DNA from: an uncultured Candidatus Saccharibacteria bacterium | GTDB lineage: Bacteria > Patescibacteriota > Minisyncoccia > Minisyncoccales > JAGMDC01 | Assembly (NCBI GenBank): GCA_964615205.1 | Contig: CAZTQA010000002.1 | Coordinates: forward strand, 1-51,285 | Direction: 5' to 3' | DNA length: 51,285 nt | Shown here: positions 1 to 51,285 of the stretch, piece by piece | How positions within the stretch are numbered: position 1 is the stretch's first letter | How the letters are laid out: the number at the start of each line of letters is the position of its first letter | Translations under genes and position numbers: made by a program | Notes under the pieces: model-generated | Databases searched by the model: none | The model's input: only the letters and a program-made list of their open reading frames with translations | What the model was told of the DNA's origin: nothing

Positions 1-2
1 CA

Positions 3-55
3 CCGCCAATTAGGACAGGGCGGCGCTTTCAGCGCCGCCCTGTCCTAATTGGCGG
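3..55. repeat. Perfect 25-bp inverted repeat (hairpin) abutting and including the tRNA-Ser 3' end
   Basis: Arms 3-27 (CCGCCAATTAGGACAGGGCGGCGCT) and 31-55 are exact reverse complements; loop TTC. Confidence 0.9.
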
Positions 56-140
56 AGGGGGTGGGACTCGAACCCACAAGTCCCGCAAGGGGACGCTGGT
101 TTTCAAGACCAGTTCCTTAGCCAATTCGGAGCACCCCTCC
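50..140 (-). tRNA. tRNA-Ser(TGA)
   Basis: Minus strand GGAGGGG...CTGGT-CTTGAAA-ACCAG anticodon arm, long variable arm, GGTTCGAGTCC T-loop, encoded CCA. Confidence 0.95.
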
Positions 141-231
141 TAATTTGTCTTTATGCCCCTACTTTACCATAATTTAGCTTAATTTTCAACTTCAAAATAA
201 AAAAGGGCAGAGCAACTATTTAGTTGATGCC

Positions 232-546
232 TTAGCCTAATATTCTTTGATCCCTTTTCATTTTTTCAATCTCTTCTCGCAAGCTCTTTATTTTTGGCAA
301 GAAGATAAGCATTGTTATCCCCGATCCAAAAAGAGAACAAGCCAAACCGAAAAGAAAAACTTTCCACAATGAAACTAAATGTATCTCTGTTATAAAAATC
401 ACGACCGCTATCAATAGAAATCCTATTGCAGAAATCAGGATTTGTCTTTTAACAATCTTGCGTGCTTGATAATCCTCCAGCGCTTTTATTTTCTGTCTTA
501 ATTCCGCTTTTTCTCCTCCACAAGGATCAAACTTCATTACTATCAT
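232..546 (-). CDS. Hypothetical membrane protein (two hydrophobic helices)
   Basis: ORF track 232-555; GAGGTG SD at 553-558 favours ATG at 546; two hydrophobic stretches. Confidence 0.65.
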   Translation of the reverse strand: MIVMKFDPCGGEKAELRQKIKALEDYQARKIVKRQILISAIGFLLIAVVIFITEIHLVSLWKVFLFGLACSLFGSGITMLIFLPKIKSLREEIEKMKRDQRILG

Positions 547-669
547 TTTATTCACCTCTATTTTAGAAATTATTCTTTTTAAACAGATAAGTCAAGCCCG
601 AAAAATAAAAAAATCGCCTCTCGGCAACTTGAAACTGCGGGTATACTCGGTCTTAAACAAAGATTTTAA

Positions 670-915
670 TTAGTACTCTAATTTTATTCCAAGTTTATCA
701 GCAATTAGATGAAACCATTTTTCATGACGATCAACTTTGTGCGCTAACATCACCATCTCTTGAAAATAGGCATCTGCTTTTTGGGCATAGGAATCAACCG
801 AAGTCTGAAGATTATTAAAATCATCTTTAGTGGTAAGATTTGATACTGCCTCTTTTAAATCGTCTTTTGTGGCAAAAACTTCTATTAATTTTTGTATATC
901 TTCGTCGGTTAACAT
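670..915 (-). CDS. Small coiled-coil hypothetical protein with (A/T)TKDD repeats
   Basis: ORF track 670-942; first ATG at 915 (MLTDEDIQKL); ATKDDL/TTKDDF repeats. Confidence 0.75.
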   Translation of the reverse strand: MLTDEDIQKLIEVFATKDDLKEAVSNLTTKDDFNNLQTSVDSYAQKADAYFQEMVMLAHKVDRHEKWFHLIADKLGIKLEY

Positions 916-978
916 ATTTGTACTTTCATTATAGTTTATCAAGGATTAATGTCAAATTGGCATCACTAAAGAACTGGA

Positions 979-1101
979 GCTCGTGAACGATGTTACTGCG
1001 TCCCACTGAAGTCCGAAGGACGAAGGAGGAGAATCAAGATTCAGAAACAAAATGAGTATATTTACATTCCGAAATTATAAAAATAGAGTTGACCCTATTT
1101 T
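979..1101 (+). repeat. att-like repeat, 'B' half, copy 1
   Basis: 123 bp identical to 2930-3052; homologous to 1628-1725. Confidence 0.92.
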
Positions 1102-1575
1102 TTCCTTATTTAATTTAAATTTAATAAAAAATTCTAAAATTATCTGTTTTACTTCTTGTAAATTATTGTACTCTCGTAACCAAATACCTTTATGGTTTTC
1201 TTCACCCAGAATAAGAGCGGATTTTGGACGATATCCCTTTTGATAAATTAACAATAAAGGAGCGGGGGTTAGTCCTATTCTTTTTCTCATTCTATTGCGT
1301 TCAATCTCTCTTCCTACACCATAACTTCCTTTACTACTCACTTCAGCAATCATACATTCACTTTCCTCAACCCAAGCAAGATCTTGTTCTAGAATTTTTT
1401 GATAGGAAAGTTTTTCTTTTGGTATTCCTAATTTTTCAGCTAAAGCTTTTCTATGATCTTTTTGTCCTACATGCTCAGATAATACTTTATGCCCTATGCT
1501 TTTAAGCCATTCTATTATTTCTGCAACATAATTATTTCTCTCATTTGCTAATGATGCAGCGAAATATATTTTCAT
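1075..1575 (-). CDS. Nucleoside 2-deoxyribosyltransferase / nucleotide N-hydrolase-like protein
   Basis: MKIYFAAS N-terminus, 'DLAWVEESECMIAEVS..GSYGVGRE' matches the NDT/RCL-family pattern; ATG at 1575. Confidence 0.7.
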   Translation of the reverse strand: MKIYFAASLANERNNYVAEIIEWLKSIGHKVLSEHVGQKDHRKALAEKLGIPKEKLSYQKILEQDLAWVEESECMIAEVSSKGSYGVGREIERNRMRKRIGLTPAPLLLIYQKGYRPKSALILGEENHKGIWLREYNNLQEVKQIILEFFIKFKLNKEKIGSTLFL

Positions 1576-1627
1576 ATTACTTAACTTTAGCAAAAATAAA
1601 AACCCGAGGCAAATGCCTCGGGCAACT

Positions 1628-1725
1628 GCAGGGACTCGTGAACGATGTTAGAACTATAATTCAGAAACAGAATAAGTATATTTATATCCCAGATTTATAA
1701 AAATAGAGTTGACCCTATTTTTTCC
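1628..1725 (+). repeat. att-like repeat, 'B' half, copy 2 (diverged, lacks the 35-bp insert)
   Basis: GCAGGGACTCGTGAACGATGTTA...AAAATAGAGTTGACCCTATTTT aligned by eye with copies 1 and 3. Confidence 0.88.
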
Positions 1726-1786
1726 TCTATTTTTTCGTAATACTAAATTTAAACCCACAGATTTAATTATTTTATTATGCTTCTTT

Positions 1787-1820
1787 AATTTAAAACTCCC
1801 CGAAAAGGGAGTTTTAAATT
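1787..1820. terminator. Intrinsic terminator-like hairpin downstream of the 1872-2357 gene
   Basis: AATTTAAAACTCCC / GGGAGTTTTAAATT inverted repeat. Confidence 0.65.
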
Positions 1821-1871
1821 TTTTTCAAGCCATAAGTTATTATAAATTGAAAAAAAAAGAAAAGGAAAAAA

Positions 1872-2357
1872 TTATGCGTCCCAATGTTCTATTGGTGTCT
1901 TTCTGAAAAACTCTTCAGAAGTATTCTGTATCGCCATTTTCAGAACCTCTTCTAAAGAGTCTATATTCCATGGCAAAACCCATCCACCCCAATCTTCGGC
2001 ATTCCATCGGTCAAGCCAGTACCTAAATTCCAAAGAAATATGATCGTTTTCGATCCTAATTCTTGTTTTTACTGGATAGCCCTTCCAATGATCGATATCG
2101 AGTTCCTTATTTTTGTTAGCCCAGTCTTGTAAAATTTTCAAATTCTCACTTGTGAGTAATGGCTCGAAAGCATGGGGATCTAAAAAAGCCATTCCTCGAC
2201 GCATCGGAGCCTTAATAATAGAAGAGACGGCGATGCGGAAAATAAGATCTTCTGCCGATTCTCCCTCATCTGGATAGATGATAATCTTTCTAATTTCTGA
2301 TTGTTTCTTGCCTTGTGGGGTTTTTGGTTCACCTACTTTGGGTAGCTCATACTTCAT
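1872..2357 (-). CDS. Hypothetical protein
   Basis: 161-aa ORF with GGAGGTG SD upstream; no family recognised. Confidence 0.8.
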   Translation of the reverse strand: MKYELPKVGEPKTPQGKKQSEIRKIIIYPDEGESAEDLIFRIAVSSIIKAPMRRGMAFLDPHAFEPLLTSENLKILQDWANKNKELDIDHWKGYPVKTRIRIENDHISLEFRYWLDRWNAEDWGGWVLPWNIDSLEEVLKMAIQNTSEEFFRKTPIEHWDA

Positions 2358-2580
2358 TTTTTTTCACCTCCAGACAAAAAACCGTTAATAATTGATTTTC
2401 TCTCTGGAGGTGAATTTTTCCCTTTTTTATTTTATTAAAGATACTTCTATTTTTTATTATATAACTATACTTTAATTTTGTCAATAGTTTGGGTAATCTA
2501 CACACATTTATTACTCAACTAAGAAACCGCTTCTACTGGAAGTAAAAAAAAGAGGGCCATAGTTTAAGCCTTCATATAAA

Positions 2581-2787
2581 TTATTCTATTAGTTTCATTA
2601 ACTGAGCATCTACTACATCGTCGGGAGCACTTGGTTTTCCATTTACAGCCCTGAAAACAAATCCACCCTTTTCTCTGAGTACAAGAACTGACTCTATTCC
2701 CGTACTGCGTTCCCAATCGCACAAAGCATCACACAATTCAGTAATCGCATCCCTAACCCTTGGATCTCGGTGTTCCTGAAGTGTCAT
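2581..2787 (-). CDS. Small hypothetical protein
   Basis: ORF track 2581-2814; GGAGGTG at ~2797-2803 favours ATG at 2787 (MTLQEH). Confidence 0.7.
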   Translation of the reverse strand: MTLQEHRDPRVRDAITELCDALCDWERSTGIESVLVLREKGGFVFRAVNGKPSAPDDVVDAQLMKLIE

Positions 2788-2877
2788 CTTTTTTATCACC
2801 TCCATATCTTTCAATATTTTCAGTTTATATTTTTTCTAACTTAAGTCAAGTCCTTCAAAATAAAAAACCGCTGGTTT

Positions 2878-3052
2878 GGCGATTTTTTGAGGCCTCTCGG
2901 TCTCTTGAACTGCGCTCAAGTTTGCAGGGGCTCGTGAACGATGTTACTGCGTCCCACTGAAGTCCGAAGGACGAAGGAGGAGAATCAAGATTCAGAAACA
3001 AAATGAGTATATTTACATTCCGAAATTATAAAAATAGAGTTGACCCTATTTT
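2878..3052 (+). repeat. Complete att-like junction: 'A' half (2878-2920), core GCAGGGGC (2924-2931), 'B' half
   Basis: A half near-identical to 3906-3949; B half identical to 979-1101. Confidence 0.9.
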
Positions 3053-3072
3053 CTCCTCAGGACGTTTTTAGA

Positions 3073-3729
3073 TTATTTTTTGAATAAACTTTTAATTATA
3101 AATGGCTTAATATCAGCTTCTATTAATACTCTTTTAGTATCTGTTCTTCTAATCATTCCATTCGTAGGTTCCGTAGCCTCATAAATTTCATTTTTAGGAA
3201 TCGAGAAACCTACATATTCAACTTTTCTTTGAAATCTATTTCTAACTTCATCAATTGCCGGAACAAGATCCGTATCAGAACTTACTAATATGGCCGTGTC
3301 ATATTTATTATCAAACGCTCCTATAATTAAATCTGTAGCAATCTTAACATCTATACCTTTCTCTCTTGATTTTTTATGATAGACTTCTTTAATCCCTAAT
3401 TCTAATAATTTTTCATAATTAATAACCCTTTTATCTATCTCTATTTTTTCAATTCTTGTCCTTAGAGTACTTGTTTTGATTATCCATTTCTCTGGCATAT
3501 TGCTAAGTTTTGTCAAAAGAGATGTCTGATTTGACATTGCTTTTTTACTTTCATAACCCTCTCTAACTGTAGCAACGTAGAAACGTTTTCCTTCTCTGAT
3601 TATAGCTCTCTCCCCAGCTAAAAATCTTGCGAACGCTTCAAAATCAAATTCAACCTCTTGGATACCTAATTTTCTTAAAACGAGGTGATAAAAATTACTT
3701 GCATCAAAAAGAATACAAACTTTTTCCAT
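3073..3729 (-). CDS. NYN/LabA/DUF88 PIN-fold domain protein
   Basis: Motifs 'FDASNFY', 'EKGIDVKIATD', 'LVSSDTDLVP' are typical of NYN domains. Confidence 0.88.
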   Translation of the reverse strand: MEKVCILFDASNFYHLVLRKLGIQEVEFDFEAFARFLAGERAIIREGKRFYVATVREGYESKKAMSNQTSLLTKLSNMPEKWIIKTSTLRTRIEKIEIDKRVINYEKLLELGIKEVYHKKSREKGIDVKIATDLIIGAFDNKYDTAILVSSDTDLVPAIDEVRNRFQRKVEYVGFSIPKNEIYEATEPTNGMIRRTDTKRVLIEADIKPFIIKSLFKK

Positions 3730-3905
3730 ATATTTTTATTATATCATACAAATATTATAAAAAGAAAAAACCCGCACACTGCATAAAGCAGGCACAGGTG
3801 ACTTTCAATTCCATGTTAGGATATTTCTAAAAATCTGTCAAGAAATTTTCTGTGGAAAACTAAAATATTTATCATCGAATTTTAATCAGGAAAATTGTTC
3901 TTCTC

Positions 3906-3960
3906 GGCGATTTTTTGTAGGCCTCTCGGTCTCTTAAACTGCGCTCAAGGGGGCAGGGGC
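3906..3960 (+). repeat. att-like 'A' half fused to the tRNA-Trp 3' end (core GCAGGGGC 3953-3960)
   Basis: 3906-3949 matches 2878-2920 with one indel and one substitution; core is the antisense of the tRNA acceptor stem. Confidence 0.88.
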
Positions 3961-4025
3961 GCCAGGATTCGAACCCGGAACAAAAATTTTGGAGATTTCT
4001 ATGATAGCCGTTTCACCACGCCCCT
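3954..4025 (-). tRNA. tRNA-Trp(CCA)
   Basis: AGGGGCG...CGCCCCT acceptor stem, anticodon loop CTCCAAA, GGTTCGAATCC. Confidence 0.93.
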
Positions 4026-4030
4026 AAATC

Positions 4031-4195
4031 TTACTTCTTTGATTCCTTGTGAACCGTATGCTTTCTGCACCACTTACAGAATTTTTTCAATTCCAACTTT
4101 CCCTCAACCAATCCTTTGGATTTCCTTGTGAAGTAATTTATTCTTTTGCAGATTTGGCACTGCATTTTTATAAATGGTTTCTTTTTTACTGCCAT
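4031..4195 (-). CDS. rpmG: 50S ribosomal protein L33 (zinc-binding type)
   Basis: MAVKKK..CQIC..NYFT..LELKKFCKWCRKHTVHKE; true start is the ATG at 4195. Confidence 0.95.
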   Translation of the reverse strand: MAVKKKPFIKMQCQICKRINYFTRKSKGLVEGKLELKKFCKWCRKHTVHKESKK

Positions 4196-4198
4196 ATG

Positions 4199-4270
4199 AG
4201 CCGATGAAGAGAATTGAACTCTTGACCTCTTTCTTACCAAGAAAGCGTTCTACCACTGAACTACATCGGC
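4199..4270 (-). tRNA. tRNA-Thr(GGT)
   Basis: GCCGATG...CATCGGC acceptor stem, TTTCT-TGGTA-AGAAA anticodon arm, GTTCAATTC T-loop. Confidence 0.93.
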
Positions 4271-4277
4271 GAAAATG

Positions 4278-4361
4278 TGGGCAGGGAGGGATTCGAACCC
4301 CCGAAGGCACGAGGCCAACTGGTTTACAGCCAGTCCCCTTTGGCCGCTCAGGAACCTACCC
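4278..4361 (-). tRNA. tRNA-Tyr(GTA)
   Basis: CTGG-CTGTAAA-CCAG anticodon arm, long variable arm, GGTTCGAATCC. Confidence 0.93.
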
Positions 4362-4417
4362 GATTATGTTTATAATCTATCACAAAATAAATCAATTTTC
4401 AACCTGTCCTGAATTTA

Positions 4418-5095
4418 TTAAAGGATGATTTTTCCGTGTTTTTTGCGCCATTCTTCAATCTTTTTATGGTTTCCGCTGAGTAAAACCTTGGGAACTTTCC
4501 ATTTCTTGTCTTTAGTATAAGAAAAAAATTCAGGGCGGGTATATTGAGGATACTCAATAAATCCCCTGCCGCTTCTTCCTCGAGCTGTTGGAATTCTTTC
4601 TTTTAATAAATCCTGTTTGCCGATTATCCCAGGAATCAAACGGGCGATTGTCTCTATAACCACCATTGCCGGAAGTTCTCCTCCCATTAAATCATAATCT
4701 CCAATAGATAATTCCATATCAGCTGACTTAGCCACTCTTTCATCAAATCCTTCATATCTTCCGCAAATTAAAATTAGTTGGTCATTTTTAGAAAGCTGAT
4801 AAGCTAATTTTTGATTAAATTTCTTCCCTCTGGGAGTAAAAAGAATTGTTTTGGATTTACTTTTGGATTTCTTTAGGGCAGTTACTGCTTTGAAAATAGG
4901 TTCAATTTTCAAAACCATTCCAAACCCTCCTCCAAAGGGCCGATCATCAACTGTCTGATGTTTATCAGCAGTATAATCCCTTAAATTATGAACTTTAATC
5001 TGAATTATTTTTTTTTCCTTGGCACGCTTAATCAAGCTCTCATTAAAATAAGAATCAAAAATATCTGGAAAAATTGTAATAATGTCAAATCTCAT
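4418..5095 (-). CDS. trmD: tRNA (guanine37-N1)-methyltransferase
   Basis: VDDRPFGGG, CGRYEG, SIGDY..GGE, EYPQYTRP, VLLSGNH. Confidence 0.97.
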   Translation of the reverse strand: MRFDIITIFPDIFDSYFNESLIKRAKEKKIIQIKVHNLRDYTADKHQTVDDRPFGGGFGMVLKIEPIFKAVTALKKSKSKSKTILFTPRGKKFNQKLAYQLSKNDQLILICGRYEGFDERVAKSADMELSIGDYDLMGGELPAMVVIETIARLIPGIIGKQDLLKERIPTARGRSGRGFIEYPQYTRPEFFSYTKDKKWKVPKVLLSGNHKKIEEWRKKHGKIIL

Positions 5096-5099
5096 AAAT

Positions 5100-5133
5100 G
5101 AAAACCGTGCTATTCTATAGTAGCACGGTTTTC
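5100..5133. terminator. Hairpin between khpA and trmD
   Basis: GAAAACCGTGCTA / TAGCACGGTTTTC inverted repeat. Confidence 0.65.
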
Positions 5134-5155
5134 TTTTTTTTGTAAACGAAAGGGT

Positions 5156-5476
5156 TTACAGTTTTAAGTCATCTAGGCCTTCTTTGGCGCTAGTTTCTCT
5201 TCTTCCTTGAGCAGTAGCTCTGCCGCCTTCGGGCTCTTCAATCTTAAGATTAACCCGAGCGTGATTCTTAAGTCCGACAATCCTGACTAGACTTCGAATA
5301 GCTTTGGCAGTGGAGCCAGCCTTTCCAATAATTTGGCCCATATCTTCTGGGTTAATATTAAGAGAAAGTAAAACTCCCATTTCATCTACCTTTCTATCTA
5401 CTTTTACGTCTTCAGGATGGTCGACTAAGGCTTTAACGATGTACTCAAGAAATTCCTTGTCATTATCTTTAGCCAT
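5156..5476 (-). CDS. khpA: KH-domain RNA-binding protein (KhpA/YlqC)
   Basis: LVDHPEDV, DMGQIIGKAGSTAKAIR; conserved position after rpsP. Confidence 0.92.
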   Translation of the reverse strand: MAKDNDKEFLEYIVKALVDHPEDVKVDRKVDEMGVLLSLNINPEDMGQIIGKAGSTAKAIRSLVRIVGLKNHARVNLKIEEPEGGRATAQGRRETSAKEGLDDLKL

Positions 5477-5561
5477 AATCTTTCAATCTTAGTAAATTTA
5501 ATCATTCAGTAGCTCCGACCTTTCTGAAAAGCTACTATATCTTAATTATATTACTTTTATA

Positions 5562-5945
5562 TTATTTGTCAACTTTTTCTTCGGCTGGTTTTTCTTCGGT
5601 TGGCTTTTTTCCAATCGGTTTTTCAGCTTTTTCTTCCTTGCCTTCCGTAGCTTCAGCAGAAACAGATTCTTCCTTCTTTTTTCTAGAACGGACATCTCTT
5701 TTCTTTCCCTCTATAATTTTTTCAGAAATAAGCAAATTATAGATTCTGTCTGATGGCTGAGCTCCTACAGAAAGCCAATGCTTGATTCTTTCTGTATTTA
5801 TTTTTTTTTCTTTTGTAAGAGGATTCAAAAATCCTAAGGATTCCAAAAAACGCCCTCCTTTGGGAGAATTTTGTTTTTCCGTAACTACAACCCTGAAAAA
5901 CGGCTGATTTCTTTTCCCTCTTCTTATAAGTCGTATAACTAACAT
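5562..5945 (-). CDS. rpsP: 30S ribosomal protein S16 with charged C-terminal extension
   Basis: MLVIRL.R.GK.NQPFFRVVV, G.FLE.LG..NP, W.SVGAQPSD. Confidence 0.96.
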   Translation of the reverse strand: MLVIRLIRRGKRNQPFFRVVVTEKQNSPKGGRFLESLGFLNPLTKEKKINTERIKHWLSVGAQPSDRIYNLLISEKIIEGKKRDVRSRKKKEESVSAEATEGKEEKAEKPIGKKPTEEKPAEEKVDK

Positions 5946-5949
5946 TTTA

Positions 5950-6636
5950 CTAATTTGTTTTTTCTAATGCCTTTCGAGCCGCCTGTTCTTCCGCTTCCTG
6001 CTTAGAAGAACCCTGGCCCTCGGCTATTAATTTATCTTTAAGGAAAACTCCTATAATGAAATTTTTGTCATGGTCAGGTCCCCATTCTTTAAGAACCTTG
6101 TAATGAGGAGTAATAGATGTTTTTTCCTGGGCTTGTTCCTGGAAATCAGACTTAGCATCTTTATAAAGGCCTTCTTTAATAATTTCCGGCAGTTCTTTAA
6201 TCAAATTCTCTTGAATAAACTCGCTGCAGGGATCGTATCCCTGATCCAGATAAAGAGCTCCTACAAAGGCCTCAAAACTATTGGCCAAAATAAACTGGCG
6301 GGCTTTCCCTTTTTCTTTGGCTTCTCCTTGGGAAAGAAAAAGAAAATCATTAAAGTCAAGATCGCGAGCAACTCGGGAAAGCATTTTAGAATTAACCAAA
6401 GCTGCTCTCCAATTAGTCATTATTCCTTCTTGTTTTTTAGGGTAATTTTCAAAAAGATATTTGGTAACCACTAATTCCAGAACTGCATCCCCTAAAAATT
6501 CTAAGCGCTCGTTGTGATATAAATGAAAATTTGGATTTTCGTTCAAATAAGAGCGGTGAATAAAAGCCTGGGTAAGCAAATCCTTGTTTTTAAATTGAAC
6601 TCCTAATTTTTTCTCAAGCTTGCTTAAATCCTTCAT
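5950..6636 (-). CDS. rnc: Ribonuclease III
   Basis: NERLEFLGDAVL signature plus C-terminal dsRBD. Confidence 0.97.
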   Translation of the reverse strand: MKDLSKLEKKLGVQFKNKDLLTQAFIHRSYLNENPNFHLYHNERLEFLGDAVLELVVTKYLFENYPKKQEGIMTNWRAALVNSKMLSRVARDLDFNDFLFLSQGEAKEKGKARQFILANSFEAFVGALYLDQGYDPCSEFIQENLIKELPEIIKEGLYKDAKSDFQEQAQEKTSITPHYKVLKEWGPDHDKNFIIGVFLKDKLIAEGQGSSKQEAEEQAARKALEKTN

Positions 6637-6637
6637 A

Positions 6638-7066
6638 TTACTCTTTGTTTTCTATTTCTTTATAAACAGTTCCCAAAACACCATTAATAAATTTCCCTGC
6701 CGATTCACCGCTAAAGGTTTTTGCTAACTCAATGGCTTCATTAATAGCTACTTTAGGTGGAACTGCTTTCTTGTCGCTGTAAATAAGCTCATAAAGCCCT
6801 ATACGTAAAACATTTCTGTCTATGATATTTATCTGTTCTAATGGCCATTCCGGAGCTGCTTTTTCAATAACCTTATCTATCTGGGAAATCTTTTCTTCAA
6901 TTCCATTAACTAGTTCCCAAACCAAACTCTTGTCTTCTAAACCAGGACCAAATTCTTCTAAGTTTCTATTTGTTATTTCTTTCAAAAAATTTGGCTTTTT
7001 ACCAAAAAAATCCCACTCATATAAACTTTGCATTGCTATTGAACGTGATAAATGCCTACTTGCCAT
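6638..7066 (-). CDS. nusB: Transcription antitermination factor NusB
   Basis: [21 protein letters not shown]. Confidence 0.96.
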
Positions 7067-7067
7067 A

Positions 7068-7361
7068 TTATTTTTTAGATAGCTCTTCCATAGTTAAAGG
7101 TTTTGTTTTTTTCTCTTCAGTTTTTTCTGCTTCCTTGCTGGTAATTTCCTTTTCTTTCTTTTTCTTTTCTTTCTTAGTTAATTTTTTCATTACATCAATC
7201 ACTTCCCTTCCTTTATAATAACCACAAAAACCGCACACTGTATGCGGCAGAACCGGCTTTCCGCACTTAGAACATTTAATTAAACCGGGCTTTTTTAAAA
7301 AAATGTGCATCCTCCTCTGGTTTCTTCTGGATTTTGTTTTTCTCTGTTTTGGAACTGCCAT
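7068..7361 (-). CDS. rpmF: 50S ribosomal protein L32 with C-terminal extension
   Basis: [29 protein letters not shown]. Confidence 0.96.
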
Positions 7362-7389
7362 AACAAACTTGATACTACCAGATAATTAT

Positions 7390-7695
7390 CTATTTAGCAA
7401 GGGTTTCTTTTTTGGTAATTATTTTGTAAATGTTTTCTATAAAATCTCCACCTGCATATCCCACAATAAACGCTAGAGCTGGCGAAAAAGTGTCTACGCC
7501 CAAAAAACCAATCCCTAACTCTTTGATGCTAGCTGCTGTAAGAACTCCAATAATGCCAGACAAAAACATCATAGTTAGAAAATAAGGAATATCAAAACCA
7601 ACATTCTTGTAAGAATATTGGTGTTTTATATATCCAACCAATCCTCTAATCACTCCTCCCCCAAAACCAGCAATTAAGATAGCTAAATAAAACAT
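7390..7695 (-). CDS. Small membrane protein (three TM helices)
   Basis: Hydrophobic, Gly-rich helices; translationally coupled to the upstream gene. Confidence 0.8.
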   Translation of the reverse strand: MFYLAILIAGFGGGVIRGLVGYIKHQYSYKNVGFDIPYFLTMMFLSGIIGVLTAASIKELGIGFLGVDTFSPALAFIVGYAGGDFIENIYKIITKKETLAK

Positions 7696-8852
7696 TATTT
7701 AATGATAACACAAGGTTCAAAATATTCAATCAAACATTTTTGGAATTCTTTTAGGTTTTTATTCTTGAGCCTAAAACCAGCTGCTGGTGCATGGCCTCCA
7801 AAAGTAATTAAAAGTTTTTCGCAGGTTTTCATAGCTTTAACAGCATCCAAACCAGCAGGCATCCTTACAGAACCAACGCTTTCTTCTTTCATCTTTCTAT
7901 AAATAAAAGTGGGTCTCTTGTATTTATTGCATACCCTGGAAGCAATAGTTCCTACTAAAGTATTGGGCCAGCCAACATCACCTTCAAAAATAACAGAAGG
8001 AACCTCTTCGTTAATTTTTCCCTCTACCTCCTTAACTACCTCTTTAATTAATTCTTTCCTCTGTCTGCTCCTTTCTAAAAGACTGTCTCTTAATTCTTCG
8101 ACTTCTTCTTCATCTTGAGAAATTAAGAATAAATAAGCTTCGGTTAAATGTCTTTTAATCTGGCTTACATTTAGAATAGAAACAAGGCGCTGAATTCTTT
8201 CACCTTCTTTCATCCTTTTTAAAAAAGGAAGCTTGAAAAATATTTTTAAACCTATGCGTTGAGTGTTTCTTAATGATTGAAGTCCTTTTCTAATATATTC
8301 TTTATTCTCTTTCTCTTTCGGCATCATATCAGCAATAGTAGCTAAAGCTGTCAATTCCAATAAAGAATTATTCATTTCCTCACTCATTTTATTTCCAAAC
8401 ATTAATCTGGCTAATCTGTAAACAACACCTACTGTAGCTAAATCTTTAAAAGGATAATTATCCTTTTTTTGTTTAGGATCAATAATTATTGAGGCCTTGG
8501 GCAAGGAATCTAAAACCTGATGATGGTCAATAATAATGACTTCAAACCCCATCTGATTAGCTGTATCAGTTTCCTTAAAACTGGTAACTCCCAAATCTAG
8601 AGTAATAAATAAAGCTGGGGCAAGGGGCTTTAAAATATTGAGAGCTTTTTCGTTTATTCCGTAACCTTCTTTTCCTCTATCAACAAAATAAACAGACGAA
8701 ACCTTTCCGCCTAAATTCTCAATAGTTTCCTTTAACATAACCACAGAAGCACTGCCATCCAAATCAGCATCACCGTAGATAATAATCCTTTCTTTATCTT
8801 GAATGGCTTTTAAAATTCTTTGGCTTGCTTTTTTAAGATTTTTTATTTCCAT
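7695..8852 (-). CDS. recJ: RecJ-like DHH/DHHA1 phosphoesterase (short form)
   Basis: YGDADLDG, DLG, IIDHH, TIADMM, GSVR, GGHAPAAG; ends right after DHHA1. Confidence 0.82.
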   Translation of the reverse strand: MEIKNLKKASQRILKAIQDKERIIIYGDADLDGSASVVMLKETIENLGGKVSSVYFVDRGKEGYGINEKALNILKPLAPALFITLDLGVTSFKETDTANQMGFEVIIIDHHQVLDSLPKASIIIDPKQKKDNYPFKDLATVGVVYRLARLMFGNKMSEEMNNSLLELTALATIADMMPKEKENKEYIRKGLQSLRNTQRIGLKIFFKLPFLKRMKEGERIQRLVSILNVSQIKRHLTEAYLFLISQDEEEVEELRDSLLERSRQRKELIKEVVKEVEGKINEEVPSVIFEGDVGWPNTLVGTIASRVCNKYKRPTFIYRKMKEESVGSVRMPAGLDAVKAMKTCEKLLITFGGHAPAAGFRLKNKNLKEFQKCLIEYFEPCVIIK

Positions 8853-8919
8853 ATATTTATAGATTGTAGCAGAAAAGAATAAAAAAGCCCACCCCTTACA
8901 TAAAAACCTTGGTTCGGAC

Positions 8920-8947
8920 TTGACAATTTTCTATAGATGATTATAAT
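8920..8947 (+). promoter_or_regulatory. Consensus sigma70 promoter
   Basis: TTGACA (8920-8925), 16-bp spacer, TATAAT (8942-8947). Confidence 0.85.
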
Positions 8948-8954
8948 AAAAAAT

Positions 8955-9236
8955 GGCCGGGGAAGAAACGCCTATGGACACGTGAAGGGAATCCCGAAGC
9001 GGAACATCTCTGTCTCTACTTCGCCCGAAAAGCGCGCTACGGGAGAAGAACGAAGGGCGTTGAACCGGCCGGCTAGCTCGCGTAGTGTTTTTTCTAAAGA
9101 AAGAAGTGCAATCGCTTTAAACTGGAAAGCACCCCCAGGATTTACGGGGGTGACGGAGACGATAAGATAAAACTAGTTTGCGAGCCAAGCTGTGGGTGGC
9201 AGCAAAAACATTTTTCCACCCTCCCCTTTTTGGGGA
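8955..9236 (+). ncRNA. Unidentified structured non-coding RNA candidate (~280 nt)
   Basis: GC-enriched intergenic segment directly after a consensus promoter, with many nested helices and no credible CDS. Confidence 0.6.
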
Positions 9237-9239
9237 TAT

Positions 9240-9271
9240 GACGCTTTGTACAATTTGTACATTTAAGCGTC
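9240..9271. terminator. Hairpin between the convergent ncRNA candidate and pgk
   Basis: GACGCTT..GTACAA/TTGTAC..AAGCGTC imperfect inverted repeat. Confidence 0.5.
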
Positions 9272-9275
9272 TTAT

Positions 9276-10292
9276 TTATTTTAGGACATCTAGACCTACA
9301 AGCTGGCCATCTACAATGTAGTTTAACATAGCTCCGCCGCCAGTAGAAACAAAGCTAAATTTATCAATTAAACCAATTTGAGCCAAAAACTCTATTGTCT
9401 CTCCCCCACCTACAACTGAAAAAGCTCGGCTTTCAATAATGGCTTGAGCAACTTCCCGGCTGGATTGAGAAAATTCTTCTTCTTCAAACTTGCCCAAAGG
9501 ACCATTCCAGAAAACTGTTCTGGCTTTTTTTATTTTTTCCTTAAATAATTGAGCGGTTTCTTCTCCAACATCAAAATTATTTTTTTTCCAGTCAACAGGC
9601 AAAATTATTTTATCCGCGTATTTAAACTGTATATTCTCTTTTTCAATCTCCAAGGGCAGCAATCCGCCTACTAAAACCCAATCGCATATTTCAGAAATCT
9701 TGTCAATAAACTTGGCTTTGGTTTCTACTTTCTTTCCACCCATAACTGCCACAAAAGGTTTAAAAGGATTTTTAATCAGCTTATCCAAAACTTCCAGCTC
9801 TTTCTCAATAAGCAAGCCAATGCCTGAAGGCAGATGTTCGGGAATACCCACAATTGAGGCATGTTCTCTGTGACAAACAGCAAAAGCATCATTAATATAG
9901 ATATCTCCTAATTGAGCTAATTGCTTGGCAAACTCTAAATCGTTTTCCTCTTCCTCTTTGTAAAACCTAATATTTTCTAAAACTGCCGTCTCTCCCGACC
10001 CTATCTTTAAATATTTAAAATCATCTACTAATTTTATTTTCATTCCCAAGTATTTTTCCAGACATTCTACAACTGGCTTCAAGCTATATTTTTCTTTCCT
10101 GCCTTCCGGTCGGCCCAAATGGCTAATAATGATTATTTGGGCCTCATGTTCAATCAAATACCTAATAGTAGGCAAAACGGCCTTGATCCTGAAATCATTT
10201 AAAATGTTCCCTTTTTCATCTAAGGGAACATTGAAATCAGTTCTCAACAAAACTTTTTTGTTTTTGAAATCAAAATCAGTTATCTTTTTCAT
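9276..10292 (-). CDS. pgk: Phosphoglycerate kinase (short form)
   Basis: RTDFNVP, SHLGRP, LENIRF, NDAF..HR.HAS, FWNGPLG.FE, VSTGGGA. Confidence 0.95.
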   Translation of the reverse strand: MKKITDFDFKNKKVLLRTDFNVPLDEKGNILNDFRIKAVLPTIRYLIEHEAQIIIISHLGRPEGRKEKYSLKPVVECLEKYLGMKIKLVDDFKYLKIGSGETAVLENIRFYKEEEENDLEFAKQLAQLGDIYINDAFAVCHREHASIVGIPEHLPSGIGLLIEKELEVLDKLIKNPFKPFVAVMGGKKVETKAKFIDKISEICDWVLVGGLLPLEIEKENIQFKYADKIILPVDWKKNNFDVGEETAQLFKEKIKKARTVFWNGPLGKFEEEEFSQSSREVAQAIIESRAFSVVGGGETIEFLAQIGLIDKFSFVSTGGGAMLNYIVDGQLVGLDVLK

Positions 10293-11862
10293 TTTTATCT
10301 AAAGAATCTTTTAAGGCTTGTTTTAATCCTTGAACGTCTATTTCTTTTTTGGGCCTTTCTTTCTCTTCTTTTTTACGCGTGCTGGGATGAAAGAAAACCG
10401 GTTCTTGCTTAACAGCTTCATTCAAAGACATACCAGCAACTTCTTCGTGCTTTAATTTCTCCAAACAGGATTTGCAGTAAACCGGCCTGACATTATCCGG
10501 CTTAAAAGGAAGCTTGATATTTTTTCCGCATTTCTGGCATTGGGCGTCATAAAGGGCTTGAGAAGCTGGAGCCGGCTCTGTGCTATTGACAGACTGGGAC
10601 CAGACAGAAATTTTTGACTCTACTTCTTTCCTATCTGTGCCATACTGTTTCCTAGAGTTCCTAATAATTTCCTCCCTGTTTAATTCTATAGGCTTTTCTA
10701 AAGGAGGAAGAGTATCAGCTGAAAAGGGCCTGCCTGCTAATCCATCAATCATTAATTTTAAATAAATATTGTATTTAGCCAGATTAACCAAATCCGAAGC
10801 GTTAAATTCGGGCATAAATTCCTTTTCCAAAAATTCAGCATCCTCTGCTCCTACTCTGAAAGAAACAATGGTTCCCACATTGCCAAAAACAGCATCTCTT
10901 ACTCCCTCTTCCATTTGAGTAATATACTGATGAGCTAAAATAAGGCAAAGGCGGTATTTTCTGGCTTCAGAAAGAATATTTACAAATGATTCTGTGGCAA
11001 AATTTTGAAATTCATCTACGTAAAGAAAGAAATCTTTCCTTTCTGCTTCGGGAATGTCTACTCTGGACATAGCTGCTAATTGGAGTTTGGTAATTAAAAG
11101 AGCGCCTAAAAGCTTGGAAGCATCTTCTCCAATTCTTCCTTTGGATAAATTCAAAATTAAAATCTTTTGTTCATCCATAACCTTACGCATATCAATGGAA
11201 GTATGAACCTGACCAATAATATTTCTGATTAAGGTTGTGGAAATAAACTGGCCTATTTTATTCTGAATAGCGGCTGTAGCTTCCACTTCCAGTCTCTGGG
11301 TGTACTTGGCAAATTCCTGAGTCCAAAATGCCTTAATTACCGGGTCATTTACTTTGCTAACAACTTCTTTTCTGTAATCTGCATCTGCCAGCATACGATT
11401 TATTCCCAAAAGAGTGGAACCAGGATATTCTAAAAGGGCTAAAAGACAATTGCTTAAAATATATTCCATACGGGCTGACCAAACATCAGGCCAGATTTTC
11501 TTAAAAACACCCATCAAACCTCCGGAAACCAAATGTCTCTTCTCGGGATCTACTTTTTCCATAATATTAAAAGCAATGGGGTAATTTAAATCAGCTGGAT
11601 TGAAATAGACTACATCTTTAATTCTTTCTTTAGGAATAAAATCAAGAATGTTTTCCGATGCCTCTCCGTGAGGATCAACAAAAGCCACACCCCTGCCTGC
11701 CTGAATATCCTGAATAGCCATATTTTCCAGTAAAGCTGTTTTTCCCATCCCGGTTTTTCCCACAATATAAAAATGACGACGCCTGTCATCTGTTTTAATG
11801 CCAAACTTTTTTCTTATATTTCTAAAATTCGTTTCTCCAAAAAAATTTATTTCATCTTCCAT
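10276..11862 (-). CDS. VirD4/TraD/HerA-like coupling ATPase with C-terminal CxxC-x17-CxxC zinc ribbon
   Basis: Walker A GKTGMGKT, DPHG, Walker B LYVDEFQNF, EARKY..LAHQ; CQKC..PF.P...RPVYC..C. Confidence 0.88.
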   Translation of the reverse strand: MEDEINFFGETNFRNIRKKFGIKTDDRRRHFYIVGKTGMGKTALLENMAIQDIQAGRGVAFVDPHGEASENILDFIPKERIKDVVYFNPADLNYPIAFNIMEKVDPEKRHLVSGGLMGVFKKIWPDVWSARMEYILSNCLLALLEYPGSTLLGINRMLADADYRKEVVSKVNDPVIKAFWTQEFAKYTQRLEVEATAAIQNKIGQFISTTLIRNIIGQVHTSIDMRKVMDEQKILILNLSKGRIGEDASKLLGALLITKLQLAAMSRVDIPEAERKDFFLYVDEFQNFATESFVNILSEARKYRLCLILAHQYITQMEEGVRDAVFGNVGTIVSFRVGAEDAEFLEKEFMPEFNASDLVNLAKYNIYLKLMIDGLAGRPFSADTLPPLEKPIELNREEIIRNSRKQYGTDRKEVESKISVWSQSVNSTEPAPASQALYDAQCQKCGKNIKLPFKPDNVRPVYCKSCLEKLKHEEVAGMSLNEAVKQEPVFFHPSTRKKEEKERPKKEIDVQGLKQALKDSLDKNEKDN

Positions 11863-11886
11863 GTTTTTAATTTTTAAAATATAAAT

Positions 11887-13182
11887 CTATTCAGTAGGCA
11901 AATTGGCTGGTGCCTCTCCTCTCTTAGCTTCCACCCTAGAAACAGAAGGAGCGGCTGTTACTCCCATGCCCGGGAAATGAAATAAAGAAGCCAATTCCTC
12001 AATATTTAAAATAAAGGTTCCGCCAGACCAAGGAAAGAAAGGATTCAGTCTCTGGGAATAATTTCTAAATAATCTTCTCTTCCTGACATAAAGCCGTTTA
12101 TTGTCTAAAAACCAAAGCCAAACTGTCTGAACCTTAGTAATGGTTTTTTTCATTGGCTTCAAGCCATTAAAATTGGCTGTGCTGAATAAATCAAAAAATC
12201 CCATAGGAATAGCTTTATTGGGTCTGAAAAAAACATCTTTTTTTGCTACTAAAATAAATCTGATGCCGCAGTTAAAAGAATATTTTCCAATTTTTTCTTC
12301 AATACTTGCCACTACTTTTTTCTCTCCCGGAGTGAGCTCCATTTCGGGAAGAACTGCTCTCTCTTGTTTTTCCAGCTCTGCTGGCGGCTCACCTGTGATC
12401 AATACGTCTATGGCTTTCTCTACGATAGGTTTATCCGGAGGAGACAGTCCAGGCCTTTTCACCAGTTTATCTACAGCTTTTTTGGCATTTTCAAAATAAT
12501 TTTTGCTTTCAGCTAAATGAGAAACCGGCGTGCAGTACATTTGTATCCACAATTGTTCTCCGGGCTTAAACTTTGCCATTCCTTCCAATAAATTGGAAAT
12601 GGGATCAATTCTTTTTTCTTCCTTGGCTACGTCTGGCTTTTCTTCGTAGAAAGAACTGTAGGTTTTAATAGGATAAAAATCATCTTTTAATAACTCATAA
12701 TCGCAGCCCCAGGCGTCCCAGTCCCGATTAGGAACATCTTGAGAAACCTTTTTAGTATAATCCTCTACTTCCTTAATTTCTAAATCCGGATATTGGGAAT
12801 AAAGTACTGACTCCACTAAATTGCGCGCGGCTTCAGGAATACGAATAAAAAAATGGGGACTCCCATCAATACCTACTATTTCTAAAGAAAAACCCAGCTG
12901 TAATTTGCCTTCAAGCCATATTTCCCTGAAATTTCCCGGCGGGTCATAAAAATGCCACAAGCCGTTAAAAACTGTTTCCATGGCTTTTATAGGCCTCAAG
13001 ACTTCTTTAGAAGGAATTATTTCTAACACAATAAAGTTGACTGCATCAAGCCAAACAGTGTTTCTCCACCAAAGATATAAGAAGAGAAAGGGCTTAATTA
13101 AAATAAAAGGGATGATAACCCAGCCCCATGTTTTCAAAAACATCCATATTATGTTCAATATTTCAAAAATTTGTTCCTGCAT
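11887..13182 (-). CDS. N-terminally anchored membrane protein, partner of the adjacent ATPase
   Basis: N-terminal TM helix; 'FSLEI', 'YPIKTY', 'EELASLFHFP' motifs; co-oriented with the ATPase. Confidence 0.8.
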   Translation of the reverse strand: MQEQIFEILNIIWMFLKTWGWVIIPFILIKPFLFLYLWWRNTVWLDAVNFIVLEIIPSKEVLRPIKAMETVFNGLWHFYDPPGNFREIWLEGKLQLGFSLEIVGIDGSPHFFIRIPEAARNLVESVLYSQYPDLEIKEVEDYTKKVSQDVPNRDWDAWGCDYELLKDDFYPIKTYSSFYEEKPDVAKEEKRIDPISNLLEGMAKFKPGEQLWIQMYCTPVSHLAESKNYFENAKKAVDKLVKRPGLSPPDKPIVEKAIDVLITGEPPAELEKQERAVLPEMELTPGEKKVVASIEEKIGKYSFNCGIRFILVAKKDVFFRPNKAIPMGFFDLFSTANFNGLKPMKKTITKVQTVWLWFLDNKRLYVRKRRLFRNYSQRLNPFFPWSGGTFILNIEELASLFHFPGMGVTAAPSVSRVEAKRGEAPANLPTE

Positions 13183-13185
13183 TAA

Positions 13186-14187
13186 TTAAGCTTCTTTGAC
13201 AAAGTATTTTCCTTGAGAATCCCGGGAAAAATGTTCTCTGTTTTGCAAATTCAAGAGTATGGTGTTTTTTTGAACAAAACGTTGGCTTGAAACCTTATCC
13301 ACAATCTCTTGGGAAGATAAAGGTTTGGGAGAACTTTGGATTACATCTTTAATTACCTCCCTGACTATGCCTGGTTTATATCCCCATTCTCTTAAAGCAT
13401 AAAGTCCCCTTCCCACCAAGACAAACCTGGAATCTTTAATCAACTCATTATGAACTGTTTTAACTAAGCAGGGCTTCTTTTCTTTTTCCTGTTTTTCAAT
13501 AAGTTCTGCCACTTTAGTAAAATGAAGAGGCTGGTTTTCTTTTTTAATAATTAAAAAGGCCTTGTCTTTAATACCTTTAGGATTAATCTCCGGCCACGAA
13601 GACAAACCATATAGTCCTTGTGTCCCCTTGTCAATATCTTTAGAAATATCTGCATAACAGGAAAGAACATCTTTGTTTAGATTAGCAAAACTAACCTTCT
13701 CTAAAGAAAGCGGCTGGCTCTTTTTCTCAAGTTCTTGTTTAAAATCATCAACTACTTTTTGAACCGTATTAACAGAATTATGATTTATAGTCCAAAAAGC
13801 ATGAAAATTATCTGTTTCCGAAACCCGTTTAAATTCATCTCCTAAAGTAAGTAAAAAGAAAACCTGGCCTTTAAATTTCTTTCCGCCAAGCTCTTCTAAA
13901 AGTGAATCTTCTTTTTTAAGGTTGCCGCAATTTTGTAGTTTTTGTTTAAAATTTTGAAAAACATTTTGAGCCACTGTTTTGGCTTTAGCACGGGCTTTTT
14001 TTAATCCATCTTCTTCAATTTGACGCACTCTTTCCCGAGTAATTTCATAGCTCTGGCCAATTGATTCTAAGGTTTCCCTCCCCTGGCCCTGTTTAAGGCC
14101 AAAGCGACGTTCCAGAACATCTCTGGTTCTCTTTTGGGGCAAATCTTTTAAAATATCATTGCAAATTTTTTGATAATTAATGTTCAT
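13186..14187 (-). CDS. Sigma70 region-4 HTH protein with C-terminal winged-helix (HARE-HTH-like) domains
   Basis: RRFGL..RETLESIG..Y.ITRERVRQIE; 'PLHF..VA..I...TVHNELI.D.RFVLVGRG.YAL.EW'. Confidence 0.82.
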   Translation of the reverse strand: MNINYQKICNDILKDLPQKRTRDVLERRFGLKQGQGRETLESIGQSYEITRERVRQIEEDGLKKARAKAKTVAQNVFQNFKQKLQNCGNLKKEDSLLEELGGKKFKGQVFFLLTLGDEFKRVSETDNFHAFWTINHNSVNTVQKVVDDFKQELEKKSQPLSLEKVSFANLNKDVLSCYADISKDIDKGTQGLYGLSSWPEINPKGIKDKAFLIIKKENQPLHFTKVAELIEKQEKEKKPCLVKTVHNELIKDSRFVLVGRGLYALREWGYKPGIVREVIKDVIQSSPKPLSSQEIVDKVSSQRFVQKNTILLNLQNREHFSRDSQGKYFVKEA

Positions 14188-14198
14188 AAGATTATTTT

Positions 14199-14227
14199 TT
14201 TATAGCATAAGATATAAATGCTGTCAA
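14199..14227 (-). promoter_or_regulatory. sigma70 promoter for the 13186-14187 gene
   Basis: TTGACA-17 bp-(TGC)TATAAA on the minus strand. Confidence 0.7.
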
Positions 14228-14236
14228 TGTTGAAAA

Positions 14237-15127
14237 CTAAATTCTTTTTTTAAATTTAAACCACCAGACCAAAAGAGGACTGACCAAGAACAAGGAAGAA
14301 TAAGTCCCTGCTGTAATTCCAATAATTAAAGCCAAAGCAAAATATTTTAAAGTTTCACCTCCGAAAAAGAAAATAGCCAAAAGCACAAACAGGGTGGTTA
14401 AAGATGTATTGATGGAACGGGTTAAGCTCTGATTTAAAGAGATATCTACTATTTTGGCAAAATCTTCTTTAACGTGGGGACTTAAGAGGTTTTCTCTGAT
14501 TCTGTCAAAAACAACTACTGTATTGTTGACAGAATATCCTAAAACCGTAAGCAAGGCCACAATAACCGGAATAGACACCTCTACTTCATAATAGTGGCCC
14601 AAAACAGCAAAAAAGCCCAAAGGAATCAAAACATCATGGCCTAAAGTAATCAAAGAAGCCAAGCCAAACTGCCAGCTTCTTATGGGCTTTTGAACAGCTC
14701 GGAAAGAAAAAGCAATATATAGAAGGACGACTAAAACAGCTAAAATTACAATTAATTTTGTTTTTTCTTTTAATTCACTCCCGATAACCGGGCCTATGTT
14801 TTCATATCTTTGCTGTTCTAATTCATAATCTTGCTTTAACCTTTCCATAATCTGGCTATGGGTTTCTTCAGGGATATCTTTGGCGCGGATAATAACTCCT
14901 TTTTCTCCAGTGGGCTGAATAACTATAGTGCCTAAATCAAACCCCGAAAGCTGTTCTCTGATTTCATCGTTAGAGGGTCTGTTTTCAAGATATTCTATTT
15001 CTAAAATGCTGCCGCCAGTAAATTCAATACCAAATCTTAAATTAAACCAAGCCAAACTAATCAAGCTTATTAAAATCAAGGCAAGAGAAAAAATAAAATA
15101 AATTTTAGAATATTTGATTATTTCCAT
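14237..15127 (-). CDS. secF: Protein translocase subunit SecF
   Basis: GIEFTGG, GYSVNNTVVVFDRIRE, RSINTS.TT, GTYSS. Confidence 0.96.
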   Translation of the reverse strand: MEIIKYSKIYFIFSLALILISLISLAWFNLRFGIEFTGGSILEIEYLENRPSNDEIREQLSGFDLGTIVIQPTGEKGVIIRAKDIPEETHSQIMERLKQDYELEQQRYENIGPVIGSELKEKTKLIVILAVLVVLLYIAFSFRAVQKPIRSWQFGLASLITLGHDVLIPLGFFAVLGHYYEVEVSIPVIVALLTVLGYSVNNTVVVFDRIRENLLSPHVKEDFAKIVDISLNQSLTRSINTSLTTLFVLLAIFFFGGETLKYFALALIIGITAGTYSSLFLVSPLLVWWFKFKKRI

Positions 15128-16521
15128 ATTTTTCTAAACTTTTCTAAGCGAGTTCCCTCAAACATCTGAAGAAGGCTCTTAGTAATTAAAATGGCAGAAA
15201 ACATACTTAAAAGAATGCCCAAGCTTAATGTTAAAGCAAATCCTTTTACAAAGCTGGTTCCAAAAGCAAACAAAATAAGAGCTACCATTAAAGTGGTTAG
15301 GTTCCCGTCTTTAATAGAAGGCCAAGCCCGGCTAAACCCCTCCTGAACACTCTGGGAAAAGGTTTTTTCTTTTTCTATCTCTTCTCTCATACGGGAGAAG
15401 ATAAGCACATTAGCATCTACAGCCATTCCAATAGACAAAATAAAGCCGCCTATTCCGGCCAGAGTAAGAGTAATAGAAGCTAATTTAAAAAGACTTAAAG
15501 CAAAAATAACATATATTATTAAAGCCATAGAAGCTAGAACTCCGGGCAAACGATAAAACAAAATCAAGAAAATTAAAACCGCTAAAAAACCATAGATGCC
15601 GGCAGTCAAGGATTTGTCTAAGGAGACTTTTCCCAAACTTGGGCCTACAGTTTGCTGGGAAATTAATTCAATGGGAACGGGTAAAGCTCCGGCAGAAAGA
15701 TTACGGGCTAATTCTTTGGCTTCCTGCAATGTAAATTGTCCTGTAATCTGGGCTTTACCTCCAGAAATCTTTTCGTTAACTACCGGACTAGAAATCATTA
15801 TCTCATCAATATAAATGGCTAAGGGTTTGTTAATGTTCTTTTCAGTTAATTCCTCAAAAATATTAGCTCCTTCTTCATCAAATTGAAGCCGTATTAATGG
15901 ATTATAACCGCTCTGGTCAAAGCCGATTTCCGCGCTTTCTAAATATTTCCCGGTTAAATCCGTGGCTACAAAAGGATCTTCAAAAGCTAACATCCAATTC
16001 TCAACTGAGTTTTGAATCTCTTCAAAGGTTTTTCCTTCCTGCATCAATTTATTTACTTCTTCTCTTTTGGCTAAAATTTCATCAAAATTTTCTGCTTTTT
16101 CTCTGAATTCCAAAAAAGGCGTTTGGCCAATCATTTCAATGGCTTGAGCCGGATCACTTATACCAGCCAGCTCCACAATTAAACGATTGTGTTCTGCTGT
16201 TTGTTGAACTTGCACTACTGGTTCCGTAACACCAAAAAGATTGACTCTTCTTTCAATAACGTCTCTCAATCCCTGCAAAGAAGAAGTAATGTCTTCTTCC
16301 TCAACATTAGAAACATCAGCCTCATAAATTAAATGAGTTCCACCCTGTAAATCCAATCCCAAGACAAACTCTTCCTCCGGCATTTTGGGAAAATTAACAG
16401 ATAATTTATTACTTATAACATCAGCTCCTTTATTCCAGTATTGAGGTTCAACAAAATTTCCTGCCACAAAAGCCAGAATAAAAATGAAAATAACAATAAT
16501 AGTATTTTGTCTGCGAGACAT
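15118..16521 (-). CDS. secD: Protein translocase subunit SecD
   Basis: LGLDLQGG, GALPVP, GPSLG, GMAVDANVLIF. Confidence 0.97.
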   Translation of the reverse strand: MSRRQNTIIVIFIFILAFVAGNFVEPQYWNKGADVISNKLSVNFPKMPEEEFVLGLDLQGGTHLIYEADVSNVEEEDITSSLQGLRDVIERRVNLFGVTEPVVQVQQTAEHNRLIVELAGISDPAQAIEMIGQTPFLEFREKAENFDEILAKREEVNKLMQEGKTFEEIQNSVENWMLAFEDPFVATDLTGKYLESAEIGFDQSGYNPLIRLQFDEEGANIFEELTEKNINKPLAIYIDEIMISSPVVNEKISGGKAQITGQFTLQEAKELARNLSAGALPVPIELISQQTVGPSLGKVSLDKSLTAGIYGFLAVLIFLILFYRLPGVLASMALIIYVIFALSLFKLASITLTLAGIGGFILSIGMAVDANVLIFSRMREEIEKEKTFSQSVQEGFSRAWPSIKDGNLTTLMVALILFAFGTSFVKGFALTLSLGILLSMFSAILITKSLLQMFEGTRLEKFRKIWK

Positions 16522-16560
16522 ATTATTTTATTTTATCTCTTAAAAATATTTTGTCAACTT

Positions 16561-19017
16561 CTACTTTCCGCAGCATTTTTTATACTTTTTCCCACTGCCG
16601 CACGGGCAAGGGTCGTTACGGCCGACCTTATTGAAAGCAGGCTTTTTTCTTGGTTGGGGAGCAGAAGAAGAAGGACTGCTGAATTCCAAATTTCTATTGG
16701 GCATTTGTTCTGGTTTCACCAAACTGACCTTAAAAATGGTTTCCGCAATATTATTTTCTACTGAATCAAGGAAACGACGAAACATTTTATGTCCTTCGTT
16801 TTTGTATTCTACTAAAGGATCCTGCTGTCCATAAGCGCGCAAGCGAACAGCATCCCGAAGATATTCCATGCTTTCCAAATGATCTATCCACATAAGGTCA
16901 ATGGTACGCAAAACAATGATTTTTTCCACCTTTCTCATATTGTCTTCCCCTATTTCTTTTTCTTTTTTTAAATAATCCTCTTCTGTTTTGCCCTGCTTCT
17001 TAATTATTTCTAAAATATGGGCTTTGAGTTCTGAATTCTGAAATTTATCTAAAATCTCATTTCTTTTTTTATAAACCACCTCTCTATGCTTGTTGAGAAC
17101 ATCATCGTAATCAAGCAAATGTTTTCTTAAATCAAAATTCATTCCTTCAATTTTTCCCTGGGCAGATTCAATTACTCCAGAAACCAAACTTGCCTGAATG
17201 GGCTGGTCCTCTGGAATCTTTAGGGTCTCCATTAGTTTTTGAATCCTTTCTCCGCCAAAAATTCTTAAAAGATCATCTTCTAAAGAAACAAAAAATTGAG
17301 AAGAGCCAGGATCTCCTTGACGGCCCGATCTGCCTCTGAGCTGATTATCAATTCTTCTGGCTTCGTGTCTTTCCGTTCCTATAACGCAAAGTCCTCCCAA
17401 TTGAATTACTTTTTGAGATTCTTCTTTATTGGGAGGATTACCTCCTAAAATTATATCCACTCCCCTTCCAGCCATATTAGTAGCAATGGTAACTGCATTC
17501 AATCTTCCTGCCTGGGCTATAATCTCTCCTTCTTTTTGATGATGCTTGGCATTCAAAATCTGATGAGAGACACCTTCGCGCTCCAAAAGCTTTCCCAAAT
17601 ATTCATTTTTTTCAATAGAAGTGGTTCCAACTAAAACTGGCTGCCCTGTTTGATTTCTTTTTTTAATCTCCTCCTTCACAGCCATAAATTTTCCTTGCTC
17701 ATTCTTAAAAATCTTGTCAGAAAAATCTTTACGAATCATAGGTTTGTTGGTGGGAACAATAACTACTTCCAAGTTATAGACTTTGTGAAATTCTTCAGCT
17801 GAAGTAGCCGCTGTACCAGTCATACCGGCTAATTTATTGTAAAGACGAAAATAATTTTGGAAAGTAATAGAAGCCAATGTTTTTGATTCCGGTTGAACAT
17901 TCACTCCTTCTTTAGCTTCTATGGCTTGGTGCAATCCGCCAGAATAACGTCTACCCGGCAGAAGCCGGCCCGTGAAATCATCTACAATAATAACTTGGTT
18001 GTCTTTAACAACATAATGGCGGTCTTTTTTAAAAATAACTTTAGCCCGCAAGGATTGTTCTAAATAATGAAGATACTTAAATCCTTTTTCTTCATAGATA
18101 TTTTCCAAACCTAAAATTTTCTCTATTTTCTCAATTCCCTTTTCAGTTAAAGTGACTGACTTTGATTTTTCTTCAATTTCATAATCATTTTCTGCTTTGA
18201 GCTGGGAAATAATACTTGCAAACTGGCCATACATCTTGGCTGCCTCTGCGTCTGGGGCAGAAATAATTAAAGGAGTTCTGGCTTCATCAATCAAAATTGA
18301 ATCTACTTCGTCTATAATGGCAAAATCAAAACTTCTCTGAACCTTGTCTTTCAAATCATAAACCATATTATCCCTTAAATAGTCAAATCCGAACTCGTTG
18401 TTAGTGCCGTAAGTAATATCTGCCGCATAGGCTTCTTTTCTGGAACAGGGCCTTAAAAAGCTTTCTTCAACCTTGAATCCTCCCAGAGTATCCCGCTTTT
18501 CATCTAATTCATTCTGAACATTAGGATCATAGATGTAGGCGGTGTCATGAACAATGCATCCAGTGGATAATCCTAAAAAATGATATATCTGTCCCATCCA
18601 AACAACATCTCTTTTAGCTAAATAGTCATTAACTGTAATTACATGCACTCCTCCACCCTTTAAAGCGTTTAAATAAATAGCTAATGTAGATGATAAAGTT
18701 TTTCCTTCACCTGTTTTCATTTCAGCAATTTTTCCTTGGTGAAAAATAATACCTCCCATTATTTGAACATCAAAATGCCTTTGTTTTAAAGTTCTTTTAG
18801 AGGCCTCCCGCATCAAAGCAAAGGCCTCAACCAAAAGATCATCCAAAGGTTCTTCTCTTTTAGCTTTTTCTTTTAGTTCCTGGGATTTTTGATGAATTTC
18901 TTCATCAGAAAAATCCTCGAATTTAGGTTCGAGGCGATTGATTTCATCAACCAGGGGCTGAATCTGTTTTATATACTTTTCATTAGCATCACCAAATATT
19001 TTTGAAAACACCTTCAT
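16561..19017 (-). CDS. secA: Preprotein translocase ATPase SecA with C-terminal SEC-C motif
   Basis: EMKTGEGKT, DEVDSILIDEARTP, TNMAGRG, QLRGRSGRQGDPG, GRNDPCPCGSGKKYKKCC. Confidence 0.98.
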   Translation of the reverse strand: MKVFSKIFGDANEKYIKQIQPLVDEINRLEPKFEDFSDEEIHQKSQELKEKAKREEPLDDLLVEAFALMREASKRTLKQRHFDVQIMGGIIFHQGKIAEMKTGEGKTLSSTLAIYLNALKGGGVHVITVNDYLAKRDVVWMGQIYHFLGLSTGCIVHDTAYIYDPNVQNELDEKRDTLGGFKVEESFLRPCSRKEAYAADITYGTNNEFGFDYLRDNMVYDLKDKVQRSFDFAIIDEVDSILIDEARTPLIISAPDAEAAKMYGQFASIISQLKAENDYEIEEKSKSVTLTEKGIEKIEKILGLENIYEEKGFKYLHYLEQSLRAKVIFKKDRHYVVKDNQVIIVDDFTGRLLPGRRYSGGLHQAIEAKEGVNVQPESKTLASITFQNYFRLYNKLAGMTGTAATSAEEFHKVYNLEVVIVPTNKPMIRKDFSDKIFKNEQGKFMAVKEEIKKRNQTGQPVLVGTTSIEKNEYLGKLLEREGVSHQILNAKHHQKEGEIIAQAGRLNAVTIATNMAGRGVDIILGGNPPNKEESQKVIQLGGLCVIGTERHEARRIDNQLRGRSGRQGDPGSSQFFVSLEDDLLRIFGGERIQKLMETLKIPEDQPIQASLVSGVIESAQGKIEGMNFDLRKHLLDYDDVLNKHREVVYKKRNEILDKFQNSELKAHILEIIKKQGKTEEDYLKKEKEIGEDNMRKVEKIIVLRTIDLMWIDHLESMEYLRDAVRLRAYGQQDPLVEYKNEGHKMFRRFLDSVENNIAETIFKVSLVKPEQMPNRNLEFSSPSSSAPQPRKKPAFNKVGRNDPCPCGSGKKYKKCCGK

Positions 19018-19048
19018 CACAAAATAATTTTAACATAGATGTATAAAA

Positions 19049-19074
19049 AAACAACCCCGCAAGCGGGATTGTTT
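19049..19074 (-). terminator. Intrinsic terminator after the Lys-rich micro-ORF
   Basis: AAACAATCCCGC/GCGGGGTTGTTT hairpin followed by a T-run on the minus strand. Confidence 0.7.
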
Positions 19075-19087
19075 GAAGAAGAAAAAT

Positions 19088-19123
19088 TTACTTCTTCTTC
19101 TTAGCTTTCTTTTTCTTAGCCAT
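19088..19123 (-). CDS. Putative 11-aa lysine-rich micropeptide MAKKKKAKKKK
   Basis: ATG GCT AAG AAA AAG AAA GCT AAG AAG AAG AAG TAA immediately followed by a terminator. Confidence 0.5.
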   Translation of the reverse strand: MAKKKKAKKKK

Positions 19124-19279
19124 TGTAATTGTCTTTAAAACGCAATTGCTTTTTAAAGATAGTTTTATTAGAGACAAATATTCGACTTTATTTGTCCTTC
19201 TACTGCCTATTTTGAAACAGCAGAAAAAATTTCCAAAAAAATTTTATCTTATTATATTTTTTCATTTTAAAAAATATTG

Positions 19280-20158
19280 TCAATGTGGAAAACCCAAATA
19301 TTCAATTTCTTCTTTCAATTCTATGTTAAATTTTTGTTTTACTTTAGTTTTAATTAATTTTATTAATTCTAAAACCTCTTCTGATTTGGCATTGCCTAAA
19401 TTGATTATAAAGTTGGCATGCTTTTTAGAAACTTGAGCTTTGCCTATTTTTTTTTCCTTTAATCCACATTCTTCAATGAGCCAGCCGGCAAAATGTTCTG
19501 GAGGATTCTTAAAAACAGAACCGGCCGAAGGATATTCTAAGGGCTGATGTTTTCTTCTCCACTTCAAATTTTGTTTTATTCTTTTTTTAATTTCTTCTTT
19601 ATTATCTTTTTTGAACTCCAGTTCTACAGAAAGAATAATTAAGTTTCTATTTTCTTTAAAAATACTCTTTCTGTATTTAAATTTACAATCTTTCTTCTTT
19701 AAATTTTTAATTTTATGATTTTTAATTTCTAACGCTTTTACATTCTTCACTACATCGCTTATTGATTGATTAAAAGCGCTGGCATTTCCTTGAACAGCTC
19801 CTCCCAAAGTTCCCGGCATTCCAGCTGCCCACTCCATACCAGTCAATCCTTTTTCCGTTGTTGCAGTAATAAGCTTGGATAAAGAAAGTCCTGCCTCTGC
19901 GTGAATCTTTGTATTTTGTATCTTGTATTTTGTATTATCTATTTTTATAACCAAACCCTTAAATCCTTTGTCGTTTACTAAAACATTTCCGCCGCTGCCT
20001 AAAATAAAAAAATCCAGCTTCATTTCTTGGGCTGTTTTTATGGCCTTAACTAAATCTTGTTCTGTTTTAGCTTCAAAAAAATATTCTGCCGGACCCCCAA
20101 TTTTGAAAGTAGTATGATTTTTTAAAAGAATATTTCTTTTAAACTTTACTTTTTTCAT
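19280..20158 (-). CDS. murB: UDP-N-acetylenolpyruvoylglucosamine reductase
   Basis: HTTFKIGGPA, LGSGGN.L..D, PSAGSVFKNP, KHANFIIN. Confidence 0.96.
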   Translation of the reverse strand: MKKVKFKRNILLKNHTTFKIGGPAEYFFEAKTEQDLVKAIKTAQEMKLDFFILGSGGNVLVNDKGFKGLVIKIDNTKYKIQNTKIHAEAGLSLSKLITATTEKGLTGMEWAAGMPGTLGGAVQGNASAFNQSISDVVKNVKALEIKNHKIKNLKKKDCKFKYRKSIFKENRNLIILSVELEFKKDNKEEIKKRIKQNLKWRRKHQPLEYPSAGSVFKNPPEHFAGWLIEECGLKEKKIGKAQVSKKHANFIINLGNAKSEEVLELIKLIKTKVKQKFNIELKEEIEYLGFPH

Positions 20159-20175
20159 TTTTCATTTTTAATTTC

Positions 20176-20241
20176 AAAAATGACCGGGAGAGTTAACTCC
20201 AATTCTAAGTCTTTAGTGAGCGCTTCCTCCCGGCCATTTTT
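20176..20241 (-). promoter_or_regulatory. Promoter-proximal stem-loop upstream of murB (leader or small RNA)
   Basis: Minus strand TGCTATAAT (20242-20250), then AAAAATGGCCGGGAG...CTCCCGGTCATTTTT inverted repeat. Confidence 0.55.
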
Positions 20242-20280
20242 ATTATAGCAGAAATAAAAAAAATATGCTATGATTATAAG

Positions 20281-21402
20281 ATGTATTTTGTCCATCCCCA
20301 GATAAAATTAACTCAAAAAAACTTAAAAGAAATATCTCTTTGTTTTTTTAAATTTCCTCAATCAGAAGCTTTAAAGAAAAAGTTTTCTTTTTATTTTCCA
20401 GACAAACAAATAGTTTTTACCGATATGGGAAGATCGGCTTTCAGGATAATGATTGAAAAAATGAATTTGAGGAACAGCGAGATTCTCTTCCCGGCATATA
20501 TTTGTGATATTTTTCTCCCCATTCTCAAAAAATATAATCTCAAACCTATCTTTTTAGATGTTGATCCTAAAACTTTTAATATTCAGACCAAAGATATAGA
20601 AAAAAAAATTACACCTCAAACCAAAGCCATTTTTATCTCTCATATCTACGGACTACCCAACAACATCAATCCTATTCTAAAAATAGCTAAAAAACATAAA
20701 CTCAAAGTCATGGAGGACTGCGCTCATTGTTTGGGAATAAAAATGAACCATAAATATTTAGGTAATTTCGGAGAGGCAGCTATGTTCAGTTTTTATAAAT
20801 CCCTGCCCGTGATAAGAGGCGGGATGCTAATCTGTCCCAAGGATTGGCAGATAGATCTGGATAAGACAGATTTCTCTTTGAGAGATTTTCTCTCTTTTTT
20901 AAACTGCTTTCCTTGTTGGGCATATATCTTTAAAAAATTAGGCAACCAGGTCGCTCCCAAAATAATAAGAAAAGAAAAACTAATCAAAATCGGGGCTATC
21001 AACAAAGTATCTCTAAATTTAATCAATTATTTTTTAAATTATCATCAGCAAAAAAGCAAAAAAAGAATTAAATTAGCTTTATCCTATCAGCAAGAATTAA
21101 AGAAACTGGGTTTCCAAATTCCAAAATCAAAAAATAATAGCTTTTGTTATCTTTCTGTTTTAATGCCGGAAAAAATAAAAAACAAAAGAGATGCTTTAGT
21201 GAAAGAGCTTCAAAAGAGAAATGTTTTTTGCACCCGAATGTGGCATCAGCCCCTGGCCAGCCATTATGATATAAAAAAATATCCCTTTACTTTAGATATA
21301 AGCCAGAGGATTATCAACTTTCCTCTCCAGGATTTTTTTGAGAAAAAAGAAGTTAAAAAGATAGTTTCAGAAACTCAAAAGTGCCTTGACATAATTGAAT
21401 GA
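20281..21402 (+). CDS. DegT/DnrJ/EryC1/StrS-family PLP-dependent aminotransferase
   Basis: ITPQTKAIFISHIYG, EDCAH, G....FSF.K....GG; extended -10 TGCTATGAT 6 nt before the ATG (leaderless). Confidence 0.85.
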   Translation: MYFVHPQIKLTQKNLKEISLCFFKFPQSEALKKKFSFYFPDKQIVFTDMGRSAFRIMIEKMNLRNSEILFPAYICDIFLPILKKYNLKPIFLDVDPKTFNIQTKDIEKKITPQTKAIFISHIYGLPNNINPILKIAKKHKLKVMEDCAHCLGIKMNHKYLGNFGEAAMFSFYKSLPVIRGGMLICPKDWQIDLDKTDFSLRDFLSFLNCFPCWAYIFKKLGNQVAPKIIRKEKLIKIGAINKVSLNLINYFLNYHQQKSKKRIKLALSYQQELKKLGFQIPKSKNNSFCYLSVLMPEKIKNKRDALVKELQKRNVFCTRMWHQPLASHYDIKKYPFTLDISQRIINFPLQDFFEKKEVKKIVSETQKCLDIIE

Positions 21403-21414
21403 AACTGCTAAGAT
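21386..21414 (+). promoter_or_regulatory. sigma70 promoter overlapping the DegT stop, firing into a short non-coding unit
   Basis: TTGACA-17 bp-(TGC)TAAGAT. Confidence 0.65.
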
Positions 21415-21448
21415 TACTTTAGTGAGTGTAATTTCCGATTCTTTGTCG

Positions 21449-21479
21449 GCAAAAAACCCTGTTTTGCAGGGTTTTTTGC
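21449..21479. terminator. Bidirectional intrinsic terminator
   Basis: GCAAAAAACCCTG / CAGGGTTTTTTGC perfect 13-bp inverted repeat between convergent genes. Confidence 0.8.
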
Positions 21480-21518
21480 TTTTAGCTAAAAGCTCTTTTT
21501 TGCGACCTTTTCTAAACC

Positions 21519-24500
21519 TTATTCAACACTTAATAATTGGTTTAATTTAGCAATAGTAGTGTCACCAACATAACCGGTTCCAGAAGTTAAACCCCAGTAT
21601 GCTAATACTTCATCAGCATATTTGTTCTGAAATTTAATAACTGCTGATTTGGTCAACGGACCAAAGTAATCAGTCTCACTCCCTGGGGAACCAGCTCCAG
21701 TGCTTGCTACTTGTGTCGCAGAATCGCTGTTTAAAACGATCTGTAAACATTCAACGTCATCGCCGGACATGCCTTGACTTAAGTGACGGTCAAAAGCGGT
21801 GATGGAACAGCCCTCTATAACATTAAGTTCTGCTAATTCTGCTTGTAATTCCTGAATAGCAGCGATGATTTCAGCGATCTTGGCTTGCAGTTCCTCAATA
21901 GTCATTTCAGAAATAGGCTTTTCAAAAGTAATCAAATCTTCTGTGTCTGTTTCATCTGCTGTTTCATCCGTTGTTTCATCAGATTCTTCCTCTTCTTCTG
22001 TAGTTGTTTGAGTAAACGGCAAAGCGCTGCCGCTTGCTCCAGCGCCACTGCCACCGTCAGAGTTAGTAGTGGCAGAAGCAGTAGAAGTCCATGAAGAATC
22101 ACCAGAAGCATTAGTGGCTTTCACTCTATAATAGTAAGTAGTGGAAGCGCTTAATCCGGTATCTGTAGCAGAAGTAGCATTAGCTGAAGTGGTAGTTATT
22201 AGGGCTGCGCTTTCCCAGCTGGAATCAGCTGAATTACGGTAAACTTTAAATCCTGTTTCATCGTCACTGTTGTCTGTCCAGGAAAGAGCAATACTGGAAG
22301 TGCTTGCAGAGCTAGCGCTTAATCCAGATGGAGCAGTAGGAACACCTCCTTCTCCCACTGGACCTCCTTCTGAAAAGTGATCGGTAATAATAATCAACAA
22401 GTTATTTTCGGGATCTCTCATCACAGTGTCATAATTTTCCCAAGTACCGGTTGTTTCGTTGTAATACTTCGGCGTAATGCTGTATTCTGAATAACCCGCT
22501 GCTTCAATAAGTTCTTCATTATAGGGCATAGTAATGGTTACATTGCCTGCCAAATCGCTGATTTCCTGTCCGTCAGAGTTTCTGGCATTGAAGCTGTAAG
22601 TAATGCCTATCGGCTTTTCTTTAGCATCCGGCTTAACATCAACAGTAGGAGTAACACTTACTGTTACTGTTCCGCTTGTAGCAATGCTTCCGGCAGGCAT
22701 TTCAAGAGTCAGCCCATTAGTCAAAGTAAGCGTCTTTGATTCCGAAGAGTCAAAGGAAATCGTTTTTGACTCCGGTATAACCAAGCCAAGGGAAACTAAT
22801 TCAAGATTCTGGGTTTCTGTTTCTTCATCAACGGCAATAGTAACCACCTCGCTTTCATAAAGAATGCTGCTGATCTGGGCAACTGCCACTAAATGCCAGG
22901 TTGTCCCATTATTCACCTTAATACTGTAAGAGCCGCTGGTTGCCGAAGCTCCATTGCCGCGTCCGTCATCTGACCAGGCCCTCACATAACTTGCCTGAGC
23001 TTCTCCGCTGTCATAAGCTCCGTCTGCATCAGCATCCACAAAAACAGTCCCGGCGATAGTGGCGTCAGCCGCAGTAAAGGTCAAGTCATTGCCTGTAGAA
23101 ATTTCATCAGCTTCCACAATTACGGTTAAAAATTCAGGAGCAATCAAATCCCTGGTATCCCAAGGTGGAAGACCAACACCTATTTTATAAGTTCCTTCGC
23201 TTACATTTATAGAATAGTTTCCGCTGACGTCTGTGTAATCGCCTACACCAGGACCGCCTACGCCGTTAAATTCTGTAAGCATATCTGCTGAACCATAGTC
23301 GGCAAAAACCCAAACGCCTGACATTGCGCTGCTGGAAGTTCCAGTGGCATCTAAAACCTGCCCTGAAATTACAGCATTTAATTGTTTCACTTCAAAGTTA
23401 AGAGTATTGGAACTTCCGGATTCAATAGCTATTTTTTCGTCAGGAGAAACGATCATATAATAACTCTGGCCAAAAGTCATAAAGGGATCAATGAAGGCAT
23501 CCACATACCAGGTACCGGCAGCCACATTCAAAGAATAGGAGCCGTCTGAATTTGATTCAGTGGACTGCCATCCGCCGCCAATCCGATCAGCATTAACCAT
23601 AGCCCTTAAATTAGAAACTTCTTCTCCAGAATCGTAAATGTCATTGCTGTTAGCGTCTAAAAAGAAACGTCCGGAAACAGTGGCATCGTTTTCAACAACA
23701 ATTAGATTAACTTCCGTATACCCCAAGGCATTATTGGAATCACTGTCAGAAAGAACTGTTACAGTAGCAGTTTCAGAAAGAGTGTAGGAGGAGCCAGGAG
23801 GACTGCCAACGCCGATTTCGTAGGTGCCGGCAGGAACCTTTAATTGAAAAGCGCCGTTGTTAATTCCAGAGCCCATTCCCTGGTCCATCATTCCAGGACC
23901 CATCACGCTGCCTGTTCCGCCTGTTCCTCCAGCCATCATTCCTGATTTTTCCATCATATCATCCATTGGTCCTCCAAAATCAAGATAATCATCAACGCTG
24001 GTGTCTTTTATCCAAACGCCACCCCAAAAATCAGTCACCACGTCTCCGCTGGCTGAATTAAGACGAACCTTGCCTTTGATGGTGGCGTTGGCTGTTTTTA
24101 AAATGAAATCATTGTTTTCGCTGGTTTCACTGGCATCAATAGTGACACTTAGAGGAGCTCCCTGATAAACATACTGGTTGGACATAGGCATTGCCATTAG
24201 ACCCCACATTCCGGCCGGCACCGTAACATCATAATCTCCGCTCGTGTCTGTGTAACCCATTCCCCAGCCCGGTCCGTCATACTCATAAACATTAATTACC
24301 ACATTTTGAATGCCGTTTCCGGCAGCATCCTGGACCTTGCCTTTAATATGAGAGTTCTTGGCTTTAAGAGTTAATGTACCTGCGTCAGCCGAGCTATTAG
24401 CGTTAACTGTCACGATTTTTTTATTAGGAGCGCCGAAAGTGTTCATTAAATCTCCAGAAGGAAAGGCGGAAACTCTATAAGTGCCGGCAGCTACCTTAAT

Positions 24501-27500
24501 AGAGAATCTGCCGTTTGAATCAGTGCTCCTGCCATTGCACATTCCCATGTCCTGACAGATATCAACCCAGCAGTTGCTTACAGCTGTGCCGTCTGTTTTC
24601 TTGACATAACCATAAATAGTGGAATTAGTTGCTGCAACCTTAAAATTCTTGGTCTGGGTGTCATCAGAATCATCAACTGCAGAAAATGTCATCCTGGTTG
24701 GAGTTTCACTAAAAAGCCAGTCAATCTCTGTGCCCCAATCAGGCCTAACTTCAACCCACCAGGAGCCGTCAGCCACTTTTAAAGAATAAGCTCCGCTGGC
24801 ATTTGTTCTGGTTTCAACAAATCCGCCCCCCATATCTTTATGCGTTTCAACCCGGGCATTAGTCACAACAGTATCTGTTCCACTATCATATTCACCGTTG
24901 CTGTTAGTATCTTTATACACATGTCCGGAAATGGTATTGGTCGGTTCCTGAAGAGTGATTTTATTGTTGGTAAGATTTTCGCCGTCTTCTTTAACAACGC
25001 CAATATCATTAGATATCTCAACAGAAAGTCCGCTGGGTGCAACCAATCCCTCTCCCCAAGGCATATTAACTTCAATATTATACGTGCCGTCATCAAGTCC
25101 GCCTATTGAAAACTTTCCGTTAGAATTAGTATTGCTGCCAGCAGGCTGGATATTCCAGTTTGAACTGCTGTAAACATTTATCCAGACATTGGAAACAGGA
25201 GTAGAACCGTCTGCCTTGACCACTGTTCCTCTCAACTGAGGAAGCCCGAGACGAATAGCTCCAGCGTTGGCTTTACTAGATGTAGTGTTAAGATTTAAAG
25301 ATTCGCTTCCGGATGCCACAGCTGAAGAAATGGTTATTTCTTCCCTGGCAGTGGAAAAAGGACTACCCCAGCCGGCTTGGTATTCAATTATATATGTTCC
25401 TGCTTCCACTCCGCCCAAACTGAACACGCCGCTGTCATTAGTATTCGCACCGTAATTCTTGCATATGCCGTTAGTACACATGCCTGCTTGATAGATATTA
25501 ATCCAGCCCCAGGCAACCGGCTGATCGCATTCTCCTTGGGTAATTCCTAAAGTAGAATAAGAAGAATCCCAAACAGGCGTTTTAAGAGTCCCTGTAATAT
25601 TTGGCTGGGACAAGCGAACAATTATATTTCTAGTTGAAACAGCAGTAAACCCGGAATCGTCTGATGTTACATTTCCATCAGCATCAACTGTAATAGTATA
25701 CATCTTTCTGGAATAACTGGAACCCCAGTTAGGATTTACTTCAAGCTCATAAGTTCCAGCACTTACAGTGCCAAAAGCAAACTGTCCGCTTTCGTTGGTG
25801 TTTGCCCAGGAATCATTGCCTGTCATACTGTTTTGTTGCCTAATACCCAAATTTGCCTGCTGGCCAACACTGCCAGTAGGACCATAAACAACACCAACAA
25901 GCCCGTTTACGCTCGGATCAGCCAAGCGGATATCATTTAAATCATCAGCTCCGCCGCTTACGCTTGTTACCGAACCTCCGGATACAACTAAAATAATTGC
26001 AGCAGGGGCAGCGTACACGCCGGAACTGTAAACATTCAACTGCATCTGCCAAGTGCCATCAGGAACAGTGCCTATGCCAAAATTTCCGTTTGAATCTGTC
26101 TGGCCCCAATAGCAGGTTCCCGGACTCATATAAGGACAGATGTCAATGCTAATATTCTGCTGGCCCGTAGTGCCGGTTGGGTCATAAACCTTGCCCGTAA
26201 CATTAGGAGCTGACAAATTAATATTTCCTATATCTTTGCCATTAGTTACTTCAGTGTCGGAAATAGCCACATCCGCGCTGTAATTAGAATAGCTTGAACT
26301 GTTTGAATCTACATTAAGATGATAGGTTCCGGATTGAGAAACGCTGAACCTGAATTTTCCGTTGCTGTCGGTGTTCGTACCGCTCCAATAGCTGTCCTTG
26401 TTAAGGTTTACCCAGGCGCCTGACACCGCCTCTCCTCCGGCTAAAACAGTGCCGAAAACATTGGGAACACCCAAACGAATAGCTCCGCCTGTCGCAATTC
26501 CGTTCGCGTCATTATCCAAATTAGTAATTCCTGTTTCTGCATTATAAGCATCCACATTGCTTGATCCAATAACCACGCTATAGCTGACTCTGGAATATCC
26601 TCCAAAAGTGCTGTCTCCCCAGTTCGGTTCCACTTCCATAACATAACTTCCAGCAGTAACTCCTCCAAAATAGAATACGCCGCTAGTGTCTGTATCAGTC
26701 CATTTATTCACGGTCCAGTCAGTAGTATGAATATTAAGATGAGCATTAGGCACAACTGTATCAGGGCTGGGATTAGAATCAGAAGCATCTCCCGCAGGCG
26801 TTTTAACCGTTCCCTGAACATTGAGCTGGGTTAAGCTTAGGTTCGCCGAGGTAGTTGAACCTCCTAGGGCTATTGTATACCAAGCTTCATTAAATCTGTA
26901 ATTATTTGGGTTGTATTCAGGTGGTTGAACTTCTACGCCGTAATAATTACTGGAGCTGGTCATTGGAACATATACTTTATAAGCTCCGCTAGAATTTGTA
27001 ATCGCTCTCTGGATCGTTGACCAGTAATCATTATGCACAATAACCGTAGCTCCCTCTATAGCATTACTGCTGGGATCAGTTATTATTCCGCTGATATTGG
27101 ATGCAGCAAAAGCAGAAGTGCCGGCATCAGTAACAGTCGCTCCTTCAATTGTCTGGCCTCCTGCTTCAGTTGGAGCAGCTTCGCTTGCTCCTGCTGGAGT
27201 TGTAAAGAAAACATCAACTGAACCGCTTACACAACTCCCGTTATTATAACCAACCACAGCGTAATAGCCGTTGTTGTGGCTTTCGGTTGAACCATATTCT
27301 GTATTCCAATATTCTATTCTTACTGGCACATTATTCTGGTCAGAGCCGACAGTTGCGCTGGAATTGGTTAATTTACCAATAATCACGCCCGCAATATCAT
27401 TATACATTCCAAAATATTTAACATTGGAATAAAGTTTATCGTCCTGATTTTTAACTTTGACTTCGTTATTGCCAATAGGAGCTGTTTGATTTTCGCTTTC

Positions 27501-28181
27501 GCCTCCGGTTCCAAGGGTCATCACAATAGCATCAGCGCTTGAAGGAGTCACTGTGTGAAGAACTCCGCCAATATCAACAATTACTCCGGATGATTCAGTA
27601 TTAAAATTAGAACCGGTTATCCTAATTTGGTTGCCGTCTCCGATTTTTGAGCAAGGATATCCATAACAGTCAGCTCCAGAAGTAATGTTTTCAATTTTAT
27701 TAATCACTGGAGCAGAAGAACTAGCAACCGTTCCCGTTGGATGTATTCCATCCATAACTAGACTTACATTATCTACCGAAGCAATGTTCTGAATTCCTAA
27801 AGTATAACTCTGGCCAGCTGTTAAATCCAAACCGAAAATATTTAAAACTCCATCAGTACTTCCGCTTACATAATAATCCGTGAAATTACTGTAAGGAGCA
27901 TAACGAGATATAATTTCGCTTGTGCCGGTGGGACTTTCAAAAGAAAAATTATTCAAACTAGAGGCACTGGCTCCCCAATCAGAATTCTCGCTGTTTGTGG
28001 TGTTTACAACGTTCTGGTCAAAAACAACGCTGATATATTTTTCTGTCACTGTAACAGAACTAACTGTTGGCGCAGCTATGGCTAAAGCCGGACCGCCTGC
28101 CATCATAAAGATAGTGGCAAATCCAACACAGGCAGCTACTGCCTTTTTCATCTTAAATTTTATTTTATTTATTTTAGACAT
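21519..28181 (-). CDS. Giant secreted surface protein: many carboxypeptidase-regulatory-like/SdrD-B-like beta repeats, FN3 domain, coiled coil, C-terminal peptidoglycan-binding domain
   Basis: Signal peptide (MKKAVAA...ALAIA), repeated 'G.V.......V....TDS.G.F....V..GTY' units, DxNxNG loops, 'LSWTDNS..ETGF...GL...TTYYYRVKA', 'G..G.DV..LQ..LN...YFGPLT..AV..FQ'; start could be 28196, 28181 or 28151. Confidence 0.85.
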   Translation of the reverse strand: MSKINKIKFKMKKAVAACVGFATIFMMAGGPALAIAAPTVSSVTVTEKYISVVFDQNVVNTTNSENSDWGASASSLNNFSFESPTGTSEIISRYAPYSNFTDYYVSGSTDGVLNIFGLDLTAGQSYTLGIQNIASVDNVSLVMDGIHPTGTVASSSAPVINKIENITSGADCYGYPCSKIGDGNQIRITGSNFNTESSGVIVDIGGVLHTVTPSSADAIVMTLGTGGESENQTAPIGNNEVKVKNQDDKLYSNVKYFGMYNDIAGVIIGKLTNSSATVGSDQNNVPVRIEYWNTEYGSTESHNNGYYAVVGYNNGSCVSGSVDVFFTTPAGASEAAPTEAGGQTIEGATVTDAGTSAFAASNISGIITDPSSNAIEGATVIVHNDYWSTIQRAITNSSGAYKVYVPMTSSSNYYGVEVQPPEYNPNNYRFNEAWYTIALGGSTTSANLSLTQLNVQGTVKTPAGDASDSNPSPDTVVPNAHLNIHTTDWTVNKWTDTDTSGVFYFGGVTAGSYVMEVEPNWGDSTFGGYSRVSYSVVIGSSNVDAYNAETGITNLDNDANGIATGGAIRLGVPNVFGTVLAGGEAVSGAWVNLNKDSYWSGTNTDSNGKFRFSVSQSGTYHLNVDSNSSSYSNYSADVAISDTEVTNGKDIGNINLSAPNVTGKVYDPTGTTGQQNISIDICPYMSPGTCYWGQTDSNGNFGIGTVPDGTWQMQLNVYSSGVYAAPAAIILVVSGGSVTSVSGGADDLNDIRLADPSVNGLVGVVYGPTGSVGQQANLGIRQQNSMTGNDSWANTNESGQFAFGTVSAGTYELEVNPNWGSSYSRKMYTITVDADGNVTSDDSGFTAVSTRNIIVRLSQPNITGTLKTPVWDSSYSTLGITQGECDQPVAWGWINIYQAGMCTNGICKNYGANTNDSGVFSLGGVEAGTYIIEYQAGWGSPFSTAREEITISSAVASGSESLNLNTTSSKANAGAIRLGLPQLRGTVVKADGSTPVSNVWINVYSSSNWNIQPAGSNTNSNGKFSIGGLDDGTYNIEVNMPWGEGLVAPSGLSVEISNDIGVVKEDGENLTNNKITLQEPTNTISGHVYKDTNSNGEYDSGTDTVVTNARVETHKDMGGGFVETRTNASGAYSLKVADGSWWVEVRPDWGTEIDWLFSETPTRMTFSAVDDSDDTQTKNFKVAATNSTIYGYVKKTDGTAVSNCWVDICQDMGMCNGRSTDSNGRFSIKVAAGTYRVSAFPSGDLMNTFGAPNKKIVTVNANSSADAGTLTLKAKNSHIKGKVQDAAGNGIQNVVINVYEYDGPGWGMGYTDTSGDYDVTVPAGMWGLMAMPMSNQYVYQGAPLSVTIDASETSENNDFILKTANATIKGKVRLNSASGDVVTDFWGGVWIKDTSVDDYLDFGGPMDDMMEKSGMMAGGTGGTGSVMGPGMMDQGMGSGINNGAFQLKVPAGTYEIGVGSPPGSSYTLSETATVTVLSDSDSNNALGYTEVNLIVVENDATVSGRFFLDANSNDIYDSGEEVSNLRAMVNADRIGGGWQSTESNSDGSYSLNVAAGTWYVDAFIDPFMTFGQSYYMIVSPDEKIAIESGSSNTLNFEVKQLNAVISGQVLDATGTSSSAMSGVWVFADYGSADMLTEFNGVGGPGVGDYTDVSGNYSINVSEGTYKIGVGLPPWDTRDLIAPEFLTVIVEADEISTGNDLTFTAADATIAGTVFVDADADGAYDSGEAQASYVRAWSDDGRGNGASATSGSYSIKVNNGTTWHLVAVAQISSILYESEVVTIAVDEETETQNLELVSLGLVIPESKTISFDSSESKTLTLTNGLTLEMPAGSIATSGTVTVSVTPTVDVKPDAKEKPIGITYSFNARNSDGQEISDLAGNVTITMPYNEELIEAAGYSEYSITPKYYNETTGTWENYDTVMRDPENNLLIIITDHFSEGGPVGEGGVPTAPSGLSASSASTSSIALSWTDNSDDETGFKVYRNSADSSWESAALITTTSANATSATDTGLSASTTYYYRVKATNASGDSSWTSTASATTNSDGGSGAGASGSALPFTQTTTEEEEESDETTDETADETDTEDLITFEKPISEMTIEELQAKIAEIIAAIQELQAELAELNVIEGCSITAFDRHLSQGMSGDDVECLQIVLNSDSATQVASTGAGSPGSETDYFGPLTKSAVIKFQNKYADEVLAYWGLTSGTGYVGDTTIAKLNQLLSVE

Positions 28182-28200
28182 ATTGTTTTGAAACAAAATC

Positions 28201-28240
28201 AGTGCCCATAATTTGCTCCTCCGGCAAATTATGCAGCACT
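28201..28240 (-). promoter_or_regulatory. 5'-UTR hairpin of the giant surface-protein gene
   Basis: AGTGC..CATAATTTGC / GCAAATTATG..GCACT inverted repeat; TTGACA upstream at ~28297-28302 on the minus strand. Confidence 0.5.
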
Positions 28241-28435
28241 AAAATTGTAAATAAAAATTTAAATATTATTATATTATCTCTTATGTTGATAGACCCTGTC
28301 AAGTGGAAAACTTTGACTGTTTTCCATTAAACTATTGATAAGTTAACGAATTAAAGGATTAACGAGTTATAATAAAAAATTACTGAATTTTTCAGTAATT
28401 TCAGTATCGGTTAAGATATCGGATAACTTTTATTT

Positions 28436-29515
28436 CTAAGCTAAATTTTTATTTTTCTCCCAAAATTCCTTAAAAAAAGCTAAAAAAGTTCCCAAAAACA
28501 ATCCTAAGATACCAGCCACTATTATATTCAATAAAGTTCTAGGACTAACCGGATTTTCAGAAACAGTTGGCTGCTTAACAATCTTTGTTGGTTTGATATC
28601 TTCAATTGTTTGGTTTAAAGCATTAATCTGAGAATTATAATTTTCTATATTTATCTGTAAAGAATTTATTTCAGAATTATAATCTTCAATTTCTCTTTCC
28701 AGAGAACTAATCTCAAGATTATAATCTTCAATTTCTCCTTTTGTAGAATTAATGTTTAAATAAAGATTTTCTATTTCCTGAATTTTATTTAATAATTTTT
28801 CCTTGGCATCAAATAAAGCATATTGGGTTCCGGGCGTCTGCTCGTAAACCAAGGTTTCTTCTAATGCCGCAACCTTATCTTCCAAGTTATTTCTTTCTGC
28901 TTCCGCAGTTTCAATTTTAATTTCTATCCTTTCAATATCTAATAACAAGGGCTTAATTTTATTTTTGGTTGTTTCAATATCATTTTCCGTGGTCTTAATC
29001 TTGTTTTCTATTCTAATAATATCATCATTGGAGAGCTCTATCTTTTTGTTAACAGATTCTATATCCTTTTGCAGCAATTCTTTTTTTATTTTAATTTTTT
29101 CTTGATGCCTGCTCAAAATTATATTATTTATTTCATCTAAAATATTCTTGGCTTGCTCATTTTTATCGGAACGTATTTCTGCAACAACTAAATTTGTATC
29201 CTTTGGATTGTTTACTTCTATTTCAGGATAATCCTTTTCTGAAATTCCTAATTTTTCTTTAACTAAAATGCCGTAAACATCTCCCTCAAATTTCGCCACT
29301 ACCTGGTTAGGATCTTCAATCAACTCAACCTTTCCCTCTTCTGGTTCCTTTAGCACTCCTATCTCCAAGCTAGTTGTGATGCCGTAAACTTTAGGCAATA
29401 CAAAACTCAAAACCGCAGCTCCCAAAGCTACCAAAAAAATAATTCCAAAAATTAATTTTTTTCTTTTCAGGATTACTTTAATGTAATCCATCAAATCAAT
29501 TTCATCTTTCTCCAT
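28436..29515 (-). CDS. wzz: Wzz/polysaccharide co-polymerase (chain-length determinant) with long coiled coil
   Basis: DEIDL.DY..VI.KRK N-terminus, two terminal TM helices, 'PVSP......IVAG.LGL..G' C-terminus. Confidence 0.8.
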   Translation of the reverse strand: MEKDEIDLMDYIKVILKRKKLIFGIIFLVALGAAVLSFVLPKVYGITTSLEIGVLKEPEEGKVELIEDPNQVVAKFEGDVYGILVKEKLGISEKDYPEIEVNNPKDTNLVVAEIRSDKNEQAKNILDEINNIILSRHQEKIKIKKELLQKDIESVNKKIELSNDDIIRIENKIKTTENDIETTKNKIKPLLLDIERIEIKIETAEAERNNLEDKVAALEETLVYEQTPGTQYALFDAKEKLLNKIQEIENLYLNINSTKGEIEDYNLEISSLEREIEDYNSEINSLQINIENYNSQINALNQTIEDIKPTKIVKQPTVSENPVSPRTLLNIIVAGILGLFLGTFLAFFKEFWEKNKNLA

Positions 29516-29555
29516 AAACTTTATATTAAGGATTTAATAAAATTTGTCAATTTAA

Positions 29556-30878
29556 TTACCTGAAAACAAGCTGAATAGTTTTAAAGAGAATAGCTAAGTC
29601 AAAAAAGAAAGAACGGTTTTTGATATAGAAAAGGTCAAAGCTTAATTTTTCTTCAGCCTCCTTAACTGAAGCGCCGTACTGATATTTAATTTGAGCCCAG
29701 CCTGTAAAACCCGGCTTGATTAAGTGCCTGATATCATAATAAGGGATTTCTTTTTTAAGTTTTTCCACAAATTCCGGCCTTTCCGGACGAGGACCCACAA
29801 AACTTAACTCCCCTTTTAAAATATTCCAGAATTGGGGAAATTCATCTAAATGAGTGATCCTTAAAAACTTTCCCACTCTTGTAATTCGAGGATCGTCTTT
29901 ACTCGCCCATTGAGGACCTTGCTCTTCAGCATCAGTTATCATGGTTCTGAATTTATAAAAATTGAATTCTTTTTCTTTTAACCCCACTCTCTTCTGAGAA
30001 TAAAGAATGGGCCCTTTTGAATCTATTTTTACAGCTAAAGCAACGAAAGGAAAAATAATGCCGGTTAAAACCAAGCCAAAAATAGAAAAAAACACATCAA
30101 ATGATCTTTTAGCTAATTCATAGGTTCTTCTTTTGGCTTGAGATATATTTTCCAAAAACCACAATTCATCAATGGTATTCAATGGTATCTTTCCAGTAAT
30201 GGTTTCATAAAATCTGTTAAAACTGACAAAATTCAATTCTAAAGGAAGATTACTAAAAATTTGTTGGCATAATTCTTTACTTTCATAAATATTAAAACTG
30301 AAAACTATTGTATCCACATTATTATTTTCTATAATTTCCTTTAATTCATCTATGCCTTGACTAATATCAAAAAAAGCAGCTATTTCATAATTACTCTCTT
30401 TGATTTTTTCTAATAAAGAATAATCTAATCTTAATTTATCACCCGCAATAATAATTTTTTCTTTAAAATTCTTTGTTCTTAATAGCTTATTAAATAAATA
30501 ACGCCAAGCAGACAAGAATAAAGAAAAGATCAAAACATCTAAAACCAAAATGGTTTTAGGAGCAATCACAGCTTGAGGTTTTAAATAAAAATAAATAACT
30601 CCCAAAGAACCAGCTAAAAAAACAAAAATCACTAAATTGCGTAAAAACTCATATATTTTTTTAAAAGGCGGGATTTCATAAAAATCCAGAGCAAAAAGAA
30701 AAATTAACCAAAATACATGAATGATAGAAAAATGGAAAAGAAAAACTTTGGTCTGAGATCCGGGCCAAAAAGAAAAATCAGTATACCTTAACATTAAAGC
30801 TGAAAATAAAGCAAGATAAAAAAGTAAAACATCTCCTATTAATATTGCAAATTTTAGTAAATATATTTTTTCTCTCAT
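29556..30878 (-). CDS. Polyprenyl-phosphate sugar phosphotransferase (priming glycosyltransferase, WcaJ/WbaP-like)
   Basis: KR.FD, YKFRTM, DPRITRVG.FLR..LDE.PQ, VGPRPER, KPG.TGWAQ. Confidence 0.93.
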   Translation of the reverse strand: MREKIYLLKFAILIGDVLLFYLALFSALMLRYTDFSFWPGSQTKVFLFHFSIIHVFWLIFLFALDFYEIPPFKKIYEFLRNLVIFVFLAGSLGVIYFYLKPQAVIAPKTILVLDVLIFSLFLSAWRYLFNKLLRTKNFKEKIIIAGDKLRLDYSLLEKIKESNYEIAAFFDISQGIDELKEIIENNNVDTIVFSFNIYESKELCQQIFSNLPLELNFVSFNRFYETITGKIPLNTIDELWFLENISQAKRRTYELAKRSFDVFFSIFGLVLTGIIFPFVALAVKIDSKGPILYSQKRVGLKEKEFNFYKFRTMITDAEEQGPQWASKDDPRITRVGKFLRITHLDEFPQFWNILKGELSFVGPRPERPEFVEKLKKEIPYYDIRHLIKPGFTGWAQIKYQYGASVKEAEEKLSFDLFYIKNRSFFFDLAILFKTIQLVFR

Positions 30879-30882
30879 AGAA

Positions 30883-31635
30883 TTATTTTGGTTGGGAAAA
30901 TTCAATCACTATTATCCAGGCCATTAGTTTAACAAATGGAAAAAATTTAAAAAAATTTTTATCTATTTTTTCTAAATTATTTAAAAGCGGATTAAAAATC
31001 TTAGTATTTTTGAACGGCACTGCCAACAAAGAAAAAAAATGAAAAAAATGAATATTCACTTTATTAAAATAATTATAAGCTTTCTTTATATCTCTCATTA
31101 ATAAAGGATGCTCATCAGGTGTACGTAAATTGGGAGTAAATCTTCTGAAAATATTTAAAACTGGGTTATGTCCTAATGGTTCAAAGAAAATTGCTTTTCC
31201 TGTGGGTTTCAAAACTCTTCTTATTTCTTTAAGAGAAGAATCGAGATTAAGATGGTGTAAAATACCTGTTCCGCAAACTATATCAAATGAATTGTCCTTA
31301 AAAGTCATTTTTTCTCCGTCCATGACTAAAAAATTAATCTTTCTTTTAATACTCTCCGGTTCCTCTTCTAATTTTTTTAAAGCTTGCTTTATGCCCTCTT
31401 CCGAAATATCGATTCCAAATATTTCAGAACTATATTTTGCTAAAAAAAAGACCTCATCCCCTTTCCCGCATCCATAGTCTAAAACTTTCTTGTTAAAACA
31501 ATTATTAACCAATAAATCATCGTAAAAAGAAGTACTCTTTTCTGTGATAGAATAAAAAAGAGACAATTTTTTCCTAGTATCCTTGCTGAAAAATTCATTA
31601 TGTATTCTTTTTTCACTTTTCTTTCTTGAATTCAT
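30883..31635 (-). CDS. Class I SAM-dependent methyltransferase
   Basis: VLDYGCGKG, GIDIS, SFD.V....LHH, RVLKP.G. Confidence 0.9.
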   Translation of the reverse strand: MNSRKKSEKRIHNEFFSKDTRKKLSLFYSITEKSTSFYDDLLVNNCFNKKVLDYGCGKGDEVFFLAKYSSEIFGIDISEEGIKQALKKLEEEPESIKRKINFLVMDGEKMTFKDNSFDIVCGTGILHHLNLDSSLKEIRRVLKPTGKAIFFEPLGHNPVLNIFRRFTPNLRTPDEHPLLMRDIKKAYNYFNKVNIHFFHFFSLLAVPFKNTKIFNPLLNNLEKIDKNFFKFFPFVKLMAWIIVIEFSQPK

Positions 31636-31640
31636 GCGTT

Positions 31641-32843
31641 TTATTTAATGGTATCAAAAATACGAGAAAATAAAATAGTTTCTATTTTGTCCCAAGTGTA
31701 ATTTTTAAAAATAAACTCTTTAGCCCTCTCTCCTATTCTGTCTTTTTCTTTCTCATTGTTTAAAATATCGATTATACTTCGAGCCATTTCTTTTGGTTTT
31801 TTAAAATCCGTAATTAATAACTCTTTTTTATTCCTTGCCCCAGATATTCCCCTGGCCCCGATTTCAGTTGTTACCACTGTTTTTCCTAAAGCCATTGATT
31901 CTAATATTTTGTTCTGGATACCAGCTCCAAACCGAAGAGGAGCTACTACTAGCTTGGATTTTCTCAATAATAAATAAGGATTTTCTAAAAATCCAGTTAC
32001 TTTTATCCCCCCTTTTTGGTTTAAATTTATAATTCTTTTTGTGGGGTTTAGTCCTATGATGTAAAATTTTAATTCGGGAAATATTTTTCTTATGTCTGGA
32101 AAAACCTTCTGGCTAAAATAAATCACGGCATCTTCATTTGATTTATAATCCATCTTTCCAAAAAAAGAAATAAAATTATTTTCTGGACCCTGCTTTTTCT
32201 CATACAAAAGACTGTCTTTGACACCGTTTGGCAAAACTATCAAATCTTCTAAGGAATGGCTAACATTTTCTTCTAAATATTTTTTGTCAAAGCCAGATGA
32301 AATAAATAATTTGTCAAACATATTTTCTTTAAAAATGTTGATTTCGTATTCAAAAGTTCTGGGAATTTCAATTTTATAAATTATTTTCCACAAAAAGTCC
32401 TGCCACTCTTCAGACAATTTATAATTTAAAGAGATAGCATCAATTATATCTAACACCTTGGGTATCTTTAACTCTCTGGCATACTCTACAGTTCTTATAG
32501 TATTGAAATACAAAAGATGATAATTTTGATAATTATTTTTAAGCCATTGATAAGCTTTTGGAGAATAATAATAGCCGGCCTGGAGGGGTTTTGAGAACAA
32601 AAAAAATTTAAAAGCGCCGAAAAATTCGTCTTTCAAACTATGTTTAACAAAAAATACTTTATTAAAGATTTTTTTTAAATCATTCAAGCTTCGCCTTTCT
32701 TTATCTTCCTTTATTAAGGTCAAAAGGTCAATAGTATATCTTTCATTTAAAATCTTAGCTAAGTTCAAGACTCTTAGAATATACCCTCCCTTATGCTCTG
32801 GCCAAGGACACCTAAAGGAAATCATTAATATTCTTTTTTTCAT
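31641..32843 (-). CDS. GT4 glycosyltransferase
   Basis: PLRFGAGIQNKILESMALG..VV. Confidence 0.9.
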   Translation of the reverse strand: MKKRILMISFRCPWPEHKGGYILRVLNLAKILNERYTIDLLTLIKEDKERRSLNDLKKIFNKVFFVKHSLKDEFFGAFKFFLFSKPLQAGYYYSPKAYQWLKNNYQNYHLLYFNTIRTVEYARELKIPKVLDIIDAISLNYKLSEEWQDFLWKIIYKIEIPRTFEYEINIFKENMFDKLFISSGFDKKYLEENVSHSLEDLIVLPNGVKDSLLYEKKQGPENNFISFFGKMDYKSNEDAVIYFSQKVFPDIRKIFPELKFYIIGLNPTKRIINLNQKGGIKVTGFLENPYLLLRKSKLVVAPLRFGAGIQNKILESMALGKTVVTTEIGARGISGARNKKELLITDFKKPKEMARSIIDILNNEKEKDRIGERAKEFIFKNYTWDKIETILFSRIFDTIK

Positions 32844-33961
32844 ATTTTATTAAATATATCTATTAATTTATTAGTTGATTCAGCCCAATTAAACTCAGCT
32901 GCCCGCAATATGGCTTTATCTCTCATCTCCTGAAAAAAAGCATCATCATCCAACAATTTGATTATATCTCTGGCAAAGGATTCATGATCTTCTGGATGAT
33001 GAGTTATTCCGCCTTCGTTCACTATTTCTCCCAGAGAAGAAGTATTTGAGGCTAAAATGGGAAGCCCGGATTGCATTGCTTCCAAAGAAGGCAGTCCGAA
33101 TCCTTCATAAAAAGAAGGAAAAAGCAATGCTTTAGCTAAATTATAAAAACATGGTAGGTCCTCGTCTCCGACATTATCTAAATGAATCACATAATTTCTT
33201 TTTTTTACCTCTTTCATGATCTTTTTGGAATTAAAACCTAATTTTCCGACTAAAACTATTTTGATATTTTTCCCTGAATTCCTAATTAAGTCTCCAATCT
33301 TTAAGATGCCCGTAATATTTTTTCTGTTGTCAATGGCTCCAACATAAAGAATAAAATCACCTGACAGATTATATTTAGAAAATATCTTTCTTTTCTCTTC
33401 TTGACTTAGCTTCTTTGGCTTGAAGCGCTCATCAGCTGCCTCGTAAATCACCCGAATCTTATTTTGCGGAATATTATAAAAATTAATCAAATCTTTTTTG
33501 GAATTATTGGAAACAGTAATTATGGCTTGGCTTTTTCTGATAGAAAAGGGCAAAAAGATATTTGAATAAATGCGGTAAAGAAAATCTCTATAATGAGGGT
33601 TTATCTTAGGAATGGCGTCGTGAATAGTGGTAATAAATTTAATCTCTTTGTAATTACAAAAGAGAGGAAGGAAAAGATTAATTTGGAAAAAAACATCAAT
33701 TTTATTCTTTTTTAATTCCTTGGGCAGAACAAAATTCAGCCAAAAAGGGAAATAATATTGGGAAGGAATAATTTTATTTTCCTTTGTCGTTATTACACTA
33801 AATCCTTTAGCTGTATAATTTTCCAATCTGCAGGGAGCAAATAAAAAATACTGATTAGTTTTGTCTAATTCAAGAATGTGTTTCAAAAGATTCGTTAAGA
33901 AGCGCCCTGTCCCGCCAATTTCTTTTCTTACCAAAAGGCTGGCATCAATTCCTATTTTCAT
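32840..33961 (-). CDS. GT4 glycosyltransferase (mannosyltransferase-like)
   Basis: MKIGID, FPSFYEGFGLP.LEAM..G.P...SN.SSL.E. Confidence 0.92.
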   Translation of the reverse strand: MKIGIDASLLVRKEIGGTGRFLTNLLKHILELDKTNQYFLFAPCRLENYTAKGFSVITTKENKIIPSQYYFPFWLNFVLPKELKKNKIDVFFQINLFLPLFCNYKEIKFITTIHDAIPKINPHYRDFLYRIYSNIFLPFSIRKSQAIITVSNNSKKDLINFYNIPQNKIRVIYEAADERFKPKKLSQEEKRKIFSKYNLSGDFILYVGAIDNRKNITGILKIGDLIRNSGKNIKIVLVGKLGFNSKKIMKEVKKRNYVIHLDNVGDEDLPCFYNLAKALLFPSFYEGFGLPSLEAMQSGLPILASNTSSLGEIVNEGGITHHPEDHESFARDIIKLLDDDAFFQEMRDKAILRAAEFNWAESTNKLIDIFNKI

Positions 33962-33970
33962 AAAATTTAT

Positions 33971-34789
33971 TTATTTTGATTTACGAACAACTATAATATG
34001 ATGCTGGGCAAAAATATTAAGAATCGGCAAGTGGGAAACAAACCAATCTAATTTAAATAATATCCTTGGTGATAAAATCTTCCCCCCTATTCTGGATAAA
34101 CGAAAGTTAACCTTAGGAAGAAATTCTTCTCTATCGTAAAATATTATCTCAAAACCTGTCGACTCTAGAAGGGAGATAATTTCTTTTTTACTATATTTAT
34201 AAAGATGATGCCAACGACCAAAAATAATATGCAAAATATTATATAAAAATTCGAGCATTGAATACTTATTGGGCAAGAGAAAAATAAAAAAGAATCCCCC
34301 TGGTTTTAAAATTCTATATATCTCTTTTAGTGATTCTTTTTCGGTTGAACCACTTTCTTTAACATGCTCTAAAACCCCGCAGGATATCAAAACTAATGCA
34401 CTTTTATCACGATATGGGATAAATACTGGACTTTTTCCAATTTTCAATCTAGGAACAAGATGCGAAAAATATTTATATTCCTCAACAGTATCTATTACAT
34501 AGTTTTCTGCTTCATAACCTAATTCATCAAGATAGGCAGTCATTTGGCCGAATTGCCCTCCCCAATCAACAATAAGGCCGTCTCTTTTCTGTTGTAAAAA
34601 CAAGTCTACAAATCCTGCGAATTGGACATAATAAAATGAAGTTATTGGTGATTTCAAGTGACCAGGACGATCATAGCCTGCATTACAAGCCCTTACAGCT
34701 GCATTACTATAATCGATTCTTAGCTTCTCTAATTGCCCGATATACTTTTGCCAAAATTGTTTGGAGAATCTAATATCAGAATTAATCAT
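33971..34789 (-). CDS. Class I SAM-dependent methyltransferase
   Basis: IVDWGG..G, VLEHV, EIYRILKPGG. Confidence 0.82.
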   Translation of the reverse strand: MINSDIRFSKQFWQKYIGQLEKLRIDYSNAAVRACNAGYDRPGHLKSPITSFYYVQFAGFVDLFLQQKRDGLIVDWGGQFGQMTAYLDELGYEAENYVIDTVEEYKYFSHLVPRLKIGKSPVFIPYRDKSALVLISCGVLEHVKESGSTEKESLKEIYRILKPGGFFFIFLLPNKYSMLEFLYNILHIIFGRWHHLYKYSKKEIISLLESTGFEIIFYDREEFLPKVNFRLSRIGGKILSPRILFKLDWFVSHLPILNIFAQHHIIVVRKSK

Positions 34790-34791
34790 TT

Positions 34792-35574
34792 TTAGGTTTT
34801 AGACTTATTTTTAGCATATAATATGTATCCTTTATCAATTTCATCAATAATTACTTTAAAATTATTTTTCTCAAGATAATTTTTCAATCCTTCGTTCTTA
34901 TTTTTGAAATGCAATTCCGCGCTGACTGTTTCTATTTTTCCAAGACATTCTGGAGTCGCATTCATTAATATCTCGTATTCTGAACCTTCACAATCAATTT
35001 TTAGAAAGTGACATTTATTAATTCTATTATCCTCAAATATATTTTTCAAGGTTGTGCATTTAATGCTAATAGTTCTTTTTTCTCCCCCTTTTTTTGAATT
35101 GCACATCGTAGCAAGCTGCATATAATTATCATCTAAAAATAATTTGTTATCCCCCGCTCTCTCCCAGACACCCAAATTAAAGGGTTTAATATTTTTACCA
35201 AGATGGTTTAAATTAATATTCTCTTTTAGAAGAGAGAAATTCTCTGGACAGGGTTCGTAACTGTAAACTAATACATTTTTTGCTTGCTTAGCTGCAAAAA
35301 TGGAAAAAGTCCCTATATGAGCTCCAATATCTATCACCGTTGAATTATCGTTTATATCTCCAAAATGCCTGAAATAAGGTTTCACTATCCACATTTCATT
35401 GATAATGCTGCTATCACCGCGTCTGCCTAATCTGGCTTTTAATATTATTCCATTTCTCAATTTAAAAATTGTTTCCCTCCCCTTTAATTTTTTTAGGAGA
35501 CCCGCCCGATCTAAAAAAAACAAAGACCAGTTTTCATAAGTTTTAATTATTTTAATGATTTTCAGAATTGGCAT
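34792..35574 (-). CDS. FkbM-family methyltransferase
   Basis: VIDIGAHIG.FS, YEP.P.N, LKIDCEGSE. Confidence 0.9.
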   Translation of the reverse strand: MPILKIIKIIKTYENWSLFFLDRAGLLKKLKGRETIFKLRNGIILKARLGRRGDSSIINEMWIVKPYFRHFGDINDNSTVIDIGAHIGTFSIFAAKQAKNVLVYSYEPCPENFSLLKENINLNHLGKNIKPFNLGVWERAGDNKLFLDDNYMQLATMCNSKKGGEKRTISIKCTTLKNIFEDNRINKCHFLKIDCEGSEYEILMNATPECLGKIETVSAELHFKNKNEGLKNYLEKNNFKVIIDEIDKGYILYAKNKSKT

Positions 35575-36733
35575 ACTTCTTATTTAAAACAATATTTATA
35601 ATTTTTAACATTTTTTCAAATCTTTTCTCCCAGGTATTTTCTTGGGCAAGCTTTTTATATCTCTCCTTGTCTTTTTTCCTTAAAGCTTCAGCCAGAAAAT
35701 GGCTAAATTCTTTTTTATCCTGTGCCATAAAGATAACATCTTGGAGTTCTTTTAGATCTTCGAAAAAAGAACTCACTACTGGCAATCCGGCTGCAAGATA
35801 TTCGTATAACTTTACCGGGTTAATCGATCTGCTTAGGTTGTCTATTCTAAAGGGTATTATGCCAACATCAGAGTTTATTAGATATGAAGGCACTTCATCA
35901 TAAGGAATCCCCCCCAGGATATAAATGTTTTTATATGATTTAAGGTCAGACATATTTATACTGGAAGGCCCTATTACTATAAAATTTAATTTTGGATTTT
36001 GAAAGGCGCAAAATTTAATTAAATCTTTATCAAACCAACTGCTTATGGTCCCAATATAAATTATTCTGGGCTTGGGTATATTTTTAAACTCATCAGGAAA
36101 AGAAATATTTTGGGAAGTAAAGCGAGCAGATTCTACGCCATTAGGCAAATAATGGATTTTTTTATTATAAGATAGCTCTAAATCTTTTTTTATTTTTTTG
36201 GCTGTAACAAAAACAATATCTGCTTTATTTATTAATTCCTTTTCTTTCTTTAATAATGATTTGGGATAACCTTTAAAATACTGATAATCATCAGTTTTGC
36301 GATAAATTAACAATTTATAGTTCACAAACTCTGCTAATTGATAAAGATATAATTCGCTTATCAATAATATATCAACATTTAAAAATCCTTTTTTTCTAAG
36401 TATATTCTTAATATCCGGCAAAGTGTAGTTAAGGGTATTGTCAATAAAAAATTGGTTTTTCATTAAAGGAAGGTTTTTAAGGGGGAAAAAAGAAAAAGGA
36501 ACATATTCTTCCAAATAATTGTTTATTTTTATCCCCCCCTTAGCCCATACTTTAAATCTGTTCAATGTGTGTTTTTTGTTTTGGAAATTAAAAAGATGAA
36601 ACAAAGAGACGGGCGGACTTAAATAAAAAGTATCTATTCCTTTTTGACTGAACAATCTTGAGTATTGATGACCCCCTACTCGGGAAACATTTCCTGTGAT
36701 TATAGAATTTTCGGCCATTAAAATCTTATTCAT
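35552..36733 (-). CDS. GT4-like glycosyltransferase (TuaH-like)
   Basis: LPNGV, PRIIYIG, DVGIIPF, NPVKLYEYLAAGLPVV. Confidence 0.88.
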   Translation of the reverse strand: MNKILMAENSIITGNVSRVGGHQYSRLFSQKGIDTFYLSPPVSLFHLFNFQNKKHTLNRFKVWAKGGIKINNYLEEYVPFSFFPLKNLPLMKNQFFIDNTLNYTLPDIKNILRKKGFLNVDILLISELYLYQLAEFVNYKLLIYRKTDDYQYFKGYPKSLLKKEKELINKADIVFVTAKKIKKDLELSYNKKIHYLPNGVESARFTSQNISFPDEFKNIPKPRIIYIGTISSWFDKDLIKFCAFQNPKLNFIVIGPSSINMSDLKSYKNIYILGGIPYDEVPSYLINSDVGIIPFRIDNLSRSINPVKLYEYLAAGLPVVSSFFEDLKELQDVIFMAQDKKEFSHFLAEALRKKDKERYKKLAQENTWEKRFEKMLKIINIVLNKKYANSENH

Positions 36734-38120
36734 GGTTTTTGTTTTTTAGATAAAAATATTTAAGATTCTTAGAAAAATAATACATAATAAATGCCATGAT
36801 AAACAATAAATAATAATCCACCGCTCCCCACATTAAAAGAATATTTAAATCAGTGAACACTGCACGTGCCCATCCGACCATTAAGATAATATAAAGTGAT
36901 AAAGTAATGGCATTTTTTTTAAAATACTTTATGAATAAAATATTCATGGTTTGAATTACTATAGCTGCTATAATCAAGGATAATATCGCTCCCAGCCAGC
37001 CAAAGTTCGCGTAAGCATCTCCAAAAAATATTGTATTCATACCTAAAAACGTTTTGGCTTCCACCGATTCAGGAACTAAATATCTCGCCATTTGCTCGCC
37101 AACAAAAACAGGTTTGAAAGGTAAAATTCCTCCTGGATTAACAAAACCCTTACCATAAAGAAAATCCAAATTTTCAGGATACAAATTTAGAATATGGTAA
37201 AGCCCTCCTATCTGATTTAAAAAAATTCTTTCTGAAATTACTTTTATCACAAAAGAAGGCTCCTCAGTGAAGACTCCAAATAAAATGAAGATTACGGGAA
37301 TAATAATAACTAATCCGATTAAAATATATCTGAAATACAGCTTTTTAATACTCTTTTTCAACGATGCCCATTTTTGATAATCTAAGAAAAATTTAATTAA
37401 AATCAACTCCATAAAGAAAATTATAATTCTAGCTTTAGTTCCCGGAATTGACACAATAAATAAAGTTAAAATAAAAAGTGAAATAAATAGAATTTTCCAT
37501 TTCCAGGTTTTTTTAAGATAGGCATAAATAAAAGAAATGTAGGTACTGAATTTTAAAAGCATAGTCCCAAATATTAGCCAATGTATATTTTCCAAAACAT
37601 CAATTGTAATTATTCTCCCTTTCACATATTCTACTTGGGATTTAAAAGCCGAAAAAATAGGAAAGGAAAAGTCCTGTCCTCTTATTTGTAATAGAATAAG
37701 CCCAACAAGCATTAATCCTAAAAACAAATTAATACACAAAAAAGGCAAAAAGAAACTCTCTTCTGAAGAAACAATCTTCTCTATTGGTTTTTCTAGGAAA
37801 TATTCTGTATCTTTTTTGGGGGAAAACTTAAGAATATTCTGTACTATAGACATAACGAGACCAATAATTATAAATCCTCCTCCAACTAAGAAGAATTGCT
37901 TTAAAAGAATCTCCTCATCAACAGAAAACTTATTTTCTAAATAAGGCAAGTAAACTTTAATGGCAAAAAGAAAACTTCCAACGAAAGCGAAAATTAGATA
38001 GTAAAAATAAAAAAAAGAAGTAAGAGAAGGATAGAATATTCTACCGGCTAATTTTCTATATAATAAAAAAGAAGCCACGAAAGCAAACAAACCAAATAAT
38101 AAAATTAAAATCGAGAGCAT
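36726..38120 (-). CDS. O-antigen/polysaccharide polymerase Wzy-like membrane protein
   Basis: Many TM helices, 'GDAYANFGWLG' motif, position within a polysaccharide locus. Confidence 0.75.
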   Translation of the reverse strand: MLSILILLFGLFAFVASFLLYRKLAGRIFYPSLTSFFYFYYLIFAFVGSFLFAIKVYLPYLENKFSVDEEILLKQFFLVGGGFIIIGLVMSIVQNILKFSPKKDTEYFLEKPIEKIVSSEESFFLPFLCINLFLGLMLVGLILLQIRGQDFSFPIFSAFKSQVEYVKGRIITIDVLENIHWLIFGTMLLKFSTYISFIYAYLKKTWKWKILFISLFILTLFIVSIPGTKARIIIFFMELILIKFFLDYQKWASLKKSIKKLYFRYILIGLVIIIPVIFILFGVFTEEPSFVIKVISERIFLNQIGGLYHILNLYPENLDFLYGKGFVNPGGILPFKPVFVGEQMARYLVPESVEAKTFLGMNTIFFGDAYANFGWLGAILSLIIAAIVIQTMNILFIKYFKKNAITLSLYIILMVGWARAVFTDLNILLMWGAVDYYLLFIMAFIMYYFSKNLKYFYLKNKNHE

Positions 38121-39049
38121 AATTTATTTAAAATTAAAGGAAATAAATAAAAATAATTATATGTCTGGAAAAAAGTGGAATGGAATTTAATTTTTTCATC
38201 GCTCTGGATATGATCATCTTTAATGCCAATTATATTTATACATAGATCTTTAGAAACAGTTATCCATTGGTTTCTTGTTGAAATATGAATAATTTTTAAT
38301 CCTAATGATTGGAAAATTTTTGCCAGCGATTCTTCAGAAAAGAAGTTCAAATGAGTTATTGGATCCTTCAAATTCCTGTATTCGTAAAAAACACCTAATG
38401 GCACTTCAACATAGATTAATCCTTTCGGAGAAAGATGATTAATTGCTTCTTTTAAAAAAGCAAAAGGATGGATTACGTGTTCTAAAGTATGCAGAATCAA
38501 TATTACATCAAAAAAATCATTATTTTCTAAACTACTAAAATCATGACCGACATAATTTATTCCCTCCTTGTATTTTTCCCATTTCTCATAATCTAAAATA
38601 TAAGCTTTGTTATTTTCTAAAAAAGGATACAGATTATATCCCCAGGAACCTCCGTAATCTAAAACCTTTTTATTTTCTAAATTTCCAGGAAAATGCTGTT
38701 TTATTAATTTATATATTCTCAAAGCCCGCTTTTCTAAATTTTGAGGCGGATTAAGAGAGTATCTTAATTTTACATCTCCTAACTCGTTGGTAACTTCATA
38801 TTTGGTTTTTATCTCTTCCTCGTTTAATCTCGGATTCAAAAAAACAAAGCCGCAATCTTCACAAATCATTATTTTAAACTCAATGGGGTTCTTGATTTTT
38901 AGTATCTTATCAAATAATATCCAAAGCCTCACATAAGAAATATTTTTAAGATTGTTCTGTATATCATTGCCCGGATGAGCAAACTGGAACTTTTTCTTTG
39001 TTCTTATATTTAATTTTCCGCAGCAAGGGCAACTGTTTACTTCTCTCAT
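38105..39049 (-). CDS. SAM-dependent methyltransferase with N-terminal Cys-rich zinc-binding region
   Basis: CPCC..C.DCG.VF.NP, VLDYGG..G, FDVI...H.LEHV..P, H.NFF. Confidence 0.85.
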   Translation of the reverse strand: MREVNSCPCCGKLNIRTKKKFQFAHPGNDIQNNLKNISYVRLWILFDKILKIKNPIEFKIMICEDCGFVFLNPRLNEEEIKTKYEVTNELGDVKLRYSLNPPQNLEKRALRIYKLIKQHFPGNLENKKVLDYGGSWGYNLYPFLENNKAYILDYEKWEKYKEGINYVGHDFSSLENNDFFDVILILHTLEHVIHPFAFLKEAINHLSPKGLIYVEVPLGVFYEYRNLKDPITHLNFFSEESLAKIFQSLGLKIIHISTRNQWITVSKDLCINIIGIKDDHIQSDEKIKFHSTFFQTYNYFYLFPLILNKLCSRF

Positions 39050-39054
39050 AATTT

Positions 39055-42033
39055 TTAAACTCTTTTGATTTTTGTTTCAAAATGAGTTTTATTTTTTATT
39101 TCTAAATCCCCTTCCGTTCTTTTTGTAATTATCTTTTTCCCATAAAAAGAAGAATAATAGCCGGGACTTTGCCTTAGTTGTATCTTATTATTCTCAATTA
39201 TAATTTCTTTTTTCTTTAAGTAGGGGCTAAGATTAAAATTTATTTTCGCAATATGTCTCTTTTTTGCAGCTAAAGTATCTTTGATAATTAAAGAACCACT
39301 ATCTTTGTTAAAAATTAATTTTCGGCGATGAACCACCGGATCCTTGAATCTTGCATACCCAATATGCTCAACATTTAAATTATCATATTTCTGGTTCGTT
39401 TTCCATTCCAGTATTTTAGTTCGGGCATCGTTTTTAAGGAGGAACAATTCGTTTCCAACAAGCCTATTCTGTTCTTGATTATCTATGACTATTGTATTGT
39501 GGAAAGCAGTAGAACGAAATTTATTCCTCCATTCGGAATAAGCTGTATAAACATAGGTCCCAGGATCAACAATCACATCTTTATTGTTTATCATTAGCTC
39601 AAAAGAAAGTTTGTCATTATGGCAATGCCCTCCTCTCCCTTCTTGACCATTAGGACCGCAGGAAACCAGACAATAATTTTTGTTTTTCCTCATTACATAC
39701 CAACCACTATCAGGAAATGCCTTGCTTTTAATGTCTTTAAGAGTTGTCTCTTTTAATTTTTTCCAGGCATCATACCCTTTCCTTCCAAAAACCCACAAAG
39801 CTTCTTGATTAAAACCGAATTCTTTTATTTTAAACCTCGGATCTTGGAAAAAAATCGCCCCCATCGTCAAAAGGTATCTCATGTCAGAGATCTCCCGTCC
39901 CCCAAAAATATGTAGTCTTCCATTGTCATTGTCTCCGATTTGGGGCATTTTTCCGTTCGGCTTTAGAAGATATAGAAGCGCCTCAAACATTTTATATAAT
40001 CTTTCCGTATATTCTCTGCCAAAAATCTTTTCTGAATTTTCATTATTCACAGCCACCAGCAAGGTACTGAAAAAAAATAACTCTAATACTAAACGATGAT
40101 AATAAGTGGAAGCTTCAAAATCACAGCCATCTGAATAAACTTGTTTTTTCATCTCTTTTTTAAGTTCCTTAATTCCAAAATTCAACCATTTTTGACCTTT
40201 CTTAGTATTTTTAAAGAACACTCCCAAATAAACTAGTCCTACAACGTCAGAGAGATAATGATTTGAAGAAAAACTTTTCCAGCTTTTTTCTAAATTTTTT
40301 TCAATATATTTTCCATGAGAAAATAAATTATTAGAAAATTCATTTATGAATTCGCTGCTAATTTTTTTTGAATTCTGAAAAAAATAAAATCCTTTAATCC
40401 AGTTACAGGCGCGTATGGCCACATCCATAGTGCATTTCCAATTAACTCCATATCCTACGGGATTTTCTTTAGTCCAGTCTTTTATTTGTCTGACAAATTC
40501 TTTTGTATATCTTTCGTCTTTTGTTAACCAGTAAGCCTGCCCTAAGGCAATTAAATGCTGAAATCTTGATAATTCCCAGGGGACTTTCACGTCCACTCCT
40601 TCTTTATCACCATATTTAATCTTGCAAGAAGGAATCTTAGAATTCCAGCAATAATTAGATTTAAAGTCGCAATGCCAGTTAATTTTCGGTCCCAAATTTA
40701 TCTTTCCCGAACCTAATAAATCAAAATTGTGTCTTAAAAAATCTTTTCCCTCTTGCGTAATTTCTTTTGACTTTTTGGGAAAACTTTTCTTGAGAATATT
40801 TATTATTTCTTCTCTGTTGATGAATTTTTTTGAATTCAAAATTCCTAATATTTTCCGAGTATTCTCCTTCCAGGTGTATTTCTGAATTACTTCTTTTCTG
40901 GCATTTATGCTTAATCTGTTTCTTAATTGTTTATTTCTGCTCAACTCCAATATGGCCCGAACCAGCTCTTTTATATTTTCTGGCTGAACCAAAATTGCTG
41001 TTTTCTTGCTTAAAACCTCGCCAATCTGGCCTAAATTGCTGGCGATAATAGCTTTATTCATAGCCATATATTCAAAAATCTTTGTTGGAGAACCGAAAAA
41101 ATTCTTTTTATCTGCCTGGAAACAATGGGGCGACACTAAAATATCGCAGACAGCTAAATAATATTGGATTTCTGAATAAGGAATTTCTCCCGTAAATATA
41201 ACATTGGCATAATGCCCTATTTTTCTTTCTACTTCCTTTTTTAAGGGGCCGTCTCCTATTAACAAAAAAACTATATCATTGCTGAATACAGATTTCTTTC
41301 TATTAATTTCATCTATTGCTTCTGCTAATTGCAGCACACCGTGCCAAGAACCGAACGTTCCGGAAAAACCGATTATTATTTTATCCCGGCTTATTATTAA
41401 TTTATTTTTTAAAACTTTCGTTTTATTGCTTTTATTTATTTTGGGATTGAATTTCTCCAAATCAACTCCATTGGGATTAACTAATATTTTTTCTTCTGGA
41501 ATGCCCAACTTTAACAAATCTTCTTTTAATGGTTTAGAGACAACTACAATCAAATCAGCATTATCCAAGTTATAATCTTCTATCCTTTCAATAATGGGAT
41601 ACAGGAGATATTTTTTAAAAAATATTTTCCAAAAACTCCTTTTGTTTCCCCAGTAGGTAAACTGCCAGGTTCCAAAACTGTTAAATTCAAGAACTAAGGG
41701 TATGTTTATTTTTTTAGCTATTTTAGCTACAAAAAAAGTATAATTTGTATATCTATGATATATAAAATCTGGTTTAAACTTTAGGATTTCTTTTTTAAAT
41801 TTTTTTCCGGCGTAAAAATTATAAAAAAGTTCTCCTAAAAAAGCTGGTTTTTTTATTTTAGGCTCAATAATGGAATAATCAAAACTATTTATCCCTAAGA
41901 ATTTCTCATTACTTACGACTTTTAATTGACAATCATTCTGTTTAAAACCACTGAGAACTCCAATAGTATGGCCGACTGAACCTCCACTTTTTAAATTAAA
42001 CCAAAATTGTGTTCGTGCATAAAGAATTTTCAT
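39055..42033 (-). CDS. Fusion of GT4 glycosyltransferase and heparinase II/III-like domain
   Basis: N-half: NPNGVD, FFGSPTKIFEYMA; C-half: DVKVPWELSRFQHL, NHYLSD, DFEASTYYH, IGDNDNG, GHCHND.LSF, VDPGTY.Y, RST..HNT. Confidence 0.85.
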   Translation of the reverse strand: MKILYARTQFWFNLKSGGSVGHTIGVLSGFKQNDCQLKVVSNEKFLGINSFDYSIIEPKIKKPAFLGELFYNFYAGKKFKKEILKFKPDFIYHRYTNYTFFVAKIAKKINIPLVLEFNSFGTWQFTYWGNKRSFWKIFFKKYLLYPIIERIEDYNLDNADLIVVVSKPLKEDLLKLGIPEEKILVNPNGVDLEKFNPKINKSNKTKVLKNKLIISRDKIIIGFSGTFGSWHGVLQLAEAIDEINRKKSVFSNDIVFLLIGDGPLKKEVERKIGHYANVIFTGEIPYSEIQYYLAVCDILVSPHCFQADKKNFFGSPTKIFEYMAMNKAIIASNLGQIGEVLSKKTAILVQPENIKELVRAILELSRNKQLRNRLSINARKEVIQKYTWKENTRKILGILNSKKFINREEIINILKKSFPKKSKEITQEGKDFLRHNFDLLGSGKINLGPKINWHCDFKSNYCWNSKIPSCKIKYGDKEGVDVKVPWELSRFQHLIALGQAYWLTKDERYTKEFVRQIKDWTKENPVGYGVNWKCTMDVAIRACNWIKGFYFFQNSKKISSEFINEFSNNLFSHGKYIEKNLEKSWKSFSSNHYLSDVVGLVYLGVFFKNTKKGQKWLNFGIKELKKEMKKQVYSDGCDFEASTYYHRLVLELFFFSTLLVAVNNENSEKIFGREYTERLYKMFEALLYLLKPNGKMPQIGDNDNGRLHIFGGREISDMRYLLTMGAIFFQDPRFKIKEFGFNQEALWVFGRKGYDAWKKLKETTLKDIKSKAFPDSGWYVMRKNKNYCLVSCGPNGQEGRGGHCHNDKLSFELMINNKDVIVDPGTYVYTAYSEWRNKFRSTAFHNTIVIDNQEQNRLVGNELFLLKNDARTKILEWKTNQKYDNLNVEHIGYARFKDPVVHRRKLIFNKDSGSLIIKDTLAAKKRHIAKINFNLSPYLKKKEIIIENNKIQLRQSPGYYSSFYGKKIITKRTEGDLEIKNKTHFETKIKRV

Positions 42034-42073
42034 ATTTTTCTTATTCTTAATGTCTTGCTTGGGAAACTAATGC

Positions 42074-42808
42074 TCATCTCTTATTTTGTGCCAAAATGAT
42101 CATTCCGGTAATTCCTCTTTCTGCCATAGTAAAGTTCGTTAAAGATTGACAAACACTAACTAAAACTTTTAATGACAGAAGGTAACGAACAAGCTTTTTG
42201 AAAACACTCCTATCTAAAATAAGTAGTTTTCTTTCAAAAAAAGAATAAATTTTAGCATAACGATATTCAACTTTCTTAATTAGAAAAAAATCATCTATAA
42301 GATTATAAAATTCATCTATCTTAAAATAAGGAGGTTTATTTATGTTCACTGATATTAATAGAAAACCATCTTCTTTTAATATTCTCTTTATCTCTTTCAG
42401 AGCCTTAATCCTATCTTCTTTTTCCAGATAATAAAGAACTTCTAAAACTAATACTATATTAAAAGAATCATTTTTGAACTCTTCTAAATTTGGCAGGGCT
42501 CCCACTCTAAATTTAATTCCGCTATTTCTATATTTAAGATCAGCTCTTCTGATAGCTTCTTCTGAAATGTCAATAGCATAAATTTCTCTTAGCTGAAGTA
42601 GTTCTTTTAATTGAACTGTAAAATCTCCTAATGCACAACCTATATCTAAAATCCTTAAGTTTTTTTTCTTAAATCTATTTAATAATTTTAGATATTGACA
42701 GTATCTATCTTGCTGCGATATACGCCAATTATGTCTCCAAGGATCATCTATAGATGAGTTGAAAAATAGTTCCTCAAAATACTCTTTTTTACCCCATTTT
42801 GCTTTCAT
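42074..42808 (-). CDS. Class I SAM-dependent methyltransferase (NodS-like)
   Basis: DDPW N-terminal motif, ILDIGCA.G, DIS..A, EVLYYL. Confidence 0.82.
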   Translation of the reverse strand: MKAKWGKKEYFEELFFNSSIDDPWRHNWRISQQDRYCQYLKLLNRFKKKNLRILDIGCALGDFTVQLKELLQLREIYAIDISEEAIRRADLKYRNSGIKFRVGALPNLEEFKNDSFNIVLVLEVLYYLEKEDRIKALKEIKRILKEDGFLLISVNINKPPYFKIDEFYNLIDDFFLIKKVEYRYAKIYSFFERKLLILDRSVFKKLVRYLLSLKVLVSVCQSLTNFTMAERGITGMIILAQNKR

Positions 42809-42816
42809 AAATAAAT

Positions 42817-44076
42817 CTATTGTGCTATTTTGTATTTTTGATAATAAAAAATACATAATAAGAAGTAAATGAATGTGCCCATTATACTAGCAATTGCTGC
42901 ACCTATTGCTCCCCATAATGGAATCAGTATAATATTACCAAGAAAATTAACCCCACCCATCACAAATGACATCTTTTTCAACCACTCTCCCTTTCTATGG
43001 GCTTTTAAGAACATATTGTAGGGCTGATACATTCCCTGGAAGAAACCTGCTAAAGCAAGGGGTAAAATTAATGGAACTGCTAATAAGTACTCATTGGAAA
43101 ATAGAATAACAATGATAAATCTACTCAATGATATCAACCCAATAACACAAGTAATTAACCATAGAAAATTAAAAAAAATAACTTTTCGAGGGATTCTATT
43201 CCTATCAGCAAATCCTTTAAACAAACTCATTGAAAATGCTTGAGATAATAAAACCATCGGAGTTGTCAAAATCACTGCCAAGTTATAAAAACCCACCCAG
43301 AGAGTATTTACAAAATAAGAAATGAATATCTTGTCTAACTGGTAAGTAGAGACATCGACTATCCTTCCAGAATAAACATGAATTCCATATTCCTTTGTTT
43401 CTTTCCATATCAATCTAAAATTTTCTCTAAGATTATTAAATTTTGGTTTCAAACTATATATAACTAAACATACAGTAAAAATAATACCAGTAAGATCTAA
43501 TACTAAAACAAGGAAAATGTCTAATTTGAAAAAACTAATTACTGCTAAAAGACCAAATAGATACCATAATTTTGGTATAATATTAGCTGCTGCCATCTTT
43601 TTAATCTCGTTTGCTCCCTGGCAGATTTGCTGAAACATATATTGGAAAGGAAGAATAGCAGCTAAAATTGAAATAAGTCTTAGAATATTTCCAGTAGAGG
43701 TATGAAAAATAGAATCTATAAAGAAACTAAAAACATAAAGAACGAGAAAAAAACTTAATGAAATTACAATTGTAATAATAGTTAAAGCACCAATTAAATC
43801 TTGATCTTTTCTTTTGTCTTTAGATACCGCTAATAATCTTGCTCCAGTAGAAAAAAAACCAAATTCAAAAAATAGAGCCATAAAACTTATAACAGTTAAA
43901 ATGAATACTAATATCCCATATTTTTCTGGTCCCAGGATTCTGGTCAAAATAGGAATAACTATAAATCCAAAAGCCATAGCCAAAATTTGAGAGCCGTAGA
44001 GAATTCCAGTTTGTTTCGCCGTTTTGGTTTTAGCTAAATTAGCAAAACCATTTATTAATTTGTGAGTATTAATCAT
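42817..44076 (-). CDS. Wzx flippase / polysaccharide biosynthesis transporter
   Basis: R.LGPE.YG motif, about 12 TM helices, 'LIP.WG..GAAIA'. Confidence 0.88.
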   Translation of the reverse strand: MINTHKLINGFANLAKTKTAKQTGILYGSQILAMAFGFIVIPILTRILGPEKYGILVFILTVISFMALFFEFGFFSTGARLLAVSKDKRKDQDLIGALTIITIVISLSFFLVLYVFSFFIDSIFHTSTGNILRLISILAAILPFQYMFQQICQGANEIKKMAAANIIPKLWYLFGLLAVISFFKLDIFLVLVLDLTGIIFTVCLVIYSLKPKFNNLRENFRLIWKETKEYGIHVYSGRIVDVSTYQLDKIFISYFVNTLWVGFYNLAVILTTPMVLLSQAFSMSLFKGFADRNRIPRKVIFFNFLWLITCVIGLISLSRFIIVILFSNEYLLAVPLILPLALAGFFQGMYQPYNMFLKAHRKGEWLKKMSFVMGGVNFLGNIILIPLWGAIGAAIASIMGTFIYFLLCIFYYQKYKIAQ

Positions 44077-45080
44077 AATTCTGTATGATTATTTCTAGTT
44101 TGTGTGATTGATAAATGCTGACCAATAAAATCCCTTATTGATCCCACCTCTATTTTTTTACCAGAATCAATTAAATTTTTGAGTAAGGAAATTGTCTTTT
44201 TAATATTATGATAATATTCTGTAGGATGACCACTCTCATCAAAAATTTCTTTACTGTGCCAAATAAAAGTTAATATTCTAAAATGATTGTTAAAATATGT
44301 ATATTTAATAAAATTTTTAATGATTTTTACATTTTTTGCATCAAACCTGAAAAAAGAAGAATTGAAATTATTATTTGTTTTTATAATAGTAGTAATAGGT
44401 AACTCAATGATTTTAGCATTCCCAGGGGTGCTAAAATCATTATAATCGGGATGATACCAGTTTAGATAAGGGGCTTTACTAAAATCAAATTTTGCTTGAT
44501 GAAGATTATTTGCGCCTGGCATTACGCTTGAATCCACTATAAATCCTTCTTCTTCAAGTATGTTGATTATCTTTTCCGCCCTACCTACTGAATAGCCCCC
44601 AGCTCGAAAAGCTATGATTTCTTTATTGGTAAGACTGGCCAAAAGTTCTTTCCCTTCTCTGATCATTTTTCTAATTTGTTGTTTTGAGTAGTAAGAAAGA
44701 TCTGGATTTTTTTCTGGATTAATTAAAGCGGGATGGAGATGGAGTTCAATATCTTGTCCGCCCTCCACTAAAATTTTAATAAGATAAGAGGGGCTATCTT
44801 TTTCATTCTGGAAAATCTTTATCTCTGGGTAATTAATAAAAAAAGTAGCTCGCCAGCCATATTGTTCTAGAAGTTCATTTAATTCTAAACAACTTTGATA
44901 GAAATTAATGTGATAATATCTTTTTTCAATTTCAATTTTATTTCTGAATTTGCTTTCGCAATCAATAGTTAAGCAAATAAAAAGAGGTTCCGAACGTGGC
45001 TTTATGACCTGAAATAACATCCAAAATAAAGTTTGAATCCTAATTCTAGTTAAATAAAAGTACCTGATTATCTTTTTCAT
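44073..45080 (-). CDS. Polysaccharide deacetylase-family protein
   Basis: LTID.E, ATFF, ELHLH, FRAG.Y, DSS, ELPI. Confidence 0.82.
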   Translation of the reverse strand: MKKIIRYFYLTRIRIQTLFWMLFQVIKPRSEPLFICLTIDCESKFRNKIEIEKRYYHINFYQSCLELNELLEQYGWRATFFINYPEIKIFQNEKDSPSYLIKILVEGGQDIELHLHPALINPEKNPDLSYYSKQQIRKMIREGKELLASLTNKEIIAFRAGGYSVGRAEKIINILEEEGFIVDSSVMPGANNLHQAKFDFSKAPYLNWYHPDYNDFSTPGNAKIIELPITTIIKTNNNFNSSFFRFDAKNVKIIKNFIKYTYFNNHFRILTFIWHSKEIFDESGHPTEYYHNIKKTISLLKNLIDSGKKIEVGSIRDFIGQHLSITQTRNNHTEL

Positions 45081-45093
45081 TTCTATTTTAAAA

Positions 45094-47220
45094 TCATTCC
45101 TTAATTTGTTTTTCCACTTCAAAGCTTATTTCGGTTGCCTGTATCATTTGCCAAAGTGGTATAGGAAAACCATTTCCCTCTTTTATCTTTTGGGCAAATT
45201 CCTTAATTTCATTAAAATGGCCCTTGTCTTGCTTTATTCTTGATTTCTCCTTTTTCAATCCAAAAACTTCCATTTCTGAATAATCATTAAGAAAAATGAT
45301 TTTTCCGTCAAAATAAATTTTCATTTGCTCCTTAGAATAATCTTCTGATCCAATAGCTGTATAAATTAAGTTACAGACAGAACCGTCTTTAAATTTTAAA
45401 TTAACTGTAAAATTATCGTTTTTTGAATATTTTTCTCTTTTGGGGTTTATTGAATAAGCATTTACTTTATCAATCTGGCTTTCTGTAAAATAAGTAAATA
45501 AGTCATAAATATGACAGGCCTCACCAATATTTCTTCCGCCGCCAGCTTCAGTCTGGACCCAATGACCTTTAGGAATAAATCCTGAATTCATTTGATACTG
45601 AACAATAAGTGGATTTTCTCTGTTTTCTATTACTTCTTTTATTTTCTTGGCAAATGGCGAAAAACGACGGTTAAATCCTACTAAATAAGGAACCTTTGTT
45701 TCTATTAAAACGTTTTCCAATTCTTTAAGTTCGTCTTTATTCAAAGCCACAGGTTTTTCGCAGAATACTGCCTTTTTGCTTCTGGCTGCTTCCATAGCCA
45801 CTTTGGCATGCAAATTATGAGGTAATGCTATAATTGCCATATCAATATCTTGATCATTCAAAATATCTTTGTAATCAGTAGTGCAATAATTTGCTTTGAA
45901 TTTATCAGCCGTATTCTTGGCATTAACTCCATCCAAATCACAAATTGCAAAAATAGAATATAATTCTGGCAGTTTGCTCAAATTAGGAAGATGCATTAGT
46001 TTGGCAAAACCGCCTGCGCCAATAACGCCTACTCTGATAACATTTTTTTTAGTACGGAAAGGAGCTGTTTCCACTTTCTTAATAATTTGTTTATCTTCAT
46101 TAAAATGATAATCTAATAAAACTGCTGGCTTAATTGGTTTTTCTTCTTCTAAAAACTGGTATGCTCTGGATGCTTCTTCAACAAAGAAAGATTGGGAAAC
46201 AAGTTTTTGGAAATTTATCTTTTTTTCAGCCAATAATTTTATATATTCCTCCATATTTCTTTTTTCTGTCCAGCGAACATAGGAAAAAGGATAATCAATG
46301 CCCTTTTCTTCATATGTAGAGTCATATCTTCCTGGACCGTAAGAACAGGAAATAAGATAGTCGATTTCTTTCTCATAGAAAGGAGACCTTTGAGGGCCTA
46401 ATCCGATTTCTCCCACTACAACTACTTTTCCTTTTTTTCTGGTTATTTCCATAGCTTGTTGAATAATTCCATTATTGCCCGGAGAAGAAGCAGTAATAAT
46501 AGTAGAATCTACTCCCCTTTCCTGGCTGAATTTTAAAGCTTTCTCTAAAATATTATTTTTTAAGGAACTATAAGCCTGATTTATTCCTAAATCTTTAGCT
46601 AAATTTATTTTTTCATCATTTATATCAAAACCAATCACTCTAGCTCCATTTACTTTTAATAACTGAATAAGAATCTGCCCTAATAATCCTAAACCTATTA
46701 CAGCCACATTTTCTCCTATTCTAACATCAGCCCTTCTTAATCCTTGAAGAGCGATTGAACCTAAAGCGACAGAACTGGCGCTTTGGAAATCAAGATTTTC
46801 CGGTATTTTTACTACTAAATTTTCCGGCACGCAGACAAACTTGGCATGGTTGGCTTTGCCGGCTCCGCTGCAAGCAACCCGATCATCGATTTTGAATTCT
46901 TTCACACTGTCTCCCGTTCCTACTACTACTCCTGCTAATGAATATCCTAAAAAACCCTTCGTTTCTTTGCGACTTTCAGCTACTTCCAGAGCTCTATTTA
47001 AACCCTGCTTTTTAATAATATCAATGGCTTTTCTTAATTTTTCCGGATCTGAAATGATTTTTTTAGCCAGCGAACCCTCTGACTTCTTTTTTCCGGAAAG
47101 TTCTGTGCCTGTACTGATTAAAGAAAAAGCTGTTTTGACCAAAACTTCCCTTTTTTTGGGGGTAGGAATAGGTATATCTTCAACTAAAATTTGCTTATTA
47201 GATAAGAGAACTTGTTTCAT
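45094..47220 (-). CDS. Bi-domain oxidoreductase (MDR/Zn-ADH-like plus Gfo/Idh/MocA)
   Basis: ISTGTE, GLGLLG, SYGPGRYD..YE; second domain GVIGAG, EKP, VGFNRRF, GEACH. Confidence 0.88.
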   Translation of the reverse strand: MKQVLLSNKQILVEDIPIPTPKKREVLVKTAFSLISTGTELSGKKKSEGSLAKKIISDPEKLRKAIDIIKKQGLNRALEVAESRKETKGFLGYSLAGVVVGTGDSVKEFKIDDRVACSGAGKANHAKFVCVPENLVVKIPENLDFQSASSVALGSIALQGLRRADVRIGENVAVIGLGLLGQILIQLLKVNGARVIGFDINDEKINLAKDLGINQAYSSLKNNILEKALKFSQERGVDSTIITASSPGNNGIIQQAMEITRKKGKVVVVGEIGLGPQRSPFYEKEIDYLISCSYGPGRYDSTYEEKGIDYPFSYVRWTEKRNMEEYIKLLAEKKINFQKLVSQSFFVEEASRAYQFLEEEKPIKPAVLLDYHFNEDKQIIKKVETAPFRTKKNVIRVGVIGAGGFAKLMHLPNLSKLPELYSIFAICDLDGVNAKNTADKFKANYCTTDYKDILNDQDIDMAIIALPHNLHAKVAMEAARSKKAVFCEKPVALNKDELKELENVLIETKVPYLVGFNRRFSPFAKKIKEVIENRENPLIVQYQMNSGFIPKGHWVQTEAGGGRNIGEACHIYDLFTYFTESQIDKVNAYSINPKREKYSKNDNFTVNLKFKDGSVCNLIYTAIGSEDYSKEQMKIYFDGKIIFLNDYSEMEVFGLKKEKSRIKQDKGHFNEIKEFAQKIKEGNGFPIPLWQMIQATEISFEVEKQIKE

Positions 47221-48314
47221 TATTTTTTTAAACTTAATAAAATTTTCAAAATTCTTTCAGAAGTTCGTCCATCCCATAATTGAGGAACTTTACCCTTTTT
47301 AAATCTCCCGCTCAAAATTTTATTAGTTTCGTTTATAATATCCTTGCTTTTCAATCCTATAATCTTGTTAGTACCATCTTTAACCGTAACAGGACGTTCA
47401 GTATTTTTTCTTATAGTCAAGCAAGGGATTTTTAAAAAAGTTGTTTCTTCTTGAATACCTCCACTGTCAGTTAAAACAAAAATACTGTGATTGTTCAGAG
47501 AAAGCATTTCTAAATATCCCAAGGGATTAATTAAAAAAAGATTTTTCATGTTTTTAACCTGACGACTCAACCTAAATTTTTCAATTTGCTTTCTAGTTCG
47601 AGGATGAATAGGCCAGATGATTTTTGTTTTTTTTTGAATTTTTTCCAAAGCTGACAAAATTTCTTTAAAAATTTCTTTATTGTCAACATTTTCTGAACGA
47701 TGCAAAGTTAAAACCGCATATTTTTTCTTCTCAAGATTTAAAGTTTTTAAAAAGTTTAAATTATTTATTTTGGATTTTGATTTTTTTAAAGTATCAATCA
47801 TTATATTGCCCACAAAATAAATCTTATCTTTACTGATTCCTTCATTAAGAAGATTCATATTTCCGCTTTTTTCAGTCGTGAATAGATAATCTGAAATATG
47901 ATCTGTTAAACGACGATTTATCTCTTCAGGCATGCTCATATCAAAACTTCTTAATCCTGCTTCAACGTGAACTACTGGAATATGTATTTTAGATGCGGTC
48001 AAAGCGCCTATTAGGCAGGCATTGGCATCACCGACCACTAATACCAAATCTGGTTTTTCCTTTAAAAGAATCTTTTCCAACTTAACCATGGCTTTTCCAG
48101 TTTGAAAAGCATGAGAACCAGAACCTATCTCTAAATTATAATCAGGATCAGGAATATTCAACTCTTTAAAGAACAACTTCGACATTTCAACATTGTAATG
48201 CTGACCTGTATGGACTAAAATTAATTCCACTTGGGAGTGTTTTTTAATTTCTTCAGCCAAAGGAGAAATTTTTATGAAATTGGGTCTCGCGCCGACTACG
48301 CCTAAAATCTTCAT
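47220..48314 (-). CDS. wecB: UDP-N-acetylglucosamine 2-epimerase (non-hydrolysing)
   Basis: GARPNF.K, HTGQHY, HVEAGLRS, PEEINR, TDSGGIQEE, TERP. Confidence 0.95.
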   Translation of the reverse strand: MKILGVVGARPNFIKISPLAEEIKKHSQVELILVHTGQHYNVEMSKLFFKELNIPDPDYNLEIGSGSHAFQTGKAMVKLEKILLKEKPDLVLVVGDANACLIGALTASKIHIPVVHVEAGLRSFDMSMPEEINRRLTDHISDYLFTTEKSGNMNLLNEGISKDKIYFVGNIMIDTLKKSKSKINNLNFLKTLNLEKKKYAVLTLHRSENVDNKEIFKEILSALEKIQKKTKIIWPIHPRTRKQIEKFRLSRQVKNMKNLFLINPLGYLEMLSLNNHSIFVLTDSGGIQEETTFLKIPCLTIRKNTERPVTVKDGTNKIIGLKSKDIINETNKILSGRFKKGKVPQLWDGRTSERILKILLSLKK

Positions 48315-48315
48315 T

Positions 48316-49086
48316 TTATTTATTTTTAGGCTTATACTCTAAAATTAATTTTATCGCTGAACTTTCAAAATCTTCTTCAAGAATTTTAGCATTGGAGATG
48401 ACACAATGACCACCAATAAAATTATCAGGCGGATACAAAACAGGCCTGACAACATTGCTCTTTCCTAATATTTTGTAGCCAGTATTGTAGCTTTTATTGA
48501 AATCAACAACTGCTTTTTCAAAATTGGCTCCGTATTTATCGCATATTTTTTTCATTTCTCCGTGCCAAGCAATACAAACTCCATAATAAGAAGTGTCAAG
48601 AATTTTCCCTAATTCTGTATTAATAGAGGGAATAAATATCTTTGTTTTTATGCCTAAACTTTCTAAATGTTTCTGAGCTAAATCCCCGCTTCTTTTATTT
48701 TCAGCACCAATGTATTTAATAAAAGTTTTTATTCCCTTGTGAAGAAAGGGATGCACTCCCCTTATAGGGCTATGAACAACATTGATTAATTTTTTAGACA
48801 GCAACTGATCTAATTTCTTAGTCGTTCCCGGCTTTATTGTTGAATGGATTATAACTAGCTTGACTCCATCTTCAAGAGCTTCTCTTTTGATTATATTTAA
48901 GAAATTACTATTCCAAGGAATACAAACATTTAAGATATCAATTCCTTTCAAGCCATCGTTGCGGTTAAGATCTTTGATTTTTGGTTTTTTATAAAATTTA
49001 GCAACAGCTTTTCCCACTTCTCCGTAGCCTAATATTCCTATTTTTTGATTATTATTTTTTTTATTTTCCGTATTTAAATTTTCCAT
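48316..49086 (-). CDS. UDP-glucose/GDP-mannose dehydrogenase-like protein (short form)
   Basis: IGILGYGEVG Rossmann motif, IHST..PGTT, HSP, E..K, GGHC. Confidence 0.72.
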   Translation of the reverse strand: MENLNTENKKNNNQKIGILGYGEVGKAVAKFYKKPKIKDLNRNDGLKGIDILNVCIPWNSNFLNIIKREALEDGVKLVIIHSTIKPGTTKKLDQLLSKKLINVVHSPIRGVHPFLHKGIKTFIKYIGAENKRSGDLAQKHLESLGIKTKIFIPSINTELGKILDTSYYGVCIAWHGEMKKICDKYGANFEKAVVDFNKSYNTGYKILGKSNVVRPVLYPPDNFIGGHCVISNAKILEEDFESSAIKLILEYKPKNK

Positions 49087-49790
49087 ATTTTTATTGCTTT
49101 ATTATATCTTTCCCAGGTCCCGCAATCTGCCCATTTTCCTTGAAATTTCAAGGCATTTAACTTTCCCTGTTTAGCTAATTTTGGGAAAACATCTTTTTCT
49201 ATCATAGTAAATTTAGGACCCTTATGATAATCAAAAATTTCAGGAGACAATAAATAAAACCCGGAATTAATGTAATTTGTAGGTGGATTTTTGGGTTTTT
49301 CTAGAAATTCTCTAACTATTTTGCTCTTGCAAACAACTACTCCATAATCTTGAGGATTAGGAACTTTCACCAAAGCAATGGTTGCCGGAGTTTTTGATAT
49401 TTGGTGAAAATCGGCCATTTTTTTCAAATTTATTTTTTTTAACTCGTCGCCATTTGTAAGAAAAAAAGGACTTTCGGCAAGCCAGTCTTTTAAAAGATAA
49501 AGGCCTCCGAAAGTTCCTAATGGTTTTTCTTCTTTAAAAATATCAATTTTAATTTCAGGATAATATCTTTTTTTCCACCAATTAAAATCTGTCTCAAAGT
49601 CTTTGCTAATTAAAACAGCAATATCTTTTATTCCCTGATTAACAAATAAATCTACTAAATAATTAATAATCGGTTTTTTACGTACTGGAAGTAATGGCTT
49701 GGGAATTTCTTTTGTAACGGGATACAGGCGTGTTCCTTTGCCGCCCGCTAAAATTACTGCCTTGTAGTTTGATAAATGATTTTTAGTCAT
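49074..49790 (-). CDS. Sugar-phosphate nucleotidyltransferase
   Basis: ILAGGKGTRL.P.T..IPKPL, PLGT.G, NGD, YGVV, F.EKP, W.D.GT. Confidence 0.92.
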   Translation of the reverse strand: MTKNHLSNYKAVILAGGKGTRLYPVTKEIPKPLLPVRKKPIINYLVDLFVNQGIKDIAVLISKDFETDFNWWKKRYYPEIKIDIFKEEKPLGTFGGLYLLKDWLAESPFFLTNGDELKKINLKKMADFHQISKTPATIALVKVPNPQDYGVVVCKSKIVREFLEKPKNPPTNYINSGFYLLSPEIFDYHKGPKFTMIEKDVFPKLAKQGKLNALKFQGKWADCGTWERYNKAIKIWKI

Positions 49791-49794
49791 TGTT

Positions 49795-50037
49795 TTACCA
49801 TTTTTCAATGGTTTTAATAGCTTTTCTTTTAACTTTTCGATATACGTTTACAGCTTTGTTTTCAACTTGGGGTGAAACCAATCTTAAAATTTCCCTGCCC
49901 CAGATGCGGTATCTGCCGCCCACTTTATTGGCTTTAAGAATGCCCTTCTTTAAATAGCGCTTAATAGTACTTGGACTTACTCTTAAAAAGTCACGGGCTT
50001 CTTCTGTCGTATAAATTTCATTGGGATCTATAGTCAT
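49795..50037 (-). CDS. Excisionase/BldC-like (HTH_17, MerR-type) DNA-binding protein
   Basis: YT.EEA..FL.VS..TI.RY...G.L.A.KVG..YRI. Confidence 0.87.
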   Translation of the reverse strand: MTIDPNEIYTTEEARDFLRVSPSTIKRYLKKGILKANKVGGRYRIWGREILRLVSPQVENKAVNVYRKVKRKAIKTIEKW

Positions 50038-50043
50038 TATTTA

Positions 50044-50082
50044 ATGATATCAATAGTATCAACAAGTGTCAATAAGTATCAG
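50044..50082 (-). promoter_or_regulatory. Leaderless promoter overlapped by four direct repeats (putative operator)
   Basis: TTGACA (50067-50072)-17 bp-TATCAT (50044-50049), 6 nt to the ATG; four (T/C)TGAYAY repeats at 9-10 bp spacing. Confidence 0.7.
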
Positions 50083-50999
50083 GAGGCAAACCATTTAACT
50101 GTTTCTTCTAGGCCTTTATCTAAATCGTACTTTGGCTGCCAGCCAAGTTCTTTTTTAGCTTTTTCAATATTTAAACAGCTTGTCTTCTGCTCCCCTGGCT
50201 TAGCTGGCTGATGAATCTCTCTACATTCTGATCCAGTAATTTTCTTGATTTTGCTAAAGACAGTATTAATATCTGTTTGTTTAGCAGTGCCAATATTATG
50301 AATCCCGATTTTATTCTTTTTTAAGGCTGAAACAGCCGCTTCAACTACATCCTTAACATAAACAAAATCTCTTGTTTGCTTGCCAGAACCAAAAATAATT
50401 GGTTGATTTCCAGAAAGCATAGCATCAGAAAAAATAGCCACCACCCCAGCTTCGCCTTTGGAATTTTGCCTTGGGCCATAAACATTTGCCAAGCGCAAAG
50501 AAACATAAGGTAAATTAAAAACCTGATTATAATAATTTAGATATTTATCAAAAACCAATTTTTCTGCCCCATAAGGCGAAAGGGGTTTTTCTGGATAGCT
50601 CTCCGGAGTAGGAATAATATCCGCATCTCCATAAATAGCCCCTCCAGTAGAGGTAAAAATAAATTTACAATGCGAATGACACGAATTATAGAAACTTTGT
50701 AGAATATTTAGAGAACCGAGGATATTGATTTTAGCATCTTTTATAGGATCTTCCACTGATTTCCTTAAATCAATCTGAGCTGCCAAATGAAAAACCGCAT
50801 TTGGTTTTTCTTTTTCAAAAACCTCTTTAACTTTAGAACTTTGGATATCCATTTTCCAAAGCTTAGCTTTGGAATTGAGATTTTTGCGACTGCCTGTGGA
50901 TAAATTATCAATTACAACCACTTGGTGGCCCTCGTCAATTAATCTATCTACTAAATGGGAGCCAATAAATCCGGCTCCGCCTGTAACTAAAATTTTCAT
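50079..50999 (-). CDS. UDP-glucose 4-epimerase-like NAD-dependent epimerase
   Basis: LVTGGAGFIGSH, STGGAIYG, SPYG..K, NVYGPRQ...GEAGV, RDFVYV. Confidence 0.92.
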   Translation of the reverse strand: MKILVTGGAGFIGSHLVDRLIDEGHQVVVIDNLSTGSRKNLNSKAKLWKMDIQSSKVKEVFEKEKPNAVFHLAAQIDLRKSVEDPIKDAKINILGSLNILQSFYNSCHSHCKFIFTSTGGAIYGDADIIPTPESYPEKPLSPYGAEKLVFDKYLNYYNQVFNLPYVSLRLANVYGPRQNSKGEAGVVAIFSDAMLSGNQPIIFGSGKQTRDFVYVKDVVEAAVSALKKNKIGIHNIGTAKQTDINTVFSKIKKITGSECREIHQPAKPGEQKTSCLNIEKAKKELGWQPKYDLDKGLEETVKWFAS

Positions 51000-51051
51000 A
51001 ATGATAATGAGAATTTGCTTTAATTATGTTTTTTTTATATCATAAATTAAT

Positions 51052-51285
51052 ATGAATGGCAATGTTTTTCAGAATAATCTAAAATGGATTTACCTTGCAG
51101 GGATTTTTATAATCTTAACCCTGCCCTTATGGAATCTTCCCCCTTGGTTCTCCCCTCCTGACTGGGGTAAAACCATTGTTTTTAAAATTGTTCTTTCTGT
51201 TTTGTTATTTTTGCTTGCTTATCAAATTTTGTTTCAAAAGCAATTTTACTCCTACATAAAATCAAAAATACCCAAGCCGTCTTTC
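51052..51285 (+). CDS. 5' part of a membrane protein, possibly O-antigen-ligase-like (truncated by window end)
   Basis: Open frame MNGNVFQNNLKWIYLAGIFIILTLPLWNLPPWFSPPDWGKTIVF... to the window end with two hydrophobic stretches. Confidence 0.6.
   Translation, partial: MNGNVFQNNLKWIYLAGIFIILTLPLWNLPPWFSPPDWGKTIVFKIVLSVLLFLLAYQILFQKQFYSYIKSKIPKPSF

Follow-up and report, generated by a model that had tools for sequence, protein, structure and literature searches.

The stretch between a tRNA-Trp gene and a tRNA-Ser gene near the start of the window (the whole DNA analysed, 51,285 nt) is probably a stack of small units laid down as elements using large serine recombinases (LSRs) inserted site-specifically, one after another, at the tRNA-Trp 3' end. 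The repeats at the junctions between the units are, as judged from sequence comparison, leftover ends of a serine-recombinase gene. Given that the junction module represents an LSR gene tail, the array would record serial LSR integration at a tRNA 3' end, the recombinase bodies having since been lost. The initial annotation of this locus had proposed serial insertion at the tRNA 3' end by a recombinase encoded elsewhere, which fits both the co-oriented arrays and the match between core and tRNA detected in relatives.

The minus strand is the coding strand of every gene in the array from tRNA-Trp to tRNA-Ser. Along this strand, tRNA-Trp is followed by A, the NYN gene and B; by A, two ORFs and B'; by a terminator, the NDT-like gene and B; and by p90, the 107-aa ORF and tRNA-Ser (Table 1). 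The B and A repeats and the core of this array were confirmed as real. B is a direct repeat of 131 nt (976-1106 and 2927-3057, 98% identity), aligned by blastn at 99.2% over 128 nt (979-1106 and 2930-3057), and its diverged copy, B', matches it at 89.7% over 68 nt (1659-1726) and at 16 of 16 positions in 1635-1650; the recurrence annotated at 979-1101 and 2930-3052, with a diverged copy at 1628-1725, was borne out by blastn and repeat search. A recurs, as annotated, with 95.5% identity over 44 nt (2878-2920 and 3906-3949), and together with the tRNA end it makes up a 49-nt repeat (2883-2931 and 3912-3960, 88%). Two weaker echoes of A had also been claimed: the one at about 601-640 was recovered at 616-633 (78-83% identity over 18 nt), and the one at 1592-1627 turned out to be a terminator-like hairpin and not a copy of A. 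The core, complementary to the final 8 nt of tRNA-Trp, is present where it had been annotated, at 2924 and 3953 and in diverged form at 1628, and the A motif lies 12-16 nt past the tRNA end or the core of a site. No further copy of A or B was detected in any of the genome's eight contigs (620 kb). In comparison with B', both B copies carry a 43-nt segment where 8 nt stand otherwise, and because this segment replaces the 8 nt, the GGTTCTAAC motif, invariant in the site, is missing from both.

Table 1. Features of the array between tRNA-Trp and tRNA-Ser, in minus-strand order (positions in the window).
Feature	Position	Strand	Evidence
tRNA-Trp(cca), anchor of the array	3951..4026	-	ARAGORN; Rfam tRNA, 54.5 bits
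A copy 1, conserved putative right arm directly past the tRNA 3' end	3906..3949	-	Repeat, 95.5% vs 2878-2920
tRNA-proximal cassette: gene with an NYN domain (LabA-like nuclease)	3073..3729	-	Pfam NYN, 6.1e-16
B copy 2, putative recombinase-tail module, 43-nt segment for 8 nt	2927..3057	-	Model R1 matches 2981-3028
Predicted tail frame of B copy 2: ...LQGLVNDVTASH then stop	2760-2960 (ORF)	+
Core between B and A, repeating the 3'-terminal 8 nt of tRNA-Trp	2921..2931	-	Repeat comparison
A copy 2	2878..2920	-	Repeat comparison
Second cassette: 77-aa ORF (2581-2814) and 161-aa ORF (1872-2357)	1872..2814	-	ORF list
B', intact junction module, putative att-site left arm plus core	1623..1726	-	Model R1, 73.8 bits, E 4.6e-21; alignment
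Antisense reading of B': LVNDVRTIIQKQNKYIYIPDL then stop, putative body-less LSR C-terminal tail	1635..1700	+	Translation, BLASTP, frame statistics
Diverged core, then terminator-like hairpin (A' of the initial annotation)	1592..1627	-	9 pairs at 1623-1602 in the terminator scan
Third cassette: 172-aa ORF, weakly nucleoside 2-deoxyribosyltransferase (NDT)-like	1075..1593	-	Pfam PF05014, 22 bits, below the 28.8 cut-off
B copy 1, then unrelated sequence X	976..1106	-	Repeat; X2 contig 49-1101
p90 unit: perfect promoter-like site (955-928) and 90-aa ORF	670..955	-	Promoter scan, homologue search
Possible degenerate short site: Gln-type core, A-like stretch, terminator (630-611)	601..668	-	Repeat, terminator scan; site read by eye
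107-aa ORF	232..555	-	Weak membrane-protein-like matches, all below cut-off
tRNA-Ser(tga), far boundary of the variable stretch	50..140	-	tRNA search

Read on the strand opposite to the cassette genes, the module corresponds to the last about 25 codons of an LSR gene. This antisense frame is free of stops over 20 codons in 41 of 42 distinct modules, against 25, 15, 3, 1 and 1 of 42 for the other five frames, and the synonymous share of single-base codon differences within it is 0.54, compared with 0.21 expected. The connection with LSRs was found with a profile built from 18 tails, not with one tail peptide, which gave no match among longer proteins; the profile matched 85 longer proteins, 43 of them with serine-recombinase domains. 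All ten LSRs fetched (509-590 aa) end in the tail, in agreement with the suggestion of the initial annotation that a recombinase gene holding the site in its 3' end be looked for. The B' tail of the window is identical to residues 519-539 of the LSR P0044 at 16 of 21 positions (BLASTP, pairwise E 4e-10), and in one relative (G543:C7) an intact 552-aa LSR gene includes the complete module together with the site and a core ending in CCA, the antisense of CCA being a Trp codon in the LSR. The peptide encoded antisense to A (RSLE) was found ahead of the tail in none of the ten LSRs. Among 14 LSR loci fetched from relatives, the module lies nearby in one (L074); in two others (L078 and L082) the LSR runs antisense through a whole tRNA gene and lacks the B' tail. 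The module was also read on the same strand as the cassette genes and in their frame (IWDINILILSL..), a reading rejected as the wrong strand: its profile gave 35 matches in 1.84 billion representatives, of which 33 were ORFs of 40-159 aa and two were long proteins matched via a repeated short stretch alone.

Model R1 detected B', a conserved module of about 75 nt, in 78 of the 151 genomes sampled from the order, frequently more than once per genome, so that the family sought by the initial annotation outside the locus exists in relatives, with no further member in the genome itself. The model did not detect the candidate degenerate site at the distal end of the array. In the loci fetched, module copies form co-oriented arrays starting behind a co-oriented tRNA gene, which is tRNA-Gln at five loci, tRNA-Asn at one, tRNA-Ser at two, and tRNA-Trp in the window and in G005. 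At these loci the 3' end of the site equals the last bases of the anchoring tRNA: GCGGAGCCA is common to the tRNA-Asn and its three sites, and GCAAC ends both the tRNA-Gln of G064 and its sites. The sequence following the tRNA also recurs past the sites in the window, in G072 and in G064, the shared flank in G072 reaching at least 60 nt, and the flank of tRNA-Trp in G003 is that of a site in G005. Sites lie 10-80 nt past stop codons, and the spacing variants of the module differ by 3 nt in five of six cases, as suits a coding frame.

Tail copies are almost all detached from any gene. Among 401 genomes sampled from the order, 53 gave a tail match, none of the matches listed lying within a real long ORF; among 401 sampled from the phylum, 51 did so, with one of the matches listed in a 557-aa frame. 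A 235-aa frame containing the tail in G394 was rejected as spurious, as it overlaps a real gene on the opposite strand. A match to PF07508 of any kind is present in 37 of the 78 site-positive genomes. Viral contigs yielded one match to the exact site pattern, L040, which carries phage-like terminase, portal and capsid genes and has the site at its AT-rich end; no recombinase was found among the eight of its ORFs scanned. The degenerate site pattern gave no match in viral contigs, and the LSR profile no relative among 20 pattern matches.

The source genome (G000), 100% complete by marker genes, contains no match to PF00239 or PF07508 and thus no LSR; PF01548, PF01797, PF00665 and PF01609 likewise gave no match, and no recombinase gene was found in the stretch 1-4100. 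A single Xer-like tyrosine recombinase is encoded on a contig other than that of the array; its best matches are Xer models, and it scored 103 bits against the integron-integrase model (cut-off 265). The initial annotation had placed the array in the position of secE/nusG. This did not hold, secE-nusG being undisplaced, after gyrB on contig C1.

Promoter-like sites precede four of the five units, two of them at 12/12 in the consensus scan. For the NYN cassette, which has a partial PADLOC match to HEC-09 (3.5e-16), such a site lies at 3841-3813 (10/12), and the second cassette, whose two ORFs gave no family match, has two (2849-2822 and 2484-2456). The stop codon of the NDT-like ORF lies inside B copy 1; relatives of its product encoded on genome contigs are just 26-36% identical, none in a comparable context among those examined. 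Homologues of the 90-aa p90 product occur in relatives, and a paralogue is encoded in the same genome (C2:118492). The cargo of the arrays is diverse, with few recurrent families among 185 array ORFs. As for the tRNA-Trp locus across strains, a comparison proposed by the initial annotation, its content varies between genomes of the same family, and no homologue of the window's four cargo proteins was found in the tRNA-Trp loci fetched from six of them (G001, G003, G004, G005, G007 and G020). At the distal end, the 3' end of tRNA-Ser lies within a perfect 25-nt palindrome (3-55), which is also present in contig L062.

The arrangement was compared with contigs from other sequencing runs. A contig of run X5 (2752-3167) runs through B copy 2 into unique sequence on either side, one of run X2 covers 49-1101, across the junction of X and B, and the B' junction is also covered by contigs from other runs. 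Contig depth was 3-6x in the X runs examined, so that uncovered parts in X5 and X6 (e.g. 2611-3828 in X6) are no evidence of absence; at this depth neither circles nor empty sites were seen in the other-run contigs. In an independent metagenome contig, L062 (99.9% identity), 3895..2927 connects via a single B copy to 1106..1, so that a 1951-nt block of two cassettes is missing from it. The borders of this block are exactly the B repeat, and L062 could be either a repeat-collapsed assembly or a product of homologous recombination.

The scheme we propose starts from observations: the identity and distribution of the repeats, the agreement of the core with the tRNA, and a single indel polymorphism. 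The elements would belong to a family whose attachment site is embedded in the 3'-terminal part of the LSR gene, this gene running opposite to the tRNA. The left arm (B') would be the antisense of the last about 25 LSR codons, and the core would mimic the last bases of the tRNA. Each integration would deposit, on the side of the unit away from the tRNA, a gene tail together with a duplicate of the tRNA end, and a later unit inserting next to the tRNA again would generate the tail-core-A junctions between units. With the recombinase bodies gone, self-promoted cargo genes would remain with site remnants at their flanks. Such units may be compared to cis-mobilizable elements, movable only by an LSR acting in trans or through homologous exchange between repeat copies. 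Weighing against the scheme are the lack of an LSR in G000, the presence of PF07508 matches in no more than 37 of the 78 site-positive genomes, the detached state of nearly all tails, an A arm whose antisense peptide the ten LSRs lack ahead of the tail, the loss of the invariant motif from both B copies, the lack of circles and empty sites, and the other possible readings of L062; insertion again beside an occupied tRNA also departs from the canonical LSR reaction, attP x attB. The sequence in which the units arrived, the place of crossover and any activity of the array today are matters of inference.

It is unlikely that homologous recombination alone built the array, by RecA crossover in the tRNA end plus A, or in B, for instance after DNA uptake, with no site-specific recombinase ever acting at the locus. 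The indel in L062 is bordered by the 131-nt near-identical repeat, long enough for RecA, the sole recombinase in the genome is Xer-like, and tRNA and sites in G072 share the long flank described above; this explanation, however, accounts neither for a junction that reads as an LSR gene tail with a tRNA-end core nor for the change of the core with the anchoring tRNA. Homologous recombination may account for later shuffling, including the L062 form, but not for the origin of the array. Movement of the cassettes by the single Xer-like tyrosine recombinase, in the manner of IMEX, is very unlikely: although Xer is the sole recombinase family found in G000 and the sole PF00589 match in G146, G038, G064 and G050, all with large arrays, the sites derive from an LSR gene, and inspection of the module recognised no dif-like inverted arms around a 6-8-nt spacer.

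The junction repeats might also act in regulation or as RNA (as a small RNA, 3' UTR or terminator-promoter) and have been duplicated along with neighbouring genes, as terminator-like hairpins at the junctions followed by promoter-like sites, and the placement of sites shortly past stop codons, would suggest. Against this stand the codon-like conservation on the opposite strand, an Rfam search that returned tRNAs alone and no family for the module, and the absence of a consensus fold: RNAalifold gave -0.24 kcal/mol for 12 modules, -3.75 for seven extended modules and 0 for 15 A copies. The module was rejected as an RNA gene or structure, and duplication of such elements is highly improbable. 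That mis-joined reads produced the 123-nt duplicate and the order of the array is barely credible; the contig end at the window start, the low depth and the other arrangement in L062 point that way, but other-run contigs span B copy 2 with unique flanks, the junction of X and B and the B' junction, and relatives have an equal architecture.

Serial integration by LSR-using elements, the reading we prefer, has a wider meaning. CPR bacteria have tiny genomes, and their acquisition of accessory genes is poorly understood; this locus and its relatives give a concrete answer, in which accessory genes would be stacked one or two at a time behind tRNA genes and the scars between units would reveal which enzyme family was at work. 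Sites of this family are widespread, the module in the order and the tail in the phylum as counted above. That the attachment site falls within the coding tail of the recombinase itself prompts an idea about regulation that can be tested, and LSRs with defined tRNA-end targets may interest collectors of site-specific integrases. We entertain, with considerable doubt, the further idea that mini-cassettes of Patescibacteria, devoid of recombinase, keep functional att sites as a shared gene pool, which LSRs of transient elements insert, excise and reshuffle at tRNA genes, and that integration also swaps the C-terminal tail of the LSR, as a possible switch between integration and excision. If true, this would make the pool a serine-recombinase counterpart of the integron. 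We found no description of tail-scarred arrays in the papers searched; supplements of related papers may list LSR-less islands.

In SCC/SCCmec, Ccr LSRs pile up elements in tandem at a single gene's 3' end, short target repeats bound each element, and some units are without a recombinase. The target there is the protein gene rlmH, the host a Firmicute and the elements tens of kb long; the array thus resembles SCC/SCCmec in its tandem stacking at one gene's 3' end and its recombinase-less units, and differs in its tRNA target and small units. CIMEs, described for tyrosine-recombinase ICEs, are flanked by att sites, have lost their recombinase and are movable by the enzyme of a related element. 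The units of the array are likewise att-flanked and recombinase-less, mobilisation being here an interpretation.

Integrons and CALINs are described as co-oriented, small and diverse cassettes with a conserved site between them, and integrase-less attC clusters occur (PMC4889954). Measured against that description, the array resembles them in layout alone, having no local integrase. The integron-like architecture proposed by the initial annotation holds for the layout, but no IntI lies beside the array, neither the module nor A has an attC-like consensus fold, the anchor is a tRNA and not attI, and the site comes from a serine-recombinase gene; the promoter-like sites also differ from the mostly promoterless cassettes of integrons. 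The tycheposons of Prochlorococcus are tRNA-proximal islands of streamlined genomes, in which repeated integration leaves partial tRNAs; a minority use LSRs, and they are defined as integrase-carrying and several kb long (bioRxiv 10.1101/2020.12.28.424599). Unlike tycheposons so defined, the units here are recombinase-less and hold one or two genes.

The ssrA-specific islands of Dehalococcoides integrate serially, by the serine recombinase DsiB, at a tRNA-like gene's 3' end (McMurdie et al. 2011, PMC3146451). In that account they lie in tandem, split by direct repeats of the gene end plus an extra conserved motif, with the LSR on the reverse strand adjoining attL, and some islands without an integration module are discussed as cis-mobilizable (PMC3146451). 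Unlike those islands as described there (about 12 kb), the units here measure 0.65-1.3 kb, the genome holds no LSR, several tRNAs serve as anchors across relatives, and the coding tail of the recombinase gene is kept at the junction. With the Dehalococcoides islands of the same account the array shares apparent serial integration, tandem units, direct repeats of the tRNA end, an extra motif and units without a recombinase.

The genome that holds the window (G000) comprises 620 kb in 8 contigs, and the 51 kb of the window form the start of contig C2. All genes within positions 1-4400 are carried by the minus strand, in the order tRNA-Tyr, tRNA-Thr, rpmG, tRNA-Trp, array region and tRNA-Ser(tga). 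The initial annotation had set the array in the usual place of secE-nusG, a placement that does not hold, as both genes follow gyrB on contig C1. Promoter-like sites were detected upstream of four of the five units. In the table below, B is a junction repeat and B' its diverged, intact copy; the core is a copy of the tRNA 3' end at a junction, and A is the right arm following the tRNA end or core.

Features of the tRNA-Trp array, with the genes of each unit in the direction of the gene strand, after the junction that precedes them
Feature	Position	Strand	Content
tRNA-Trp	3951-4026	minus	
Unit 1			tRNA-Trp, A, then NYN-domain gene
Unit 2			B, core, A, then 77-aa ORF and 161-aa ORF
Unit 3			B', core, terminator hairpin, then 172-aa ORF weakly like nucleoside deoxyribosyltransferase
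Unit 4			B, unrelated sequence, promoter-like site, then 90-aa ORF
Unit 5			A-like stretch with terminator, 107-aa ORF, then tRNA-Ser
Core plus A copies	2883-2931; 3912-3960		last 8 nt of tRNA-Trp and about 40 nt downstream
B copies	976-1106; 2927-3057		
B' copy	1596-1726		
Antisense tail	1635-1697	plus	
Terminator-like hairpins	1623-1602; 630-611		
Palindrome	3-55		last 6 nt of tRNA-Ser(tga) included
tRNA-Ser(tga)	50-140	minus	

The direct repeat B of the initial annotation was recovered as two copies of 131 nt with 98% identity, together with its diverged third copy. The 49-nt repeat of core and A was confirmed as well, while the supposed weaker copy of A beside B' proved to be the terminator-like hairpin at 1623-1602. 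When all contigs of the genome were searched, the repeats of the window were confined to this array. B' is the informative copy, resembling stretches of about 75 nt (hereafter the module) in many relatives. At the start of the window lies a perfect 25-nt palindrome, and an independent metagenome contig (L062) has the same palindrome (1885-1945) and continues beyond, indicating that it is real.

No shared RNA fold was found among the module copies, and no Rfam family matched the module. After a three-base periodicity had been noticed, the gene-strand frame was tried and rejected, giving no coherent result. The antisense frame is stop-free over 20 codons in 41 of the 42 distinct modules, the other five frames in 25, 15, 3, 1 and 1, and single-base codon differences in the antisense frame were synonymous in 54% of cases versus 21% expected. 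The peptide encoded in this frame (the tail) reads IV(D/N)(D/N)VRTI(I/F)Q.Q.EYIYIPDL, with a stop a few codons later. A profile of 18 tails, searched against longer proteins, gave 85 matches, 43 of them with Resolvase, Recombinase or zinc-ribbon domains. The tail forms the end of all ten proteins fetched (509-590 aa), and its columns belong to the invariant columns in the alignment of these ten large serine recombinases (LSRs); the tail in the window is identical to the end of one LSR at 16 of 21 residues. The initial annotation had envisaged a recombinase gene ending in such a site. In G543:C7, an intact LSR gene of 552 aa, identified with Pfam, includes the module together with a site of the GGTTCTAAC type and a CCA-ended core. 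The A arm is absent from all ten LSR tails. The CCA of the core, read antisense, is a Trp codon, and that Trp lies three residues before the tail in 10/10 LSRs. In both B copies, a 43-nt replacement abolishes the invariant motif and closes the frame of the tail; a module copy in G071 carries a comparable insertion of 27 nt.

Some other loci bear on recombinase ends and their neighbors. On contig C89 of G071 (L074), the minus strand of 2400-2700 carries a tRNA-like gene whose 5' and 3' halves are separated by about 220 nt of inserted sequence. A serine-recombinase ORF of 346 aa reads into this gene in the antisense direction, and the tail module with the 27-nt insertion is found 0.9 kb further on. 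In L078 (G102:C3) and L082 (G144:C7), LSR ORFs of another type run antisense through the whole of a tRNA gene (tRNA-Ser, tRNA-Ile), so that their C-termini are encoded by the tRNA complement. Within positions 1-280 of L052 (G069:C14), sequence resembling the conserved SRP-RNA motif is followed closely downstream by a tail module, and non-tRNA genes may thus also be targets.

A sequence-only model built from 12 copies detected the module in 78 of the 151 order genomes sampled, often more than once per genome. In the fetched loci the copies point the same way as the genes around them and follow closely on stop codons, and the arrays start behind a co-oriented tRNA: tRNA-Gln in G146 (16 sites), G072, G064, G132 and G032, tRNA-Asn in G050, tRNA-Ser in G079 and G038, and tRNA-Trp in G005 and the window. 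The site also exists in a shorter form that lacks the 5' portion of the module, in which the invariant GGTTCTAAC is followed, after about 12 nt, by the core. The final 7-9 nt of each site match the 3' end of the tRNA heading the array, as seen for Asn, two Gln variants and Trp. The sequence after the tRNA is identical to that after some sites in the window, G072 and G064, and the tRNA-Trp flank of G003 is the flank of one G005 site. Within A there is a conserved 13-nt motif, of which the fetched loci (368 kb) contain 16 copies, 15 of them 12-16 nt downstream of a tRNA end or site core; in G000 it is confined to the positions after tRNA-Trp and after the second B copy, with a weaker version after a tRNA-Asn that lies outside the window. 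This pattern of core and flank is as would be expected from recombination between the site and the tRNA 3' end.

In several loci (L016, L034, L049 and L032) the long module often directly follows a short site, so that about 140 nt bounded by two cores behave as a unit without a gene. A second small array lies outside the window on the minus strand of C2 (about 115,440-118,900), with an A-like motif at 118822 after a tRNA-Asn-like 3' end, a paralogue of the 90-aa ORF at 118492-118625 and, at 115474, a short site whose core is GACGGAGC. On a viral contig (L040, 14700-14819), a short site sits where the AT-rich end of the contig gives way to GC-rich sequence of phage-like character, with terminase, portal and capsid genes.

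The content at tRNA-Trp varies among six genomes of the same family (G001, G003, G004, G005, G007 and G020): the sequence downstream of tRNA-Trp is different in all six, and their fetched loci hold no homologue of the cargo genes, but the 90-aa ORF, alone among the array genes, recurs there. In G004 (L022, G004:C4) the last 22 nt or so of tRNA-Trp are repeated about 150 nt downstream, after a short GC-rich insert; this second end is followed by an island of about 10 kb, with ORFs that by eye are ATPase-like and restriction-modification methylase-like.

Neither a serine recombinase nor a member of the IS110, Y1, rve or DDE_Tnp_1 families was matched in G000, and its one Xer-like tyrosine recombinase is encoded on a contig other than that of the array. 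Of the 151 order genomes, 60 have the LSR family PF07508; sites and LSR occur together in 37, sites only in 41, LSR only in 23 and neither in 50. Detached tails predominate over tails within genes. The tail was matched in 53 of 401 genomes of an order sample, none in a real long ORF among the matches listed, and in 51 of 401 genomes of a phylum sample, where one 557-aa frame holds the tail among the matches listed.

The array stretch is present in six lake-water sequencing runs, and contigs from four of them (3-6x depth) confirm the junctions; the circular junctions and empty sites foreseen in the initial annotation were not found in these contigs. In one contig of run X5, a B'-type arm (1636-1697, with A>G at 1666) is connected by four unrelated letters to the tRNA-Ser end (its last 6 nt) with the adjoining flank (1-55), exactly at the start of the window assembly, so that population has a second B'-type junction. 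In contig L062, 99.9% identical to the window, the NYN gene is followed by only one copy of B, then by the 90-aa ORF unit, and the contig continues past tRNA-Ser. Since the single B passes directly into that unit, the two-cassette block of 1951 nt is absent, and L062 is an apparent gain or loss of a block bounded by the B repeat. Taken alone, this contig is compatible with site-specific recombination, with a RecA-dependent exchange between the 131-nt repeats and with an assembly that collapsed them. In the part of L062 that extends beyond the window start, inverted repeats of about 78 nt (2108-2185 and 3520-3599) surround a 1.3-kb segment with 119-aa and 227-aa ORFs. The first repeat is identical with the sequence at which contig C3 of G000 ends, so that C3 connects to C2 at this point, with a gap of about 170 nt in between; the segment may be invertible, or may have caused the assembly break.

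The array is best explained by LSRs having acted repeatedly at the 3' end of tRNA-Trp, so that it records a series of integrations. Each integration would leave the tail of the recombinase gene and a copy of the tRNA end at the far side of the unit, and the recombinase bodies would be lost afterwards. For Patescibacteria, our literature search yielded no description of cassette arrays anchored at tRNA genes or of this LSR family; the present analysis adds codon-level evidence on the identity of the junction module and a natural indel variant (L062). SCC composite islands and cis-mobilizable elements are systems of the same kind as the tandem ssrA islands described below. Integrons have the layout alone in common with the array. 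Tycheposons share the tRNA-proximal stacking and, unlike the units of the array, carry their own integrases. The closest described system is that of the tandem ssrA islands of Dehalococcoides, in which the LSR lies on the reverse strand adjoining attL and some islands are without the integration module (PMC3146451).

Follow-up and report, generated by a model that had tools for sequence, protein, structure and literature searches.

A candidate stand-alone RNA gene with a fast-changing body behind a conserved promoter slot between recJ and pgk of an ultra-small bacterium

Introduction

What does a GC-rich island encode when it lies in the spacer between recJ and pgk and both of these neighbours are read from the opposite strand? 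Ultra-small CPR bacteria make do with about 600 genes, and to our knowledge their regulatory RNAs are almost wholly unexplored. The window analysed here is a 51,285-nt stretch (contig CAZTQA010000002.1) from an uncultured Candidatus Saccharibacteria bacterium, and an earlier note on it, made from its letters alone, had described an orphan, multi-domain RNA of ~280 nt in the recJ–pgk spacer, suggesting either a highly divergent housekeeping RNA or a new class of CPR non-coding RNA. Here we argue that the spacer probably holds a stand-alone gene whose product is a non-coding RNA of ~245 nt, both stable and abundant. This gene is most likely one lineage's version of a fast-evolving antisense RNA gene between recJ and pgk.

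Results and discussion

A transcription unit inserted in a conserved gene pair

The spacer (8853–9275, 423 bp) separates two genes on the minus strand, a recJ-like gene (7695–8852) for a 385-aa DHH/DHHA1 protein and pgk (9276–10292), which encodes phosphoglycerate kinase (PGK). The recJ-like protein aligns with positions 37–423 of the 546 in TIGR00644, the model of the RecJ catalytic core, with a score of 293.8 bits that lies under the cut-off of 396.9. Among 80 metagenome loci retrieved using the RecJ-like protein, 72 have pgk as the immediate upstream neighbour of recJ, in the same orientation, and in 47 of the 72 the gap is ≤60 nt. Because the two genes normally adjoin in this way, the RNA gene is an insert that splits a conserved pair. 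Around it we found no convincing terminal repeats, inverted or direct, such as a mobile element would have. The recJ-like gene seems to have acquired a promoter of its own, an extended −10 element (TGCTACAAT, 8863–8871, minus strand) that was read from the sequence and stands 10 nt before the ATG (8852–8850), back to back with the promoter of the RNA; the 32-nt stretch around this putative element is identical at 31 of 32 positions in the nearest metagenome relative, L045.

Downstream of the RNA we found no gene on the plus strand. From 232 to 20158 every ORF of ≥90 aa with a family match lies on the minus strand, and the few plus-strand ORFs of that size sit within minus-strand genes and were left out of the family scan. 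The earlier note had considered a riboswitch unlikely, a judgement with which the missing downstream plus-strand gene and the missing Rfam match agree, and we rejected a riboswitch or cis-regulatory leader, there being no same-strand gene to regulate and no aptamer homologue in 40 + 150 genomes and 80 metagenome loci.

The plus strand does carry a sigma-70 consensus promoter at 8920–8947, made up of TTGACA (8920–8925), a 16-nt spacer and TATAAT (8942–8947), which matches at 12 of 12 positions and is the sole 12/12 site within 7000–12000. Perfect sites of this type occur 19 times in the 620-kb genome, ~50-fold over the expectation of 0.4 that 20 first-order Markov simulations gave on average; they are real signals in the source organism. 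The −10 hexamer is separated by 7 nt from the start of a GC-rich fold, which would place the transcription start at ~8955.

Predicted fold

The GC content of 8955–9200 is 0.537, against 0.34–0.37 in the flanks and 34% in the genome as a whole. Within this island the minimum free energy (MFE) fold of the plus strand consists of two independently closed domains that are predicted to abut without a linker. Domain 1 (D1; 8955–9070, 116 nt, 59.5% GC), with pair probabilities of 0.80–0.98, would be closed by the helices GGCCGG/CCGGCC (0.98) and AACGCCU/GGGCGUU (0.95), and its predicted inner hairpins are GGG-AAU-CCC and CUUC-CCCG/CGGG-GAAG (0.91 for CUUC/GAAG, 0.92 for CCCG/CGGG). Domain 2 (D2; 9071–9191, 121 nt, ~47% GC), with pair probabilities of 0.93–1.0, would be closed by GGCU-GCUCGCG/UGCGAGC-AGCU (0.96 for GCUCGCG/UGCGAGC) and would hold the hairpin CACCCCC/GGGGGUG (1.0).

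Most of what the earlier note had read from this region was borne out: the promoter scores 12/12 with the fold beginning at the predicted start, the RNA is GC-rich against AT-rich flanks, and every helix listed is present where it had been placed, the main ones with high pairing probability. The exception is an 8-bp pseudoknot between the domains, which is at chance level, as 91% of 500 dinucleotide shuffles also give complementary runs of ≥8 bp between the domains. The fold as a whole also appears just modestly more stable than shuffled sequence, with z-scores of −1.56 for D1, −2.55 for D2 (9071–9190), −2.17 for D1+D2 and −3.0 for the 331 nt of 8955–9285; the promoter is clearly beyond chance and the fold only modestly so. 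Two motifs, GAAG and AAGAA, are enriched in the RNA (P ~0.02–0.03, uncorrected), and GGA-type sponge motifs are not.

Presence in RNA libraries

Fourteen public lake-water runs matched the locus. DNA runs contain up to the whole stretch (word shares of 1.00, 1.00 and 0.92 at the top, and 0.27–0.92 across runs X3–X7), and six runs are metatranscriptomes with 0.14–0.21 of the sampled words of 8600–9600. Four of these six were compared over 7600–10400 as assembled contigs, and each gave a single contig of 186–230 nt that is 100% identical to the locus, has no loose ends and falls wholly inside 8962–9200: 8962–9181 at a word depth of 25 (run X8), 8965–9194 at 18.7 (X9), 8966–9187 at 4.8 (X10) and 9015–9200 at 22.3 (X11). 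On the other ~2.5 kb of 7600–10400, recJ and pgk included, the four runs have no contig, uncovered flanks being weak evidence, and contigs of this kind carry no information on strand, ends or level. D1+D2 occurs in RNA libraries as a separate unit whose left edge agrees with transcription starting near 8955. Metatranscriptome coverage had been put forward as a check on whether the RNA is made at all, and contigs from four libraries contradict an absence of expression.

Since the contigs are strandless and the fold is equally stable on the minus strand (z = −3.2), one could suppose that the minus strand is the functional one and that the island is a structured spacer of a pgk–recJ transcript, like the R2 elements of relatives described below, some of whose spacers hold structured elements that lean towards the gene sense; on the minus strand D1 is followed by AUUUUUUAUUAU. 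We regard this as very improbable, because by eye there is no usable minus-strand promoter near 9200–9275, a promoter scan of 8853–9275 is empty for that strand, with the nearest minus sites (9633–9604 and 8514–8485) outside the spacer, and the contigs touch neither pgk nor recJ. Moreover, a perfect plus-strand promoter abuts the fold and is kept in relatives, and R2 has no match in the window at E ≤ 10. Three G-U pairs at helix ends on the plus strand would turn into A-C mismatches on the minus strand. On the strength of these pairs, the promoter and the orthologous promoters, the plus strand would be the functional one.

The 3′ end and the course of transcription

Beyond D2 the MFE fold of the plus strand has two further hairpins at 9194–9236, GGGUGG/CCACCC and (U)CCCC/GGGG(A), which lie outside the library contigs; trimming may remove them as the RNA matures. 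They are followed at 9240–9283 by a likely plus-strand terminator, an interrupted 13-bp hairpin (GACGCUU-UGUACA...UGUACA-AAGCGUC, 9240–9272) and then UUAUUUAUUUU. The hairpin is missing from the consensus terminator scan and appears in the MFE fold only; the T-rich tail behind it exists on the plus strand only, and 3 nt separate its end from the stop codon of pgk. The contigs end 40–90 nt short of this presumed terminator, which counts against the unit as we read it. We picture the course of transcription as follows: the perfect sigma-70 promoter would drive a plus-strand RNA, pointing away from the recJ-like gene and its promoter; the primary transcript would end at the 9240–9283 terminator, or at a weaker hairpin and U-run near 9231; and it would then be trimmed back to the base of D2 at ~9191–9210, giving a mature 3′ end near 9191–9215. 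A length of ~280 nt had first been proposed; the contigs within 8962–9200 point to a stable species of ~245 nt (D1+D2) and not to a full one of ~280–330 nt.

The position of this 3′ end allows a regulatory reading, in which the RNA is a sensor-controlled antisense regulator: a ligand or protein sensed by its folded 5′ part would decide between stopping at 9240–9283 and reading on, antisense, into pgk. The gene does converge on pgk, with 3 nt between its terminator and the pgk stop, an alternative pairing of 9146–9152 with 9217–9223 is possible by eye, and the contigs stop before the 3′ hairpins. Such control nevertheless seems highly improbable: there is no match to an aptamer family at E ≤ 10, the sequence is not conserved as aptamers are, full terminators stand before pgk in relatives too and, as weak evidence, no RNA contig covers the antisense of pgk.

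Known RNA families and coding potential

Searching Rfam 15, sub-threshold hits included as the earlier note had advised, gave no match in the region at the gathering threshold and none for 8850–9350 even at E ≤ 10. The housekeeping RNAs that can be recognized are encoded elsewhere in the genome: rnpB (RNase P RNA) at C1:195678–196024 (143.5 bits), ssrA (tmRNA) at C1:45865–46214 (131.4 bits) and 5S rRNA at C8:459–566 (77.7 bits). In the region itself, RNase P RNA of class A (RF00010, for which we looked for ≥100 bits with the P4/CR-I GAGGAAAGUCC core) has no match in 8850–9350 at E ≤ 10, and neither tmRNA (RF00023; tRNA-like ends and a tag frame, ≥47 bits) nor 5S rRNA (RF00001; ≥38 bits) is matched.

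SRP RNA (RF00169/RF01854) was found neither in the region nor anywhere in the genome at E ≤ 10, and RF00169 is present in 0 of 41 relatives at E ≤ 1. The protein side agrees with this result. The Ffh M domain (PF02978) and the SRP54-type GTPase (PF00448) are absent from the genome, a DTAGR-type GTPase occurs in none of its six reading frames, and FtsY is absent; PF00448 gives weak, P-loop-only matches in just 4 of 41 genomes of the order sample and, at E ≤ 1e-10, matches 0 of 121 genomes in a phylum-wide sample. With Ffh and FtsY absent an SRP RNA is not expected, and we dropped this reading, which has no covariance model match and no partner proteins. The loss of SRP is itself already known, at least to the extent that SRP subunits are given as absent in many CPR bacteria (PMC8080830).

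6S RNA (RF00013) was likewise found neither in the region nor in the genome, with a weak control, as RF00013 recovers 7 of 14 well-known genomes. We rejected it as the identity of the RNA, whose fold has no rod with a central bubble and whose 5′ end pairs with 9065–9070 (0.98), closing D1. It could still be argued that the RNA is some other very divergent housekeeping RNA, for example a 6S- or Ms1-like binder of RNA polymerase that Rfam models fail to see in this phylum. This would suit the undetected 6S RNA, the conserved gene slot and the abundance of the RNA relative to the neighbouring mRNAs. We give it little credence, as the 5′ end does not pair with the 3′ end in the manner of a rod, and RNase P RNA, tmRNA and 5S rRNA have all stayed recognizable to Rfam while this RNA cannot be aligned even to that of a sister genus. 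The suggestion of a highly divergent housekeeping RNA is thus not supported: rnpB, ssrA and 5S rRNA lie elsewhere in the genome, an SRP RNA would have no partner, and the fold is not of the 6S rod type. The check for housekeeping RNAs elsewhere turned up neither SRP RNA nor 6S RNA.

Nor does the transcript appear to be a message. The only ORF of ≥60 aa in the transcript frame (77 aa, 8937–9170) begins inside the promoter, upstream of the start site, has no Pfam match and has no relative among the 42–135-aa proteins of a 5.8-billion-cluster library. That it encodes tiny peptides, one or several, or is the decayed remnant of a small-gene cassette such as occurs in this genome and in L045, could be proposed from the first unit of L045, with its strong Shine–Dalgarno (SD) sequence and 42-aa Cys-rich ORF behind the orthologous promoter, from an SD-led small ORF at ~2786 of the window, and from a leaderless AUG at 8953 that would yield a 10-aa peptide. 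This is scarcely credible, since an SD-led ORF of ≥6 aa was not found in the transcript, the 77-aa ORF starts too early and lacks relatives, and no peptide is common to the six transcripts (the window RNA and those of the sister loci). What the locus does have is a promoter, no credible ORF, a terminator-like hairpin with a T tail and contigs from four RNA libraries, which together are the marks of a stand-alone bacterial sRNA gene. The non-coding, stand-alone transcription unit first described is in this respect confirmed.

Search for homologues and targets

Conservation was sought at several distances. BLAST-type DNA searches of 40 relatives returned just chance matches of 21–36 nt, and R1, a single-sequence covariance model of D1+D2 with 56 pairs, found only itself in 41 genomes (the 40 relatives and the source genome). 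Over 151 genomes of the order (150 and the source genome) R1 gave three weak matches of 20, 15 and 11.6 bits. Matches that we discarded are one within a 440-aa ORF (G118), a 125-nt partial one from which the interior of D1 is deleted (G124) and one that covers 59 nt (G078); the best match over the 80 metagenome loci (11.2 bits) was also rejected, as it lies inside the pgk ORF of L095. A 19-mer from D1 has 25 matches in genome contigs, all unrelated, mostly in GC-rich contexts and without common flanks, two further short patterns have 0 matches in viral contigs, and blastn against phage and plasmid collections gave no match. Homologues, which the earlier note had proposed to collect for a test of covariation, were accordingly not found among relatives, metagenome loci, phages or plasmids, and no helix has covariation support for this reason; nor is a new CPR class of non-coding RNA supported. 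In the literature on structured or small RNAs of CPR/Patescibacteria, supplements aside, we found no such RNA. Judged by these sequence comparisons, the RNA appears to be an orphan that is single-copy and fast-evolving, and not a divergent housekeeping RNA.

A search of the source genome for complementary targets returned only AT-rich matches of ≤15 nt. Base pairing to mRNA looks less likely because no long complementary stretch was found elsewhere in the genome. This, together with the compact fold and a GC content far above that of neutral sequence, leads us to a tentative guess as to mode of action: the RNA might act in trans, binding or sequestering a protein through its fold.

The same promoter slot in sister lineages

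While the RNA itself has no detectable homologue, its promoter slot does recur. Among 109 loci examined, 25 have a spacer of >120 nt and include the ends of both genes, and five of these 25 carry an antisense promoter of ≥11/12 within ~100 nt of the recJ start; four of the five are perfect. Three of them belong to a sister genus, L015 (G005; 12/12), L016 (G006; 12/12) and L033 (G007; 11/12), one to another family (L019, G020; 12/12), and one is the metagenome locus L045, with one promoter of 11/12 and one of 12/12. Behind each of these promoters a transcript of 300–450 nt is predicted that is poor in ORFs and has a terminator beside the pgk stop. In MFE folds, L019 has two abutting closed domains, as the window RNA does, and L015, L016 and L033 are less clear.

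The transcribed bodies are another matter. None of the sister spacer RNAs matches an Rfam family; R1 with filters off reaches at best 6.8 bits in L015, L016, L019 and L033, outside the spacer, and 4.4 bits in L045, with no match to a spacer RNA; and BLAST between the window RNA and the sister RNAs finds nothing. Even L015 and L016, from one genus, have in common only 137 nt at 77% identity and a 29-nt junction, a divergence compatible with a weakly constrained RNA body and a possibly dispensable product. Bodies that cannot be aligned behind promoters that are kept mean that the conserved feature is the promoter slot, while the transcribed body turns over quickly; it would evolve too fast for orthologues to stay alignable. 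Both the adjacency of pgk and recJ as a norm and the antisense promoter slot in five related lineages are new here.

Longer recJ–pgk spacers in other lineages are filled in other ways. Many hold a structured element of 135–145 nt, for which we built the model R2 (137 positions, 35 pairs), and others hold reverse ORFs. R2 has compensatory changes in 21–23 of its 35 pairs (seven copies), has no match in Rfam at E ≤ 0.05, and is widespread in the order, with matches in 68 of 151 genomes and up to 13 in a single one. The source genome has four matches, all elsewhere than in the window, the best at C2:74392–74545 (73 bits). We considered and rejected the window RNA as a member of this group, since searching the entire window with R2 gave 0 matches at E ≤ 10.

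Is the RNA itself of use?

A conserved slot with changing contents raises the question of whether the promoter–terminator cassette matters and the RNA does not. The cassette could insulate pgk and recJ once they are uncoupled, or set the expression of recJ, with the RNA a young orphan and a stable by-product without function. The slot is kept in five related loci with bodies that cannot be aligned and that diverge even within one genus, the spacers of relatives are filled differently (R2 elements, reverse ORFs), and the z-scores of the fold are modest, all of which would be expected of a by-product. It is harder to see why such a body should have 54% GC in a 34% GC genome, where neutral sequence should drift to AT, why two cleanly closed domains should begin exactly at the predicted start, or why all four RNA libraries compared should have contigs, at a depth of up to 25. 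We therefore hold a functionless by-product to be unlikely, while counting it as the main rival.

Rather unlikely too is the reading at the other extreme, that an old RNA gene has persisted in the recJ–pgk spacer of this Parcubacteria family, its slot kept and its abundant, structured product of ~250–400 nt functional and remodelled past recognition in each genus. Such a hyper-variable RNA could, for instance, co-evolve with a lineage-specific protein or with a host or phage target. The bacteria concerned lack SRP and have no detected 6S RNA.

What we favour, a stable non-coding RNA made from a stand-alone gene in its lineage-specific version, amounts to an orphan GC-rich RNA gene that is backed by environmental RNA libraries and placed in a promoter slot that sister genera have too. 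Should the RNA have a function, it would show that minimal genomes spend resources on structured RNAs that evolve fast and are specific to one lineage. Should it have none, the locus offers a clean case of a strong promoter and terminator creating abundant new RNAs, a possible source of functions.

Comparison with known systems

Three kinds of known or related RNA invite comparison. 6S RNA (RF00013) resembles the window RNA in being abundant, stand-alone and placed behind a strong promoter, whereas the window RNA has no covariance model match, two closed domains instead of a rod, and no conservation in relatives. R2, too, is GC-rich and structured, is inserted between pgk and recJ and has no Rfam match, but it is multi-copy and has compensatory changes, and the window RNA is single-copy. 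The sister recJ–pgk spacer RNAs agree with the window RNA in slot, orientation, consensus promoter and a terminator next to the pgk stop, and differ in being AT-richer (33–41% GC), some with SD-like GGAGG motifs or small ORFs.

The nearest general kind is the orphan bacterial sRNA gene in a GC-rich intergenic island. In the GC-IGR approach, as outlined in PMC6429828, PMC8632094 and PMC11109978, GC-rich intergenic regions of AT-rich bacterial genomes are taken as candidates for orphan structured non-coding RNAs, and like the candidates in that outline the window RNA is a GC-rich island that carries a promoter and a terminator of its own, lacks an ORF, folds into several helices and has no function assigned to it. 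The motifs published there are defined by covarying homologues, as far as these accounts describe them; the window RNA, by contrast, has no homologues but is present in RNA libraries and sits behind a promoter slot that is kept. We therefore place it as a new, unclassified RNA of a kind that is, in general terms, already known.

A structured element found widely in the order

The spacer between the same-strand genes pgk and recJ is occupied in many Parcubacteria by a structured element of 135–145 nt, further copies of which occur at other sites. Among the loci examined around the recJ-like gene, most of them from metagenomes, spacer copies lie at L048:2609–2740, L080:2562–2695, L062:2776–2910, L081:2818–2957, L112:2835–2973, L072:2704–2847 and L076:2819–2959, and the window organism's own genome (G000) carries a copy on its contig C2 (C2:74392–74545). 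Read antisense to the genes, the element runs AAGYGAGG...CCGAGCG and forms a long stem that carries a tandem G-A internal loop and branches at the top, with compensatory changes in 21–23 of the 35 pairs of its covariance model (R2). Of 151 genomes sampled from the order, 68 carry it, none with more than 13 matches, and an Rfam search with it at E ≤ 0.05 returned no match. Two cues to the transcribed strand point in opposite directions: G-U counts favour the gene-sense strand, but the tandem G-A loop favours the strand antisense to the genes.

Other features around recJ and elsewhere in the window

Directly upstream of the recJ-like start codon, where the spacer ends, the metagenome lineages represented by L062, L076, L081, L112, L122 and L124 carry two to four tandem copies of the heptamer TACGAAT (ATTCGTA in gene sense), a candidate operator or promoter element; no such heptamers were found in the window. 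Downstream, at a distance of ∼500–650 nt from the recJ-like gene, several relatives encode RNase P RNA (RF00010, 105–181 bits), which usually shares that gene's strand (L048, L062, L076, L081 and L112, each at about 4640–5230; L049:4133–4615, minus strand). The window organism's RNase P RNA lies on a different contig from the window.

In the closest metagenome relative, the recJ-pgk spacer is ∼1075 nt long (L045:1–1146, minus-strand reading) and holds two promoter-driven units: the first combines a strong Shine-Dalgarno sequence with a Cys-rich ORF of 42 aa, and the second is an ORF-less, GC-rich transcript of ∼430 nt with its own terminator. A small ORF of ∼68 aa was seen in the window itself, on the minus strand at 2580–2800, with a textbook Shine-Dalgarno sequence, GGAGGTGAT, just ahead of it.

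Further candidate RNA loci in the genome

The window organism's genome contains further ORF-poor intergenic islands, defined by a GC content of at least 0.52 within 100 nt, examples of which are C1:117136–117542, C3:61268–61522, C5:25410–25829, C7:28259–28959 and C8:5201–5341. These islands hold no tRNA and gave no Rfam match at E ≤ 0.1; they are possibly additional orphan RNA genes or R2 copies. A group I intron match (RF00028, E = 5e-9) that falls short of the 50-bit cut-off with 44.7 bits lies at C2:118888–119088 on the minus strand (L133:929–1129), in an ORF-poor region of 1.1 kb outside the scanned rRNA stretches. The same region has, also on the minus strand, two promoters that match the consensus perfectly (C2:118773 and C2:118428).

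Signal recognition particle components

That many CPR bacteria lack SRP subunits is already stated in a passage of PMC8080830. Across the whole window genome, Ffh, FtsY and SRP RNA were all not found, and SRP RNA was detected in none of the 41 genomes of the order that were searched. PF00448 gave four matches among 41 genomes of the order sample, all weak and confined to the P-loop, and none at E ≤ 1e-10 among the 121 genomes of the phylum sample. In the window, rpsP (5562–5945) is directly adjoined by the RNase III gene (5950–6636), which takes the place next to rpsP that ftsY or ffh holds in many bacteria.
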